Positions 1-56,648 of a stretch of DNA of 56,648 nucleotides are shown here, piece after piece (position 1 is the stretch's first letter; each line of letters starts with the position of its first letter). Under the pieces are notes generated by a model. The model saw only the letters and a list, made by a program, of their open reading frames with translations. It was not told the DNA's origin and ran no database searches. Both the position numbers and the translations under genes were made by a program. This stretch comes from Prorocentrum cordatum. Taxonomy: Eukaryota. Where the stretch lies: positions 62,001 through 118,648 of the forward strand of contig CAUYUJ010000079.1 in NCBI GenBank assembly GCA_963575745.1, read 5' to 3'.

Positions 1-3000
1 TCCTGGCGCAGGCGGCACGGCCACGCCGACACCGCGGAAAGCCCACCCGCCGCCTCGATCACGTACGCGGTACCCGGCACTGGACAGCAGGTCGCGATGC
101 CGGGGTGGAGCGAGGTGCAGCGCGAGGGCGAGACAGTGTACGTCAGCCCCGACGGCGAGGAGTTCGACACGATCGAGTACGCGCACCAAGCGTTCCAGAT
201 TGCGAACGCCAGCGGCGGCTCGCTGCGCGACGTGACTAAGGCTTTGAACAAGATGCGGGAAGGCGAGGAAGAAGAGCAGCCCGATGCACCGGGGCCGACC
301 GTCGAGGGCCTCGCGCAGGGCAAGTTCAGGGGCGCCGTGTTGAGCCAGCACGACGACTGGATGCATCGCGGAGATCACCCTATTGTCCGAGACATGAGCT
401 TGTACGTCTACAGCATCTGGGTGTACCGCGTGGAACTGCCGTTGCACGCCCTTCCGGCCGGGGAGCTGGAGCCCGAGGGCAGCGGGGGGCGCACCCTGCA
501 CGTGGACATCGCCTTCGACTCGTCCTACTCGGCGGCGCGGAACTGGACGCAGAGGCTGGCCGCCGAGCCGCGCATCCCGAAGCCGGACGGCTTCCAGTTC
601 GTGAGCGCGGAGTCGAACGTGGAGACGCACTACCTCATGAAGTCTGTGCTGCTGCGACCGGTGCACCTGCCGGACGCCGACGGGCCCAACGACACGAAGG
701 AGCTGCGCTACCTCCGCGCGTACGAGCACCTGTGCGCGGCGCCGGAGGGCGAGCCGGAGTGGCCGGCGCAGCCGGCGGGGGAGGGCGTCTCGGGCCCGTT
801 CCAGCGCGGGTGGGAGTCGTTCGCCACCACCCAGGAGCAGCTGGCGAAGACGGCGCGGGCGAAGTGCCTCAAGAATGACGTGGGGTCGTGGGCAACTCCC
901 AGCATCTGGAACACGCAGGAGGTCGAGGCCGCGCTGCGCGAGAAGCACAGCGACCGCGGCGAGGACGTGCAGCCTCCTTGTCAGTGCGCCCAGTGCACGG
1001 AAATGGGCAACTGGCTGGACAGTATGCTGACGGTGCAGGAGTACCTGGCCCTGGAGAGCACGAAGACCGCGGCCAACTTCGACGGCATCTCCAAGGCGAG
1101 GGCTTCGAAGCCGAAGAGGCCGCAGAAGGACGACGTGCAGGTCGCCGAGGCCCCCGTGTTCCAGGAGGGCGCCGAGGACTCGGGTGCGGGCGCCGCGCAG
1201 GTGGAGGCCCAGGGCATCCGTGCTCAGGAAGGCCTCGCGAAGCTGGGCGCCAACACGGCACTGGAGCATCACTTCGACCCCGAGACGCTAGGGCAGATCT
1301 TGCGCTTCGACACCGCCGAGCGCACGCAGGCCTTCGTGAAGGAACTCAAGAAGGCCGCTACGATGATGGAGAACGGCGCGCTGCCCGGGCCGACTGACGC
1401 CGACGCATCGCGGCGCGCTGCCCGCGCCCTGAAGGACAACGTCCTCGCTCCGTTCAGGGCCCTGCGCGACCTCGACGCAGACGAGCTGAAGAGCTTGGTG
1501 GAGACCCAGCGGAAAAGGTTCGCCAAGGGAGGCACGATGGATGCGGACGTGCCCGTGGCCGACGCACCCGCGCCGGACGACGTCGGCGCAGCGGCCGCTG
1601 GCGCGATGCCAGCCGAGGCGGCGCAGGCACGGTGGGAGCCTTCGGAGGAGATGCAGCGGCCCAGCGACTTCGTCAAGCTCCTCGTTACAAAGTTCGAGGA
1701 CGGCGTGGTCAACCCGAGAACGGGGCGGCAGGAGCCCCGCCCTCTGAAGCCAGACCAGGCCCTGTTCGTCACGGCGTTCGCGAACGCCTGCAACGTGGTG
1801 TGGGACGAGGAGCAGAAGATCGAGGACGGCAGCATGGCCAAGCACGCCAAGCGGAAGACGTTCCAGTTCCTGCTCCTCGGCCAGGGCGGCAGCGGGAAGA
1901 CCGCCATGGTGCAGGAGATCGTGCTGCCGGCCATGGACGCACTGTTCCCTGTGGAACCGGGCAAGGCGAAGTCCACGCAGATAGTCTGCGCGAAGTGGTC
2001 GCAGGCCGCGAACATCTCCACGGACGCTCATAAGGCCGTCAGTTGCCACCGAGCGGGAGTCATTGGAGTGCAGTCCTTCAGGAACAAGGACATACCCGCG
2101 GGGGGCAAGCTGAAAGCGCTACAGGACACGTGGGAGGCGGTCAGGTGCTTGATCCTGGAGGAGGTGAGCATGATCTCGCCCAACTTGTACAACATGCTCG
2201 CCTTCCGGTCCTACCTGGGACGCAAGGCCGAGTGGGGCGCGGAGGAGCGGGAGTACGACCAGGTCGGCGGAGCCTTCGGCCGGATGCCGATCGTGATCCA
2301 CCTGGGAGACTTCTTGCAGCTGAAGCCGACGGGAGGCAAAGTGTCCCTCATCTCCAGCTTCGAGGAACTGGCGAAGGCGGGCATCAACCTCGCTCCAGAG
2401 TACCAGGCCGTGATGAAGCTCTTCTGCAACACGCCGCTGTGCTTCGAGCTCCAGGCGTCCAACCGCTTCAAAGACCCGAAGCTTCGTGATCTCATGGCGT
2501 TCTTGCGCAAGCCGGGGAAGCAGGTCCCGCCGGCCATCCGTGCCACGTGGAACGCCATGCAGTTGAAACCCGATGATCGCCGGCTCCGGGAGGAAAGGTT
2601 CCAGAACGGCCACATGATTGGGTCTTACTGGGACACTGTGGCGCGGTGGATGAACATGCGTTCCCAGCGGGACGCGGACGTCCTGAAGAAGCCCCTCTTC
2701 CTCGTGCAGGCCGCCGACAGGTCTGCCCCGACGATGAATGTCAAGGACGCCGCCAAGATGATGAACTGTGCCAACCCGAAGAATACCGGTGGCATGCACG
2801 GACTGCTCCCGGTGCATGTCGGCATGCGGATCCGCCTCCTGGAGGCGCTCGACCTCAAGAACGGCCTCGTCAAGGACGCCGAGGGCCAGATCGTGCACAT
2901 CGTCGTGGACCCTCGAGATCGTGACGCAGTCGACCATGCCGAGAGAGACGGGGAGAAGAGGGTCTATCTGAAGCACTTGCCGCTGGGGTTCTGGGTGCGC

Positions 3001-3641
3001 ATGGAGAAGTACGCGAGCGCGCCCTTCGTGGACGACCTGAGGCGCCACGACGACAGCCTCACGGGGGACCTCACGGGCCCGCTGGTGTTCATCGAGCCCC
3101 GTACGTCGGAGCCGTTCACCTTCCGCACCTCCAAGGTCACCCGGACGGGCTTCCCGTTTTCGCACGGCAGGATCATCACCACGGTGGCGTGCCAGGGGCG
3201 CACCATGCGGGAAGGCGACGGGGCGGGGGAACGGCGCCGCCGGGCAGTCTACGGCCGAACCTTTCGGGCCGAGCGGTCCGCAGCCAGACCTTCTCTCGGT
3301 CTCGTGGACTCTCGCCCTGGGCCTTCGGCTTTCCGGCGCGCTGCTCCCTCGGCCGACATCGCCCAGGCGTGATCCTGGACTGCGGCCGCCACGAGGTGGG
3401 GAACGGCAAGAAGGAGGACGGCGACTGGTGGCTGGAGCTCTACGTCCTGCTCTCGCGCGCCACGCGCCACGAGGACCTCCTGCTCATGCGGGCGCCGCGC
3501 ATCGAGTTCTTCCTGGCAGGGCCGCCGGAGGGCTTGCGGAAGCAGCTGGAGCAGTTTGCTGCGCGCACGAGGCGGTGCAGAAGGGAGGCGACGGCCCTCG
3601 CCAGGGAGCTGGGCTTCACCGAGTTTATCCGCGAGGCTTGA
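1..3641 (+). CDS. PIF1-family (SF1B) DNA helicase, probably the C-terminal part of a Helitron-like Rep-helicase. 5'-partial; spliced join(<1..3214,3367..3641)
   Basis: Motifs in order: Walker A GQGGSGKT, Walker B LILEEVSMI, III GDFLQLKP, IV SNRF, V TTVACQGRTM. Motif VI (LYVLLSRAT) lies in another frame and joins after removing 3215-3366 (..MREG|VILDCG..). The frame is open to the window edge upstream of ATG 97. DDWMHRG..MSLYVY resembles the Helitron Rep-helicase linker. Confidence 0.85.
3215..3366 (+). other. 152-bp GC-AG intron, introner-like
   Basis: GAAG|GCGACG...GCCCAG|GCGTG. Removal restores the frame and joins helicase motifs V and VI. AGGCG is repeated at both junctions, and the ends are imperfect inverted repeats. 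Confidence 0.85.
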
Positions 3642-4319
3642 CCTGAGGAGCGGCCCGCCCGAGCCTCGCCGTCTCTCGACGGTCTGACTGTTTGGCTTCG
3701 CGCCGCGGGCAACCTGCGCGCGTCGCTGGGACCCTCTCGGGGCGACCAGCGCGCGTCCCGGGAATTTCGCGCTGCGCTCTGACCAGAGCCTCGCTCGCCC
3801 CCGTCGTCTCTCTGCCCAGCGGCCACAGGCTTGCCCGCTATCAGCCAGCCTGCTCGCTCTCCCCGCTGCGCGCAGCGGGCGACCTGCGCGCGTCGCCGGG
3901 ACCCCTTCGGGGCGACCAGCGCGCGTCGCGGGGATTCCGTGCGGCGCCGCGCCAGCAGCCATGGACATCGGCGCGCACAGGCAAAGATGCAGAGAAGAAA
4001 GGGGAGGAAGCGGGCGCGATCCTCGGGAGGAGCGTCCACATTTATGTACGTAGACTGATTCGCACGCAGATTCATTCACAATCAGACTCACTCGCGCTCA
4101 GGCTCACCCGTTCTTAGCCTCTCGCACTCAGACCGACCGTCTTTGTTCGTATTGTGTACTCCGTGACGAATTTCGGCACGCCCCTCACACGGTTCGCGGC
4201 CCCATAGGGAGCGCGAGTGAAGATGGTATTCACAATTGCGGTATTCACAACTGCACATGGTTGGGTCCTTCGTCAGGCTAATTTTGTCGTGCGCAATGTT
4301 TTGGTTTGTAAGCCGGTGT

Positions 4320-5017
4320 TTTGTGTACGCAGTGTTCTTTTTACGCAGTGTTCTTTTACGTAGTGCTTCCTGCGCGATGTTTTCTGAATAGTGTTTTCTG
4401 CGTCGTGCTTATTGCGTAGTGTTTCCTGCGTAGTGTGTTCTGCGTAGTGGTTCCTCCGTAGCGTTTCCTGCGTAGCGTTTCGTGCGTAGTGTTTCCTTCG
4501 TAGTGTTCACCAGGCTCGTTCTGGGCATTTCTGGGCGCGACGGGCAGCAGCGCAGTGTCAGCAGCGCAGTGTCAACAACGTAGTGTCAACAACGCAGTGG
4601 CAACAGCGCACGGTCCGCGATGACCAACACCGCAGCGTGAGTTCGGCGATGTTCACCAAACTCGTCCTTGGCCCTTCTGGGCGCGGCGGGCAGCAGCGCA
4701 GTGTCAACAGCGCAGTGTCAGCAGCGCAGTGCCAACAGCGTAGTGTCATCAGCGCAGCGTCGACAACGCACGGTCACATGAGAGCACCGCGATGACCAAC
4801 AACGCAGGGTGATTTCGGCGATGTTCAGCAGTTCTGAGAGTTCCCCCCAACGGTGAAATCATATGCGTAGTGTTTTTGCGTAGTGTTTTCGCGTAGTGCC
4901 AAGAGTGCAGCGCCAGCAGCGTAGTGTCAAGAGTGCAGTACCAGCAGCGTAGTGTCAAGAGTGCAGTGCCAGCAGACACTACGCTGTTGACACTAGGCGG
5001 TTGACACTACGCTGTTG
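4320..5017. repeat. Degenerate short-unit tandem array (GCGTAGTGT / CAGCGCAGTGTCA units) with an internal ~150-bp duplication
   Basis: Units visible directly. 4504-4650 resembles 4651-4830. Units reverse orientation near 4975. Confidence 0.75.
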
Positions 5018-5721
5018 AAGTTAACTCACGGTCAAAATCTTGAACTCACTGTTCAGAGAGCCCTCGGCACTGCTCCATCTGCTGCCTCGCTGCTTTCGGT
5101 GGCAACTCATGTGAGCCTCCTATATCGTCTTGTTGGCTCTTGCGAGTCGACGCTGGTCGACGCTAAAACGACGCTAGTCGACGCTTCATCGGTGTTTATC
5201 GACGCTAGATCGACGCTAATCGACGCTAAGTCGGCGCCATCCCGTCGATTACCAAACGCCAGAAAAACATGAGTGCACATTACAAACAAATCTGCTACGG
5301 CGAACGAGGCTCCCGTGATTCTCTACCGAGCCACTGGCTTCAGAACGCCCCCCGCCGGAACGTTTTTGCTTCTGCCCTGGTGCTTCTTCCAGGCGCACGA
5401 TGGGTTGTAACACCATGGTCCCCACATGTGCGGAAACAGTGGAGGCCAGCCCACAAGAAACCTTCCACAAAAAACCCAACCCTGAAACCCCCGGACGCCC
5501 GTCGATTTTTGGCGTGGGAGCGCCTTCCATCGCAAAACCATCGAAACCCAAGAAGCCCAGGGCACCCTGGAAGCAAGCAAGGTGTTTCTTGGCAAGGGCC
5601 TCCACCGTAAGAGGCAAAAGAAGTTCGGCGGGCAGTCTGCGAGGCTCGGCCGGACATCTCGCCGTGTTTGCAGACCTCGCGCCACGAGCCCGCGGAAGGC
5701 GCTGCCTGTTCGTCATGGCAA

Positions 5722-5805
5722 CGCGGGTGGGTCGCGGGTGCGTTGCGGGTGGGTCGCGGGTGCGTCGCGGGTGGGTCGCGGGTGGGTCGCGGGCGGGTCG
5801 CGGGC
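5722..5805 (+). repeat. 11-bp tandem repeat (GCGGGTGGGTC)n
   Basis: About 7 imperfect copies seen directly. Confidence 0.8.
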
Positions 5806-6475
5806 GAGGACGACGACAGCAGCACAACAACAAGAAACCCGCACTGGTGAAGGCCACTCCAGCTGGGCACCCATTGACTGTGTCAGACCGTTCGTCCCCC
5901 CCCCCTCTCTCTGATGTTCCTCCTGCTCATGCCCCATCTTCTTCCCCTCCTTCTCCCCATCCTGCCCCCTGCCACTCGATCGATCCCTCCTCCACTTATT
6001 ATACTTCTCTCTCTCCCCCCTCCTCCTCAAACCTTCTCCTGCTCCTCCACCCCCTCTCCCCGCCCATCCCTGGCTGGCCACATCAGAGGACAACTGCAGC
6101 CCCCTGCTGCCGCCTTGTCATCTCGCACTCCTGGATCTGGGCAGCGCAGGACGCGAATGTGTCCGCGATGTCCCTGGCGTCTGTGGGGAGCAAGCTCAGG
6201 TCTGTCATGCACAGCGCCCGCGGCTCGTCTCCGACAACCGCGACCCACGCCGAAAAGAGCCCGAACACCTGGCCACGGGCCGGCTGGCAGCCGCACGTGC
6301 CGCCACGAATGGCACGGACCCCCACCCCAGCAGATGGGGCAGACGCCACGTGAATGGTGTGCCTTTGTCCGCGGCGGGTGGGTGGCTCCCCGGGGGCACA
6401 TGATATGCGAAGCGGGGATCAATCCATATCTACTGCCTGTGAAACCAACGTCCTGGGATCCACGCGGGCGGTGGA

Positions 6476-7127
<652 letters not shown>

Positions 7128-7133
7128 AAGATC

Positions 7134-7235
7134 TGTGATTGATGATACGTGTTCAAGCCAAGGCAAAAGGGGCCCCTAAGAGCCAAGCGGCGGCGAGTGG
7201 CGTACGAGCGTGTCATACACACACAATATATCACA
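7134..7235 (-). repeat. 3' LTR of copia element A
   Basis: TGTGAT...ATCACA ends. 4 mismatches versus 16549-16650. Confidence 0.95.
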
Positions 7236-7346
7236 CCAGTGAAACTTTGTCACGAGCTAGCCGGTTGGCAGCCACTCTCAGGGGCTAGTAAAAGGGCGTC
7301 TCCAAACGAGACGCAGCGTAAGGCGGCCAGGGTGGCAACAGTAACA

Positions 7347-9052
7347 TCACTTCCCCGTCGGGATAGTGTTCACCCTGGCTCTAGCCAGCTGTTTCTTCGC
7401 TTTCTTGATCGTTGACTCCGGGTCCGGGGTAATATCGTAAGTACCAGTGGTCAATATGTTAACAAGGAAATGATTTGGCATAGCTTTAGTGAGGCAATCT
7501 ACGGCCATGACACTCGTATCGATCCAACGGATCTTATCGCAGAGCAACTTCGGGTGCAGGATTTCTACCTCTTCATCACCTCGTGTCCAAATGTCCTGAC
7601 GGAGACTGCTCAGGTCAATACTCAAGCGCTTATCCTCCGTCTTTCCAATAGTAGGCGCTGTTCGGTGCTCTTCCAAACTCTTACAATCTGTCACCCAAAG
7701 ATGTCTCATCGTCATGGCTGAAATCTCTTCCCAGTCTGAAGGGAGTTTATTAGCTACCCCAAGCATACCTCGCGCATCAGCGATGGCAGCACGTATACGC
7801 ACACCTGATTCTACACCCCAGAGACAAGCCAACGTCTCTGCTTGTAAGTAGATTTGCACACACGCCTGATAACCTTGCTCGATAAACGTATAGGGAGGAC
7901 GTAATCACTGTTCCCCTCGACAAATCCCGGCCCTGCAAGTCCGTTGAACCTGGCCCTCTGGGATCTGAGCGGCTCCAAGTTGCCTCTGAGAACATCGTCT
8001 TCTCCAGCCCAGCTGGCATCCGTAACGGTAAGAACGATCATGTCCTTGTCCCACAGCACGGCACCACCTTTAAACACAAGTCCGCTGTCCGACGTCTGTA
8101 CTGCTTCTTCCAAGACGCGGTTGGCCTCCTTAAGGTGCAATACCTTCGCATGGGTCACTGCCGTTTGCAGTCGACTCACGCGGTAGAGGAGCTCGGGCTT
8201 GCATTGCCGACAAACCCAAGACAAGGCACCTACAACTGACATAAGTTGGGATGTCTCTCCTTCGTTACAGCGCCTGGTGAGGGGGCTGTCCCTGGGATAG
8301 GATACAGCTTCTATATTTTCGGTGTTGTCCTTGGCCATGACGTGGACGGTATAGTCTTGATCTTGAGCAATGTCTAACCCGCAGTAGCGGAAATCTCCTG
8401 ACTTGACCTCTCTGATGTCGAACTCTGCCAGCACGGAGTCAATAATCCTCTGGCTCTCGTCGTCTGCGGCCCATAGTATGTCGTCCATATGTGTGCCTAT
8501 CATACACGTAATCTGGTCATTATCATTAGATAAACTGAAAAGGGCTGGCATGATACGGTTCTCTCTTAATCCGTGAGCTTTAAAACGTTGTCGGATCTTC
8601 TTCCATAAACCTCTCCCAGCGTCACGCGTTCCATAAACAGGCATGCGAACTATAAGCGCCCCACCATCCGGTACTCCTTCGAGCCCGTCGGAAGGTGGTT
8701 TTAATAGCATGAGACGGTCGAGTTCTTGACCCTGAAAATAGGCTGAAGTGATATCAGCGCATTTCAATGCCTTCTTCGTGCATGCGGGCCACGATATTAT
8801 CAGCCTTAAGCCTTCTAGCTCACATGTTGGTGAGTCCGTGCGGATGCCGAGAGATTCCTCGAGGTCTCCTCGTACCACAAGTCTGCTTTTGTATTGTGGC
8901 GCAACCGGTGGTCCACCCGGTCTGCGTACATGTTCGTTTTTATCTACCTCAATCCATTGCGTGGGAACCATGCGATATCCCTCGTCGAGGAGCTTCTGCA
9001 GTTCTGAGGAATCAATGGTTACGGCAGCATTGAACCTTCGCCATTTTCCCCA
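7347..9052 (-). CDS. pol: Element A polyprotein part 3: copia reverse transcriptase + RNase H, frameshift near 7845
   Basis: RT motifs KSRLVVRG, TDSPT, ADITSAYFQG, VYGTRDAG, HMDD. RNase H motifs TDASW, ST|LQAET, TDCKSL, DKRLSID, AVDCLTK. Confidence 0.92.
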
Positions 9053-12000
9053 CTAGTCTTGTCTTGCGAGACGCAGTCCGCTCTTAACTTCCTCCGATTC
9101 CTTATGGAATGTAAGGTTCTTAACGCTCTTCAGCTTCTTTCGAGATTGAGGCTTACTGATGGCTCGCTCATTGAAGAAACCAACAAGTGACTCGTGTGAT
9201 TTGACTGCCACGGACGCAGTCCTCCTCTGGAGTAGATCTACGCCTGATCCTGTAGCCCCCGTTCTCTGCCATGCCTCGAGCAGCGGGTTCGCTGGCTCGG
9301 GTGCTGGTTCTGACACTGAAGCGGATCTCCTTTCTGAGGATGATCCTCCTGTGTCCAATCTCCTTCGCATCACTTCGCCGCGACCACGTAGGTCGTGCGG
9401 CACATCATCTAGCAAAGATCTCTGCAACGGGGTGCGCGACGGTCTAGGCTCAGGTTGTTCGGCAGGGGAATCTTCAGCTTCTCCCTTGCCTCCGTCACTC
9501 ATGTTCCCACCTGGTGCTACAGGTTGAGACTCTTCCATCGGCTCTGGCATCTCTAATTCCGGCCCCTCATGGATGACTGGGAGTACGTCCTCTTGAGGTG
9601 CTCCAGGCTGGCCTGCACCAGGTAACTCTCTTCGTTCGTCGACAAACGACTGCTGCTGACCTTCAGGAGGAGCGTATCGTTCCATACCTCCATCCTGGTG
9701 CCGGGAAAGATATTGATATGCCAGAGCTTCAGCCGCTGTGCACGGTCTGAGCCTGTCAACCGCAACACACACCGGAACCCCCTCGGTGATGACCCATGCG
9801 TTCTTGCCGTCGAACCCTACGATCCTCGATCCAGTGCTCCATTTTGCAGTAACTTCTCCGTCGGTGGGCCTTTTGCGAAAGCACACCACATCTCCGACCT
9901 GGTACTCGCCCGCCAGAGGGGCTGCTTTACGAAGCATAGCACGCGCGGTCCTGCTACCAACGTCGTGCTCGGCGAATGCTTTCCTGGCAGTGGCGCGGAT
10001 TGCAGATTGACGTGAGAACTCATCAGACCCATCTTCAGCCACGTTAGCCAATACACCCAGGTCGTAAGCTTCTTCGTCGTCGAACTGACTACCCGGCACA
10101 CGGGGCAGCCGACCGAGCGCCCACTGAGACGGCGAAAAACCGCCAACTCGGGACATCTCGTTCTTGGTGCTGTCGACCTCTACGGCTGTCGTCATAACTT
10201 CGTCGAGGCCAATAACGTTCTTGTCGTGAACCACTTTCTTAAACACGTTTTTCCATAGTCCGCCGTGTCTTTCGGTGCGTCCGATCTGCTCCGGGGATTC
10301 GACTCCTGCGTCGCGGAGATCGATCCCTTGACTCTTAACCCACTGTAAGAAGACACCTCTGCTATGTAACCCTCGATCCAACACGATCCTTGTAGGCTTT
10401 CCTGCCCAAGCACACCAGTGCCGCTGGAGGGCTGTGAGGCATGTCCGCGAAGACGGCATTCCACCACCTAGTCGAACGAATATGACCCGCTGGAACGTAG
10501 TTCCCTGGCAGACGATATTCGGGAAGCTGTACCTTTCGCCGTTGTTGTCCTTCACCTCCAGAACATCGATCCCGATCTCGTAATTGAAACAGAACTTCTT
10601 GGGAAGCGCTACCTTGTGTGTCTGCGGTAACGGTTTGTGATGCTCACAAGACTCACAACGGTAAAGTTTGGCTGCCTCAATATATTCGGACGACATCCTG
10701 GAAAGCTTCATAAGTTGGATCAACGCGCGATTCGGAACATGACCGAACTGCCTGTGGAGTCGCCGAATGGCGATCCTCACTCGGAGCGGAATCTTGAGCC
10801 AAGACTTCCTTCGTTCTCCTTCTAATTTCGGCTCTCCTGGGAGCGGCAGCTTCTCAAGGATTTCTTGCTCTTCATCCCCGAGGTCTTCCTGAGCGGTAAC
10901 AGCCACATCTTCGTCGTCGTTAACTGCATCAAGGGTCGATCCTGCCATTTCCGCTGCAGCTCCAGCTGGAAAGGCGGTGGCGGCAAGGCGGCCCAGGCGA
11001 ACCTGGTGTCCAAGATCGCGTAAGAAGTCGAAAAACCGCGAAGGTAACTCAGCGGAATTGTTGAGCGCATCACTTGAGCCTGGCTCTGACTCCAGGAAGG
11101 AGTTCAGGGCGTTGGCAACCTCGAGGTTTGAGCATGTGGACTCCTGGCCAAACGTAATTGCAACCGAACCATTGTTTTTCGTCGCTTCCTCCAAACAGTT
11201 ACGGATGATGCTAGTATCATCGGCGGTGGTGTTAGCAACGATGAGATCAGGATTGCACTCGATGATCTCCTTTACCACGCCCTCGTCCCAGGCTGGGCGA
11301 ATTACCATATCCTCCGCGCTAACGGTCCCCGCGAAAACGAGGCCAATGATGAAGCACAACACCTTGCCCACAGAGTAACGGCACGTGAGCGGCGGCACGT
11401 TGAGCTCCATCTTGCCGATCGTGCCCTTCGTCAGGCACTGCGTGAGAATGGAGTCGTTCTTGTCCATCTCGGTCAGCCCGGCGCAGTAGTGCTCGCGCTT
11501 CTTCCCATTCATTGTAAACATATGGTGCTCATCCAACTTCAGAGAATTACACAGGTATGCTACACCATCATGTGAGATACGAGGCGACTGAGCGAACACG
11601 CAGATTCTGTCGAAGTCCAAGGCTGGCTTTGACGAGTCTATGGCCACGCGATCCTCGATCTGCTCCCACTTCTGCGACTCCTTGTTGCGACCGAGCGTGC
11701 TCTTACGCCACTTGTCCCATGACTTCGGATGCTTGATCTTCGTATCATAGGGATCAAACTTGACGTTGACTCGCACCATATTGCGACTATCCAAGTCCGA
11801 AGGCGCACCAGCTACACCCCGATCAGCAAAGGTAACGGGATCAACATACGTGATGAAGTTCCGCTTCTTGCCCGCATTGAACAATGTCTCCAGTTGCTTG
11901 CCAGCGACCTCCAGGGGCGCGAAGTCCACGACTGGATCTCCGCTCTTGTCGTCGCCCGCTCGCAGGTCCCGGTCCTGGGATCCTACGCGAGCCGCGCCAG

Positions 12001-12530
12001 CAGGCGGCGGCGGTGGCGGCGGCAAGGGTACCGCAGCCGGCGGTGGCTTGGGCGGCATCCCCGGCGGTGGCGTCTGAGGCGGTCGCGGTGTCAGCTTGGC
12101 GGCTCCGGGCGTGCTCGCCTCGGACCGGTACTTGGGAGTCGGCTCTAGCCGTGCCCGCTTGGCATCGGACTCGCCCTTGCCAGGACGGCTCGGGCCTGCC
12201 GAGGACGACGCGGCTGAAGAGAAAGTAACTCCCGGCTGCTTTGGGCACGTGCCCGTCTTCTCATACTCAACCGCTTGCTGGACCATCTTCATGTAGTCAA
12301 CAGGAACAAGGCCATCCTCATGACAAATGCGTAAGTAGAACTGGAGCTCGCGACCTTCGTAGTCCTTCATCATTTTCCTGAACTCCTCCTCGTCGTAGTC
12401 CTGCCCCTTGCGCGTCTGCCAGATCACGCGGATGTAGCCTCTGATCAGCTTCCCAACCGCGACATCGCCGACCTCGTCGTGAACGCTGGTGCGGGAGCGC
12501 TTCTCCTCGCGCAGCGTGAGCTGTGCTTGG
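9053..12530 (-). CDS. pol: Element A polyprotein part 2: integrase (HHCC + DDE)
   Basis: RLHRQFGH..CESC; IGIDVL, VLDRG, GRTERHGGLWK. Ends in an in-frame TAG (9053-9055) where E of 'EWGKW' is expected. Confidence 0.9.
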
Positions 12531-15500
12531 TGAGAGCATCAGAGATACGAGCTGTCATCTTACCCACGGCGTACGCGGCCATGTCGACGGCACAGCTCTT
12601 CTTGTGGCGGCAATCTTCACAGTTGCCACCGCAAGTCCGCTGGTCCCACTCGTGATCGCACAGGTGACCCGACTTATATTCGATGCCATGATCTCGAAGG
12701 TATTGCTTCACCCCGTACGCTACTGCTACTGAACGGTGTCTATCCGAACGACATATCAAGATGATCGCGACGGATTCGGTGACCTTGCACTTCGCCAGCG
12801 CCTTGCCGATGCATTCAGCGATGTCTGGGAAGTGCTCGTTATCAGCTGCGGCCTTTAAGATACGAGGGTGAACTCCAATGTGCTCGGTGGACTGAGGATC
12901 GTTCAGCTCCCGAGTGTCAACAAATATGAGCCTATCGAAATCGCCATGCTCTGGGCGTGCGGCCATCAAGGCTTCGCAGAGAATTTGACCATCATGCCCA
13001 GCCGTAGACATCCCATAACTCTTGCCACGGTGCTTGTCGCGGAGGTACTCCGTCAACAGCTGGCTCCCCGAGGCATCAGGATGACTCTCGAAGTTCTCTA
13101 GGCCCATCGTGTAGACAGCGAAAGACTTGGCGCATGGTCCTGTGCTGGGAGCATCATCAGGCCTCTTGTCCTTGTGCAGACCCATGGCTGAGAATTTGCC
13201 GTGCTCGTCGTCGCTATGATCCAGAACGGTCTGACGCTGGGGGTCGGTATCGCCGATATCCTCCATGTTGCTCTGGGCCTGATATGATACGCGCAAAGGG
13301 CGAATAGACCCGGAAATCCGATCCGAATCGAACTGATCGAGACGAATGACAAGGAGACCTGAGCGGCTGCAGCGACACATCTCTATCTCGCCTTCCTGGT
13401 CCAGGATGGCGCGTCCGTCGGCGAGATCCTTGACGAGACCGAGGGAGACTTGTGCCGGTAGCGACAGCAAGAAAGGCACATGATCTGAATCCTTCAACTG
13501 ATGAGACTCGAAGCAACCGCTGACAGCACCGCACGTACCCACAATGCGATAGGGAAAACACTTCTTGCCCGTCGTGGAACTGCCAGCCTGACCACCAATG
13601 CCACTGTACGATTTCCGCTCCCTGTGGACCCATTGTGGAAAGAACCCTAGCTTCTCGCACTTGTCCTCTGCATTGAGGGCCCAAGCTTTTCCATGACAAC
13701 AAGAATTGCAACCTTCGTCCAGGGTAGCCCATACACCATCATCCTTGAAGACGTCCACCAAACGAAGCTTTGATATCGCCGACGTGTTGGTCGTTACTGA
13801 AGGTGCTGGTGTTGGTGCCATGAGCGCGATGAGCTCATTATCTGCTGCCTCTTGCACACAGTCGTGTAATAATGAAACCATCTCACTTGTGCTGATATCA
13901 CCTGTGTCCTGACATATCGACATAGCGCGCCTCGTGAACATCTTCATTACAACCTTCAGCTCCTCAGGTGATACACGGCGGTCGCCCTCGATGACCTTCT
14001 CCATCGCCTCCGCCTGGAGGTTAGAAGAGAGTTTGACCTTCCCCGCCGTGCTCTTCTTGTCCTCAGCGAGCGCACGGGGCTGTTCATCGATGTACGTCAA
14101 GCACTTGCAGCAGAACGTGCGATGAATGTCGGCAGTGCTACCCCGGTGGCCCACGAGATCGCGAGGGCACTCATCCGGCTGATGTAGTGCCTCGTATCTC
14201 TCCTTCTTGGTCTTGTGACCGCAGTCCCTGCAGGTGCGGACGATAAAGCGCGCCGATGAACCAGACCCCGAGAAGCTGGTGCAACCACGAGCACAGGGGT
14301 GAGGCAGCGGCGGATCCGGCGGCTTCCTGCTCGAAGTCCCGCTGGAGCTAGCCGAGGGCATGGCGCTCCCCTCGGTGCGGCGGCCGATGCTACCATCCTC
14401 CTTCTGGACAAAATACTCATCGAACCAAACCAAGAAGTTCTTCAGCTCCAAACTCGGCTTCTTCACACCGCGGCTCCACGATACATATTGTGGGGTCATC
14501 TTCAGCACTCGGCCATAGGAAAGCCCACGATGCTGGCCTGTAGCGAACACCGTATCGTGCCCTGGACCAGGGGCCAAATCTGGCGTCTCGCACTCCTCAT
14601 CCGATACAGAAGCCATCGACAAATTCTCTGGCCCGTCGGAGGCGTCGGTCGCCCTCGAGGCGGCGCTCGGGGCAGCAGCCCTCGAGGCCGAGGGTCTGCC
14701 TGGCGCGGCCTTGCTAGGCGCGCGCAGGGCCATGAACCCGAAGTGCTCCTCGCCAGCCTCCGCTGAGGTCTGGGGGCTCTCCAGAGTCGCGGCCGCGCGC
14801 CCGCGCTCGGGGCTGGTTTGGGCCAAAGCAGCAGCGGCCCCCATGCAACCCCTGCACGTGTGCTCCTCTTCATGACCAGACAGCAAGCAACAATGACCAT
14901 CACAATCCTTTCCCTCACAAGAACATGCCCTGCGACACTTCGAGGAGTGAGGGGAGAAGGAAGAGCGAAAGGAAACCTTGCCCGAGTGCGACATATTGCT
15001 ACTATAAGTATGATGATGGATGGTGGATGATAAGGCAATGGTTCCTGTAGGCGCGAACTGATGATCGTCGCCTTCCTCGCGTAACTGAAGCTCTCGCTCT
15101 CCAGTGAACGCTACAAAGCCCGTCCTGGGTTTGCCCTTGCACTCAGGGTCCCCGGACCAGTGGCCAATCTCATGGCAGGTCTTGCACTTGGAACGTTTCT
15201 TGATCTCCTGGAGTCGCTTTTTACGATCTTCCAGGGTCGGTGCTCCCTTGCCACCGCCCTTGGGCGGCAGTGTAGTTATCCAAGTTGTTGAGTTGTTGTG
15301 ACCTTTGCCTTTGCTTTTACCTTTACGACCTTCCTTGGTGTCTAGGTTGGCGACCAGGCTCTCTTGGATTACTTCGGAAGCTTCGTCCTCCGTGTAGCCC
15401 GCCTTGACCATCTCGTCAAACACGTCTCCATCGAGCTCGCTCTCCTCCTGCACGGGTGACCAGAGAGCGTACGATTCCTCGTCGCCCCAAGTTTGGTCCT

Positions 15501-16416
15501 CCGTCTGCCCGTCTGCCATCCAGGCTATGTCGGTCCAGGTCGTGTCGCCCCAGCCGTACTCTGGAGTGTAGCCAGACGCGTAGTATCCATAGGGACTAAG
15601 CTCCTCTGGATAGTGCTCCTCCTGCTCGTACCAACCTTCGTCGGTGGCGTGGAAGGCCTGGGGCGGCCTGCTGTACCGGGTCTTACCCTTGCCCTTGCTC
15701 CTGCTAGGGTAGCCGGGCCGATGCTGTGTCCACGACGATGGGTTGGAGCCCTTACTCGACGGGTCTCCACCTTTGGCCTTTTGGCGGATGTGGATACGGC
15801 CGTGCTGGAGGATCAAGACATCCTTGATATTGTCAAAGGTGGTCATGTTACCTGTGGATGTCAGCACCATCAGGTTTTCCGAGGGTGAAAGCCCTGCATG
15901 GTCCAAGAGGGGGGATCCAAGCGTGTCGTCACTCAGCACAAGCTTCGGGTCCAACTTGGTGACGAGTTTCCACCAACGCTTCCTGCGGGAGATGTATGAT
16001 ACCATCGATTCACCGTTCTGCCTGGACAGAGGGCCGTAGGGCCTCTGACCTACCTGGAACAGGATCTTGGCTTCCTGAGCCTCTATAGGGAAGAGTGAAG
16101 CACGAATCGCCGTTATCAGCTGGTCGATTCCTTTGGGAGTCAGAAGCGCGTCCTTACCGATATCCATGGCCATATCGAACGCGTCGCCTCTGAGGCCTTC
16201 TACAACTTTGTTGACGGCTGCGGTGACAACATGTGCCTGGGGTTCTCCTGTCTCTGCATCTACAGCAGACAAAGCAGCACTCATACGCATCTTTGTGCGG
16301 AACTCCCAGTCGTGAAAATTGTTCACGGTGCCATCATAGATGTAGGAGCCACCCTTCGTCTCCGACTGAGTCAACGCGTCGGCGTTCGACCGATAGCGAA
16401 GGGAAGACAGCGCCAT
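12445..16416 (-). CDS. gag: Element A polyprotein part 1: Gag, zinc knuckle, accessory Zn/FGKHKG-like modules, aspartic protease-like domain, RapZ-C-like domain
   Basis: Gag motifs YDG..F.DWEFR and ESMVSYISRR; knuckle CKTCHEIGHWSGDPEC (15139-15186); protease-like LDEGCN..YSGIGG..PFLLS; CRSDRHRSVAVA. Frameshifts near 12530 into the next ORF. Confidence 0.8.
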   Translation of the reverse strand: MALSSLRYRSNADALTQSETKGGSYIYDGTVNNFHDWEFRTKMRMSAALSAVDAETGEPQAHVVTAAVNKVVEGLRGDAFDMAMDIGKDALLTPKGIDQLITAIRASLFPIEAQEAKILFQVGQRPYGPLSRQNGESMVSYISRRKRWWKLVTKLDPKLVLSDDTLGSPLLDHAGLSPSENLMVLTSTGNMTTFDNIKDVLILQHGRIHIRQKAKGGDPSSKGSNPSSWTQHRPGYPSRSKGKGKTRYSRPPQAFHATDEGWYEQEEHYPEELSPYGYYASGYTPEYGWGDTTWTDIAWMADGQTEDQTWGDEESYALWSPVQEESELDGDVFDEMVKAGYTEDEASEVIQESLVANLDTKEGRKGKSKGKGHNNSTTWITTLPPKGGGKGAPTLEDRKKRLQEIKKRSKCKTCHEIGHWSGDPECKGKPRTGFVAFTGERELQLREEGDDHQFAPTGTIALSSTIHHHTYSSNMSHSGKVSFRSSFSPHSSKCRRACSCEGKDCDGHCCLLSGHEEEHTCRGCMGAAAALAQTSPERGRAAATLESPQTSAEAGEEHFGFMALRAPSKAAPGRPSASRAAAPSAASRATDASDGPENLSMASVSDEECETPDLAPGPGHDTVFATGQHRGLSYGRVLKMTPQYVSWSRGVKKPSLELKNFLVWFDEYFVQKEDGSIGRRTEGSAMPSASSSGTSSRKPPDPPLPHPCARGCTSFSGSGSSARFIVRTCRDCGHKTKKERYEALHQPDECPRDLVGHRGSTADIHRTFCCKCLTYIDEQPRALAEDKKSTAGKVKLSSNLQAEAMEKVIEGDRRVSPEELKVVMKMFTRRAMSICQDTGDISTSEMVSLLHDCVQEAADNELIALMAPTPAPSVTTNTSAISKLRLVDVFKDDGVWATLDEGCNSCCHGKAWALNAEDKCEKLGFFPQWVHRERKSYSGIGGQAGSSTTGKKCFPYRIVGTCGAVSGCFESHQLKDSDHVPFLLSLPAQVSLGLVKDLADGRAILDQEGEIEMCRCSRSGLLVIRLDQFDSDRISGSIRPLRVSYQAQSNMEDIGDTDPQRQTVLDHSDDEHGKFSAMGLHKDKRPDDAPSTGPCAKSFAVYTMGLENFESHPDASGSQLLTEYLRDKHRGKSYGMSTAGHDGQILCEALMAARPEHGDFDRLIFVDTRELNDPQSTEHIGVHPRILKAAADNEHFPDIAECIGKALAKCKVTESVAIILICRSDRHRSVAVAYGVKQYLRDHGIEYKSGHLCDHEWDQRTCGGNCEDCRHKKSCAVDMAAYAVGKMTARISDALTKHSSRCARRSAPAPAFTTRSAMSRLGS

Positions 16417-16535
16417 GGCGGCAAGGAAGCAATCCCCTCGTAAGGGTGGATGCCCAGTGCAAAGAAAAGGTGAGGAGCTCTCCTCGCGAGAGGACGAGCC
16501 CTGCGCAGTGGTACGATACCGAAGATCGTGTAGCA

Positions 16536-16547
16536 GCTCCGCTGCCA
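16536..16547 (-). promoter_or_regulatory. Primer-binding site (initiator tRNA-Met-like) of element A
   Basis: TGGCAGCGGAGC, 1 nt after the 5' LTR. It differs by one base from the element B PBS TGGTAGCGGAGC. Confidence 0.7.
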
Positions 16548-16548
16548 G

Positions 16549-16650
16549 TGTGATTGATGATACGTTTTCAAGCCAAGGCAAAAGGGGCCGCTAAGAGCCA
16601 AGCGGCGGCGAGTGGCGTACGAGCGCGTCATACACACACTATATATCACA
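16549..16650 (-). repeat. 5' LTR of copia element A
   Basis: Direct repeat of 7134-7235, followed on the minus strand by the PBS. Confidence 0.95.
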
Positions 16651-18245
16651 AGATGTATGCAGATGTAGACATGTACGTACATGTGTGTATGTAACGTATG
16701 TTTGTACTTGTATGTATGTACATCTGTATATGTAAATGTATATATACATATATATCTATCTATATATATATATATATATATATATATCTGCATGTGGCCC
16801 AAGGGGGCCCGAACACATCCAGATTCACCGCCTGCCGAGGTCCCCGAAGATTGATCCCTCAGAGGGTCGTTCTGTATCAGCTCCTGCCTCGAAGGATCAA
16901 CGCTCACGCTCCTGGGGGCGTCAGCCGACCGCCTCTCCGCTCCTGGCTGGGCAGACCCCGGGCCGAGGACCGGCGTGCCGCGGTCCAGGAGAGGCGGGCC
17001 CGTGCGAGGCTCCAGCGCAGGCCAGGATGGGCTGCAGATTCCGCTTTACACCACCATATTTGCCAGCCTTCGGAGGCCACTGGGGCCCTCCGGGAACCCG
17101 GGACAAGGGTGCCCGGCCGCGAGGGACGCGAAGCGTGCGGAATGGACAAAACTAATACTGCCACGGATGTTACGCATCCGAGAATCCGGGCAAAAGGAAT
17201 CTGGGTGAGCCTTCCTGGGGGCCTCTGTGGACCTCCGCAGTCGCATCGTGAACGTGATTTCGGCTGGCAGTCGGCAGATTTCGCCCACCCCTCTTCATCA
17301 TGTCGTCCAGATTTCGTCAACATGTCGTCAAAAAGTCTACCGATTCCGACGACATCTGGACGAACTCCCCCAAATCGCGAGGAATTTTGGGACCTTCCGA
17401 GGCTCCCATCAAGGACCACACAGTCTTTCCGAAAGATGAAGCCAGCGCCGCCTGATTTAGCAACAAAGCGCGCCGATTTTTGCATGGAAGCGGGACCCGT
17501 CGCTGTTGTTCGCGTTTCCTCGATGGGTTGAAGGACCAGGAGGTTTGCAGGTGCCGGAGACAGACAGCCCCCTGGAATGCCCCTCCTTAGAGGAACAACG
17601 AGCGGCAGTAAACATAGACTTTCGAAGACACGCTCGGATTTTTCAAACGGCGCTGCCAACTGGACGGAGCCCTGTGGTTTCTCGGGGGCCTCGACAGGCC
17701 TCCGAGGGATCCTGCAACGGCTGGTCGTTCCGGGACAGCCCGGGGCTGGCCCCAGGGCCCAATAACGCGGTGAACACGACCATAAGCGGCCTCACGCTGA
17801 GTTAGAGGACGCAGACAGAGGACATCTGGGAGCGGCTTGAGATGGCGGCAACGACTCTCGTGGTTCGTGCACGGGCGGAGCGGCCCGATGACGGCGGAGC
17901 GCATGCGTGGAGGATTCTCCCTGATCGAGCTGCGCGGCGAGCGGTCTGGTGCGCGCAAGTGCGCATGGCACTTGTCATGATCTTGCCATCGCTCGGACGT
18001 CCGTTCCCCGTGCTTTGTTCGGCTTCGTGCGTCTGTTTCTCGCAAGATGATCCATGTTGCCCCTCGAGGGTCCTCGCCGAGAGAAAAAACACACACACGT
18101 CCCAACGATGCCAAGTGATTGCCCCTTGGGTCCTCTAAGGGCTGGGCGCCTGCTGGGGTCGCCCTCTGGCCTGCCCCTCCCCCTGGAGCAAGAGCGCTTG
18201 TAGGAACGACATGCCAAACCCTCGGGCACCTGCTACTACGAGAAG

Positions 18246-18392
18246 CACACCTTGCCTCTGGTCAGGACCATGAGCTCCAAGAAACAACATGAATTCATCA
18301 CCATCTGGGGGAACGCAATGGTGCCACACCCTGCCTCTGGTCAGGACCACGAGCTCCAAGAAACAAAATGCCTCATCACCATCTGGGGGAAC
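18246..18392 (+). repeat. Tandem duplication of a ~80-bp unit
   Basis: CACACC(T/C)TGCCTCTGGTCAGGACCA..CATCACCATCTGGGGGAAC occurs twice. Confidence 0.8.
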
Positions 18393-18535
18393 CTGGAAAC
18401 ACCGACACCGCTGCTGCCCAGGACTCTCCCCGGGTGGTGCGTTGTGGCCAGAACGGCGAGGCGAATCCGGCCGCGGCGACGACTCCCGGGAGGCCGGAGA
18501 GGCGCAAACGAGGCAAGGGCAGCGGTACCGTTACC

Positions 18536-18706
18536 TGGTGGCCTCCTAGATGGGGTCCGAGCAGTTGGGGTCGGAGGATCACGCCGCATCGGCGACGCTG
18601 GCGTGAAGAACATCGGGCTCCACATCGAGCCGCATCGCCGATGCATCGGCGATGCGGCGCGATCCCCCGACCCAACCTACTCGGACTCCATGTAGGAGGC
18701 CTACCA
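18536..18706. mobile_element. Palindromic MITE-like element with ~55-bp imperfect arms
   Basis: GGCCTCCTAGATGGGGTCCGAG..GGGTCGGAGGATCACGCCGCATCG pairs with CGATGCGGCGCGATCCCCCGACCC..CTCGGACTCCATGTAGGAGGCC. Confidence 0.65.
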
Positions 18707-18899
18707 ATCGGTCGGAAGAAATAGGTAGAACCATGAAGTAGGAAGGCGTTGGAAGTAGATTGGGTTTCCGCCCGTGTCCCGTAGAGGAGGGAAGAGGAAA
18801 CGCCACGCGACCCTTGAAGCAGGAATGCGGCTAGAAAGTAGATTGGGCACTGGGAGCCCACAACATGCCCACTTTCAACGACCGAGGGGTCGAGTGACT

Positions 18900-19035
18900 A
18901 CCTCCTCCTCCTTCTCCTCCTCGTCCTCGTCCTCCTCCTCCTCGTCCTCCTCCTCCTCCTCCTCCTCCTCCTGCTCCTCCTCCTCCTCCTCCTCCTCCTC
19001 CTCCTCCTCCTCCTCCTCCTCCTCCTCCTCCTTCT
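18900..19035. repeat. (CTC)n microsatellite
   Basis: Seen directly. Confidence 0.95.
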
Positions 19036-19235
19036 TCTGCTCCGACCACCACCGTCGCCGCCGTCGCCGCCTCCGCGCTGCCAATCCTGCGAGGGCCCCG
19101 CCCAGGCCTCCGCCCTCTGCTCCGGGGTGCAGCCGTCCAGGCACCCCTCGCACAGCCGCGGAGGCCTGCTGTGGGAGGCGGGGCGGGCGGGGGGGGGGTC
19201 GACCGGCGCACGCAGCCGCCGCCTGAGGGCGCCAG

Positions 19236-19294
<59 letters not shown>

Positions 19295-20742
19295 CCTCGC
19301 GTTTTGGACACAATTGCGACGAACGTTTTGTCACGATGTGCGGCCTCTGGGGGCCCTCGCTGGGCCCTGGGACCGTCAGAGAACGACTCGGAAAGAAAAA
19401 CCGTTCCCGGAGAAGAGGTCCAGGCCTCTGGGGGTCGGGGACCGTGCGGTAAGGGCTCTGGGGACCGTGCGGTGACCTCGGAGCCCTGAGATCCTGGCGC
19501 TGCATGCCTTTTTCACGCCGGGCGTTTTCGCGGGGTTTCGGGCCTCAGCTGCGATTTGCGGCGATGTCGCATGTCTGTTCGCAACGTCGAATCTCAAGGG
19601 GCCGTGCGGTGATCTTGGAATGCCCGAAAACCTATCTCACCGCACGGTCCGTCACCGCATGGCTTTGGGACCCTGGAGGCCCGAGCCGCTCGAGGCATCT
19701 TCGGAGAAATACTCCCGGTCCCAAAACCGTGCGGTCACCCCGAATGTCCAATGGCTCTCCACACGGTGTGGTCACCGTACGGCTTGAGGATCCCCGATTC
19801 CAAGCCAGTGGGCCCCCCCAGCTGGGCCGCAACCTGGACGCGCCCCCCGGGCAATCCGAAGTACCAGCTGCAGCCAGCGCGGAGCTGGTCCCGATATCCC
19901 AGAGGTTGGCAAGCCCCAAGGCCCCAAGGCGATGCCAGTCTTGAGGCGCCCTCAGAAACTAAGCAAGCCCTTAAGAGATCCGCAAGGTGATGCCGACCAT
20001 GCGGAGCGGGCGATGTTTCAGGCTGCCAGCGTTCGCTCGGGCATGTCCTCCGAAGAAAAGCCCGAAAAGCTGCCAAAGCAGATGTGCTAGCATAGTCGAA
20101 CGATCATCGAAACATCGCCCCCAGACTGTTTGCCGACTACTCTTGCATATAGGGAGCCCACACAGGACGTACGCGCCCAGCTCTGTACATGAACACGGCC
20201 CCTTGACCCGCGAGACCGGCCGCGTGATACGAACATCCGCGCCATGCGAACCCTCGAAGCCAGCGTGGATTCATGTACGCCTACGTCCTTCTCTCGCTCC
20301 TGAGCATACTCCTCCCGTGGAGGGACGCGCCCGACGGGCGGCCTGCGCCGCGCCAGCCCGCCCTCCCCGGCGGCGCCCCCGTGGGGGGCCGCCGCCCGGC
20401 ACGGGGGCCGGGGCTGTGGTCCGCGCGGGGCGCAGGCCACGGGGGCCCCGGGGAGCCACGGCGAGGGCCTCGTGCTGTCAGGCCGGGCGCATCCCTCTGC
20501 AGGAGGAGAAGCCAGGAGCAGTGAGAGAACAGTCCGGGGGCGATCGCTCGGTTCTTTTTGGATCTCGTCGAACGCGTTTTGTGGGCTGACTCTCGTTTGT
20601 CTTCCAGCATCCGCCTGTAGGAGGACATGTGCGACCTAGCTCTTCTGCCGTGGGGGGGGGGTGCGGGGATTGGGGCTGTGCCCATGGGGGGGGGGGGCGT
20701 TTGGCTCCTGCAAGCTGCGGCGAGGGGGGGAAATGGGAAGGA

Positions 20743-20870
20743 GGCCTTCTCAGAAAGAGCGGAACTTCTCAGAAACCCTCGCGCCTTCTGAGAAAGTTTG
20801 CCCGTGTCTTCGGGAGGGTTCTGAAAACTCCTCAGAAGGCCGGGGGACTTCTGAGCCTTCTGCCGAGGCC
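20743..20870 (+). mobile_element. ~130-bp MITE-like repeat, copy 1 (GGCCTTCT...AGGCC)
   Basis: Aligns end to end with the reverse complement of 30853-30980. Confidence 0.7.
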
Positions 20871-20871
20871 G

Positions 20872-21055
20872 CGCTAACGGCGATGTTGCTTAACGGTGGT
20901 GTTGGGAACTAAATGGTAGGAAATCACGATCTACACTTTCCTACATCTCCAACGTGCGAACGTATCGAACGAAAACGGCACAGCGAATTGTAGGAAGGCG
21001 CGAGAGACGCGTTCCCACGAAACCTACACCGCCGTTGCCTACATCGCCGTTAGCG
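20872..21055. mobile_element. 184-bp MITE-like element with 15-bp perfect TIRs
   Basis: CGCTAACGGCGATGT (20872-20886) and ACATCGCCGTTAGCG (21041-21055), extending imperfectly to ~30 bp. Confidence 0.7.
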
Positions 21056-23040
21056 TGTCTACGGTTCTGAGATCGGGAGCGGCCAAAAGAGGAGTGTCCA
21101 AAAAGGGGGGGGGTGCAAATCGTGACCGGCGGCATGTGCGCGGCCCAGCGGGGGGGGGGCCAGGGACGTAATAAAAAAAGAAGAGGCGCCATGAAATCTG
21201 GGGAAATATCATGGCCCCCGTCATGATATCCCCCCCCCCCTAATCATCACCCCCCTCTTTGCCGCCCCAGATGAGAAGGGCCGCCCCTTCCCGGCTTCCC
21301 TCGGCGGTGGACAAACCTCCCTTTCGTAAACCTCCCCTTAGTGCAAACGGCCTGGGACCGAAACCGACGGACCTGGAACCGCAAAAATGACGGCCGCGAC
21401 GCCCTCCAGCGAACCGAAAACGGCCAATTCCTGAATCGGCTAGGGGGCCACATGCGAACCCTACCCCACCCTATCCCTTCAGAAGTCGTGGGGGATAGAG
21501 GTAGGGCTCGCATGTGGCCCCCTATCGACGTGTCAGGGCAGGAGGTCTACCCACCTCCGAGATTCCCCCCCCCCCCGCCGCTCGCCGCCGCATCGCCGCT
21601 GGCCTCAGTGCCGGCGCCTCCCCCTGGCATGCGGCCTTCCGGGGCCCGCCGCCGGGCCCCCGGGGCGACCCACGAGAGCTCGGCCCGGAGCGCAGAGCTG
21701 CCCGCTGGGCAGAGCGCGTGGGAGGGGGGCTGGAACGGGGCGTCGGGCGATGCGACATTCGCCGATTCAAAAACAAAAACACATCGGCCGATTGAAAAAC
21801 AAAAAAACAAAAGCATCGGGGAGTGCGCTCGGTGCGCAGTCTGGGCAGCCCTCCCCAGGGAGGGGGCCGGAACCTCTGGGGCCGCCGACTGAAAACAACA
21901 TTCGCCCGGCGAAGGCCCCAACCAGAGGCAGTTGTGAATGCCACCGTCGGTAGTATCGCCTTCGGTGGATCTCCTCATGGGGCCACGAAGCGCGTGAAGA
22001 GTGTGCCGAAATGGGGCAGGGAGGAGGTCCCTATGGGGCGACGATTGAGAAACGAGAACACATCGTCGGATGTCAGGCAAGCGTGGAGGGGATCGCATTG
22101 GGGGTAGGATGGGCCTGTCTGGCGCTGGGGGGAGGGGGTCGCGTTTGGGAGTGCGCTCGCTGCGCGTGGGGGGGGGCTGGAACGGGGCGTTGGGCGATGC
22201 GACATTGGGGAGGGTGCTCATTGAGCAATCTGGACAACCCTCCGCTTCGACGTGCCCAGCACGCCCTGCAGATCCAGTACTCCATGGAACACGGGGCAAT
22301 GGGAGTATATGATCCAGGGCTGCCCCCCTCAGTGCATATGGGATCGACCCCCCCCGCTGGATAGGTACGCCCGTGAGCCTCGCGAAGGCCTCGCGAATGG
22401 GATCGCTCCCCCCTCTCGCCCCTGTGGTCGTGGCCCCGTGGGCGTGGCGTGGCGGAGGGTGCCGGTCGTGCTCCGACACAGACGTTTCACTGAGGATACC
22501 CCACGTCCAAAGACATTATCTCCTGCCGTTGGAGTCATGGGGCCAGTCGCGAAGGCAATGTGGCACGCAAGGCTACCAGATGCTGATACAGATCTTCACA
22601 GGGCTGGCTGTTCAGTCTCGTGCATGCCGTATTCGCGGAGACCTGATGTTGCTTCAGTACGTGGGCCATCTAGGCACATGTGGCTTGCAAGCAATGGGGA
22701 GCATGACGCTAGAGAGCTATCGATCGCATCCTCAATCTGCAGTCTCCCCAAAACGTATACGTGGACAACCCGATTACCGATGCACAGCCTAACTGGGCGT
22801 ACTTCTGCTTCGTAGCACGGCCGACGCACATCCGCCCATCCTTTTGCAATACCGCGTCGAGGCAATGCCCTGCTCAATGGTTTCATCAACGCCAACACAC
22901 AACTTGGCAAAAAATTGGTCAACAAAATAGTCTGGGTGATTACCGGCAGAGCCCAGTGAAATTCCGTGCCCTCCGCTGACTGACCGACGGAACTGAACTG
23001 CACTGAACTGACTGAACTCTGGAAGGGCACTTTTGACAGG

Positions 23041-24175
23041 ACATTTCAAACTGCCCAGGCGCACCCGCAACCGCAACCAAACGACACATACCAACCCGCC
23101 CGCAGACGCAACCGCAACTGCAACCAAGCGACTCATCTCAACCCGCCTGCGGGCGCAACCGCAACTGCAACCGCAACCAAACGACACATTCCAACCCGCC
23201 CGCGGGCGCAACCGCAACCGAAACGGGGTGACACGTTTCAATCCGCCCGCAGGCGCAACCGTAACCGCAAGCAATTGACACATTTCAGCCCGCCCGCGGG
23301 CGCCACCGGAACCGCAACCAAGCGACACATTTCAACCCGCCCGCGGGTGCAGCTGCAACCGCAACAATAAACAAATGACACATTTAGACCCGAACTCGGG
23401 CGGAACACATTTCAACCAGCCCACAGGCGCAACCGCAAGCGCAACCAAGCGACACATTTCAAACCGCCCGCAGGCGCAACCGCAACCGCAACTGGAACCG
23501 CAATCAAACGACACATTTCAACCCGCCCGCGGGCGCAACCGCAACCGCAACCAAACGACACATACCAACCCGCCCGCGGGCGCAACCGCAACCGCAAGCA
23601 ATTTACACATTTCAGCCCGCCCGCGGGCGCAACCGCAATCGAAAACAAGCGACACGTTTCAACCCGCCTGCGGGCGTAACCACAACCGCAAACAAATGAC
23701 ACATTTCAACCCGCCCGCGGGTACAACCACAACCGCAACCAAGCGACACATTTCAACCCGCCCGCGGGCGCATCCGCAACCGCAACCAAGCGACGCATTT
23801 CAACCCGCCCGCGGGCGCAACCGTAACCGCAACCAAGCGACACATTTCAACCCGCCCGCGGGCGCATCCGCAACCGCAACCAAGCGACGAATTTCAACCC
23901 GCCCGCGGGCGCAACCGCAAGCGCAACTAGGCAACACATTTCTCAAACCGGCCGCGGGCGCAACCGCAACCGCAACCGCAATCGGAACATCAACCAAACT
24001 ACATACTTCAACCCGCCCGCGGGCGCAACCGCAGCCGAATCAAGGCGACACGTTTCAACCCGCCCGCGGGCGCAACCGCATCCGCAACCAAGCGACACAT
24101 TTCAACCCGCCCGCGGGCGCAACCGCAACCGCAAGCGCAACCAGGCGACACATTCCAACCCGCCCGCGGGCGCAT
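23041..24175 (+). repeat. Minisatellite, about 24 units of ~47-53 bp
   Basis: Consensus ACATTTCAACCCGCCCGCGGGC(GCAACC)2-4AAGCGAC. Confidence 0.95.
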
Positions 24176-24409
24176 CTGCCCGAGGAGCAGGAGGTGCAGG
24201 AGCACGAGGAAGACGGAGGAGGAGGGAGAGGAAGAGGAGGAAGCGAGGGAGCGGGAAGAGGAGGATGGGCAGGTCGGCAAGGATGAGGAGGAGGAAGAGG
24301 ACGACGACGACGATGGGGAGGGGCTGCAGGGGTGGTCGTGCTTCAGAGGTTGCAGGGGCAGGTGCTGGAAGAGGAAAGCCAATGGCACGATACGAAGATG
24401 GAGAGCCTA

Positions 24410-24474
24410 GATGATGAGAGGGATGAGGAGGACGATGAGGAGGAGAAGGAGGAGGAGGAAGAGGAGGAGGAGGA

Positions 24475-24505
<31 letters not shown>

Positions 24506-24597
24506 GAGGAGGAGGAGGAGGAAGAGGAGGAGGAGGAGGAGGAGGAGGAGGACGAGGAGGAGGAAGAGGGGGAGGAGGAGGAGGAGGAGGAGGAGGA
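24410..24597. repeat. (GAG)n microsatellite
   Basis: Seen directly. Confidence 0.95.
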
Positions 24598-27500
24598 CGC
24601 TTTGCCCGCGGTTCTCCGCTGGGACATTGCAGCGGGGAATCCCCATTCCAGGCTGCTGCCTCCGATGTTCTGAAGCTCCACGTCTGAAAACGCGATCACT
24701 CGAATCAATGCGAGACGACATCGTGTGGCACAAAATGTTAAACAGCTGTGGATGTAACAAACAAGTAGCGTGCAACGATCCCGACCCAGCTCATGCTCTA
24801 CTCAACGTCCCCGCCCTCGAGCGTGCGCGTCGAACGGAATGTGCTGCCTGGCCCGTGACATCAATGATGATTGACTGTGGCCCTGGACTATCATGATGTC
24901 AGCAGCGCGTGAGGACCTATTGGCTGCGGTGATCAGTTTTGGACGACGACGAGCCCAATGCTGCGTGCCAGCCTTTCTCAGGCAGGGGTGGCCGGACCCA
25001 GGCTGGCCACATGGTCACATGCCAAGTGCCGCAACGGGAGGCTCGCGAAAACGTAGCGCTCGAAAAAGGGCGCCAGCGCGTCAGATGCCAAGAAAGAGCG
25101 CTGCGCTTCTACCACACAGCGGTTGGCATGAAACAAAGACGTCCTGGTGAAAACGTGTCTGGATCCCGAGCTTTCTCGGGGACCACTTTGTCTCCTGAGT
25201 CAACTTTTGCCAGTCCCAGGGCCTGGGGAGGGTCTCTGGAGAACCCCAGATCTGTTCAGGAATACCTTCTGACCAGAATCCACGCCTGCTTCCTGGGCGT
25301 GAGTGGTTAGGAAGTTTCCTCTTCCATCTTCCCACTTTCCCTTCGGGACACGGCTCCTCACCGTTCCCTGTCAATGAACACCCCCTCTCCCAGGCGACCG
25401 GCAGCCAACCAGAAACAATGACAACCCCCACGCACCATCCCTTCAAAAAAGAATGCAACTTACACTTTGGGGCAAAATCGTAGGCTCCGTGAGCATTTTG
25501 CATGGTTTTTGGACAGGGGCGGCGGGGGTTACCATATTGCATGCTGCGCGCAAGGCCACCATCCCGGCCAAAAGACATTCAAGGTACACTCCGCGGTTCG
25601 ATCTGGATCATGCGCGGCCACCCCACGAACATTGTCTAGTGGTTTTTGATGAGGACGGCGGGGGTGCTGGCATATTGCCTGGTGTGTGTAGGCCCACCAA
25701 ACACTAATATGGAATCCCCGCCGCGATTGTACATCGGCTTGCGACAAGGATGGTTGGGGCCGACATGTTTCCTGATGCGTGCTGTCACGTGCGCGGGCGC
25801 ACCTGGCACACTCTGCGCGTGCCCCGACCGTGGCGCACCTGGCGCCGCTGGACCATGCGGCACATATGGCGCACGGTGAGCACATAGCGCATGTTGCGCG
25901 CAAGGCGTGCCTGGCACGCTTGGGATCCAGGGGTGCATAGTGCACCTGGCGCACCTGGCACGCGTGGCGCACCTCGACCCAGCATAGTGCACACGGGGTC
26001 TGTTTTGGTTTCCAGTAGTTGTCCATCCATAGACGACCGCTGAACATGCTGAGGCTCGGGTGCTACTGATGTGTTGGGAGGGCGGGCCCGACAGCAAACG
26101 CTCTCCAAAACCGACAGCGGCCGCTGTTGGGTGGTCAATTGCTTGTCTCGGATGGACCGCATCTGAGACGAGACCAACAGCGAGCCATCTGCAGAATGGC
26201 CAGAAGTGCAGCGGGTCTTCGTCCCCATTCTTTATGTACCAATTCTGATTGTGCTGGCCCAGACATGCGACGTCGTGTTTTTGTCACAACGTGGACCCCC
26301 GAAGGTCTCGATCACTTCTCCAGGATCAGTTTTCAGCCTGGGCTGTTTTTTTCACGGTCTCGAAGCCCTGCGAGGGCCCCTTGAGGCCGAAACCTGCCAA
26401 AGGCCTCACGTCGAGATGTTGTCCTACGACGCGAGCATGTCTGGGGAGCTCCTCTCCCGAGGTCCATCCTGACTCGTTTCTCGCGGTGGGTCCAGCCGTT
26501 GCGACGAGAAGCTGGTCAACTTGGACAGGAATTGATGTCGGTCTTCGTCCCCATTTTTTTCCCTCACGCACTTCGGCCGTGCCGAGTCAACAGGCTCGGC
26601 GGCGGGCCAAGGGGGGAATGGAGAGGGGGCAGGTCGTCTCAGAAAGCGGCGGGGTTTCTCAGATGTCCTCGCGCCGTCTGATCTGGACGCCCGAAAAGGG
26701 CATGGACAACATGGGTACAATACCCAACAACAAATCTTGTCCCAAATCAACAGCGGCCGCTGTTGGGCAGGCACTGCTGTTGGGCATTGTACCCGTTCTT
26801 TCCGTACCAAATTCGATCGTACCGAGCTGAGAAGCCTCCTGAGCCTTCTTCGAAGGCAGGGAGAGTGGACAAGCGCGTTCCTCCACTTGCACAATAGCTA
26901 CTCGCACACGGCCTGGATCCGCCGCGGGGGATTTACGATGTATTACATGGGCGATTTCGGAAACCCTGAACCCAAAAACGTTTTCATCTCTTGCCGCCGG
27001 CTTCCGCCAGCGGAGGCGGCCTCGTTTTACTTCCGCTGACCTTCCGCCGCGGAAGAGATGACAACTCCTTCGATCCTCGAAGGCAAGGCCCTTTTCGGAA
27101 CGCCGCACATAGTGGAGGACATCTGTTTCGTACGTTTGCGAGTCGGCGTTTTGCGAGTAGTGGAACGCGCTCGGCGAGAGAGGCGGCTTCCCAGCAGGCG
27201 CGGGGGGCTTCAAAGGAAGCCCCGCCGCCTCCCGAGGCACCCGCCTGGCGCTCTCCCGTGCCCCCCCCCTCGGAGGCCCGCCATCCTCCAGGAGAAGCCG
27301 GCGCCCTCCGCGGGAGACCACGGAGCACTCCCCGCGGGAGAGCACCAGATACAGCAAAACCATCGAAGCCCAAGAAACCCAGGGCACCCTGGAGGCGAGC
27401 AGGGTGTTTCTTGGCATGGGCCCCCTCTGTAGCGCCGCATCGCTGATGCGCATGGCGATGCGGCGCGACCCTCCGACACCATCCTGAGGGCGAACGACAG

Positions 27501-28005
27501 GGGGGGGACTGGCTCAGGGGGGGGGGGGGGGGGGAAAAACATCGAGCTTGAATCGGCGAGACATGCAGTAGAGGCCCGACCACAAGAAACCTTCCACAAG
27601 AAACCCAACCCTGAGACCCCAGGACCCCCAGTGAATTTTGGCGTGGGAACGTCGCGCTGCCCATCGCAGAACCGTCGAGACCTAAGAAACCCAGGGCACC
27701 CTAAATGGGCCCCCACTGTACAACCGAGTGCCCCTGACATAAAGGAAGACACGTACAATAGAAACGGCATTAGCAGAAACTGTTGGAGGTCCGCGCGGAA
27801 TTCCTGGATCTGCGCTGAATCCCCTTCCCTGGCGCGCGGAGCGCGCCAGGGGCGGCGCCGGAGGCGTCGCATAGGAGCTCCAGCGCAAATCAAACAAACC
27901 CGCGAGGAGCCCGAACAGTTTATGTTCATGCCGCTGCTCCTTCTTCGCAGACCAAAACATATGTTGCCGCAATGTTGCCTGATTCGTCCGTGGCGGGGAG
28001 GAACA

Positions 28006-28261
28006 ACTCCTCCTCCTCCTCCTCCTCCTCCTCCTCCTCTCCTCCTCCTCTCCTCCTCCTCCTCCTCTCCTCCTCCCCTCCTCCTCCTCCTCCTCCTCCT
28101 CCTCCTCCTCCTCCTCCTCCTCCTCCTCCTCCTCCGCCTCCTCCTCCTCCTCCTCCTCCATCTCCTCCTCCTCCTCCTCCTCCTCCTCCTCCTCTCCTCC
28201 TCCTCCTCCTCCTCCTCCTCCTCCTCCTCCTCCTCCTCCTCCTCCTCCTCCTCCTCCTCCT
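28006..28261. repeat. (CTC)n microsatellite
   Basis: Seen directly. Confidence 0.95.
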
Positions 28262-28618
28262 CACTCGGGCACATGGCTTAGGGATATGTGCTTCTGGTGC
28301 GCGGTCGCCAGACCCATGGATCTGGACCTGGGAGGGGAGCCCCGAGCACTGGCGCCGGTGCCGCCCGAGTTGGCGGTGGAGCGCGCCGATCCCGCATAGA
28401 GAAGAATGACCCGCCGCCGATCCGCGCGCGGGGCACTGGAGAAGGAACCGTTGGACCCGGAAGCCCGGGCCCGGAAGCCGGTGGAAAACCAATCGTGGAT
28501 TGGCCATGGATATCACCGCCGCCCTCATCAGATAAGGATATCCTCCAGGGTCTGCAGCCTCCTGGGCACACTCCTCCACGGAAGCCCCCCACCGTGATCC
28601 ATGCTCGCGCTTTCTCGG

Positions 28619-28817
28619 CTCCAGAGGAACAGAAAGCGACATAAACATAAACTTTCGCCGCTCTGCGCAGATTTCCCGGATCTACGCCGAACCCCATCCC
28701 TGGCGCGCGGAGCGCGCCAGAGGCGCCGCCAGGGGCGCCGCCAGGGGGCTCCGGCGCCGATCCAAGAAATCCACACGGAGCGCCAAAAGTTTATGTTTCT
28801 GCCGTTCTTCCTCCGAG
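28619..28817. mobile_element. ~200-bp palindromic MITE-like element, with a degenerate sister copy at ~27740-27945
   Basis: AAACATAAACTTTCGCCGCTC..GATTTCCCGGATC pairs with GATCCAAGAAATC..GAGCGCCAAAAGTTTATGTTT. The core CCCTGGCGCGCGGAGCGCGCCAG is shared with 27827-27849. Confidence 0.7.
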
Positions 28818-29360
28818 TAATCCATGCTTGCGCTTCCGCTACTCACCACTCCTGAAGGGGCCCAGGGACAGACAAATGGATAGACACAACATTACCCCCT
28901 CGATTCCCATACTTTCTGGGTTTTCGTCTTCCCCTCCACCTCCTACAGTCAACCAGTATAGTGAGGATGCGCGATAAGGACGCAAGGGCCTTAGACGCCC
29001 ATTTCGACGCTTTTCGAGAGGGGCGCGGCCAGCGAAAGCGGCGAAGGACGGACCGAGGAGGCAAGGATGAAAGGGTACCCTCGGGGAGGCTGCCCACCCT
29101 TCCTGTGCGGGTTGACGGCGTACTTTTTCATAGCTTCCTGGGAATCGACGCCTACTTTCTTCTTCCTGTTAATCCCCCTCCCGAGCTCAACCAGTCCCTC
29201 CTCGCCTCCACCCCGGGCCCGCGGCCGACGGACACCGGACGCGGCGCGCGGCCCGGGGGCCGACGCGGGCGGCCGGCGGCCCCCTGTCGCGGAGCCCCCC
29301 TGCTCAGGAGCACGGGGTACCGGCGGTGCCTCCGCGGCTGGAGGCGGCCGACCTCGGCAA

Positions 29361-29518
29361 GGGAGGGGGAGGAGGAGGAGGAGGAGGAGGAGGAGGAGGA
29401 GGAGGAGGAGGAGGAGGAGGAGGAGGAGGAGGAGGAGGAGGAGGAGTAGGAGGAGGAGTTGTGGAGGAGGAGGAGGAGGAGGAGGAGGAGCAGGAGGAGG
29501 AGGAGGAGTTGTGGAGGG
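29361..29518. repeat. (GAG)n microsatellite
   Basis: Seen directly. Confidence 0.95.
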
Positions 29519-30852
29519 GGGCGGGCGGGCGGGCGGGCGGGGCGGCCATCGTGCTGCCGACCGGAGCGTCGAGCGTACGGTAAGGTCAAAACGTGTATCA
29601 AGGACGGGTTGCAAGGACGCAAGACCCTTGGAGGCCGAAGTTGGGATTCTTCGGGCGACGGGCGACCAGGGCGGGCCGCAGAGGCAAGAACAGAAGGGTA
29701 CCCCAGATGAAGACGCGCGTCCTTACTAGGCGCGTCAACTGTAGGCTCGTACGGCACGCGCAAAGTTTCTTGACACCGCGTCGATCGGTCCACCTTGAAT
29801 CGATCGTGTCCCCGATCGTTCATGATGATGCTGCTGCTGCTGATGATGATGACGCTGATGATGATAATGAGGAGGAGCTAGGAGGATGATGGTGGTGGTG
29901 ATGACGGATGCACCTTTCTTGCTGAAACATTGGTGTTTCGTGACGCGGGTATGTCTTGACCCCGTGGGACTCCGCACACCCTGGAATGGCCTCGCGTGCC
30001 GAGCGCTCTGGGCCAAGAGGCGAACGGAACTGCCACCAGACACGCGCGAGGGAACCTTGCACGAAATGGTCGTAATGCCCTCTGGCCCCTGTGAAGGGGC
30101 CCTGGGACACACAAATAAATACAAACAACTAAAAGGATTCTCCATATTTTCCTATATGTTCTGGGTTTCTGTCTTCCCCCCCCACTGCCCATATTTCCCC
30201 ACATGTTCTGGGGAATCGACGATTACTTGTGTCTGTGTGTTTCTCCTCCCCCTGACCCTGGCCCGCGCAAAAGCTGCCAATCGAGCCCGGTGGCGCTACG
30301 CACCGCGTCCCTCGGTGCTTCCCGCGCCGCAGCTCTCATCCCCGAGCGCCCCCGCCTCTCCTGAGCGGCTTTGCCGCACGCACGCACACCTGCTGCGAAA
30401 GAGGAACGACGGGGGGGCGCTGCTGTGGCCGCGACGGGCCCTCCTCCCTCCTCCTCCTCCTCCTCCTCCTCCCCCCCTCCTCCTCCTCCTCCTCCTCCTC
30501 CTCCTCCCCCCTCCTCCTCCCCCTCCTTCCTCGCGGGGGGGGGGGGCCCTCGGAGGCTCGACGGGCGGCGGAGCGGAGGAGGCGCTGGCGTGCGCGGGAG
30601 CGGCGCGGAGCCAGAGCCCCTCCCGGGCCGGCGCGTGTGGCGGCCGGAGGGGAGGGCCCAGGGAGTGTCAAGGGGCCGCGAAGAGCAGCTCGCGCAGTCC
30701 CGAGAGCAGCCGTCGCAAGAACCACCCTCTCGCACCGCGCGAGCCCCCTTCTTGCATCACAGGAGCGACTCGTCCTGTCATACGAACGGCTCACGGAATC
30801 GCAAGAACGGACAACTCTCGGCGTCGAGCGAGGGGGGAAGTGAGAAGGAGAG

Positions 30853-30980
30853 GGCCTTCTCTGAATGTTCGGAAGTCCCCTGGCCTTCTATGAAGTTTTC
30901 TAAGCCTTCCCCGAAGACAGAAGCAACTTCTCAGAGGGCGCGAGGGCTTCTGAGAAGTCCCGCCGCCTTCTGGGAAGGCC
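30853..30980 (-). mobile_element. ~130-bp MITE-like repeat, copy 2 (inverted relative to 20743-20870)
   Basis: Reverse complement reads GGCCTTCCCAGAAGGCGGCGGGACTTCTCAGAAGCCCTCGCGCC.., matching copy 1. Confidence 0.7.
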
Positions 30981-31152
30981 TTCATCCTTCTCACTTCCTG
31001 GGATCCCCCCCTCGCGCGTCGTGAAAAACGGCGGCCAGGAGGTCTTCGGGGGGCAGCAGACGCCACGCGCGGCGCGCAGTAAGGAGGAGCGGGGGGGCGC
31101 TCCTGGCCACGGCAAGCCTGGGCCACCACTGGCGGCCCCGACCTGGATCTCG

Positions 31153-32545
<1,393 letters not shown>

Positions 32546-32559
32546 GAATAATATGGTGA

Positions 32560-32934
32560 TGAGCAGAAGGATTTTCCAAGGGACTTTCCCAATCAGACGG
32601 TGGCTGGACGGATGGGGCTCTCTGGGGGACTTGTTTTGAGTGGCCTCCCTTGAAACACGCGAGACATAACCCAACTCCCGATTTTAGAAGAGGTGAGCTA
32701 GCTTCCGAGAGGCCTCTGAGGTGTCCCCTCCCTTCCAAAGCCCGACAACCACACTTGATGCAGATCCAGTACGGCCCGTAGAAGGCGAGCTCATGGGATG
32801 CATGGCCGCCTCTGGTCCCCAAGGCAAGCTGGGTGTGGCGCGGCTGATTGGAAGGCCGGCCTGGGCACTCTCGGGAAATCCATTCGCTCATGACTTGTTT
32901 ACATGCTATGTTGCTGACCGAGCTGCGGCAATCA
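32560..32934 (-). pseudogene. Probable C-terminal Cys/His fragment of a LINE ORF2 (5'-truncated insertion)
   Basis: HASHELAFYGPYWICIKCG...LRGL reading, embedded between two GAG arrays. The assignment is by resemblance only. Confidence 0.45.
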
Positions 32935-33462
32935 ATGAGGAGGAAGAGGAGGAGGAGGAGGAGGAGGAGGAGGAGGAGGAGCAAGAGGGGGGTGAGGAGG
33001 AGGAGGAGGAGGAGGAGGAGGAGGAGGAGAGGAGGAGGAGGAGGAGGCGGGGTAGGAGGAGGAGGACGAGAAGGAGGAGAAGGAGGAATATGAAGATGAT
33101 GATGTATAGGATGATGCGAATGAGGAGGAGGAGGAAGGAGGAGGAGGAGGAGGAGGAGGGAGGAGGAGGAGGAGGCGGGGAGGCGGGGGACGAGGAGAAG
33201 GAGGAGGAGGAGGAGAAGGAGGAGGAAGATGTGGATGAGGAGGCGGATGATGAGGAGGAGGAGAATGAGGGAGAGGATGAAGAGGATGAGGAAGATGAAA
33301 AGGAGGAGGAAAAGGAGGAGGCGGAGGAGACGGAGGAGGAGGAGTTGTGGAGGAGGAGGAGGAGGAGGAGGAGGGGGAGGAAGGGGAGGAGGAGGAGGAA
33401 GAGGATGCTGCTGCTTCTGCTGATGATGTTGTTGTTGATGATGGCGGTGATGGTGATGGTGA
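32935..33462. repeat. (GAG)/(GAT) microsatellite
   Basis: Seen directly. Confidence 0.95.
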
Positions 33463-33549
33463 TCGCACGTAGCTTCGCGCAACGCGTCCTTTGTCCCAGG
33501 CCATTAGCGAGCGACCCGGACTCCAAGGTGATCGTTGTAAAATGAATCA

Positions 33550-36500
33550 GAGGGCGATCCAGCCGACCGCACCCTCAGCTTGTGGTAAAGTTTGAAAGCC
33601 AGTGCGAAAAGGATAGCTGCGCGCTCCCGCGAGGTCTCCCCCGTGTACTAGTGTTCCTGACCGAGACCCAGACCCGCGATGACCGAGTTTGGGAGCAAGG
33701 AGCGAGGTTAGGGCAGGAGAGGCAATGTGAAATCGGATCCCCCGCCCCCCTCCCCTTTCCCCCTTTTGCACCCAAAAACGAACCACCCCCGCTGGCCCAG
33801 GATGTGCATTCTGCGGGTGGTGATCCACCCGCCCGGAAGGGTTTTGAGGACGGACCAAAAGACGGTCGGGCGCGTTTTCGCCAGGATCGCACGCAGCTCG
33901 GACCATCGAGGGGCCAGGGGCGGGGCCTGAATCGTCGGGAACCAGGCTCTCGCGCGCTTCTGCAGGGTCAGGCTCTCGGGTGGGCGGAGGGGGGCACGAG
34001 TGTAAACGGCTTGCCACTTCGGGCGTTTTTGAAGCATGTCGGCGAGGGCGGCTGCTTGATTGGCCTCGGCAGCCGCGGAGCGCTGGGGACCAGAGGGGGC
34101 ATTCGGGAGCGCGACCGAAAAGAGACGGGCGCGCAGGAAATGCACGATGCTCTGGTCGCGCCAGGACGGCGGGGACCCAAGCTGCTGGACGTGGCGAACG
34201 ACGGCGTTGCCCGACCACGAGACTTCAGACAGCTCGCCGTGTCAGGCTTGAAAGTTGGAAATCGCGGCGCGCGCCGTGCGCCAGCTGTTCGCCGCAGAGT
34301 AGGCGGCCCTCGACGTCGGGGCCGAGCGCGGCGCCCACGCGCGCAGCGACCAAACATCGGTGCCCGTCATCGAGCACGGCGGCAGCTTGAGGAGCTGGCG
34401 AATGCAGCGCGGCTCCTTCGCGAGCAACGTTTTTGGCGGCAAGTAAAACTACGCCGCGTAGCCTGGGGCGGGGAGAATCGCGACTTGGCACAGGCGGAGC
34501 GAGGAGCCAGGAGGAGAGTCGGAGGCCGAGGTCATCAGGATTCTCTCTCCCGCCACTTCTGCATGCACGCCGCCCATTGCTGGTCGTTAGCGGCGTCGGG
34601 GCCCAGAAAAAAACGCCAAGGTATTTGGCGGGGCCTGCGATGAGAAAGGATTGCCATTCCGGGGCCAGCTGGCGCAGCATCGCGCGCGCTGCGCTACATA
34701 GTCTGCGCACTGGGCCCACGAGGGGGCGATCGCGCATTTCAGGGGGCGAAGGCGAGGCGAGGCGAGGCGAGGCTCGAGGCCGAGGCGAAGGCGGGGCAGA
34801 GCGAGGAGAGGCGCGTGAACTTGGCCAGGACAGCGCCGAGATCATCTGCACATCAACCAATCGAGGCCTCGCGAGGGTCAGGTGGGAGCGCCGGCCCCAG
34901 CGAACGAGTGATGGGAGCGCCGGCCCCAGCGATGCCCCGCTGAGCGGGCATCCTTGCATGGCCCCCGAATTGATTGATCCTCGGCAGCGGGGCAACCTCG
35001 TCGCGAACGCGCGTCGAGGCCAGCGCAAGCGAATCAGAGGCCGCGAATCGCAGCGAGGTGCCCTGGCGGTAACCCCATGCGCGCGAGCACCGCGGACAGC
35101 CACGTGCGATTCATGCTTGGGAACGCTGCTTTGATGTCAAAGGCGACAAAGAGCGGGAGACGGCAGTCGGCCTGTCCATGCTATCCGACCGCTCACGCTC
35201 GCGCGCCTAGCTTGGTAATGTTCTGGCAAAAACTGCGACCGCGAGTGAACCCCCGTTGGGTTTCGTGGACCCTGATCTGCGCTAGCTTACTGAGCGGCGA
35301 GCGGCTAGTTAATGGCCGAGGCGAACGCCTTGGCGCTGCAGTTCTTCAAAGGGAGCGGTCTGGCCCCCGACGCGTCGCGAAGGCAGTCGAGAGCATCGCC
35401 TGGTTTGTCGCCCTCCTGCGGGAACACGAATATGGAATGATTGAAGGGGGGGGCCAGGAAGGGCGCTGAAGAGGCGAAGGAAGACGGGGTAGAGGGACTC
35501 CATGGTGGCAGGAACCGCCAGCAAAGCTTGATATGGAAGCCGATCCAGGCCAGGCGCTGACTTCCGACTCCGCTTGAACGATTGAGACAGGGCTGCGAGC
35601 GACGGGATTGGCAGGTGAGCGACTGGGAAATACGGTGAGACCCTGCTCAGAAAGGCGTCGATTTCGTCCCTGGAAACGCGTTTATCCGAGAAGATCGGGG
35701 CCCAGTGATGCCGGGGTGCGCGGGCCGCTTGCTCCGGCTCTCTGGCCACCGGGCGCAGATTGGCCCCGCCTCCGATGGCGCGCGGACGCTGCGCAATCTG
35801 ATCGGCGGCGATGCCGCGCGAGGGAGGCGCTTTGAAAAAGGCGCTGGAAGCGCGGCGCGACGCTGCAGCGCGCGTCGAATACGCCGCTGCTCCTCCAGAG
35901 TCGGCTGGCCATTCGCGCGGGGCGCGCGGTGAGGCGCTGGGTGCTGCTCGCGCGCGTACCGCGCTTGGTTGTTGCGGACGACGGCGTTTCGAAACCCAAT
36001 CGAATCGCGCAGCTGCGGGGGGGGGGGGGGGGGGGGGCGACGCGCCCGCGAATATCTGCCCACGCTCTGCGGTGGCAACTAAACGGCGGGCGGCAGGCAG
36101 ATCGGCGCGCCAAGTCGCGCGGGCAATCGCCCTGAGCGCGAGGCGCCTGGTCTCCAGCGCGCGTCGCCTGCGCCGAGCGGGGGGCGCTGGAGCTCGTTGC
36201 GGGCGAGCTCGGCAGCCAGGGTCATGCTTTGCTCAGTGACGTCGCGTCGGCGAAGGTCCGCCATGGTGCCCAGCTCTGCCTCGCTGAGCATCTTCGCGAG
36301 GAAGGACTTGTACTGCTCGGGGCGAAAGACGAAGTCGGCGATCGGGCGCTGGCCCTTCTCTTGTGGCTGGCGAGTCTCGATCGCGAGCTTGGCGATGGCG
36401 TGGTCACTGAGGCGCCTGTCCTAGAGTGGCGACGAGTCCTGCGCGATGTTGAGCTCGCAGCGCAGGCGCGGGATGAAAGGGGGCAGGAATGGCAGCGAAG

Positions 36501-37193
36501 ACCGATCGTGGTGCCCGCCTGGTGACGCTTTGAGGAATAAGTCGGGATGTCGGAGCTGGCGCCAGAAGCTCTGGTTCTGCCGGAAGCGGACCTCGACGGT
36601 CTGGCGGCGCTGGCCGGCCTGAGGGACGAGGTGCGACTGCGAGGGCTCGTCGGAGAAGTTGAAGTCACCCATGGCGAGGAACGCGAGGCGGGGCGGGGCG
36701 CTGTTGGACCGCTGCGCGTGGGTGGCCCGCTCGTCGCGGAGCTTGATCTTCTGGGCGTCGCTGAGGTCGTCGTTGTGCGCGTTGAGGGCGCGGATCTCGC
36801 GGTCGGCGCTGCGGTTGGTGATCGCGATGAGCTGTGGGCGGCCGTCGACGACGATGCGGGGCGCGACGACGGGCTTGAAGAAGGACGGGGAGCAGCCAGC
36901 AGCAGCATCTTTGCGAAGCTGTTCCCTTTCCGCACGCGCGAGACCAGGTGCGGGGGCGGCGAGGCCACCGGCGCCCCGAGTCTCGCAGCCCCGAAAGTTG
37001 CCGCGGTTGGAGGCCGAGGAGGGAGAGCGCGCCAGCATGGTCTCCAGCTCAGCCTGCGAGCCGTGGCACTCCTGGATGAGGACGAGGGCCCGCGGGCGCA
37101 GGGCGTTCTGCAGCTTCCGAAACTTGAGGCGGCATCGTCTGGGTTGGGGCAGTGAGGCCCACGCGCGTTCCAGGAGGCGATCTGCAGAGGCAT
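33550..37193 (-). pseudogene. Element C ORF2 (APE endonuclease + reverse transcriptase), multiply frameshifted
   Basis: APE motifs MPLQIASWNARG, ALNAHN, MGDFNF, SDHA. RT motifs SAPGLDRLPY, RPLSLKN, QRGFTRGR, FDIKAAFPS, QGCPLSG, CADDLG (~34836-34853), KYLGV. C-terminal GWITTRRMH..ISHCLSCP. Confidence 0.85.
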
Positions 37194-37229
37194 TGTGCTC
37201 GGTGGCCTCCCACGGGGCCCAGTTGCTGT

Positions 37230-38699
37230 TGAGTGGGCCACGCCGAGGTGTCGATCGAGACGCAAGAGGCCTCGAATCTCTGCTTGACCATCTCCTCGTT
37301 GATGCCCATGGACGCGACCGCCGCGGGGCCCCGGTTGAGCTTGGAATGCTCGTGGAGGCCCTGCGGCTGGATCTCCACGATCGGCAATTGCGCCCGACTG
37401 TGCGATGCCCGACTGGGGCAGCGTCTTGAAGGTGACGTCAGGGTACTGCTCGCGCAGGATGCCCGCGACGCGCTTGGTCTGAAGCTCCTTGCGAACCTAC
37501 ATGGGCGACTTGTCGGCGGAGACGTAGAGCGGCGCGGCGGCGCCCTGGGCGTTGGGGGCCGAGAGCGCGCGCCATCTGCCACCGATAAGCTCAAGGGCGC
37601 GAGCGAGAGCGAGTGCGCGGGGCCGAGCGACTTCAGGTCCGCCACGAATGTGCACATGAAAGCGGCGAGCGGGGGCATCCTCGAGTAGTTGCACACGTTC
37701 GGCAGTGAGCTGGGCGTCCTGCATCCAGGGATCGAGGGCGCGACGTGCTTCAACAGGTTGGATGTTGCTCGGGGCGCCGATCTGGAAGAGGCACGGGTCC
37801 GGTTCGCGCTCGTAGTCCGCGAGGTTGGCGAGGTCGACGGAAGGGATTTGTTGCGCTTCTGCAAGAGAGACTGCTTGTTCGAGGCGGCGTGCGGCTTGGC
37901 CAAGATCTTCTTGCCGCGAGGCTTCTTCATCTTGGAGGCGGCGAATTTGTCGAAGGTCACGTTCTGCTTGTTCAATGCGGGCTTGCTGCGGGGCGTACTG
38001 CTGCTCGATGGTTGCGCGAAGATCATGTTGGACATTTTCCCAGGTCGTGTCGAAGAGGTTGCGGAGCTGTGAGGTGGACATGGTAAACTGCGCGTTGACC
38101 ACGCTCTCACTGGCAGCAGAGAGTCCAGCTGGTGCAGAACCTCCAGGAAGCTGTGGAAGCTGTGGGGGAGGCCCTGGGAGAACAGCTGCTGGGCGTTGCT
38201 GTCGTGGTGGTCGCGGTTCCGCGGGTCGCTCGGCAGCGGCTGCTGCAGCGTGCTGTGGAAGAGCTGGATGCGGCGCAGCGTCTGCTCGAAGTTCTTGTGA
38301 CGGAAACGTTGGGGCCACCTCGAGTTCGGCAGCGAGGCAAGCAGCGTCTTCCTGATCCATGGGGAGATCATGAGCGGCGCCTTGAAGAAGAGCAGATCCG
38401 GGGGCCTCACGGTCACGGGTTCCGCCGGATCCTGCAGATCGTCCCGGTCGCGAGGCACTGGTTGCTGTGGAGCGTCCCGATTGCCAAGGGTCTCGTCGTT
38501 GTAAAGGGTCACGTCTGTCTGAGCGATCACGGTCTCTGTCGCGGTCGTCGCGTCGTCGTTCACGTTCGCGTTTTTCCTCACGGCGTTTGGTTTGCCGAGC
38601 GCCGCTGCGTCGAGCACCGCCTCCTTCCGCCGATACCCCGCCACTTTTGGAGGCACGAGAACCTGTTGCAAGGGAACCGTCCGAGCTAGAAGATGACAT
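37230..38699 (-). pseudogene. Element C ORF1 (R/D-rich N-terminus, coiled coil), interrupted by TAG at 37497
   Basis: ~400-aa ORF from ATG 38699 with a heptad-like QQARIEQAERDLRQIRRLQ segment. Lies between the SL and ORF2. Confidence 0.6.
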
Positions 38700-38986
38700 A
38701 GTGACGGGTCGAAGAAGCACTGTTAACTGGCGGCGACGGCCTGTTGATAGGTGCTGAGATAGGCGGAGAAGAGCACGTAGGCGGCAACGAGAAGGATGGC
38801 GCTGGGCTGGGCCTGCAGCGAAAGCGGTGTGCCAGGGGCGCGAGGCTCAGTCCTGGGCTTTGATACGGAAGTGCCAGGGGCGCGAGGCTCAGTGCGAGGC
38901 TCAGTCCTGAGCTTGAGTCTGGAAAGGATCGCGCTGAGGAGTTTCTGAAATACCCCGCGAAGGCAGTGAAAAAGACGCCAATGGCC

Positions 38987-39008
38987 CTTGAGCCAAAATG
39001 GCTACGGA
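38987..39008 (-). other. Perfect genomic copy of the dinoflagellate spliced leader (DinoSL)
   Basis: Reverse complement is TCCGTAGCCATTTTGGCTCAAG, a 22/22 match to DCCGTAGCCATTTTGGCTCAAG. Confidence 0.95.
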
Positions 39009-39932
39009 ATGATGATCATGATGACGTGATGATGAGGAGGAAGAGGAAGAGGAGGAAGACGAGGAGCAGGCGGAGGAGGAGGGAGGAAGAGGAGGAGGAA
39101 AAAGAGGAGGAAGAGGAGGAGGAGGAGGAGGAGGAACAGGACCAGGAGAAGGAGGAAGCCGAACGAGCCGAATGAGACAATGCGGCATGCCCCCTCGCTT
39201 GCCGTGAAGGGGGTCGATCCCCCCTCGGCGCCTGCAGCCGCAGACGGCGCCAAGACGTGTCCCCTGGATCCCCGCCTCCGCCCGAGCGCAGGGGAGGCCG
39301 AACCCAGGGGCGGCACCGAGGCGGGACCGCCCCCCCCCCCCCGGAGCCCACTCACCCTTCCCTGAGCTGCCCCGCTACGCAACACGCAAAACACGTAGCG
39401 TATTGATACGGAGCTCAGCCCGTAGGCCGAAAACGAGGGTCCGATGCGATACGTTCGCAAAAAAACGAGGTCCAACATATGGAGCCAACACGCAGCGCAT
39501 TGACACGGACGTCTTGAGTACGATACGTGTTGCGTATCGAAACGTGCGCATCGAGGCAGCTAAGACCCTTCCTGCTTCTTCTCCTCAAGCCACGCGCGGC
39601 CAGACCACAGAGTCCGGACCACGACCAACTCAGTCTGGCAGATGAGGGGGACAATGCAGAAAGGTTCACAAGCGCCGCCGCGAAGCCCGCCGGACCCCCG
39701 ACCAACTCCGCGCAAATCGAAAAGCAAAACGAGTTCCAGCCCTTCACCACGTCGGTGGCCTTGCAAGCTGGGGCAGCCTGGATGTCCTGCTTCATTGACT
39801 CCCAGGCTTCTGCACACCGCGGTCAGCAAGGGTGGCAACAGGAACGGCCCACAAAGCCATCGCTCCCGCGGGCTGCGCCGCTTCCAATCGCGCCCGCGGA
39901 ACCCTGGGCGCTGAGCTCCGAAGGGAAGCGGC

Positions 39933-40986
39933 TAGGAGGAGGAGGGAGGAGGAGGAGGAGGAGGAGGAGGAGGAGGAGGAGGAGGAGGAGGAGGAGGAGA
40001 GGAGGAAGAGGAAGAGGATGTGGAGGAGGAGGAGGAGGAGGAGGAGGAGGAGGAGGAGGAGGAGGGGGAGAAGGAGGAGGAGGAGGAGGAGGAGGAGGAG
40101 GAGGAGGAGGAGGAGGAGGCAGGCAGCACAACCCGGGCGGGAACCTCGCCAGGAGCGACGCCAGCGGCGCGGACGGCAGCGGCAGCTGCTCCTCCGAGGT
40201 GGATCGATCGAGGATCGAGGATTGGGAACCTCCTCGTCCCTGCCTCTGTGCCTCGCTGCCTCACTTCTGCCTCAGCCTCTCCTCCTTCTGCTCCTCCTCC
40301 TTCCTTCTCTCCATCCCTGCCTCCCTCCTCCACCCTCCTCATCCTCCCTCATCCTCCCTCCCTCCCTCCCTCCCTCCCTCCCTCGCTCCCCCTCCCCCTT
40401 CGTCATTCGCTCCTCCTCCCTCCTCCCTCCTCGGGCGAAATATCTCACAGAGCATCGCCAGCTGGGCGGCAGGGCTGCGTTTTAGGAGGAGGAGGGGGAG
40501 GAGGAGGAGGAGGAGGAGGAGGAGGAGGAGGAGGAGGAGGAGGAGGATGAGGAGGAGGAGGAGGAGGAGAAGGAGGAGGAGGCTGAGAAAACGAACGTAT
40601 GAAGGGGACGTCCTGTCTGATCATCAACCTCGCCCTCCTGTAGGGGGGGGGGGCCGTCGGGCGTCCTGCCTGGTTGTCCAGGAGCAGGATCGCCAAGTGG
40701 TCGGCGGCGGTAAGCGGAGCCGCTGTTTAGGAGGAGGAGGAGGAGGAGGAGGAGAAGGAGGAGGAGGAAGGAGGAAGGAGGAGGAGGAGGAGAGGAGGAG
40801 GAGGAAGGAGGAGGAGGAGAGAAGGAGGAGGAGGAGGAGGAGGAGGAGGAGGAGTGGAGGAGGAGGAGGGGGAGGAGGAGGAGAGGAGGAGGAGGAGGAG
40901 GGGAGAGGAGGGGGAGGAGGAGGAGGGCGGAGGAGCGGGAGGAGGAGGAGGAGGAGGAGGAGGAGGAGGAGGAGGAGGAGGAGGAG
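39933..40986. repeat. Cluster of (GAG)n / (CTC)n arrays
   Basis: Seen directly, with short unique spacers between arrays. Confidence 0.9.
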
Positions 40987-42471
40987 GGCGCGCGGCTCGG
41001 CGCGGTCCGCTCGCCGAGATGGGCAAGCGGCTGGCAGTGACAGCGCAAGCAGCACCAGCTGCCAGGAAGAGCCGCAGGGCGAAGCTGCGTTACCAGAAAA
41101 AACAGAACGTGCCGCAAGGCGAATCAGCTTGTATCGTCATTGCGCGGCCCAACCCATGGGTGGTTCCGTAGGCCCTGGACCTCCTCTAGGCCAATCCCAG
41201 ACTCCACTCGGTCAAAGCATCTGGGGTCAGGTATCGTTCCATAAGTGGTGGCGTGAGCCTCGCTCCCTGTACGGTGCTCCTGGTTCCTCTTCATGGCATG
41301 GGTATGGGCGCACTGCGAATGTCCCAGGCTTGATCTCTTCTTGTGCTCCCTCTTGCACTTTTCGGAGCGGATTCGTGCTACCTAGGTCGCGTAACTTCGC
41401 TATTCGCGCTCCACGATGCGCGTGGTGCAATAATCGTCGTGCCCTGGAGGGCTGGAAAGCGGCACCAACACCAACACAAGGGGGTGCCTCCACCGGGGAA
41501 AGATTATCCTATATACTGCGGTGCGGGTGATCATAGTTCGGCCACCCAAGAAGCCAGAATCTGACCTCCACTATCGAGATTAAGATCAAGCCCCCCTCGG
41601 CGGAGGCAATTGCCGACATTGGTATTCAGATGGTCCTCTAAATTCTGGCTCTGGTGGTCATAGTTCGTCCGCCTAAGAAGCCATACTATTACAACCATTA
41701 ACGAGATCGGGAGGCTTTGTTTTTCTTAAAAGAAGAAGGTCGAAGAAGAGGGCGGCCGCAACACCTCCCGAGTAACCGTGCACTCTGTGGTCAAAGCGGC
41801 CGAGACTCTCGAGTGGCATGACTTGCAGCAGCATCCCGACGTGAAAAAAACACTGGTGAGAAGAGGAGAGCGGAAAAGGAGGAGGAGGAGCAGGAGGAGG
41901 AGGAGGAGGAGGACGAGTAAGTATCGAGGTAGAGACAACCGCCAATACTGCGGTGGGTGATTCCCAGACATCTGACGTGCCATTTTTTCAGCGCGGTGAG
42001 AGTATTGGACAAGGGACCATGAGATAAGGAACCTAGAATCTGGACGACAGCGGGCACCAGATGAGGCTTGGCCATGGACATCGCCGCCGCCCTCATCAGG
42101 CAGGGAATCCCCCAGGGGCTGAAGCCTACACGTTCCTCAACGAACGCCCCCGCCGTGCGGGTTCCCTGGAATGTCGGACCCTCTCCTGGGGAAGCGACAA
42201 GATACCGATACCGTTACTCCCCAGACCTCTCCCGGGGTGCGTTTCACCAACAATTTCGAGGCGAATCCAGCGGTGGCGGCGAGGGCCTCCCAGGAGGCCC
42301 CCAAAGGAAAGAAACGGGCGACGGGCAGAGGTGCGGGCCAGTACCGTTTTTCCTCCTCTGGGCAGTTCCCGAACGAACGCTCCCCCCGTGGCGGGGTCAC
42401 CTGGGAGGTCGGACCCTTCTGCCAGGGAGCTAGTTTTTCGCTCCGAGGCGCCTGCTGGAGGAGGAGGAGGA

Positions 42472-42618
42472 GGCTGAAATCGACGCTGTCATCCCCGTCT
42501 TATGCTGTGTTATATTGCTCTCTTCTCTCGTGCATGACCGCAACCGTTTTGGTTTACAGAGCTCTTGAGTTTACGGGCACCATTCCCCAATCCCCCGACG
42601 GTGGCGGCCGTCAGTTGA
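42472..42618 (+). repeat. 5' LTR of element B (termini eroded)
   Basis: Matches 47718-47870 with about 7 substitutions and a 4-bp indel. Lacks the terminal TG and CA. Confidence 0.9.
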
Positions 42619-42630
42619 TGGTAGCGGAGC
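42619..42630 (+). promoter_or_regulatory. Primer-binding site (initiator tRNA-Met-like) of element B
   Basis: TGGTAGCGGAGC directly after the LTR; same pattern as iMet PBSs such as TGGTATCAGAGC. Confidence 0.75.
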
Positions 42631-42913
42631 GGACCGGTTCGCCGTGGTCCACTCCCGCCTCCGCGGCTCGCGGAGGACTGCATATCGAGCCCTGTGGGTA
42701 GGGCTGCTGGCCAGGCCTGCAGGGAGCGGGAGCACCACGGCGCGGGTTGTGGCGGACCCGCAAGAGCTGGACCACCTGGGCGGAGTCCAGCGAAGCTGGC
42801 AACACGGCAAGACTGTGTGTGCATCATTCCGGCAGCGCGGCACGGCCGCGTGTGCACTCGCGAGCTTGATCACGGCTGCTCTGACAACGAGCAGAACCGC
42901 TGCAACTCCGAGC

Positions 42914-45900
42914 ATGGGGAGAACTTCGAGGCTCGCCTTCGAGAAGGACATCCCGCTCTACGACGGCGACCCATCGTTGTTCGAAGGATACCAAGAGCGG
43001 GCCAAGGACGCCGTCTACGGTCGCATGGGCGACGAGAAGCAGATTGCGACGCCGATCAACCTGCGCAACGGCCTCTCTGGCACCGCATACGACGCGGTGA
43101 GGTCGCTACAACATCAGGAGCTGCTCACCTTCATCGAGGAGACCGTCGATGCTGGAGGCAAGGGCGGCGGCACGGTGACGCGCAAGAGGGCGACGACACA
43201 GGGCCTGGAGTTACTGCTGAGCACCCTGGGCGAGTCCGTCCTGAGGGAGAGGCCCGTGCGCGCCGCGGAGCTGTTCGACGGCGCTCTGTACGATGGAAGT
43301 GTGTGGCGTGGCTCAGGAGAGAGCATGCAGGAGTAAATTACCAGGCGGACGAAGGCGTTCGACGATCTCGAGAAGGTCTCGCAGGAGACCAGCACCTCAG
43401 ACGATTTGCAGGCGTACATGCTGCTGAAGTTTTCGGGCCAGTCGGATCATGCCAGCATCATCAGCAGCGCAGGCAACAATTACGATAAGGAGGCGTTCGC
43501 GAAGGCGCTGCAGATGCAGCACTCAGGTATTCACGAGCGGGATCGAAACTACAAGAAGGACATCAAGCAAGAGGCGCACCGCTCGGACCCGAAGCCGCAG
43601 CGCTACCAGCAGCAGGGTCAGTACCGCCCCCGCCAGGCGTGGCAGGCAGAGCACGACGACGAGCACGACCACTACGACGACGGCGACCACCGCCAGCTCG
43701 ACCACTGCTACGACGATCAGCCCCCGGAAGATGAGATCTACTTGGGCGAGGAGGAGGCTACGCTCGAGGAGATCGACGAGATGGGTCCGGAGGCGGCGGA
43801 GAGCTTCGCGGCGATCGTGCAGAACAAGCAGAGGTTTCAGCAGGCTCGAGGCGGTGGACGATGCAAGGGGGGTCGCGGACGCGGCAAGGGCGGTGGTCGT
43901 GTCGACGGCAGTTCAAGTTCGAAGGACCGAGCCCAAGGTGGAGGTGCCTCAGGCGACGGCGGTGAGCGACGCGCTCGCATCGAGAAGCTAAAGAGAACCA
44001 CGAGGTGCGCCAGCTGTGGGCAGATCGGCCACTGGCATGGCGACCCCAGTTGCCCGAAGTCATCGCGATCGGCGGCTCCACCTTCGGACAGGCCGAAGAC
44101 TAGCTACTTCAGTTTCAGTGACTTCAACGGCGTGGGCGGCAAGAGCGGCGAGTCCAGGATCGCGGAGGTGTTCGTGGCGGCTGCCTCGCCTTCGGTTACC
44201 TCCGAGCTGGGGGCTCGCCCGAGGCCTAAGGCTAGGCCCTCAGCAAGACGGCCGCGCAGGGCGGCGACGAGACGCTAAGGGACAGCGCGGACGATGGGAA
44301 TAAAGCTGCTGGGCTGCCGAGGAGGCGAGGCCAGGCGTTGCCAATCATGGGGAAGCCATGCGTGCACGCGCTGGCGGCGGACCCCAGGCTCTTCAAGGGC
44401 GCGAACGAGACGCACAGGTACTTGACGTGCCACCGGTGCCTGCCCGACAAGATCGGCATCCACGTGGTCAAGGCGCACAGGACCAGCTGCGAGGAGCTTT
44501 GGAAGTATCTCACGGCATCATTGCTGTTCACGCCGAGAGGCAGGATAATTTTCCCGGTGGAGGCGGCACCGGCGGCGTCTACGAGGGCAGCTTCGTCCTC
44601 TACTTCGACGGGCGCTGCGCGGTCTGGCAAGTACGACCGAAGCGTACCCAAGGCGAAGCTCGCAGCGCAGGAGGTTATCACCAAGAAGGCGATGGAGATC
44701 AAGGCGCCGTCCGACGACGAGGAGTGGGACGCGCTCCCGACCGCCGAGGAGTACCCGCACGAGGAGGACCGACACGATGAGCAAGTGTTCGTGGCCTACC
44801 CGGCGGACTTCGACCAAGACGTCAAGGGCCTCGACATCGAGAATGTCCCCCTCGGCAGCTAGAAGATCAAGGTTGGCAGGTACAGGGGCTACACCTTCGC
44901 GGAGTTCGTGGAGAGTGGCCCCGCGGCCCGTGTGTATGGCAAGCCTCCCATCAGGACGGCGATGGCTAGCGACCAGTCCCGGCTCTCCGTTGACCAGTAC
45001 CGGTTGGCCTGGTTCCTGATCTACCTGATGGCGCTGGGCGAAAGGGACCCCCCGTAGCAGAATGAGGACGGGTCGTTCCAGGTGCTGATGAGCAACGGCT
45101 CCCAGGATGGCGCCGAGGCCTACGGCTCCTGCTCCAGGTATCCTCCTTGCACTGCGGTGCTTGACACAGCTTGCCAGATGACAATGCATGGCGCGCCCTG
45201 GAGGGGCAGGTACGAGGAGGAGCTTCTCTCCAGGAAGCTCAAGACGGCTCCAAGGTCTCAGCAGACCAAGTTCCGAGGAGTCGGCGGGGACGCGCGCAGC
45301 GACACGGTGTATAACATGCCAGCGGGCATCGCCAGAATCCCGTTCGCGATCGAGTCCGCAGAGCTCGATCAGGACGCGCCTCTGCTCATCTCCAAGGACA
45401 CGCAGTCCAAGCTCGGGACGGTCATCGACGCGGCGAATGCGGTCGCCGACTTCACCGAGATCGGCGCTTACAACGTACCCCTCTTCAAGACCAGCGGCGG
45501 CCACCTGGACATCAATCTGCTGGACTTCCCAGACCCAGGGGTCTTCGGTCTGGAGCTTCAAGCCTACATCGCTGAGGACGAGCTCGGCGACGGTTTCGAT
45601 ACGTTGGAGATCCCGGAGGCGGAGGTGGCGATGCAGACGGTCGAGGCGTTGGCGACGGAGATGGCCTTCGAGAACCCCAACGAGATCGACTGGGACAATG
45701 ACGAGTCCATCAGGATGGCCAGCTCGAGGCGCGCGAAGAAGGTAAGGGCCATGCACGACGAGCTGTACACCATCGACTCCTGGTCACTCGACATCATGAT
45801 GGGAACTACTACCAGGAAGAGGCGACTACCCAGGGGGAAGACCATTCTTCTGCGGCCAGTTCGGCCTTACCCTGCTCGCCTCGACTACCTTCGGCTATAA

Positions 45901-47600
45901 CTGCGGCCAGCCCTTGGACATCGAGGACGGCTGGGATGGCGCTTCCAGGAAGGCCGACAGACGGCGAGGAGGCAACTGCTGGAGGAGGACCCCTATGTGA
46001 CTATCATCACCATGCCTTGCGGCCCGTGGGGCGAGTGGGGCCGCTGCAACCTCTCCAAGGGCGGAGCCGCGGCGGCTACAGTTCAGGAAGCTCGGGAGGC
46101 TATGAGGCCATTGCTCGCGCTCTCCGACCAGAAGATCGTTGCTGACCGGGTGAGACGCGGCATGTACGTCTTGATGGAGCAGCCCCTTGGTTCAAGCGCC
46201 TACTTCGAAACCGAGATGACCGAGGCGCAGGAGTTGATGAAGAAGGGCTTGCTCCTAGAGTGCACCCCACACGGGTGCCAGCTCGGCTATGCCGACGAGG
46301 AGACCAAGGAGCCGCACTACAAGCTGATGAGGTTCCTGACGACCAGCACGGCAATCGACGAGGCGCTGCAGAACGAGAAATGCTCAAGGGACCACTATCA
46401 CCTGCCGTTGGAGAATCAGAAGAAGACGCGGGCGGCAGCGAAGTGGCCCGACAAGCTGGACAGGCTGGTACTACACGCGGTCGAGCAGCAGATCGACCTC
46501 GACGTTGACGAGCACATCTCGCAGGGGCTCGGGATCCTGGAGAGCTACGCCGTCGAGGACCAACGCGAAGCGAAGAAGCGGAGGCTGCGTGGCAAGCAGC
46601 CCCTGAAGCGTCCTCCAGCTGAGGACGGGAGTCATGAGCCGCAGGGACGTGGACTTCCACCTGAGGACGGGCCGGCGAAGGATCCTAACGGAGTTCGAGC
46701 AGAGCAAGCCGCGGGCCTCGAACCCGTGTTTTCTGCTGAGGAGCGAGACCGTCGGGCGAGATGGCTCACCTATGACCCCGCGGTCAGGCGCGACATCAGG
46801 AACTTGCACGTCAACTTCGGCCACCCGACCAACGTGACGCTGTTGAGGTGCCTGAGGAGGTCTGGTGCTAAGAAGGAGTTCCTGGACTGCGTCTGGGATT
46901 TCAGGTGCGACGCCTGCGGCGCATGATCAGGACGAAGTACGTCCGCCCAGTTCGCATGCCGGGCCGCTATCAGTTCAATTTCCACGTGATGCTCGACACG
47001 CTGTTCGCCCACAATGCCGAGGGCAACACCCACGCCTTCCTCAATATTGTCTGCGACGGCACGAGGTTTCAAGTCGCTTGGTACCTCCACAAGGGCACAC
47101 ACGCCCTTTCGGCCAAGGGCGCGCTAGACACGTTTCTCACGGTGTGGGCGAGCTGGGCGGGGCTGCCCCAATCTATCTTCGTGAACCGTGGCAAGGAGCT
47201 CGCTAAAGAGTTCCTGGCCCACATGCACGAGAACGGAGTGGAGATCCAGAACGCGGCCCTGGAAGCACACGAGCAACTCGGCAGGATCGAGCGGCTGGGC
47301 GGCGTCTGGAAGGAGGCGTGGCATCGCGTGGTGCAGGATGCCCAGATCACAAAGGACAAGGACCTCAGGAACGTGTGCGGTGTCATCAGCCAGGTGCGCA
47401 ACGAGACAGTGATCTACGACGGCTACGCTCCTGCTGGCCGACGCCTTGACGAAGCTCCAGGCGGAGAGGAGCTGCCTTACGAACGCGATGATGGACGGCT
47501 ACGTGACGGTGCAGGTGTCTTCCGAGGTGGTCGCTGCCAAGAAGGCCATCCGGAGCGCGCGGCGCCGCCGCGCAAATGAGCGCAGGAACCAGTCCTGCGC
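42914..47600 (+). pseudogene. Element B gag-pol with stops and frameshifts: Gag, CCHC, protease, DNMT, integrase, RNase H tail
   Basis: IPLYDGDP, ESMQE*ITRR, CASCGQIGHWHGDPSC, VLDTAC..FRGVGG..PLLIS, LHVNFGHP..CDAC, VMLDT, GRIERLGGVWK, LADALTK. Confidence 0.85.
45835..46490 (+). pseudogene. C5 cytosine DNA methyltransferase-like domain in element B (frameshifted N-part)
   Basis: FCG (45848-45856), PLDIEDGWD, catalytic MPC (46012-46020), MEQP, CQLG, HYKLMRFLT, AAKWP. Confidence 0.7.
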
Positions 47601-47717
47601 TAGCGGTGCCTGCGACCAAAAAAAGGCCGTCTTGTCCATATGTGGCCCAGCCTGGGCCCTCTTTTCCGCTGCAATGAAGTTTTCCTCAGGTTTGTCTGGG
47701 CTGACAGCGAGGACGGG

Positions 47718-47870
47718 TGTTGAAATCGACGCTGTCATCCCCGTTTCATGCTGTGTTACATTGCTCTCTTCTCTCGTGCTCGACCGCAACCGTTTTGGTT
47801 TACAGAGCTCTTGAGTTTACAGGCGGACACCATTCCCCAATCCCCCGACGGCGGCGGCCGTCAGTTGACA
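47718..47870 (+). repeat. 3' LTR of element B
   Basis: TGTTGAAATC...GTTGACA, 153 bp. Confidence 0.92.
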
Positions 47871-48383
47871 GGAGGAGGAGGAGGAGGAGGAGGAGGAGGA
47901 GGAGGAGGAGGAGGAGGAGGAGAGAAGAAGGGAAAGGAGAGAGGAGTAGGGGCACCGAGGAGGAGGAGGAGAGGAGGAGGAGGAGGAGGAGGGAGGAGGA
48001 GGAGGAGGGAGGAGGAGGAGGAGGAGGAGGAGGAGGGAGGCAGGAGGAGGAGGAGGAGGAGGGAGGAGGAGGAGGAGGGAGGAGGAGGGAGGAGGAGGAG
48101 GAGGAGGAGGACGAGAAGTAAGAGGAGAAAAGGAGAGGGAGGAGGAGGATGAGGAGGAGGAGGAGGAGGAGGAGGAGGAGGAGGAGGAGGAGGAGGAGGA
48201 GGAGGAGGGAGGAGAGGAGGAGGAGGGAGAGGAGGAGGATGGAAGGAGGAGAGGAGGAGGAGGAGGGAAGGAGGAGGAGGAAGGAGGAGGAGGCAGGAGG
48301 AGGAGGAGGAGGAGGAGGAGGAGGAGGAGGAGGAGGAGGAGGGGGAGGAGGAGGAGGAGGAGGAGGAGGAGGAGGAGGAGGAG
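47871..48383. repeat. (GAG)n microsatellite separating elements B and D
   Basis: Seen directly. Confidence 0.95.
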
Positions 48384-48402
48384 ACCGTAGCCTTGGCTCA
48401 AG
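48384..48402 (+). other. Relic dinoflagellate spliced leader
   Basis: ACCGTAGCC---TTGGCTCAAG is DinoSL with a 3-nt deletion, placed exactly at the microsatellite/element border. Confidence 0.85.
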
Positions 48403-48529
48403 GCCGTTTCCTTCTTCAGGTGGTTTCGCCTCCATCTGGGAGGGGTCAGGGCTCAAGTTTTCTGCCCTCAGGAGGGCACCCTTTTTGAACAGATCACGGA
48501 TTCACACCAGATCAGTGCTCCAGTCAGAC

Positions 48530-50254
48530 ATGGTCCGCGACGGAGAAGCAGTCTGGTGGTGCCCTTGCGGTCGCTACAACAAGTTGCGCTACCAGTCGTG
48601 CCTGTGCGGAACCAGCGTCCGCAACCAGGTCGCCTCACCGGTTGGCAAGGGCAAGGGCAAGGGCGCACCTCGCGCCAGAACGCCTGGTCGGCGCGGGGAA
48701 GAGCGTCGCAACCGTCTTCACGACAACTCGATGCAGCAGAACTCGGCTCAGATCCAGCAGGTCCTAGCCAAGATTCTCCCAGCCACCAAGTCCGTCGCGG
48801 AAGAGCACGAGAGGTTCGTCTCCCCGCCCGAGGACACCAAGAAGTATCCAGTCTTCCGCGACTCGCTCAAGTTTCGCATGCAGGCTCTGGGCTTTGCTGT
48901 TTACGCCGCCCAGCAAGCAGACGCGGAGGACGAGACAGCGGTCGAAGAGATCGCAATGATCAAATACACGTTGTCGGCGCTCAACCCGCTGCCCCAGCAG
49001 ATACTGGAAGCAAAGACGAGGTTGCAGCGCGCAGTAGACAGGCGCAAGGGGCTCCAGACCAAGATCGCCGAGATGGAGGAGTCGCTTGCATGCCTGGACG
49101 ACGAGATCTATGCCATCGAGGACGGCATCCAGCAGCTCGAGCAGTCGCTGGAGGACGAGGAGATGATGGTCGAGGAGGACGACCAGCAGCCGCCACCTCC
49201 GCCTGGAGGTGGCAAAGCGGAGGCGCTGCCCAAAGCCGGGCCCTGGGGGGCTCCCCATCACGGGCCAGGCACAGGGCAGCAGCCCCAGCAGGCGCCAGGC
49301 TTTCCGCCGAAGCAGCCGCCGTCACAGGCGCCGCCACAGCAAGTGCCAGGCTTTCCGCCGCAGCCGCCGATGCATGTGGCAGGAGGTGTGCCGCCACCGC
49401 CTCCGATACCGCACCAGATGGCGCCGCCAGACTTCAACACCCAGCTGGCCCAGATGCTCTACAATCTCGTCTCCAACCAGAACAGGATGGACCAGGCCAT
49501 GGGTCAGATCGTTGGTGCCATAAACAACCTGGGCTTGGGTCAGCCAGCCGCTGGCGGGCCCCAGGGCGTGACTCAGGCACCGAGGGCTTTCCAGACAGCC
49601 GCGGGCCCAGTGCAGCAGCCTGCAACATCACCGTCGGAGGCGGAGGGTCACCCACCCGGACTGCCAGCAGCTGGCACCCACGGGTTCGGTCAGCCGCCGA
49701 CCTTTGCCTTCGGTCAGCCAGCCATGAATTGGAGCGACCCGAGGCACCCGAATCACAACCAGTACCTCTTGGAGAAGGCCGCCCAGGAAGCGGTCGACAA
49801 GGTGCCGAAGTCTACGCCCGTAGAGAAGGACGAGCCCAAGACGCCGACGCCAGTCGGAGGTACAGCTACACCGATCTCGACGACGCCGCCAGCCAACTCC
49901 CTGGAGCAGCAGTTTCACGCCGCGATGGCATCGGGCGAGACCATTCACGTCCCATCGTCAGCAGAAGAGGCCGCGGCAGCTGTTTTGGGCGAGCCATTGG
50001 TCTCGCAGTATCCGTCACCTACTCAGGCATGGGGGCCAGCTTCTGCCCTGGCGGAGGCCACACCCTACGCGGAGATGCTGGCGCCCACGCAGTGCATGGC
50101 CACCCAGGGCGAGGCGATCCCAGGTCCAGCGACCTCGTGCACCTCGCCTCTCACGGCATCGACTGCGGCCTCGGACGGCCCGTCACCGGGCGCGGCCAGC
50201 CGAATGGACAAGAGCCGCTCACCGCCGCACAAGCTTCAGAAGACCGAGGACTAG
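48530..50254 (+). CDS. Element D ORF1, 574 aa (N-terminal Zn finger, coiled coil, P/Q-rich tail)
   Basis: WWCPCGRYN..QSCLCG (RanBP2-like), heptads LQTKIAEMEESLACLDDEIYAIEDGIQQLEQSL, intact frame. Confidence 0.75.
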   Translation: MVRDGEAVWWCPCGRYNKLRYQSCLCGTSVRNQVASPVGKGKGKGAPRARTPGRRGEERRNRLHDNSMQQNSAQIQQVLAKILPATKSVAEEHERFVSPPEDTKKYPVFRDSLKFRMQALGFAVYAAQQADAEDETAVEEIAMIKYTLSALNPLPQQILEAKTRLQRAVDRRKGLQTKIAEMEESLACLDDEIYAIEDGIQQLEQSLEDEEMMVEEDDQQPPPPPGGGKAEALPKAGPWGAPHHGPGTGQQPQQAPGFPPKQPPSQAPPQQVPGFPPQPPMHVAGGVPPPPPIPHQMAPPDFNTQLAQMLYNLVSNQNRMDQAMGQIVGAINNLGLGQPAAGGPQGVTQAPRAFQTAAGPVQQPATSPSEAEGHPPGLPAAGTHGFGQPPTFAFGQPAMNWSDPRHPNHNQYLLEKAAQEAVDKVPKSTPVEKDEPKTPTPVGGTATPISTTPPANSLEQQFHAAMASGETIHVPSSAEEAAAAVLGEPLVSQYPSPTQAWGPASALAEATPYAEMLAPTQCMATQGEAIPGPATSCTSPLTASTAASDGPSPGAASRMDKSRSPPHKLQKTED

Positions 50255-53200
50255 ACTCGGAACAGGGTGAATTGCATCTACCACGTCAGCGACGACGACT
50301 TCACTGGGGATCCGTTCTGACCAGGCCTTTTGTTTCAGGTTCGAGGGTATTCGTTTCAGCCCTCAACTCTCAGCAGCAGCCTAGCAGGTCGATTTTAATT
50401 AAAAGTCCGTCGCAGCAGCATCAGTCTTTTAAGCATCCTTCCTCCCCCCCCACTGTCAGAGACCATGGTCCGGTCGACGCGTCCTTGTTGTGTAAACACG
50501 AGCTCGCTCCCGTGCTTCAGTTGCTGTCAGCTGGCCTCTTGCGTTTAAGTGACGCTCTCACGTTCGCTGCCTCGCACTTGGTTTCGGTAAGTTCGAGGCA
50601 TACAGTTTCACGTGTCGCTAGGCCTAGTGGCCAAGATCTGTCACCACCACCCTGTGGCACTCTCCCTCCTGGAACCCCCTCTCCTGGGCGTGTCAGGCTT
50701 TCTCTGGAGCGCACTTTGTTCAATCCTGGGGACAAATCGGTGAAGTGCGACTTGGGAGACGGTGACAGACTCCTACGTGCTGTTCGTGATAGCGATCCTC
50801 TGTTGCTGGACGCCACGATGACCAGCGACCAATACCACCCAGCTGCCATCATGGCACTGGAAGTTTCCGACAGGGCAAGTGACATCGGAGACAGCATCAG
50901 CATATACACGGATGGGTCCCTTAGGAAGAAGGACGACTACACATCTTGGGCTTTCGTGGTTACCAGCATCCAGGGGGACACGCTTAACTACTACGGGCAC
51001 CTCAAGGGGATGACGGGCCTTTCTGTTCCTGGGGAATCACTACCTACTCTTGAATCCAGCACCTTCTGCGAGCTCCTGGGGATCGTTTGGGCTCTGGTCT
51101 GGGTCTATCAAGGGCTGTCCCTGGGCACCATAGGGACCAATACCATCATCAAGATTTACTCGGACAGCACCAGCGCGCTGGGACTTGCGCAGGGCTTGTT
51201 TGTTCCTTCGGCTTTCAGAGATACCGCTGCGGTTTCTCAGCATCTTTTCGCCACCGTCCAGGCTGCAGTTTGCTTGGCAGTTTACCATGTCTCTGCGCAC
51301 TCGGGCAACCCCTGGAACGAGCTCGCGGACGGGATCGCGAGCGATCAGGATGTTGGCCCCAGTCCCCTCCCTAGCTCGATCGTTCAAGATCTCTACCATA
51401 CCGTTGATCTGGATTGGGCCTGGATCACTCACCTGGACGAGGATCGTCGCTCGGCCTACCCCCTCGATGGTTCGGGTCGTTTGTCTCTCCCCCTCGTCCC
51501 CCATGGGTGTCGTGAGGACTGGATCGGATCGAGCACTCCTGAGGCCCCCAAGGTCAAAAGATCGATCAGATATGATTTCTCTGTTGTCAGTTTCAACGCC
51601 CTTACTGCTAAGGAAGACGCTGATTCCCTCGCTCGTGAAGACGAGGCGGACTTAGGTTCAGCCGCAGGACACTCGGCGGTCCTGATGCGGCAGCAGTTTG
51701 CTCACATGAACGTCCTCCTTGCTGGCATCCAGGAGGGCCGCAACAAAGAGGGATACAGGCTGGCCAACAATTACCTTATGTTTCGTGGCCCCTCACACAA
51801 TGGAAACCTTGGGTGTGAAATCTGGGTTAACGGGGCCCTCCCTTACGCTCGTGCTTGCGATCGGGAGTTCTTCCTGGAAAAGAAACACTGTTTGGCGGTC
51901 CACGCTTCTGCTAGATGCCTCATTTTGAAAATCAACGCCCCTCTGTTCAGGATTGTGGTGGCCTCTTGTCATGCCCCCCACAATGAGGAGCCGTTTACGT
52001 CCCGTCAGGCCTGGTGGAACCACCTGAGCGAGTTATTTTTGCGCTTCAAGGTGGACTGCTGTTTCATTGATGCCAACTCCAGAGTTGGAGTCAACTCGAC
52101 TACTTCGAGGTGTGGAGATCAGGGTTTTCCGCAGGCGCCTGACAGCTCCGGAGGCTCTTTTTGAAGTTTCTTGAGGAGGTCAACCTTAACGCGGTCAATA
52201 CGCTCTTACCTAACCTGGACGGCCCCGAGAAGGCCTATACCTGGACTGCTAACAATGGGAACCAGCACAGGCTTGACTATATTCTGATGTCTGACTATTT
52301 TTACAAAAACATGGTTTCGGTTAACACGTGTTTGGATTTCGACATTCAGAGGGACAAGCCTGATCATTACCCGGTTGTTGGGGTCTTTCGGGCTCTCCAT
52401 AACAAGGATATTGCGCCTCCCAGGGATACCATCAAGAGGGAGCTCACTAAGGACCCCCACCGCCGAGAGGCTTTCGCCATATTGCTGCGGAGTGCCCCCA
52501 CTGTTCATTGGAATACGAATATTAACGAGCATTATCGAGTTTTGGTTTCGCACATCATGTCGTCTGCTAACATTGCCTTTGGTACCCCAGCTTCAGTTCC
52601 CAATAAGCCGTACATCGACGAAGCTTTGCTTGCAGTAATTCATTTCCGGAGGCGTGTCAGGCAGATTATTCGCTCGAGCAGGAGAAAGGATTTCAAGGCC
52701 TTCATTTGGCACTGTGCATTATGCTCGGCGGGCATGCTCGACCTATCAGCACTGCCCGACAGGATTGCTTACCTCGCCATTGAGTTCGTCACCATGTCAG
52801 CTAACTACGGGTGGGGATATACTAGTTTGGAAAACATCATCAGAGCCATGGGCATGTTCCTCCAGAGGTCCCAGAAGATCCTTCGAAAACACATCAAACA
52901 AGCTAGGGACGACAAAATCAACAACCTCGGCAAGGAGCTTAGTGAGCAAGAGTTGGCTGGTCAGGCCTCATTGGAATGGAGCACGCTTCACACTCTGCAG
53001 AGGTTCGGTGGCAAAGCAAGTAGGTTCTGCTCGGACGGCCTACCGATGCGCATCGACGATCAAGGCAAGGTTTTGGACAGCGATAAGGCTATCGCTGACG
53101 AGACACTCCGCATTTTCGGGGCCAACGAGCATGCCAAGATACAGAAGCTAACTGCCCTTTGCTTGGACTATAACGCTCAAGTTAGTACGGACACCCCGGA

Positions 53201-56200
53201 GGAAATCAAGCTTGAAAATCTCTCTAGTCTCAGGACCCTCATGATTTCCCTCACCAGGTCGAAGAAAGGTAAAGCTGGGGGCCTCGACGGGGTCATTCAC
53301 GAGCTTTACCAAGCGGCTGTACCGGAGACGGCTGCCATGCTTTTACCCTTGTTCCTCAAGATGCAGATGCTTTGTCAAGAACCGTTATGGGCCAAAGGAG
53401 GCCTGGCTGCGAGCATTTATAAAAAAGGTCCCTGGGTCGATCTGCACAACGATCGGCAGATTTTACTCGGGTCCACGGTCCTTAAACACCATCATGCTTT
53501 CGTTCGCCGTGCCTTTGTTCAGATAGCCACACAGCTGATTGGCGAGTGCCAGATGGGAGGTCTACCGCATCGAGGCACGGACCTCGCCTACCTCAGCTTG
53601 AGCCTGTTTCAGACCATCTGCGAGCAGATGGGCCTTTCCTCCATCATCCTCTTCTCTGACCTCACCCAGGCTTTCTACTCTGTCATCCTCCAGTTTGTCT
53701 CCTCCCTCAAGGGACAGACTCAGGACTTGGAGGCCATCTTGGACGATTTGAAGGTCCCTGAATGTTTGACCCCCTTCTTAGAGGCCGTGGTGGCTTCCCC
53801 CAAAATCCTGGACGATTTTGTGGACACTCACGTTCACAACATGGTCGCCGAAACCTTCAGGACTCCTTGGTTCGAAGTCAAGGGCTCTTCGGCCCTGGCT
53901 CAAAGCAATTCTGGTACCCGCCCTGGGATGCCCCTGGCCGATTTTATATTCAACATCAGTTTCAAACCCGTTCAGGACGACATACACACTCGGTTAGGTG
54001 CTGCTGGCCTGCGGTTGCAGTTGGACGAGCTTCCAGATGCCAAGCGTGTTTTTCGAGCTGCAGACGGCAGTCAAGACGCTACAGCTGCGCAAGGATCGAC
54101 CTTTGTGGACGATCTCATTACTCTTGCAGTGATTTACGACAATCGACTTTGGCGACCAGCTGTTGAAAAAACAGTCGAGATTGTGCATTCAGCAGTGCGA
54201 GCTCGTGGTTTTGTTCCCAACTACGGCCCTGGCAAAACGGAGATCATGGTCGCGTTTCGGGGCCCCCAGGCCAACAAGTGTCGTGCTGAGCTTTGCCACG
54301 GTCCTGCTCCCAGGCTCCAGATAGACAAGTACGACCTCTCAGTGCCAGCTGCAGTTTCATACAAGTATTTGGGCACCATGGTCGATAGGTACGCTAGCAT
54401 GGGCCCCGAGGTCTCCTACAGGATTAATCAACAAAATGGCGCCCTCAGCACTCTCAAGAAGCACGTGTTCAGGAACCCCAATATCGAGCCTAATACTAAA
54501 GTCAAGTACGCTAAGGCCCTATGTTCCTCGAGGCTCCTCTACAACAGCGAGATATGGTGTGGTCTTACGGTTGCTCAAAGGGATCGCCTTGACAACGCCC
54601 ACTCCCTCCCCTTCCGCTATGCCACAGGGTGTTTTAATGCTAATCCCTTGTTGGACAAAGAGCCAGCGGCCAAAGCACTGAAGTTGGCCAATTCTGTTCC
54701 CGCGTCTATGCTCATTCGCCTAAGGAGAATTCGGTTGGTCTCGAAGCTAGCTCGTTTCGCCCCCAACATCCTGCGGCATATGTTGGATCTGGCCCTGCAC
54801 TTCTGTGCTGGGTGGGCGGGCGAGCTCATAGGTGACTTTGGATGGTGGAGTGACTTCCTGGACCTCCCTGGCCACCACAGGCCGATCGGTGATTTTTCCT
54901 GGTGGATTTTTTGTTCCCTGGATGGGCCCCAGTGGAAATGCTGGTGTAAAAACGTTTTAAGCGCAGTTACCCGTACCTTTGCTGATCAGGCGGACCTGCA
55001 ATGCTGGCACAGCCAGATCCGCCACCTATGCATTGATGATAATATCCCCCCCCCTCCCTCGGTGAGCCTTCCTCCTCCCACCCTTTTATATCCGTGTGAT
55101 AATTGCGACTTTGTCGCTAGGACGCTCGCCACTTGGAAGGGCCACTGTACCAAGGCCCATCCCTCTCTCGACCCAGCCCAGGCCGTTGCACGTGGAACAG
55201 TATGCCAGAGTTGTTGTCGTGAGTTCTGGACCCATCCTCGTCTCTTGAAGCATGTGAGGAGATCCGCTCGTTGCCTTTCTTCCCTTGTCGCGGTTATGAC
55301 GCCGCTTAGCGATGAAGATATCTGCGCTGACAAGGTTGAAGATGCGTTTCTCACCAAAGCCCTAAGGCAAAAAGGTAGATATGCAGAATTCTCAGAGTCT
55401 CCCCCCGTGGCTATCATAGGTCCGCGGCTTTTGGGTTGCCCTTGCTCGCCTGTTTGTGCCTTGTCGCGCCAGCCGGTTGAGGCTCCTGAAACCGAAGTTG
55501 TTCCCGCCCAGATTGATAGACCCTTAGCCACGGGGGTGTATTATATTTTTAGTCTTTTTTCCGGTCAGAGGCGCCCCAAAGACACGCAAGATTACCTAGA
55601 AGGCTTTCTCAGGGATAGCCCCAGGCCGGTTCTGTTTTTATCCATGATATTGTAAACGATGCCAGAGTCGGTGACCTCACCCGCCCTGTGTCTCTCGCTA
55701 TCCTGCTCAACTTCATACGTTCTGATCTTGTGCTCGCTATGTTGTCAGGACCTCCATGTGAAACATGGAGTTGTGCCCGTGCTCAGCCCCCGCCTGAAGG
55801 TCAGGACCGCCCCCGCGTCCTCCGCTCCTCCTCCTCCCTCTGGGGGCTCGGGCACATTTCCCCCAAGGAATGGAAGCAGGTCGCCCTAGGTAACGCCCTC
55901 CTCAGGGCGACCCTGCTGCTGGGCATGGCCGCGGCGGCGCACGGCGCCGCTTTCATCATGGAGCATCCTGATAGGCCGGGCCCCTCCCATCTCCCGAGCT
56001 GCTGGTCCCTCCCCGAGGTTCGGCATTTTACGGGGTTGATTGGAAAGGCCGCTTGTTCGTATGTGGAATTCATTTCGATTGATCAGTGCGAGTTTAATGC
56101 CAGAGGACAGAAGCCGACTTGCCTGCTCACAGTGAATGCTCCGAGAGTTCGTGAATGGCTAGATTTGCTGCCCAACAGGGGTCGCTGCAGTCACGGGTTT

Positions 56201-56452
56201 AATCACCCCCCCCTCCTTGGTCTTTCCTCCCGTGGAGGCTTCAGGACAGCCGCGGCCAAGCAGTATCCACCGAGGCTCTGTCGCCTCCTCGCTGCTGCAG
56301 TTCACGAACAGTGCTCGGCCCTTTCCCCCCCGACCGAACCTAGGGACATATGGGATGCTGTTCACCCTGAGTTAGCGGCGTTTTATACCCCCCTCGATCC
56401 CTACTATCTGGGGCATGGTTGGGATTGGTTTGGGGCGGATTTTGCCGCTTAA
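50255..56452 (+). CDS. Element D ORF2: RNase H, APE endonuclease, RT, C2H2 Zn fingers, C5-DNMT. Two 1-nt frameshifts (~52160, ~55645); start codon uncertain
   Basis: RNH IYTDGS/ELLG/YSDS/HSGNPWNELAD (50900-51330). APE SFNALT/GIQEGR/HAPH/IDANSRVG/RLDYI/DHYPV. RT KAGGLDG/SDLTQAFYSV/GTRPGMPLAD/FVDD/YKYLG. ZnF CDNC..H..H and CQSC..H..C. DNMT LFSG/S.DI..GDL/GPPCETWS/MEHP/KPT/QYPPRLC. Confidence 0.9.
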
Positions 56453-56541
56453 CCCCCCTCTCCTCCCTCGCCTCCCTCCCCTGCATGTTCCTTGCTGCTG
56501 TTGCTGTTGACACCTCGACCTCATGGTTCTCAGGGGAGTGC

Positions 56542-56648
<107 letters not shown>

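Follow-up and report, generated by a model that had tools for sequence, protein, structure and literature searches.

Relic copies of the dinoflagellate spliced leader (DinoSL, or SL) are recognised marks of retroposed genes (Stephens et al., 2020, PMC7245778; PMC6050394; PMC12014239), and the statement of an earlier note on this DNA that such genes keep relic leaders is well known from the available parts of these papers. Reviews, in their available text, give the drivers of the massive retroposition in dinoflagellates as unknown (PMC6050394; PMC12014239; PMC11453091). The GO term "RNA-dependent DNA replication" was reported as enriched among DinoSL-tagged genes and was read as a sign of active machinery; tagged genes of reverse transcriptase (RT) type were not taken as SL-capped elements, and the T-run of the leader was proposed as a retrogene promoter (Song et al., 2017, PMC5585692). 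The locus described here resembles DinoSL-tagged retrogenes in that a genomic SL with its last base at the exon boundary heads the unit, candidate relics follow it and trans-splicing would have preceded reverse transcription. It differs in that the unit is an autonomous multi-copy LINE, with an ORF1 and an endonuclease (EN) and RT-bearing ORF2, which adjoins microsatellites.

LINEs associated with spliced leaders are known in another form from SLACS, CZAR and CRE of trypanosomatids and NeSL-1 of Caenorhabditis, which insert into the DNA of SL RNA genes and split the exon. These share with the present locus the joining of a LINE to SL sequence and the possibility of borrowing host RNA signals for expression, whereas here the full SL is located at the 5' end of the element in a microsatellite context and would be a product of RNA splicing. 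The 5' end of R2 is cut from a longer co-transcript by an HDV-like ribozyme. Microsatellite-targeting LINEs of insects and fish have reportedly been described by Kojima and Fujiwara; two of the elements below (C and L144) resemble them in having the same repeat on both sides and a tail made of that repeat, a likeness of flanks, and the third (D) lacks matching flanks in the DNA analysed. L1Tc carries a 5' module consisting of Pr77 and a ribozyme, and its transcripts are described as unspliced in the available text (PMC1874656; PMC8190864). In R2 and L1Tc, as here, what sets the 5' end is either processing of the RNA or a short module at the start of every copy, but the processing proposed here is SL trans-splicing, which would supply the cap as well. 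A selfish element with the host leader at its 5' end is also found in dinoRNAV, a +ssRNA virus of Symbiodiniaceae (Levin et al., 2017, cited in PMC9651163), which is an RNA virus and not a retrotransposon.

The stretch analysed, referred to as the window, comprises 56,648 nucleotides of Prorocentrum cordatum DNA. It has a GC content of 60%, is rich in GGA-type microsatellites, and looks like a microsatellite tract which took several insertions (Table 1).

Table 1. Features of the window, in positional order, with strand and the basis of each assignment.
Feature	Position	Strand	Basis or remarks
Open frame, 1123 aa, running off the window start	1-3372	+	Weak PIF1-like helicase match (E 0.008)
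650-nt (ATGT)n array	6477-7127		Repeat scan
Ty1/copia-type LTR retrotransposon, ORFs of 1161 and 1381 aa	7134-16650	-	RVT_2 (E 7.5e-13) in 7814-9052
47-nt tandem repeat array, about 19 copies plus variants	23058-24174		Repeat scan
3' flank of C, (CAT/CAC)n running into (CTC)n, same repeat kind as on the 5' side	32937..33463	- (C's strand)	Repeat scan
ORF2 remnant of C, several frames, about 4 kb	33547..37496	-	Piece 35312-36232 matches region N-terminal of RVT_1
ORF1 of C, open, 400 aa, basic N-terminus, coiled-coil-like middle	37497..38699	-	No Pfam family
5' UTR of C (289 nt from the SL to ORF1), with a duplicated ~24-nt segment	38700..38976	-	Sequence inspection
Candidate eroded relic SL, GGCCATTGGC, directly behind the SL of C	38977..38986	-	2 edits from GCCATTTTGGC word, post hoc
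Perfect 22-nt DinoSL, first bases of element C	38987..39008	-	Sequence match
(CTC)n then CAT-type repeats, pyrimidine-rich on C's strand, ending at the SL of C	39009..39156	-	Repeat scan
Element B, 5.4 kb, direct terminal repeats of ~135-150 nt	42476-47868	+	GGA repeats on both flanks
(AGG)n microsatellite running straight into the SL of D	47870..48383	+	Repeat scan
DinoSL with 3-nt deletion, first bases of element D	48384..48402	+	Sequence match, edit-distance scan
Exact GGCTCAAG, candidate older relic in the 5' UTR of D, 47 nt past the SL	48450..48457	+	Post hoc
ORF1 of D, 574 aa, RanBP2-like zinc ribbon at the N-terminus, coiled coil, P/Q-rich tail	48530..50254	+	Pattern match (zinc ribbon)
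ORF2 of D: RNase H, APE-type endonuclease, RT, Cys/His motifs, C-terminal part	50749..56452	+	Pfam, BLAST
(GTA)n at the 3' end of D, running off the window	56542..56648	+	Repeat scan; a family contig reaches it

The reverse complement of positions 38987-39008 was found to be the full 22-nt DinoSL, whose variable first base is here a T. The 21-nt DinoSL core has this single match in the window, with 0 mismatches, and none of 100 dinucleotide shuffles matched it at 3 or fewer mismatches, which bears out the claim of the earlier note that element C begins exactly with a perfect leader. Its second claim, that element D begins exactly with an SL relic, was also upheld: the site is the SL minus 3 bases, the missing bases falling in the A/T run. 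Searched on both strands by edit distance, the window yielded just these two sites at 5 or fewer edits, and 20 Markov shuffles of the window gave 0 SL sites at up to 4 edits. Both leaders are located at a microsatellite/element border, as had been described, with CAT-type repeats adjoining the SL of C and (AGG)n that of D. The tract before the leader is pyrimidine-rich in C and purine-rich in D, so that no common acceptor context emerges.

The bases which follow the terminal CTCAAG are GG in C and GC in D, where the donor of an SL RNA gene would be GT, and downstream of both leaders lies a UTR and then an ORF. The possibility that the two sites are SL RNA genes was rejected on these grounds. 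A genomic SL stopping at the exon boundary without the SL-gene intron is thus present in C (22/22 bases) and in D (with its 3-nt deletion). Both RT-bearing non-LTR elements of the window start with an SL, whereas its single LTR element, identified by RVT_2, does not.

DinoSL contains two AGs, one internal (GTAG) and one terminal (CTCAAG). The further eroded relics suggested behind the two leaders are weaker candidates, picked out post hoc: words of the GCCATT..GGC type (2 edits from the 11-mer) number 33 in 113 kb of both strands, one of them adjoining the SL of C, and exact GGCTCAAG occurs 6 times on both strands of the window. A canonical relic truncated at the internal AG was found behind neither the SL of C nor that of D, the candidates being short and eroded. 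Canonical relic arrays are present at other loci (L006, L020, L041, and L057).

Element D (48384 to at least 56541, plus strand) has a 5' UTR of 127 nt between the SL and ORF1, the N-terminal pattern of which is a W-x-C...C zinc ribbon; this N-terminus had no match among viral contigs. In the window copy ORF2 is read in three frames, with 1-nt deletions at about 52154 and 55644. The Pfam scores for RNase_H (E 1.6e-5) and RVT_1 (E 0.0022) are both just under the curated cut-offs. By BLAST, ORF2 matched the RVT_1-bearing ORF of contig L064 (E 1e-10 to 4e-12), and residues 180-455 of the frame at window:50749-52161 align to an L064 ORF with Exo_endo_phos (E 2e-14; Pfam E 1.6e-4 in L064), while a direct Pfam match for the endonuclease was absent from D itself. 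D is also detected by local HMMs for RT and EN that derive from five LINE ORFs. The Atlas clusters nearest to it all combine RVT_1 and Exo_endo_phos (scores 0.91 and 0.90), and a check for LTRs revealed no direct repeats flanking 48384-56541. D can be assigned firmly to the non-LTR retroelements (LINEs), the evidence for its APE-type endonuclease being indirect. A PDB sequence search with parts of ORF2 gave no meaningful match, and a word-indexed protein search with ORF2 gave one match, an unnamed Prorocentrum cordatum protein with 96% identity over 34% of the query.

The RNase H domain is located upstream of the APE endonuclease and RT in D (50749-56452, plus strand) and in its only relative, L064 (167-3188, minus strand). 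In LINEs of the I/Tad type, RNase H is placed after RT. It is also found behind RT in the independent LINE L144 described below, contrary to the order in D and L064. The domain order of D and L064 may mark a distinct dinoflagellate LINE clade.

Copies of D were surveyed by aligning Logan contigs of four DNA runs to positions 48340-56545. Run X1 yielded 124 contigs which span all 30 bins of D, and D is therefore a multi-copy family; 12 of these contigs are at least 99% identical to D, 59 are at 95-99% and 53 at 90-95%. The family is also present in three marine metagenome runs. Two contigs, one from X1 and one from the metagenome run X3, reach the 5' end of D. The aligner had skipped 48340-48392 as repeat, and the loose ends of both contigs consist of an SL remnant followed by the start of D's 5' UTR. 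The leader is located at the same junction in all three D-family 5' ends observed (3/3), in a different state in each: a 3-nt deletion in the window copy, another internal deletion in the X1 copy, and in the X3 copy a 3' half which is still canonical. Such divergence would be expected had every copy started out with an intact leader and then decayed independently. Other copies of D have one extra base at both 52154 and 55644, so that the frame breaks of the window copy are private; with these bases the three frames join, in a reading by hand, into one ORF2 of ~1,900 aa ending at 56452. The 5' ends seen were few: three belong to D and one each to C and L144.

Element C (about 33464-39008, minus strand) is less well defined. 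Pfam scans of its ORFs gave no match, but an HMMER search with the piece 35312-36232 of the ORF2 remnant found 29 relatives. In four of the eight relatives scanned, RVT_1 follows directly after the matched part above the cut-off, and in a fifth below it; since these relatives carry RVT_1 at this position, and no LTRs were found around C, C is taken as an RT-bearing element without LTRs. Core RT motifs and endonuclease-like motifs (in two frames) could be read by eye. The local RT and EN HMMs from five LINE ORFs had no match in C, and pairwise BLAST of its frames against the endonuclease of L144 was not significant. These results suggest that C is an older, frameshifted non-LTR retroelement, a classification which rests on the RT-adjacent region. 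The earlier description of C and D as LINEs is consequently firm for D, while for C it depends on this region, with the endonuclease motifs seen by eye. Likewise, the ORFs of C had been called badly decayed, which fits the ORF2 region with its several frames but not ORF1, which is open over 400 aa (38699..37500, minus strand). That the SL has stayed intact while ORF2 is frameshifted is unremarkable, because a few indels over ~4 kb rarely strike a given 22-nt word. When C and D were compared at the DNA level by BLAST with all collected SL loci, the SL itself was the only match.

The other elements of the window have no leader at their borders. Element B has terminal repeats at 42476-42609 and 47716-47868 which are 94% alike over 104 nt; it has no SL and its ORFs contain no Pfam family. 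The Ty1/copia element is bounded by 102-nt direct repeats (7134-7235 and 16549-16650, 96% alike), with no SL at its border. The open frame at the start of the window may be part of a Helitron-like element.

Public contigs were surveyed for the exact leader without a following GT-type donor. Prokaryotic MAGs contained 10 contaminant contigs with a genomic DinoSL, and metagenome contigs contributed at least 126 stretches, giving at least 145 distinct SL sites together with the MAG loci. One MAG contig, L144 (9,096 nt, GC 0.70), is an independent full-length LINE which starts with a perfect SL. In contig order it has (AGAGAGAC)n, the perfect SL, a 95-nt UTR and ORF1 with Zn_ribbon_RanBP (E 1.6e-7), then an ORF2 of 2536 aa with Exo_endo_phos (5e-9), RVT_1 (5e-11) and RNase_H (1.3e-5) by Pfam, and at the 3' end an A-run followed by a (GA)n tail. 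No sequence similarity of L144 to C or D was found. Zinc-ribbon ORFs resembling ORF1 of D and L144 lie behind an SL in L020 (with two canonical relics) and L073, and many SLs head long ORFs of no known family on contigs too short to reach RT. Ordinary genes were also found behind genomic SLs (scramblase, HMG box, 2OG oxygenase); these are retrogenes or possibly transcript assemblies. The LINE contigs L145-L147, from MAGs, begin inside an ORF, their 5' ends being absent.

In L064, the sole relative of D found (24-27% identity; RNase_H, Exo_endo_phos, and RVT_1), an SL accompanied by relic-like words lies 6 kb upstream of the LINE domains. This contig was considered as a second SL-capped relative of D and rejected, as this SL heads an ORF with CBM_20 (E 2e-20); L064 may represent a retrogene beside a LINE. 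Two contigs of one MAG, L005 and L009, have an SL at the contig start followed by related ORFs of no family (25-30% identity, E 2e-9), and L009 adjoins (GACA)n. These ORFs may represent ORF1 in one more family of SL-capped elements. L002, a 5.3-Mb MAG chromosome labelled Ekhidna sp., also contains an exact match to 23 nt of DinoSL, with no dinoflagellate-like context; the estimated chance expectation for such a match in that collection is about 0.2.

The association of leaders with microsatellites was counted over the 130 SL sites preceded by 31 nt or more of sequence, by inspecting the 30 nt directly before the leader. Among the matches listed, a microsatellite lies directly upstream of the SL at 15 of the 130 sites, compared with 0.6% of random positions drawn from these loci (155 of 26000), 0/130 mirrored positions at the other contig end and 0/142 stretches just after the leader. 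ATC-type repeats recur before the SL (L003, L041, L074, L076, and C). The same repeat is found on both sides of C (CAT-type) and of L144 (AG-type), which fits priming on, or breakage in, simple repeats. For D, identical microsatellites on both sides were not found within the window: the 5' repeat is (AGG)n and the 3' repeat (GTA)n, inside which the window ends. Inside such repeats a target-site duplication is unreadable.

Taken as a whole, the explanation which we favour, with a probability of about 0.75, is that C and D are unrelated non-LTR retrotransposons whose SL-trans-spliced and capped mRNA was copied to its 5' end and integrated at microsatellites. The SL stops at the exon boundary and the SL-gene intron is absent, which argues that the RNA template was trans-spliced before reverse transcription. 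The earlier proposal to this effect gains from the exon-boundary position itself, from the two further copies of D and from the unrelated L144. The simplest reading is that the template would have been a mature trans-spliced mRNA of the LINE, copied to the 5' end. The element RNA would receive the SL by trans-splicing and be capped as a mature mRNA, reverse transcription would proceed to its 5' end with the SL included, and integration would take place in or at microsatellites, whereby the SL comes to adjoin simple sequence. Given SL-headed copies, LINE RNAs would share the trans-splicing step of host mRNAs and then be copied in full. We infer that the SL-capped RNA is a regular retrotransposition intermediate of these families, rather than an occasional by-product.

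A new copy could in turn be transcribed from upstream by read-through, an AG in or at the integrated SL serving as the trans-splice acceptor which rebuilds the 5' end. Were the terminal AG used, the original 5' end would be restored exactly, as would fit L144 with its lone leader and D with its constant junction. Splicing at the internal AG would leave a 15-nt relic behind, and eroded candidates lie behind the SL in C, D, and L064. A promoter-free cycle, in which read-through RNA is trans-spliced at the AG of the integrated SL, is plausible. Retroposition together with the SL is open to every dinoflagellate mRNA, so that SL-capped copies alone are no proof of dependence on trans-splicing. A wider version of the proposal is that dinoflagellate LINEs as a class are promoter-free and SL-renewed, are steered to microsatellites by their endonuclease and priming, and also drive the retroposition of host mRNAs. 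This is tentative and, on present evidence, doubtful; if true, the same LINE machinery would account for mass retroposition of host mRNAs and thus for part of the huge dinoflagellate genomes.

The SL-headed copies might alternatively be occasional processed copies, made in cis or trans as with any retrogene, of LINEs which have their own promoter and normally use an unspliced RNA; the SL would then be without a role in the cycle of the element. Retroposition of SL-capped mRNA is common, with about a fifth to a quarter of genes carrying DinoSL relics according to the available text of PMC6050394, and the ordinary genes found behind genomic SLs point the same way. Against this reading, an SL is present at the same junction in each of the three D-family 5' ends, and the ORFs are intact in other copies of D. 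An SL also heads L144, an unrelated element, as it does the two non-LTR elements of the window, and no SL-less copy was present among the few seen, which leaves this alternative rather unlikely. A different role for the leader would be that the T-run of the integrated SL acts as a core promoter, the copies being transcribed from the SL with neither read-through nor renewed trans-splicing. TTT(T/G) in DinoSL has been proposed as a basal promoter (PMC5585692), and in giant-virus contigs the SL lies ~40 nt past a recurring AT-rich motif, as if transcripts start there. Transcription starting inside or after the T-run would drop the 5' part of the SL, yet the copies retain the full SL, and part of the T-run is missing from both the window copy of D and the X1 copy; we consider this promoter role very improbable.

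That the SL could represent target DNA, left by LINEs specific for SL RNA genes, has to be considered because LINEs of this kind exist. In these copies the SL exon is present in its entirety and ends precisely where the splice donor would begin, and it is followed by the UTR of the element rather than by a GT intron. Upstream is a microsatellite and not SL-gene sequence, and past the 3' ends there is no second part of an SL gene. An SL-gene-specific LINE of the SLACS/CZAR/NeSL-1 type was rejected for the same locus in view of the microsatellite flanks and the unsplit SL exon, and this origin is scarcely credible. A chance match, or an assembly chimera with cDNA, has an equally negligible likelihood, as no shuffle matched (0/100 and 0/20), the same junction is found in contigs of two other DNA runs, and the unrelated contig L144 has the same layout. 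The reading of trans-spliced LINE mRNA copied to its 5' end is accordingly the one retained here.

LINEs starting with the leader receive no mention in the available text of a 2024 review (PMC11453091), the P. cordatum genome paper (PMC10666404) or a 15-genome comparison (PMC8045281). No description of SL-capped dinoflagellate LINEs was found among openly accessible full-text articles. The finding is an expected extension of mRNA recycling to autonomous LINEs, with a new microsatellite link, and is apparently undescribed. SL-headed LINEs point to LINEs, besides Ty1/copia elements, as active retroposition machinery. An SL at the border provides a simple genome-wide marker for full-length LINE insertions, with relics counting rounds of retrotransposition, and the genomic link between SL and microsatellites is a new clue to the integration sites of retroposed cDNAs. 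If the cycle truly depends on trans-splicing, it would represent a new way for a LINE to manage without a promoter.

Exact DinoSL sites also occur outside retroelements. IMG/VR was found to contain 96 stretches with 104 distinct exact DinoSL sites, nearly all in giant-virus MAGs. These are the viral contigs L148-L227; the AT-rich metagenome contigs L012, L022, L037, L044, L055, L081, and L086, which have NCLDV-type genes, carry the leader too. The flanks of the giant-virus SLs have a median GC of 0.28, and 89 of the 104 leaders are followed within 150 nt by the start of an ATG-initiated ORF of 80 aa or more. Some 40-45 nt ahead of the SL there is a recurring TTGAAA or TTGATAAA-like / TTGATAAATCAATTTTTT-like word, and genes nearby include PolX, RecQ, RFC, FtsJ, and UvrD. 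This looks like leader mimicry by DNA viruses, with the DinoSL encoded in DNA and no trans-splicing involved; no report of a DNA-encoded DinoSL in giant viruses was found in the literature. The metagenome contig L049 (GC 0.66) combines two DinoSLs with an ORF matching Capsid_NCLDV (E 5e-17), and belongs either to a virus of high GC content or to a dinoflagellate in which an endogenous giant-virus gene was retroposed. The viral contig L195 has a DinoSL at its very start, followed by an ORF with RdRP_1 (E 5e-7), an arrangement which fits a virus of the dinoRNAV type.

Follow-up and report, generated by a model that had tools for sequence, protein, structure and literature searches.

To our knowledge, few retrotransposons carry a DNA methyltransferase (DNMT) of their own, the cases being LINE and DIRS elements in Symbiodinium and Gypsy elements in Klebsormidium. 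Ty1/copia elements are the most abundant retrotransposons reported for Symbiodiniaceae, and the genomes of this family show near-complete CG methylation. The study that described retrotransposon DNMTs with LINE and DIRS hosts in Symbiodinium (de Mendoza et al. 2018, PMC5890265), hosts that an earlier note on the DNA considered here had named correctly, states in one of its passages that the Symbiodinium Copia 'lacks any DNMT domain', and its census, which relied on the Pfam profile PF00145, concluded that Copia elements have none. Passages of the same paper present SymbioDIRS-Dnmt3 (from Symbiodinium) and KnitGypsy-Dnmt3 as clear, PF00145-positive Dnmt3 enzymes lying inside the Pol polyprotein of elements that make their cDNA before integration, with cDNA self-methylation as the proposed role. 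SymbioLINE-Dnmt appears there as a Symbiodinium-specific orphan DNMT lineage on LINEs, found with PF00145 and located in ORF1, upstream of the reverse transcriptase ORF; the LINE-borne DNMT produced no DNA methylation in yeast, and its authors raised RNA methylation.

The domain described here lies in a copia-type element within a 56,648-nucleotide stretch of Prorocentrum cordatum DNA (contig CAUYUJ010000079.1; hereafter the window). Like SymbioDIRS-Dnmt3 and KnitGypsy-Dnmt3, as the paper's passages portray them (PMC5890265), it is a DNMT-type domain inside a retrotransposon Pol polyprotein, and copia elements likewise make cDNA before integration. However, it is PF00145-negative, much smaller and apparently devoid of a target-recognition domain, and its copia host and failure to match the profile place it outside the PF00145-positive LINE, DIRS and Gypsy set of that source. 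On balance, and with moderate confidence in the reading as a whole, we favour the view that this ~235-residue domain is a regular part of Pol, between protease and integrase, in a large Ty1/copia clade of Symbiodiniaceae. In this view, the domain is related to C5 cytosine methyltransferases but compact and strongly derived, and in intact elements it would most likely methylate the element's own new DNA. The features of the locus are collected in the table.

Table. Features of the copia-type element and of the homologous domain in a LINE-like element ('element D'), in window coordinates.
Feature	Position	Strand	Evidence or remark
Copia-type element, whole	42475-47868	+	short LTRs
5' LTR, 144 nt, TG at start	42475..42618	+	direct repeat and alignment
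Primer-binding-site-like stretch TGGTAGCGGAGCGGACCGGTTCG	42619..42641	+	abuts 5' LTR
Gag-like region	42950..44122	+	tblastn with N-termini of P0017, P0166 and P0178, E 2e-45 to 7e-46
Protease-like region	45118..45700	+	collinear with relatives (tblastn); LDTAC motif near 45160
N-terminal part of DNMT-like domain (strand 1, F-C-G loop, P-L-D, G-W-D)	45823..45964	+	frame 1 to frame 2 at ~45848
C-terminal part of DNMT-like domain (PC, E-Q-P, H-G-C, K-L-M, C-x3-H-x-H, A-A-K-W-P)	45946..46503	+	frame 1 regained at ~45950
Integrase N-terminal H-H-C-C zinc-finger-like stretch	46804..46923	+	translation (H..H...C..C); collinear with relatives to 46920
Integrase core	46926..47432	+	third frame, another frameshift at ~46920
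3' LTR	47721..47868	+	direct repeat and alignment
DNMT-fold domain at C-terminal end of element D	55545..56449	+	hhalign 98.5%

The window element is a deleted, non-autonomous remnant, since it is without a reverse transcriptase. Its LTR pair (direct repeat family D15) is 94% identical over 104 nt, and alignment lengthens the repeat to about 145-150 nt. The stretch that abuts the 5' LTR begins with TGG, the complement of the tRNA CCA end, and presumably resembles the initiator-Met tRNA primer-binding site of copia elements; no tRNA gene was found within the window. The translated gag-like region contains a CX2CX4HX4C zinc knuckle (Pfam zf-CCHC_6 weak, E 0.22) and is interrupted by an in-frame TAA at 43334, and in-frame TAG codons occur at 44860 and 45055, upstream of a region whose putative identity as protease is suggested by its position and D-T-A motif. 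Scanned piece by piece with Pfam, the whole element returned only noise, and neither rve nor a protease nor a DNMT was matched. The integrase core was recognised by tblastn (43-46% identity) against residues ~1461-1629 of the relatives P0017 and P0166, the region in which these carry Pfam rve (1478-1570 and 1476-1566, respectively). Similarity to relatives stops with this core: no part of their further ~800-1000 residues, RVT_2 included, aligns to the element (tblastn), and reverse transcriptase and RNase H are absent between 47600 and 47720, before the 3' LTR. With three in-frame stops and several frameshifts, a functional gene at this locus is ruled out, and the window copy of the domain is a dead pseudogene that, in an element lacking reverse transcriptase, is itself unable to methylate.

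The domain is readily recognised with a profile of its own family. An HMM of 26 relatives covers it in two matches, one in frame 2 at 45848-45964 (E 1.9e-7, profile positions 16-54) and one in frame 1 at 45946-46503 (E 3.7e-62, profile positions 49-233), the latter value ruling out a chance motif match. Frame 2 of the plus strand holds FCG (~45848) and LDIEDGWD (~45915-45938), and frame 1 holds PC (as M-P-C-G, 46012), EQP (46177), GCQLG, KLMRFLT, HLPLE and AAKWP (46435). The peptide RRLPRGKTILL, just before FCG, is still in frame 1, which, together with HMM matches in frame 2 and then frame 1, implies two compensating frameshifts at ~45848 and ~45950. The motifs from FCG to AAKWP and both frameshifts had been listed in the earlier note, and all were recovered, the frameshifts through the HMM frame switch; its placement of the domain between protease and integrase agrees with tblastn collinearity with full-length relatives, the protease part being putative. 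Lying 100 nt from each other, the two frameshifts may stem from errors in the assembly, a reading that does not rescue the window copy because of the three in-frame stops, the other frameshifts and the missing reverse transcriptase.

Beyond the window, the domain has 296 unannotated protein relatives at E<=0.001 (87 at <=1e-10), and every relative with an organism name belongs to Symbiodiniaceae (Effrenium voratum, Durusdinium trenchii and several Symbiodinium). In eight of the 14 long relatives scanned, rve, RVT_2 or both were found, in every case after the domain; in P0166 the domain is followed by rve and then by RVT_2 (2057-2293), and P0030 has the same order. The protease-integrase-RVT_2 order of Ty1/copia is thus seen at the level of the family, and the window copy contributes LTRs, a primer-binding-site-like stretch, gag, a protease-like region and integrase.

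We compared the domain with known DNMTs at the level of sequence profiles, where kinship is faint. PF00145 gave no match at E<=10 for 45961-46500 or for 55619-56449 (element D), none at E<=1 among eight pieces of the window element, none at E<=0.001 among 14 relatives and none at E<=0.01 among four further relatives. The domain therefore escapes the very profile behind the census that found no Copia DNMT. Searching PDB sequences with the family profiles A2 and A3 (hmmsearch) returned no methyltransferase, the matches being chance ones (glucosidase, ribosomal protein). For profile-profile comparison, a 13-row DNMT reference alignment was made with phage DNMTs, since Dcm homologues were too close (enterobacterial, 74% identity or more). 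Against it, a 101-row family profile scored 36.0 in hhalign (E 2.4e-4, with a probability of only 43%), placing motifs I, II, III and IV in order on one path and the family P-C on the DNMT P-C. Among the controls, the reversed profile scored 21.7, and all but one of 100 column shuffles reached at most 23.5; the remaining shuffle beat the real score with 134.2 over 21 columns of negative similarity, which we take to be a program artefact and still count as a miss. The joined alignment comes from the 101-row profile only: the 26-row profile aligned only briefly, at motif I with E 0.019 and at motif IV with E 0.051, and, against Escherichia coli Dcm alone, yielded a 28-column piece around motif IV (probability 3.9%), and hhalign in global mode gave no meaningful alignment.

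Structural modelling indicates that this is a real, highly derived DNMT-fold domain of copia elements. The Foldseek lists of two independently modelled families, the copia domain and its LINE-borne homologue (for the latter, best E 6.4e-4 at a model pLDDT of 66), hold C5 methyltransferases only; every named match among the top 29 rows of a viral library search is a cytosine methyltransferase or a DNA methylase; and, of 243 residues, 189-215 are covered in structural alignments with DNMTs and 131-180 in those with dehydrogenases. Together with motifs I-IV falling in order on a single hhalign path, these results argue against an unrelated Rossmann-fold protein in which PC and E-x-P arose by convergence, an explanation that we regard as very improbable. 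The best structural matches of all are small viral DNMT-like proteins, 210-218 residues long (BFVD A0A0A0RJX0, a putative DNA methylase of Lactococcus phage P087 and a putative cytosine DNA methyltransferase of Tetraselmis virus 1), with TM scores of 0.49-0.61 by query and 0.55-0.68 by target. Their size is similar to that of the copia domain, and they are thus likewise without a large target-recognition domain, but they are free-standing viral genes rather than part of a polyprotein, and sequence identity is 14-17%. The catalytic domains of M.HhaI and DNMT3A/B have about 280-330 residues, compared with about 235 here, and in the copia domain ~35 residues with Cys...Cys-x3-His-x-His appear to replace the target-recognition domain.

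Across the family, whose sequences are 19-64% identical to the first alignment row, conservation is strong at residues of catalytic type. Of 116 rows, 114 have the PC cysteine (motif IV) and 83 the Pro before it. The predicted strand 123-127 ends in a Glu, kept in 129 of 132 rows as E-[N/Q/H]-P (Pro in 125 of 129), where C5 DNA methyltransferases have E-N-V; this Glu was equated with the motif VI glutamate solely through its position in the fold. The two findings named in the earlier note as able to overturn its claim, a missing fold match and an unconserved PC, did not arise, because the C5 fold was matched and the cysteine is nearly invariant. Its proposal of a cytosine methyltransferase in a copia polyprotein holds for the copia Pol context, the fold and the conserved PC, and fails for PF00145, the profile by which it had suggested checking the domain. 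Also strongly kept are the Lys of K-P-[T/S/M] (120/124), a Cys (111/112) and two His (99/107 and 105/111), conserved Cys and His being found in the stretch of only about 35 residues that separates the seventh strand from the last helices, where the usual large target-recognition domain appears to be missing. Judged by eye against the DNMT motifs, K-P-[T/S/M] and R-T..A..[W/Y]-P stand at the expected places of motifs VIII and IX, and neither the motif VIII arginines nor motif X with its G-N is recognisable.

These losses, the failure of profiles of active DNMTs to detect the domain and its position directly before the integrase zinc finger are what could be expected of a DNMT-fold module that, like DNMT3L, is not catalytic and either acts as a structural spacer or assists the integrase by reading DNA or chromatin, for example by steering integration relative to methylated DNA. 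We consider such a module quite unlikely, since the two residues on which DNMT chemistry depends stay near-invariant across this range of identity, a pattern hard to explain without catalysis.

Residues of the cofactor site fall short of the catalytic ones in conservation (~72-80% against about 98% of rows): the first Gly of motif I is found in 62 of 83 rows, and the two acidic residues are kept in 67 of 93 (first Asp) and 78 of 97 (second Asp). Motif I also shows F/Y in 77 of 83 rows and a later Gly in 35 of 89. In a divergent branch (P0083, P0086 and P0155), neither the glycine of motif I nor either acidic residue is present, yet the Cys, Glu, Cys and His are kept. This pattern would suit a true DNMT relative that is catalytic through Cys and Glu on something other than DNA cytosine. 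Its substrate might be RNA, as for DNMT2 (primer tRNA or genomic RNA), or it might catalyse another pyrimidine-C5 reaction, with the cofactor changed or absent. The apparent lack of a target-recognition domain fits this possibility, as do the DNMT2 enzymes and a carboxymethyl-transferring DNMT relative among the fold matches, and the yeast result for the LINE-borne DNMT, as reported in passages of PMC5890265, offers a precedent. We nevertheless think it unlikely, given that the best fold matches are DNA enzymes, that most members and the window's own subfamily retain F-x-G and both Asp residues, and that nothing points to any particular other substrate.

We return to methylation of the element's own DNA, for which the domain would have kept a Rossmann-type core, the loop of motif I with its phenylalanine and glycine, the two acidic residues, the Pro-Cys nucleophile of motif IV and the glutamate of motif VI. 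An intact element would produce the domain as part of Pol and carry it into the particle, where it would most likely methylate cytosine C5 of the newly made DNA before or during integration, and the new copy would then presumably resemble a host genome that is fully CG-methylated. If the domain is active, cDNA could be methylated ahead of integration by thousands of enzymes that the elements encode, which could add to near-complete CG methylation and would revise the view of methylation writers in dinoflagellate genomes and of how new insertions avoid looking foreign; if inactive, the domain would be an example of a catalytic fold reused in a polyprotein beside integrase. With its ~235 residues and no target-recognition domain, such a DNMT core would also offer this enzyme class a useful minimal model. 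For the one copy in the window, CpG observed/expected is 1.02 and thus gives no sign of methylation-driven decay.

The second domain in the window, in element D, is homologous to that of the copia element (hhalign probability 98.5%, E 2.2e-15, 213 columns; copia-domain HMM against 55619-56449, E 1.1e-9). The collinearity of the two that the earlier note had pointed out is thus homology, and its treatment of element D as carrying a DNMT finds no backing from PF00145. Tentatively, we suggest that Ty1/copia elements carry a minimal cytosine-C5 methyltransferase without a target-recognition domain that forms, with its LINE-borne sister family, an unrecognised branch of the DNMT superfamily. SymbioLINE-Dnmt, to go by its description in passages of PMC5890265, is likewise LINE-borne, but it is PF00145-positive and precedes the reverse transcriptase, whereas the domain of element D is PF00145-negative and follows it. 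The latter has its own family of 12 proteins, and the final part of the reverse transcriptase frame encodes its N-terminal strand, IFSLFSGQRR.

We modelled the DNMT-fold domain of the copia polyprotein with AlphaFold2 from a 26-row alignment (first row, residues 60–302 of the intact relative P0016), and the predicted structure was of high confidence (pLDDT 95.7, pTM 0.91). Foldseek gave 80 PDB matches to this model at E ≤ 0.001 (best E 9.7e-6), and those listed were all C5 methyltransferases (DNMT3A/B/C, M.HhaI, DNMT2, EhMeth, DIM2). Among the best 29 rows from a viral structure library, every named match was a cytosine methyltransferase or DNA methylase; the top matches were compact proteins of 210–218 residues (E 2.4e-8, TM 0.61/0.68), and the compact Tetraselmis virus 1 protein gave TM 0.57/0.62. 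The earlier note had proposed a cytosine methyltransferase inside a copia polyprotein: the fold was recovered in the model and the copia Pol context in the relatives, but the Pfam DNA_methylase profile (PF00145) did not match the window's domain pieces at E ≤ 10. Nor did PF00145 match relatives (14 at E ≤ 0.001, four more at E ≤ 0.01), and no methyltransferase was among the matches when family profiles were run with hmmsearch against all PDB sequences.

A relationship was nevertheless suggested when hhalign compared the family profile (101 rows) with a 13-row DNMT alignment (E. coli Dcm, four Dcm relatives and eight phage enzymes). The single path of 61 columns (score 36.0, E 2.4e-4, probability 43%) ran through motifs I to IV in order: the F-A-G loop fell on motif I, the two Asp on the acid of motif II and the Asp of motif III respectively, and P-C-G-P-W on motif IV. 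Of 100 column shuffles, 99 scored ≤23.5, and the reversed control scored 21.7; the remaining shuffle reached 134.2, on 21 terminal columns whose similarity was negative, and was counted as a miss, although it is regarded as a program artefact. As leads only, the nearest ESM Atlas clusters (0.96) included one auto-named as a cytosine-5 methyltransferase family, and the closest cluster with a Pfam domain (0.87) had PF00145. We consider it highly probable that the domain is a true, strongly derived relative of C5 methyltransferases; an unrelated Rossmann fold, against which the uniform Foldseek matches speak, seems very improbable.

Searching 1.84 billion representatives with 180 residues of 45961–46500 retrieved 296 relatives at E ≤ 0.001 (87 at ≤1e-10, 13 at ≤1e-30). 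Most were unnamed assembly or metagenome proteins, and all with an organism name were from Symbiodiniaceae (Effrenium voratum, Durusdinium trenchii, Symbiodinium microadriaticum, S. necroappetens and three Symbiodinium strains). Three Symbiodinium gene models of 4072–4247 aa (P0330, P0331, P0326) join the copia polyprotein to host domains that do not belong with it (dynein light chain, glycosyltransferase and 'abcB1' names), and are probably annotation chimeras. In 26 aligned copies (19–64% identity to the first row) five columns were invariant, namely both named residues of E-x-P (Glu and Pro), the cysteines of P-C and D-[Q/G]-C, and one later Cys. We also counted 151 domain rows from 150 listed hits aligned to the profile, which are not independent of it as they include its 26 source rows, taking rows with a residue in the column as denominator. 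The P-C cysteine, whose conservation the earlier note had made a test, was retained in 114/116 rows, alongside the Glu (129/132) and Pro (125/129) of E-x-P, the Lys of K-P-T (120/124), the later Cys (111/112) and two His (99/107 and 105/111). The motif I aromatic (F/Y) was kept in 77/83 rows; the motif I Gly (62/83) and the first (67/93) and second (78/97) Asp after the loop were more variable. That glycine and both Asp are missing from a divergent trio, P0083 (from Effrenium), P0086 and P0155, which nonetheless retain Cys, Glu, Cys and His. A non-catalytic module, which the near-invariant Cys and Glu speak against, is rated improbable.

In the model, the strand 2 site was a single-residue bridge, the third strand was not clear and a long helical hairpin followed the P-C loop. 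Only ~35 residues separate the seventh strand from the terminal helices, so a normal target-recognition domain would not be expected to fit; this stretch contains a conserved Cys-x3-His-x-His that may bind a metal jointly with the cysteine of D-[Q/G]-C. By eye, we take K-P-[T/S/M] to stand in place of the motif VIII arginines and R-T..A..[W/Y]-P at the expected place of motif IX, and see no recognisable motif X. Fold and residues are consistent with intact copies being S-adenosylmethionine-dependent cytosine methyltransferases, whose domain would methylate the element's own cDNA, a reading we put a little short of even. The same catalytic pair acting on a different substrate or in a different reaction, compatible with these residues and with the altered target-recognition region, is rather unlikely.

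Positions of features in the window
Feature	Position	Strand	Details
Long open frame, running off window start	1–3369	+	PIF1-like helicase PF05970, weak, E 0.0082
Dispersed repeat pairs (families D17, D18)	5437–5609; 27334–27651		82–86% identity, ~22 kb apart
Second copia-type element	7134–16650	-	RVT_2 E 7.4e-13, integrase motifs
Its flanking repeats	7134–7235; 16549–16650		102 nt, 96% identity
Trinucleotide arrays, (GGA/GAG/GAT)n-type	24200–24650; 29330–29590; 31050–33400; 39800–41100; 47870–48400; others
LTR-type direct repeat	42475–42618; 47721–47868		~145–150 nt, 94% identity over 104 nt
gag	42950–44122	+	tblastn with long relatives
In-frame stops of copia remnant	TAA 43334; TAG 44860; TAG 45055	+
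Protease-like part and DNMT-fold domain	45118–46920	+	tblastn with long relatives
Frame 2	45800–46000	+	F-C-G, L-D-I-E-D-G-W-D
Frame 1	45901–46926	+	M-P-C-G-P-W, M-E-Q-P, H-G-C-Q-L-G, K-L-M-R-F-L-T, C-S-R-D-H-Y-H, L-P-L-E, A-A-K-W-P
Integrase core	46926–47432	+	tblastn with long relatives
LINE-like element	48391–56449	+	RNase H PF00075 E 1.7e-4; endonuclease-like stretch; RT RVT_1 E 0.0068
LINE-borne DNMT-fold domain	55545–56449	+	fused C-terminal of RT; one frameshift near 55640

The window copy is inactive under every reading. Translation of 45800–46926 gave two overlapping open frames, and a profile HMM from 26 relatives matched frame 2 at 45848–45964 (positions 16–54, E 1.9e-7) and frame 1 at 45946–46503 (positions 49–233, E 3.7e-62). 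Since R-R-L-P-R-G-K-T-I-L-L, expected just N-terminal of the domain, is also in frame 1, two compensating frameshifts lie near 45848 and 45950; both positions, and the motifs, agree with the earlier note. Past A-A-K-W-P, frame 1 continues into an H..H...C..C integrase zinc-finger-like stretch. The part order likewise bears out a domain between protease (protease-like by collinearity) and integrase. Pfam recognised no part of the remnant; its copia assignment derives from its relatives: of 14 long ones scanned, eight had rve (integrase core) and/or RVT_2 (copia-type reverse transcriptase), always downstream of the domain, five had no Pfam match and one a zinc knuckle only. The long relatives used in tblastn extend 800–1000 residues past the integrase core, including RVT_2 (in P0166, rve 1476–1566 and RVT_2 2057–2293), and found no similarity in the remnant beyond 47432; reverse transcriptase and RNase H have therefore been lost. 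With further frame changes near 46920 and 47430–47500, this is a dead, non-autonomous copia-type element. Directly 3' of the left repeat, TGGTAGCGGAGCGGACCGGTTCG opens with the complement of a tRNA's terminal CCA and resembles the primer-binding site of a copia element, presumably akin to initiator-Met tRNA sites; no tRNA gene was found within the window. Because (GGA)n lies on both outer sides, the remnant is an insertion into a microsatellite. Such trinucleotide arrays are very abundant in the window and produce long poly-Gly/Glu/Arg/Asp pseudo-ORFs.

In the portions of de Mendoza et al. 2018 (PMC5890265) used here, DNMTs found with PF00145 are reported from Symbiodinium LINE (ORF1, upstream of the RT ORF), Symbiodinium DIRS (Pol) and Klebsormidium Gypsy elements, cDNA self-methylation is proposed for the DIRS case, and LTR Copia are the most abundant retrotransposons, stated without any DNMT domain. 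In the part of Chen et al. 2018 (PMC5776459) consulted, Symbiodinium copia elements consist of integrase, RT, RNase H and LTRs alone. Literature searches on dinoflagellate or Symbiodiniaceae copia with methyltransferase or extra domains, covering few subscription journals, found no description of the domain. The domain is a new, profile-invisible form of a known theme, the DNMT-carrying retrotransposon, in an element class reported, in those portions, without one.

The earlier note had also aligned the domain with the DNMT of its element D, which is the neighbouring LINE-like element. The comparison is right, and the two domains are homologous by hhalign (probability 98.5%, E 2.2e-15, 213 columns), but the LINE-borne domain is no more a profile-detectable DNMT than the copia one: 55619–56449 has a separate family, whose 12 proteins carry no Pfam domain. 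A member's model was of middling confidence (pLDDT 66.3), and its Foldseek list held C5 methyltransferases only (best E 6.4e-4). Its first strand, I-F-S-L-F-S-G-Q-R-R, is the extreme end of the RT frame 52143–55652; the domain therefore follows RT in an element with RNase H, whereas SymbioLINE-Dnmt, in the published text consulted, has its DNMT in ORF1 upstream of RT. CpG observed/expected was 0.78 in this element, the lowest region measured except its own DNMT-fold domain (0.735), against 0.91 for the whole window and 1.02 in the copia remnant, which at this single locus gives no hint of methylation-driven decay.

In the second copia-type element, ~800 residues between the protease-like and integrase parts contain no DNMT-fold domain; a weak RapZ C-terminal-like match (PF22740, E 0.0024, residues 1243–1308 of frame 12445–16587) falls there, and the same slot may take different accessory domains in these elements. 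The frame at the window start may belong to a Helitron-type or other helicase-bearing element, and the dispersed repeats may be pieces of another repeated element.

Follow-up and report, generated by a model that had tools for sequence, protein, structure and literature searches.

Positions 48384–56648 of the window (the whole 56,648-nt stretch of DNA analysed here) hold a single non-LTR retrotransposon on the + strand, full-length and nearly intact. On balance we favour the reading that it is a recent APE-type LINE of a Prorocentrum-like, red-tide dinoflagellate whose ORF2 probably ends in a very divergent cytosine-5 methyltransferase (C5-MTase)-fold domain, and that this ending is the norm of its family. 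The analysis shows the anatomy of the element, the domain order shared by its homologues, and the fold neighbourhood and residue conservation of the C-terminal domain; the cofactor, catalysis, substrate and timing proposed for that domain are inferred.

Anatomy of the element

The element runs from a relic spliced leader through a 5′ UTR, ORF1, a spacer, ORF2 and a 3′ UTR to a (GTA)n tail. ORF2 would encode, in order, an RNase H, an APE endonuclease, a reverse transcriptase (RT), two zinc fingers and a C-terminal domain of ~300 residues that we refer to as domain X. The features are as follows.

48384–48402 (+): relic dinoflagellate spliced leader, retaining 19 of 22 leader positions around an internal gap of 3 nt; 5′ end of the element
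48403–48529 (+): 5′ untranslated region, from the leader relic to the first ATG of the ORF1 frame (48530)
48530–50254 (+): ORF1, 574 codons, with an N-terminal Cys-rich finger-like motif, a coiled-coil-like middle and a Pro/Gln-rich tail
50255–50817 (+): ORF1–ORF2 spacer, ending before the ORF2 start set at 50818
50818–56452 (+): ORF2, about 1878 codons, in three frames from two 1-nt deletions; stop codon 56450–56452
50893–51345 (+): RNase H domain; Pfam RNase_H E 2.4e-5, 25.0 bits; D-E-D-H-D present
51571–52388 (+): APE-type (exo-endo-phosphatase) endonuclease, interrupted by frameshift 1; region covered by the alignment to homologue P0007
52154–52155 (+): frameshift 1, a 1-nt deletion when compared with other copies of the family
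53445–54374 (+): RT core, F-V-D-D at 54102–54113; Pfam RVT_1 E 0.0068, 16.6 bits, below cut-off
55095–55274 (+): two putative zinc fingers read from the translation, C2H2 at 55095–55160 and Cys-x2-Cys...His...Cys at 55203–55274
55536–56449 (+): domain X, a predicted divergent C5-methyltransferase-like Rossmann domain with motifs Phe-Ser-Gly, Ser-x-Asp-Ile, Gly-Asp-Leu, Pro-Pro-Cys, Glu-His-Pro and Lys-x-Tyr-Pro
55644–55645 (+): frameshift 2, a 1-nt deletion within the Ile codon of Ser-Ile-Asp-Ile
56453–56541 (+): 3′ untranslated region, between the ORF2 stop and the tail
56542–56648 (+): 3′ (GTA)n tail of 35.7 perfect units that continues past the window end

The leader relic lies directly 3′ of an (AGG)n array whose last base is 48383. 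A pattern built from the 22-nt dinoflagellate spliced leader (DinoSL) printed in PMC6050394 matches 48385–48402 and occurs twice in the window, against 0 matches in 100 shuffles. Because the relic sits at the 5′ end of the element, a trans-spliced RNA appears to have been the source of this copy. The Pfam search of ORF1 returned DUF724 alone (E 0.098) and no DNA_methylase. We placed the start of ORF2 at 50818 because P0004, a Prorocentrum cordatum protein, begins at the equivalent Met. A preliminary description of this DNA had given the extent as 50895–56452; its end point is correct, and its start falls downstream of the ORF2 ATG and misses both ORF1 and the 5′ end of the element.

The element has the (GTA)n tail and is related to 92 contigs in public run X1; the tail leaves the window before any target-site duplication would show. 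A repeat search inside the 56,648-nt window found no second copy. An RT and an N-terminal-side APE in one ORF, as read from the translation, make this an APE-type non-LTR retrotransposon. The lack of stop codons, the perfect tail and the near-intact leader give the element a young look, as proposed earlier, and we take it to be recently inserted.

ORF2 has a conserved domain order

ORF2 had been described as that of a LINE with an N-terminal RNase H, and this assignment holds. The Pfam score of the window's RNase H is 0.8 bits short of the curated cut-off of 25.8 for PF00075, and homologues score 27–48 bits at the same N-terminal place, the best of them 47.6 bits. All five catalytic residues can be read from the translation (D 50911, E 51070, D 51163, H 51298 and D 51328). 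Together, the profile score and the complete catalytic set identify the N-terminal domain as a type-1 RNase H.

The remaining domains are better seen in the homologues than in the window. The split window pieces give no Exo_endo_phos match; the same profile is found at the equivalent place in 6 of 20 long homologues (up to 27.4 bits) and passes its cut-off in P0046 and P0053. RNase_H matches 9 of these 20 and RVT_1 matches 7, the latter above cut-off in the collinear P0055 (40 bits) and P0088 (30.6 bits). Four of the 20 have zinc finger matches of the C2H2 type in the corresponding position. PDB sequence searches with three ORF2 pieces returned nothing relevant. The APE and RT motifs of the translation are what we take to be the standard ones. 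A profile check of each domain, as the preliminary description had proposed, thus gives a split outcome: RNase_H and RVT_1 are both found in the window below their cut-offs and exceed them in homologues, and DNA_methylase is not found. The same description had called the catalytic motifs of four enzymes intact. This stands for the RNase H, APE and RT motifs and is overstated for the fourth enzyme, in which motif I is reduced to Phe-x-Gly, no Arg-x-Arg is evident and no C5-MTase profile matches.

P0007, a single-frame protein of 2258 residues, aligns in order with all three window pieces (E 8e-41, 4e-81 and 7.6e-49), and in it both the RNase H and domain X are in frame with the RT. Furthermore, none of the 21 long database homologues examined departs from the order RNase H–APE–RT–zinc fingers–domain X, which supports the permuted order, RNase H first, that had been suggested from the window alone. 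Domain X lies at most 120 residues from the C-terminus in 25 of 27 sequences of at least 1200 residues; its placement and conservation were read from an alignment of 151 sequences, comprising 150 matches and the window piece. At a threshold of E ≤ 1e-3 the domain X family has 2766 representatives, and at E ≤ 1e-30 it has 42; relatives are present in Fugacium kawagutii. In a word-index homologue search the RT piece retrieved one match, and domain X, with 'longer' lengths, retrieved nine. Hence, judged from these sequences, the five-part order is a conserved single-frame architecture and what a large family normally has. Purifying selection acts between copies, as seen in the excess of differences at third codon positions (28 of 40 among the differences listed, which are 40 of 237; p 2.4e-6).

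Two single-base frame breaks in the assembled copy

ORF2 is read in three open frames on the + strand, the first ending at 52164 and the others spanning 52143–55655 and 55619–56452; joined, they form one coding region with no in-frame stop. The frame changes exactly twice and by a single base, as the preliminary description had stated, and each time a base is missing. It had put the first break in the T5 run at 52158–52162. That placement is wrong: the break lies at 52154/52155, a few bases before the run, where every covering contig of run X1 has an extra T (depth 19.4) or an extra C (depth 8.45) of a total depth of 27.8. P0004, which is 96% identical, is in frame across this site. The second break, which had been put near 55645 in the Ser-x-Asp-Ile motif, was located correctly; the sole covering contig has an extra T behind 55644 (depth 10.2 of 10.2), and restoring the base at 55644 gives the family consensus Leu-Ser-Ile-Asp-Ile. 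Runs X2 and X3 cover 13 and 3 of 30 bins. Both deletions are specific to the assembled copy relative to the related contigs, which carry the base, and with two 1-nt deletions the copy as assembled could not make the full protein.

Both breaks may well be assembly or sequencing errors over a genomic copy that is intact and potentially active, a reading to which we give somewhat less than an even chance. The breaks are single-base deletions in two-base runs (C for CC and T for TT), which is the commonest consensus error of long reads, and they interrupt 5.6 kb that has no stop codon, ends in a perfect tail and has the base in all related contigs. However, the run X1 contigs over the break sites differ from the window at many further places, and we therefore assign them to other copies; true 1-nt deletions are also frequent in young dead copies. 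Programmed −1 ribosomal frameshifting used by the family, which the −1 direction of both shifts and the T-rich runs nearby might suggest, is extremely improbable and was rejected because other copies are in frame at the break sites, all distant homologues are likewise single-frame at both places, and no canonical slippery heptamer stands in the zero frame at either of them.

The predicted fold of domain X resembles C5-MTases

AlphaFold models of domain X were obtained for the intact homologue P0015 (pLDDT 87.4) and for the window's own piece (pLDDT 87.2). With the P0015 model, all 39 Foldseek rows among the matches listed are DNMTs or C5-MTases (best E 2.6e-4), and ranks 1–14 in VIA, a Foldseek-independent aligner, are all cytosine-5 methyltransferases (Z 9.9–7.8); generic Rossmann enzymes follow from Z 7.5, about 2.4 below the best Z. 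The model of the window piece gives the same order at lower scores: ranks 1–15 in VIA are all C5-MTases at Z 7.7–6.1, none reaching 8, and its best Foldseek match has E 0.014, none reaching 0.001. C5-MTases are thus first in four of four fold searches (two models by two aligners), with modest match quality throughout (TM 0.24–0.37, rmsd 4–11 Å). Because they rank first in all four, we consider the description 'divergent C5-MTase-like domain' justified. The nearest solved structures of the modelled domain are C5-MTases, which have the class-I methyltransferase fold, at these modest scores.

The best structural neighbours are DNMT3A/3B, M.HhaI and M.HaeIII (6u8p, 4u7t, 10mh and 3ubt; Z 9.9–7.3 over 176–204 aligned residues), and the compact build of domain X is DNMT3-like. 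Read along the chain, its candidate counterparts of what we take to be the motif series of known C5-MTases keep the order of that series: Phe-x-Gly first, then an acidic residue behind strand 2, Gly-Asp, the Pro-Cys that follows strand 4, the Glu that follows strand 5 and, last, a C-terminal helix. Domain X differs in its sequence identity of 7–15% to these enzymes, without a significant profile match, and in having Glu-His-Pro and Cys-Glu-Thr-Trp where known C5-MTases presumably have Glu-Asn-Val and Cys-Gln-x-Phe. It also has conserved inserts of its own, Gly-Pro-Arg-Pro-Leu-Arg and Gly-Arg-Cys...His.

The candidate catalytic residues are nearly invariant. Pro-Pro-Cys, reported earlier as intact and indeed so, is found after strand 4 at 55751–55759 (Cys codon 55757–55759), and 135 of 140 family sequences retain its Cys. 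The Glu of Glu-His-Pro, at 55961 at the end of the next strand, is kept in 148 of 150, and the Asp of Ser-x-Asp in 122 of 125. From motif order and spacing, we infer that this Cys and Glu would be equivalent to the catalytic residues of DNMTs. At the Gly-Asp/Asn position, 95 of 126 sequences have Asp and 28 have Asn. The motif I loop, Phe-Ser-Gly-x-Arg-Arg, is more variable: its Gly is kept in 77 of 105 sequences, and a second Gly is replaced by Arg in the window. Neither a typical motif I glycine loop nor an Arg-x-Arg motif VIII is evident in domain X, and a sizeable target-recognition domain is absent from it.

Sequence profiles give no significant link to C5-MTases. Pfam PF00145 has no match in the window's domain X piece at E ≤ 0.1 and none in 20 long homologues at E ≤ 0.001; DNA_methylase appears below threshold in 4 of 50 relatives (best E 0.11). 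A domain X profile searched against PDB sequences gave no match at E ≤ 10. Comparison by hhalign gave probabilities of 2.4% against an alignment of Dcm and 1.3% against Dcm plus eight phage MTases, in both cases aligning motif IV only; these templates are shallow (Neff 1.8 and 2.6), which makes the negative a weak one. The single local match by hhalign sets Pro-Pro-Cys on the Pro-Cys-Gln of Dcm. PHROGs families annotated 'DNA methyltransferase' match 16, 5, 4 and 2 of 50 relatives and are the sole families with more than one member matching, and among named Atlas clusters the nearest are those of cytosine methylases (0.89 and 0.88). These sub-threshold hints are weak but one-sided, and point toward a DNA methyltransferase. 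The DNMT identity proposed earlier for this region fails by the refuting condition set with it, a missing C5-MTase profile match, and is favoured by fold, and we read domain X as a predicted, divergent C5-MTase-fold domain.

Could domain X be a Rossmann domain that merely resembles C5-MTases, either another enzyme or a non-catalytic nucleic-acid-binding module, with a Pro-Cys that arose by convergence? The lack of a significant profile match, the atypical glycine loop and motif VIII, and the closeness of short-chain dehydrogenases (Z 7.5) to the DNMT scores would all fit. We nevertheless regard this as unlikely, since a look-alike would have to account for the lead of C5-MTases in every fold search, for a motif order and spacing that fit the DNMT series, for the pairing of Pro-Pro-Cys with Pro-Cys-Gln as the one local hhalign match and for weak HMM matches that, wherever more than one relative is involved, are all to DNA methyltransferase families; the near-invariant Cys and Glu, moreover, favour catalysis.

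A C5-MTase-fold domain need not act on DNA. Domain X may be a Dnmt2-like cytosine-5 methyltransferase of RNA that marks or stabilises the element's own transcript or a tRNA, and we consider this quite unlikely. The structural neighbours include Dnmt2 and EhMeth (Z 8.2 and 8.0); DNMT3B, M.HhaI and DNMT3A score above Dnmt2, though rows less than 1 Z apart are ties. Domain X lacks the large target-recognition domain of DNA enzymes, the CpG-decay signature of the element is weak (see below), and RNA methylation was raised for a LINE-borne DNMT by de Mendoza et al., in the part of PMC5890265 consulted.

A possible role in retrotransposition

If domain X is a DNA methyltransferase, the ORF2 protein would combine copying and marking. 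The APE would nick the target, the RT would copy the element RNA and the N-terminal RNase H would strip the template. Domain X would hold S-adenosylmethionine through its Phe-x-Gly, Asp and Gly-Asp elements, and its Cys (Pro-Pro-Cys) and Glu (Glu-His-Pro) would modify C5 of a pyrimidine, most likely a cytosine, which would lie either in the newly made cDNA or where the element integrates. The element might in this way methylate itself during target-primed reverse transcription.

The CpG signal in the element is weak. The observed/expected ratio is 0.73 in ORF2 and 0.91–1.03 in the flanks, and 4 of 23 transitions between copies are in a CpG context among the differences listed (40 of 237), which is too small a sample to build on. 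The activity of DNMT-like domains of retroelements cannot be assumed, because the DNMT of SymbioLINE had no activity in yeast in the account given in PMC5890265. We put forward only tentatively, and with more doubt than belief, that domain X represents a clade of eukaryotic cytosine-5 methyltransferases that is active, has so far escaped recognition and is invisible to standard DNMT profiles. Thousands of LINE lineages, among dinoflagellates as well as other marine protists, would then carry it at the C-terminus of ORF2, and it would methylate the fresh cDNA, or the site of integration, while target-primed reverse transcription proceeds.

Retrotransposons with a DNA methyltransferase of their own are rare and bear on the contest between mobile elements and host silencing. 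None of the 2766 representative relatives would be annotated by current profiles. Were domain X active, dinoflagellate DNMT genes would be undercounted, a large share of the methyltransferase genes having escaped censuses based on PF00145, and the polypeptide that makes the cDNA could also modify it.

Comparison with known systems

In the LINE clades I, Ingi, Tad1, R1, Loa, plant L1 and Dualen, the RNase H normally follows the RT. These clades and Utopia, as covered in the consulted part of Kojima and Jurka 2015 (PMC4640811), likewise have a type-1 RNase H of their own with D-E-D-H-D; in the element described here the RNase H is instead the first domain, before the APE endonuclease. The same source calls an RNase H upstream of the RT 'unique' to oomycete Utopia, which has a restriction-like endonuclease. 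The literature searched, in which the figures of PMC5890265 were represented by their legends, held no description of a LINE with an N-terminal RNase H or of a dinoflagellate ORF2 with a C-terminal DNMT, and an ORF2 C-terminal methyltransferase is absent from the consulted part of a 2026 survey of methyltransferases borne by transposable elements (10.64898/2026.05.21.726589). The one published LINE with a DNMT that this literature yielded has a recognisable DNMT in its ORF1 (PMC5890265). Hence, an RNase H ahead of an APE endonuclease is a domain order unreported in that literature and, if true, would define a new LINE architecture.

The spliced-leader relic at the extreme 5′ end of the retrotransposed unit is shared with DinoSL-tagged retrogenes, in the part of PMC6050394 consulted; here the relic is single and has a 3-nt internal gap.

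The closest known system is SymbioLINE-Dnmt of the Symbiodiniaceae (de Mendoza et al. 2018), in the consulted part of PMC5890265. Both are dinoflagellate non-LTR elements with APE and RT, no poly-A tail, a cytosine-methyltransferase-type domain and CpG mildly depleted relative to the genome. The preliminary description had cited a LINE–DNMT fusion of Symbiodinium as precedent, which is right as to a dinoflagellate LINE with a DNMT but not as to its place: the SymbioLINE DNMT, detected with Pfam PF00145, is encoded by ORF1, ahead of the RT ORF, rather than at the C-terminus of ORF2 (PMC5890265). In the present element, by contrast, ORF1 has no DNMT, the methyltransferase-like domain is the PF00145-negative C-terminus of ORF2, and an RNase H opens ORF2. 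Beside the ORF1 DNMT of SymbioLINE, the element would thus carry a second and much more divergent LINE methyltransferase-like module, fused to the RT polyprotein.

Domain organization of ORF2

ORF2 occupies three abutting open frames on the + strand (..52164, 52143..55655, and 55619..56452; pieces A, B, and C). Joined in translation, these frames form one continuous polyprotein of ~1878 codons that starts with an ATG at 50818, and the joined domains contain no stop codon:

50893–51345, + strand: RNase H (Pfam RNase_H, E 2.4e-5, 25.0 bits, just under the cut-off, 25.8)
~51571–52388, + strand: APE-type endonuclease (motifs by eye from the translation)
53445–54374, + strand: reverse transcriptase (RT; range of Pfam RVT_1, E 0.0068, under the cut-off)
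55095–55274, + strand: two zinc fingers
55536–56449, + strand: domain X, the C-terminal domain of ORF2 (~300 residues)

The RNase H keeps all five of its catalytic residues (D 50911, E 51070, D 51163, H 51298, and D 51328). We spotted by eye in the translation what we take to be the APE and RT motifs; F-V-D-D of the RT lies at 54102–54113. Domain X carries Pro-Pro-Cys (Cys at 55757–55759) and Glu-His-Pro (Glu at 55961).

The preliminary description proposed a LINE ORF2 with an N-terminal RNase H and a C-terminal DNMT, and as an architecture this is borne out by the homologues. The three pieces all align in order with P0007, a database protein of 2258 aa: piece A residues 71–519 with P0007 60–513 (E 8e-41), piece B residues 1–1153 with 530–1761 (E 4e-81), and piece C residues 8–276 with 1778–2042 (E 7.6e-49). 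Each of the 21 long homologues in the comparison shows this order of matched segments; where a homologue has RNase H, that domain comes first. Pfam detected RNase_H in 9, Exo_endo_phos in 6, RVT_1 in 7, and C2H2-type fingers in 4 of 20 long homologues; DNA_methylase was found in 0 of the 20, and 3 of them had no Pfam family at all. Our domain X alignment holds 151 sequences (150 matches and the window piece), 27 of them at least 1200 aa long, and in 25 of these 27 domain X ends at most 120 residues from the C-terminus. Prorocentrum cordatum and Fugacium kawagutii are the named sources of relatives; the Atlas cluster closest to domain X is eukaryotic, and Haptophyta is most frequent among its 10 members of known phylum.

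Domain X has a predicted C5-methyltransferase-like fold

The domain X family is very large: a full HMMER scan yielded 2766 representatives with E ≤ 1e-3, of which 1175 reach E ≤ 1e-10 and 42 reach E ≤ 1e-30. Sequence profiles do not recognize the domain as a C5-methyltransferase (C5-MTase). Pfam has no match in the window's domain X piece, DNA_methylase matches 4 of 50 relatives, all below the threshold (best E 0.11), and the family profile has no match among PDB sequences. Comparison by hhalign with a Dcm alignment and a mixed Dcm/phage MTase alignment, both shallow templates, gives 2.4% and 1.3% probability, the sole aligned part being Pro-Pro-Cys on Pro-Cys-Gln. Two hints point weakly in one direction, that of a methyltransferase: the 50 relatives matched four PHROGs families labelled "DNA methyltransferase" (16, 5, 4, and 2 relatives; best E 0.024), with no other PHROGs family matched by more than one member, and the closest named Atlas clusters are cytosine methylases (0.89 and 0.88), a lead only.

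The putative catalytic residues are almost invariant in the alignment (Cys 135/140, Glu 148/150, His 148/150, the Asp after strand 2 122/125, and Gly-Asp/Asn 123/126). The domain is atypical in three respects: Arg replaces the second motif I glycine, an Arg-x-Arg motif VIII is not evident, and a sizeable target-recognition domain is missing. The family also has a conserved Gly-Arg-Cys-x-His...His that lies between the last strand and the C-terminal helix (region of 56162–56200), and a conserved Asp-Gln-Cys, whose Cys is kept by 87 of 149 sequences; the two elements could jointly make up a small metal site that replaces the target-recognition domain.

Structure evidence is clearer than the profiles, at modest scores. 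The model of P0015, an intact homologue, has a pLDDT of 87.4, a pTM of 0.87, and the strand–helix alternation of a class-I methyltransferase. All 39 rows listed by Foldseek for it are DNMT3A/B/C, DNMT1, Dnmt2, M.HaeIII, or prophage DNA methyltransferase (best E 2.6e-4, TM 0.24–0.37 in these rows). A search independent of Foldseek placed cytosine-5 methyltransferases at ranks 1–14 (Z 9.9 for DNMT3B, 9.5 for M.HhaI, and 9.4 for DNMT3A, down to 7.8 for ZMET2), with generic Rossmann dehydrogenases from Z 7.5 downward. The window's own piece is without the first strand and helix (model pLDDT 87.2); it gave C5-MTases at ranks 1–15 (Z 7.7–6.1) followed by dehydrogenases at 6.0, and Foldseek put DNMT1 and M.HaeIII on top with E only 0.014–0.02. 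The weight of this prediction comes from the agreement of two models across two aligners. The domain had been called a DNMT, which is right only in a weaker sense: the fold searches predict a divergent C5-MTase-fold domain at the end of ORF2, and we do not file it under PF00145 because no profile match above threshold was found.

Frameshifts and related copies

Both frame breaks are of the −1 type, each with one base absent. Sequencing run X1 contains 92 contigs that are 90–99% like the stretch (8 at ≥99%, 42 at 95–99%, and 42 at 90–95%); these are other copies of the family. The first frameshift had been assigned to a T5 run at 52158–52162. The break instead lies 4–8 nt upstream, since all covering X1 contigs have one more base just after 52154 (of a depth of 27.8, T accounts for 19.4 and C for 8.45) and P0004, a P. 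cordatum protein with 96% identity across 34% of the RT piece, is uninterrupted through the site. The second break lies where it had been placed, at ~55645, where the sole covering X1 contig has one more T just after 55644 (depth 10.2 of 10.2). Inserting either base brings back a single frame, and the second yields the family's Leu-Ser-Ile-Asp-Ile. The two 1-nt deletions may be real or may be assembly errors; programmed frameshifting is rejected, given the unbroken frame of other copies.

Among the 40 listed of 237 copy differences, 28 are at third codon positions (p 2.4e-6), which argues that the family diverged under purifying selection on the ORF2 reading frame. Between this copy and the X1 contigs (51800–56452), pyrimidine transitions dominate the coding strand (T>C 62 and C>T 45 vs A>G 7 and G>A 17). 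Third codon positions are 62% pyrimidine and only 11% A, a composition that accounts for part of this 4.5-fold skew, perhaps not all. Two 151-nt contigs from run X3, an estuary metagenome, are identical to 56141–56437 (domain X end and stop region) with no other letters, and thus the same or a near-identical copy is in the environmental sample.

The full-length element and its surroundings

ORF2 belongs to a full-length non-LTR element of 8.3 kb, copied from trans-spliced RNA, that occurs once within the window. The features of this region outside ORF2 are:

ends 48383: (AGG)n 3-nt array, just 5' of the leader relic
48384–48402, + strand: relic dinoflagellate spliced leader, matching the leader in PMC6050394 save for a 3-nt internal gap
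48122..50254, + strand: separate open frame upstream of ORF2
48530–50254, + strand: ORF1, within that open frame
563 nt: spacer between ORF1 and ORF2
89 nt: 3' UTR between ORF2 and the (GTA)n tail
35.7 perfect units: (GTA)n tail, the element's end, continuing past the window edge

Pfam assigns no family to ORF1 and finds no DNMT in it. The leader pattern, as the sequence is printed in PMC6050394, has 2 matches in the window vs 0 in 100 shuffles. Because the relic begins right at the end of the (AGG)n array (47870–48383), this array may be the LINE's insertion site. Long triplet arrays, (AGG)n, (GGA)n, and (CTC)n, are common in the window (47870–48383, 31154–32541, 28007–28262, 40729–40987, and many others), and a 47-nt satellite lies at 23058–24174.

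The window also holds the following:

38987–39007, − strand: perfect 21-nt spliced-leader match, the second of the two
37049..38722 and 37497..38846, − strand: open frames just downstream of this match
7811–9052, − strand: open frame with copia-type reverse transcriptase (RVT_2, E 7.5e-13, 49 bits)
9053–12538, − strand: open frame, 1161 aa, no Pfam family
12445–16590, − strand: open frame, 1381 aa, weak RapZ_C match only
1–3372, + strand: open frame, 1123 aa, entering from the left edge; weak PIF1-like helicase match (E 0.0082, under the cut-off)

The minus-strand leader match points to a retroposed gene, a further element capped by a leader, or an SL gene running leftwards from ~39007; Pfam found no match in 37049..38722. 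The three abutting long frames of 7811–16590 are probably a very large Ty1/copia-like element, and the weak helicase match suggests that 1–3372 may belong to a Helitron-type element.

A putative mechanism

With the anatomy, single-frame order, fold neighbourhood, and conservation in hand, we infer the following steps. The APE would nick the target DNA, the RT would use the nick for priming, and RNA would be removed by the N-terminal RNase H. Domain X, with SAM and its Cys/Glu pair, would modify pyrimidine C5, either of DNA (nascent cDNA or the target) or of RNA. Self-methylation during target-primed reverse transcription, as put forward in the preliminary description, is attractive but putative. 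The CpG signal is weak: observed/expected CpG is 0.73 in ORF2 vs 0.91–1.03 in the flanks, and 4 of the 23 transitions between copies among those listed are in CpG context.

Comparison with described elements

We found no description of RNH-APE-RT-ZnF-X in a literature search that covered the text of openly accessible papers. A 2026 preprint (10.64898/2026.05.21.726589), in its accessible part, names SymbioDIRS-DNMT3, SymbioLINE-DNMT, Gypsy-DNMT3, and its own EpiLTRs as transposon-borne DNMTs; unlike the P. cordatum LINE, none of those named there is a LINE ORF2 C-terminal case. The DNMT of SymbioLINE-Dnmt is detectable with PF00145 and encoded by ORF1, which precedes the RT ORF (De Mendoza et al. 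2018, PMC5890265, whose available text names RNase_H for DIRS Pol), whereas the P. cordatum LINE has no DNMT in ORF1 and carries its MTase-like domain at the ORF2 C-terminus. RNase H-bearing LINE clades were catalogued by Kojima and Jurka 2015 (PMC4640811), and the available sections describe an RNase H that precedes RT as "unique" to the oomycete Utopia. Utopia combines this order with a restriction-like endonuclease, whereas in the P. cordatum LINE the leading RNase H is joined to an APE-type endonuclease.
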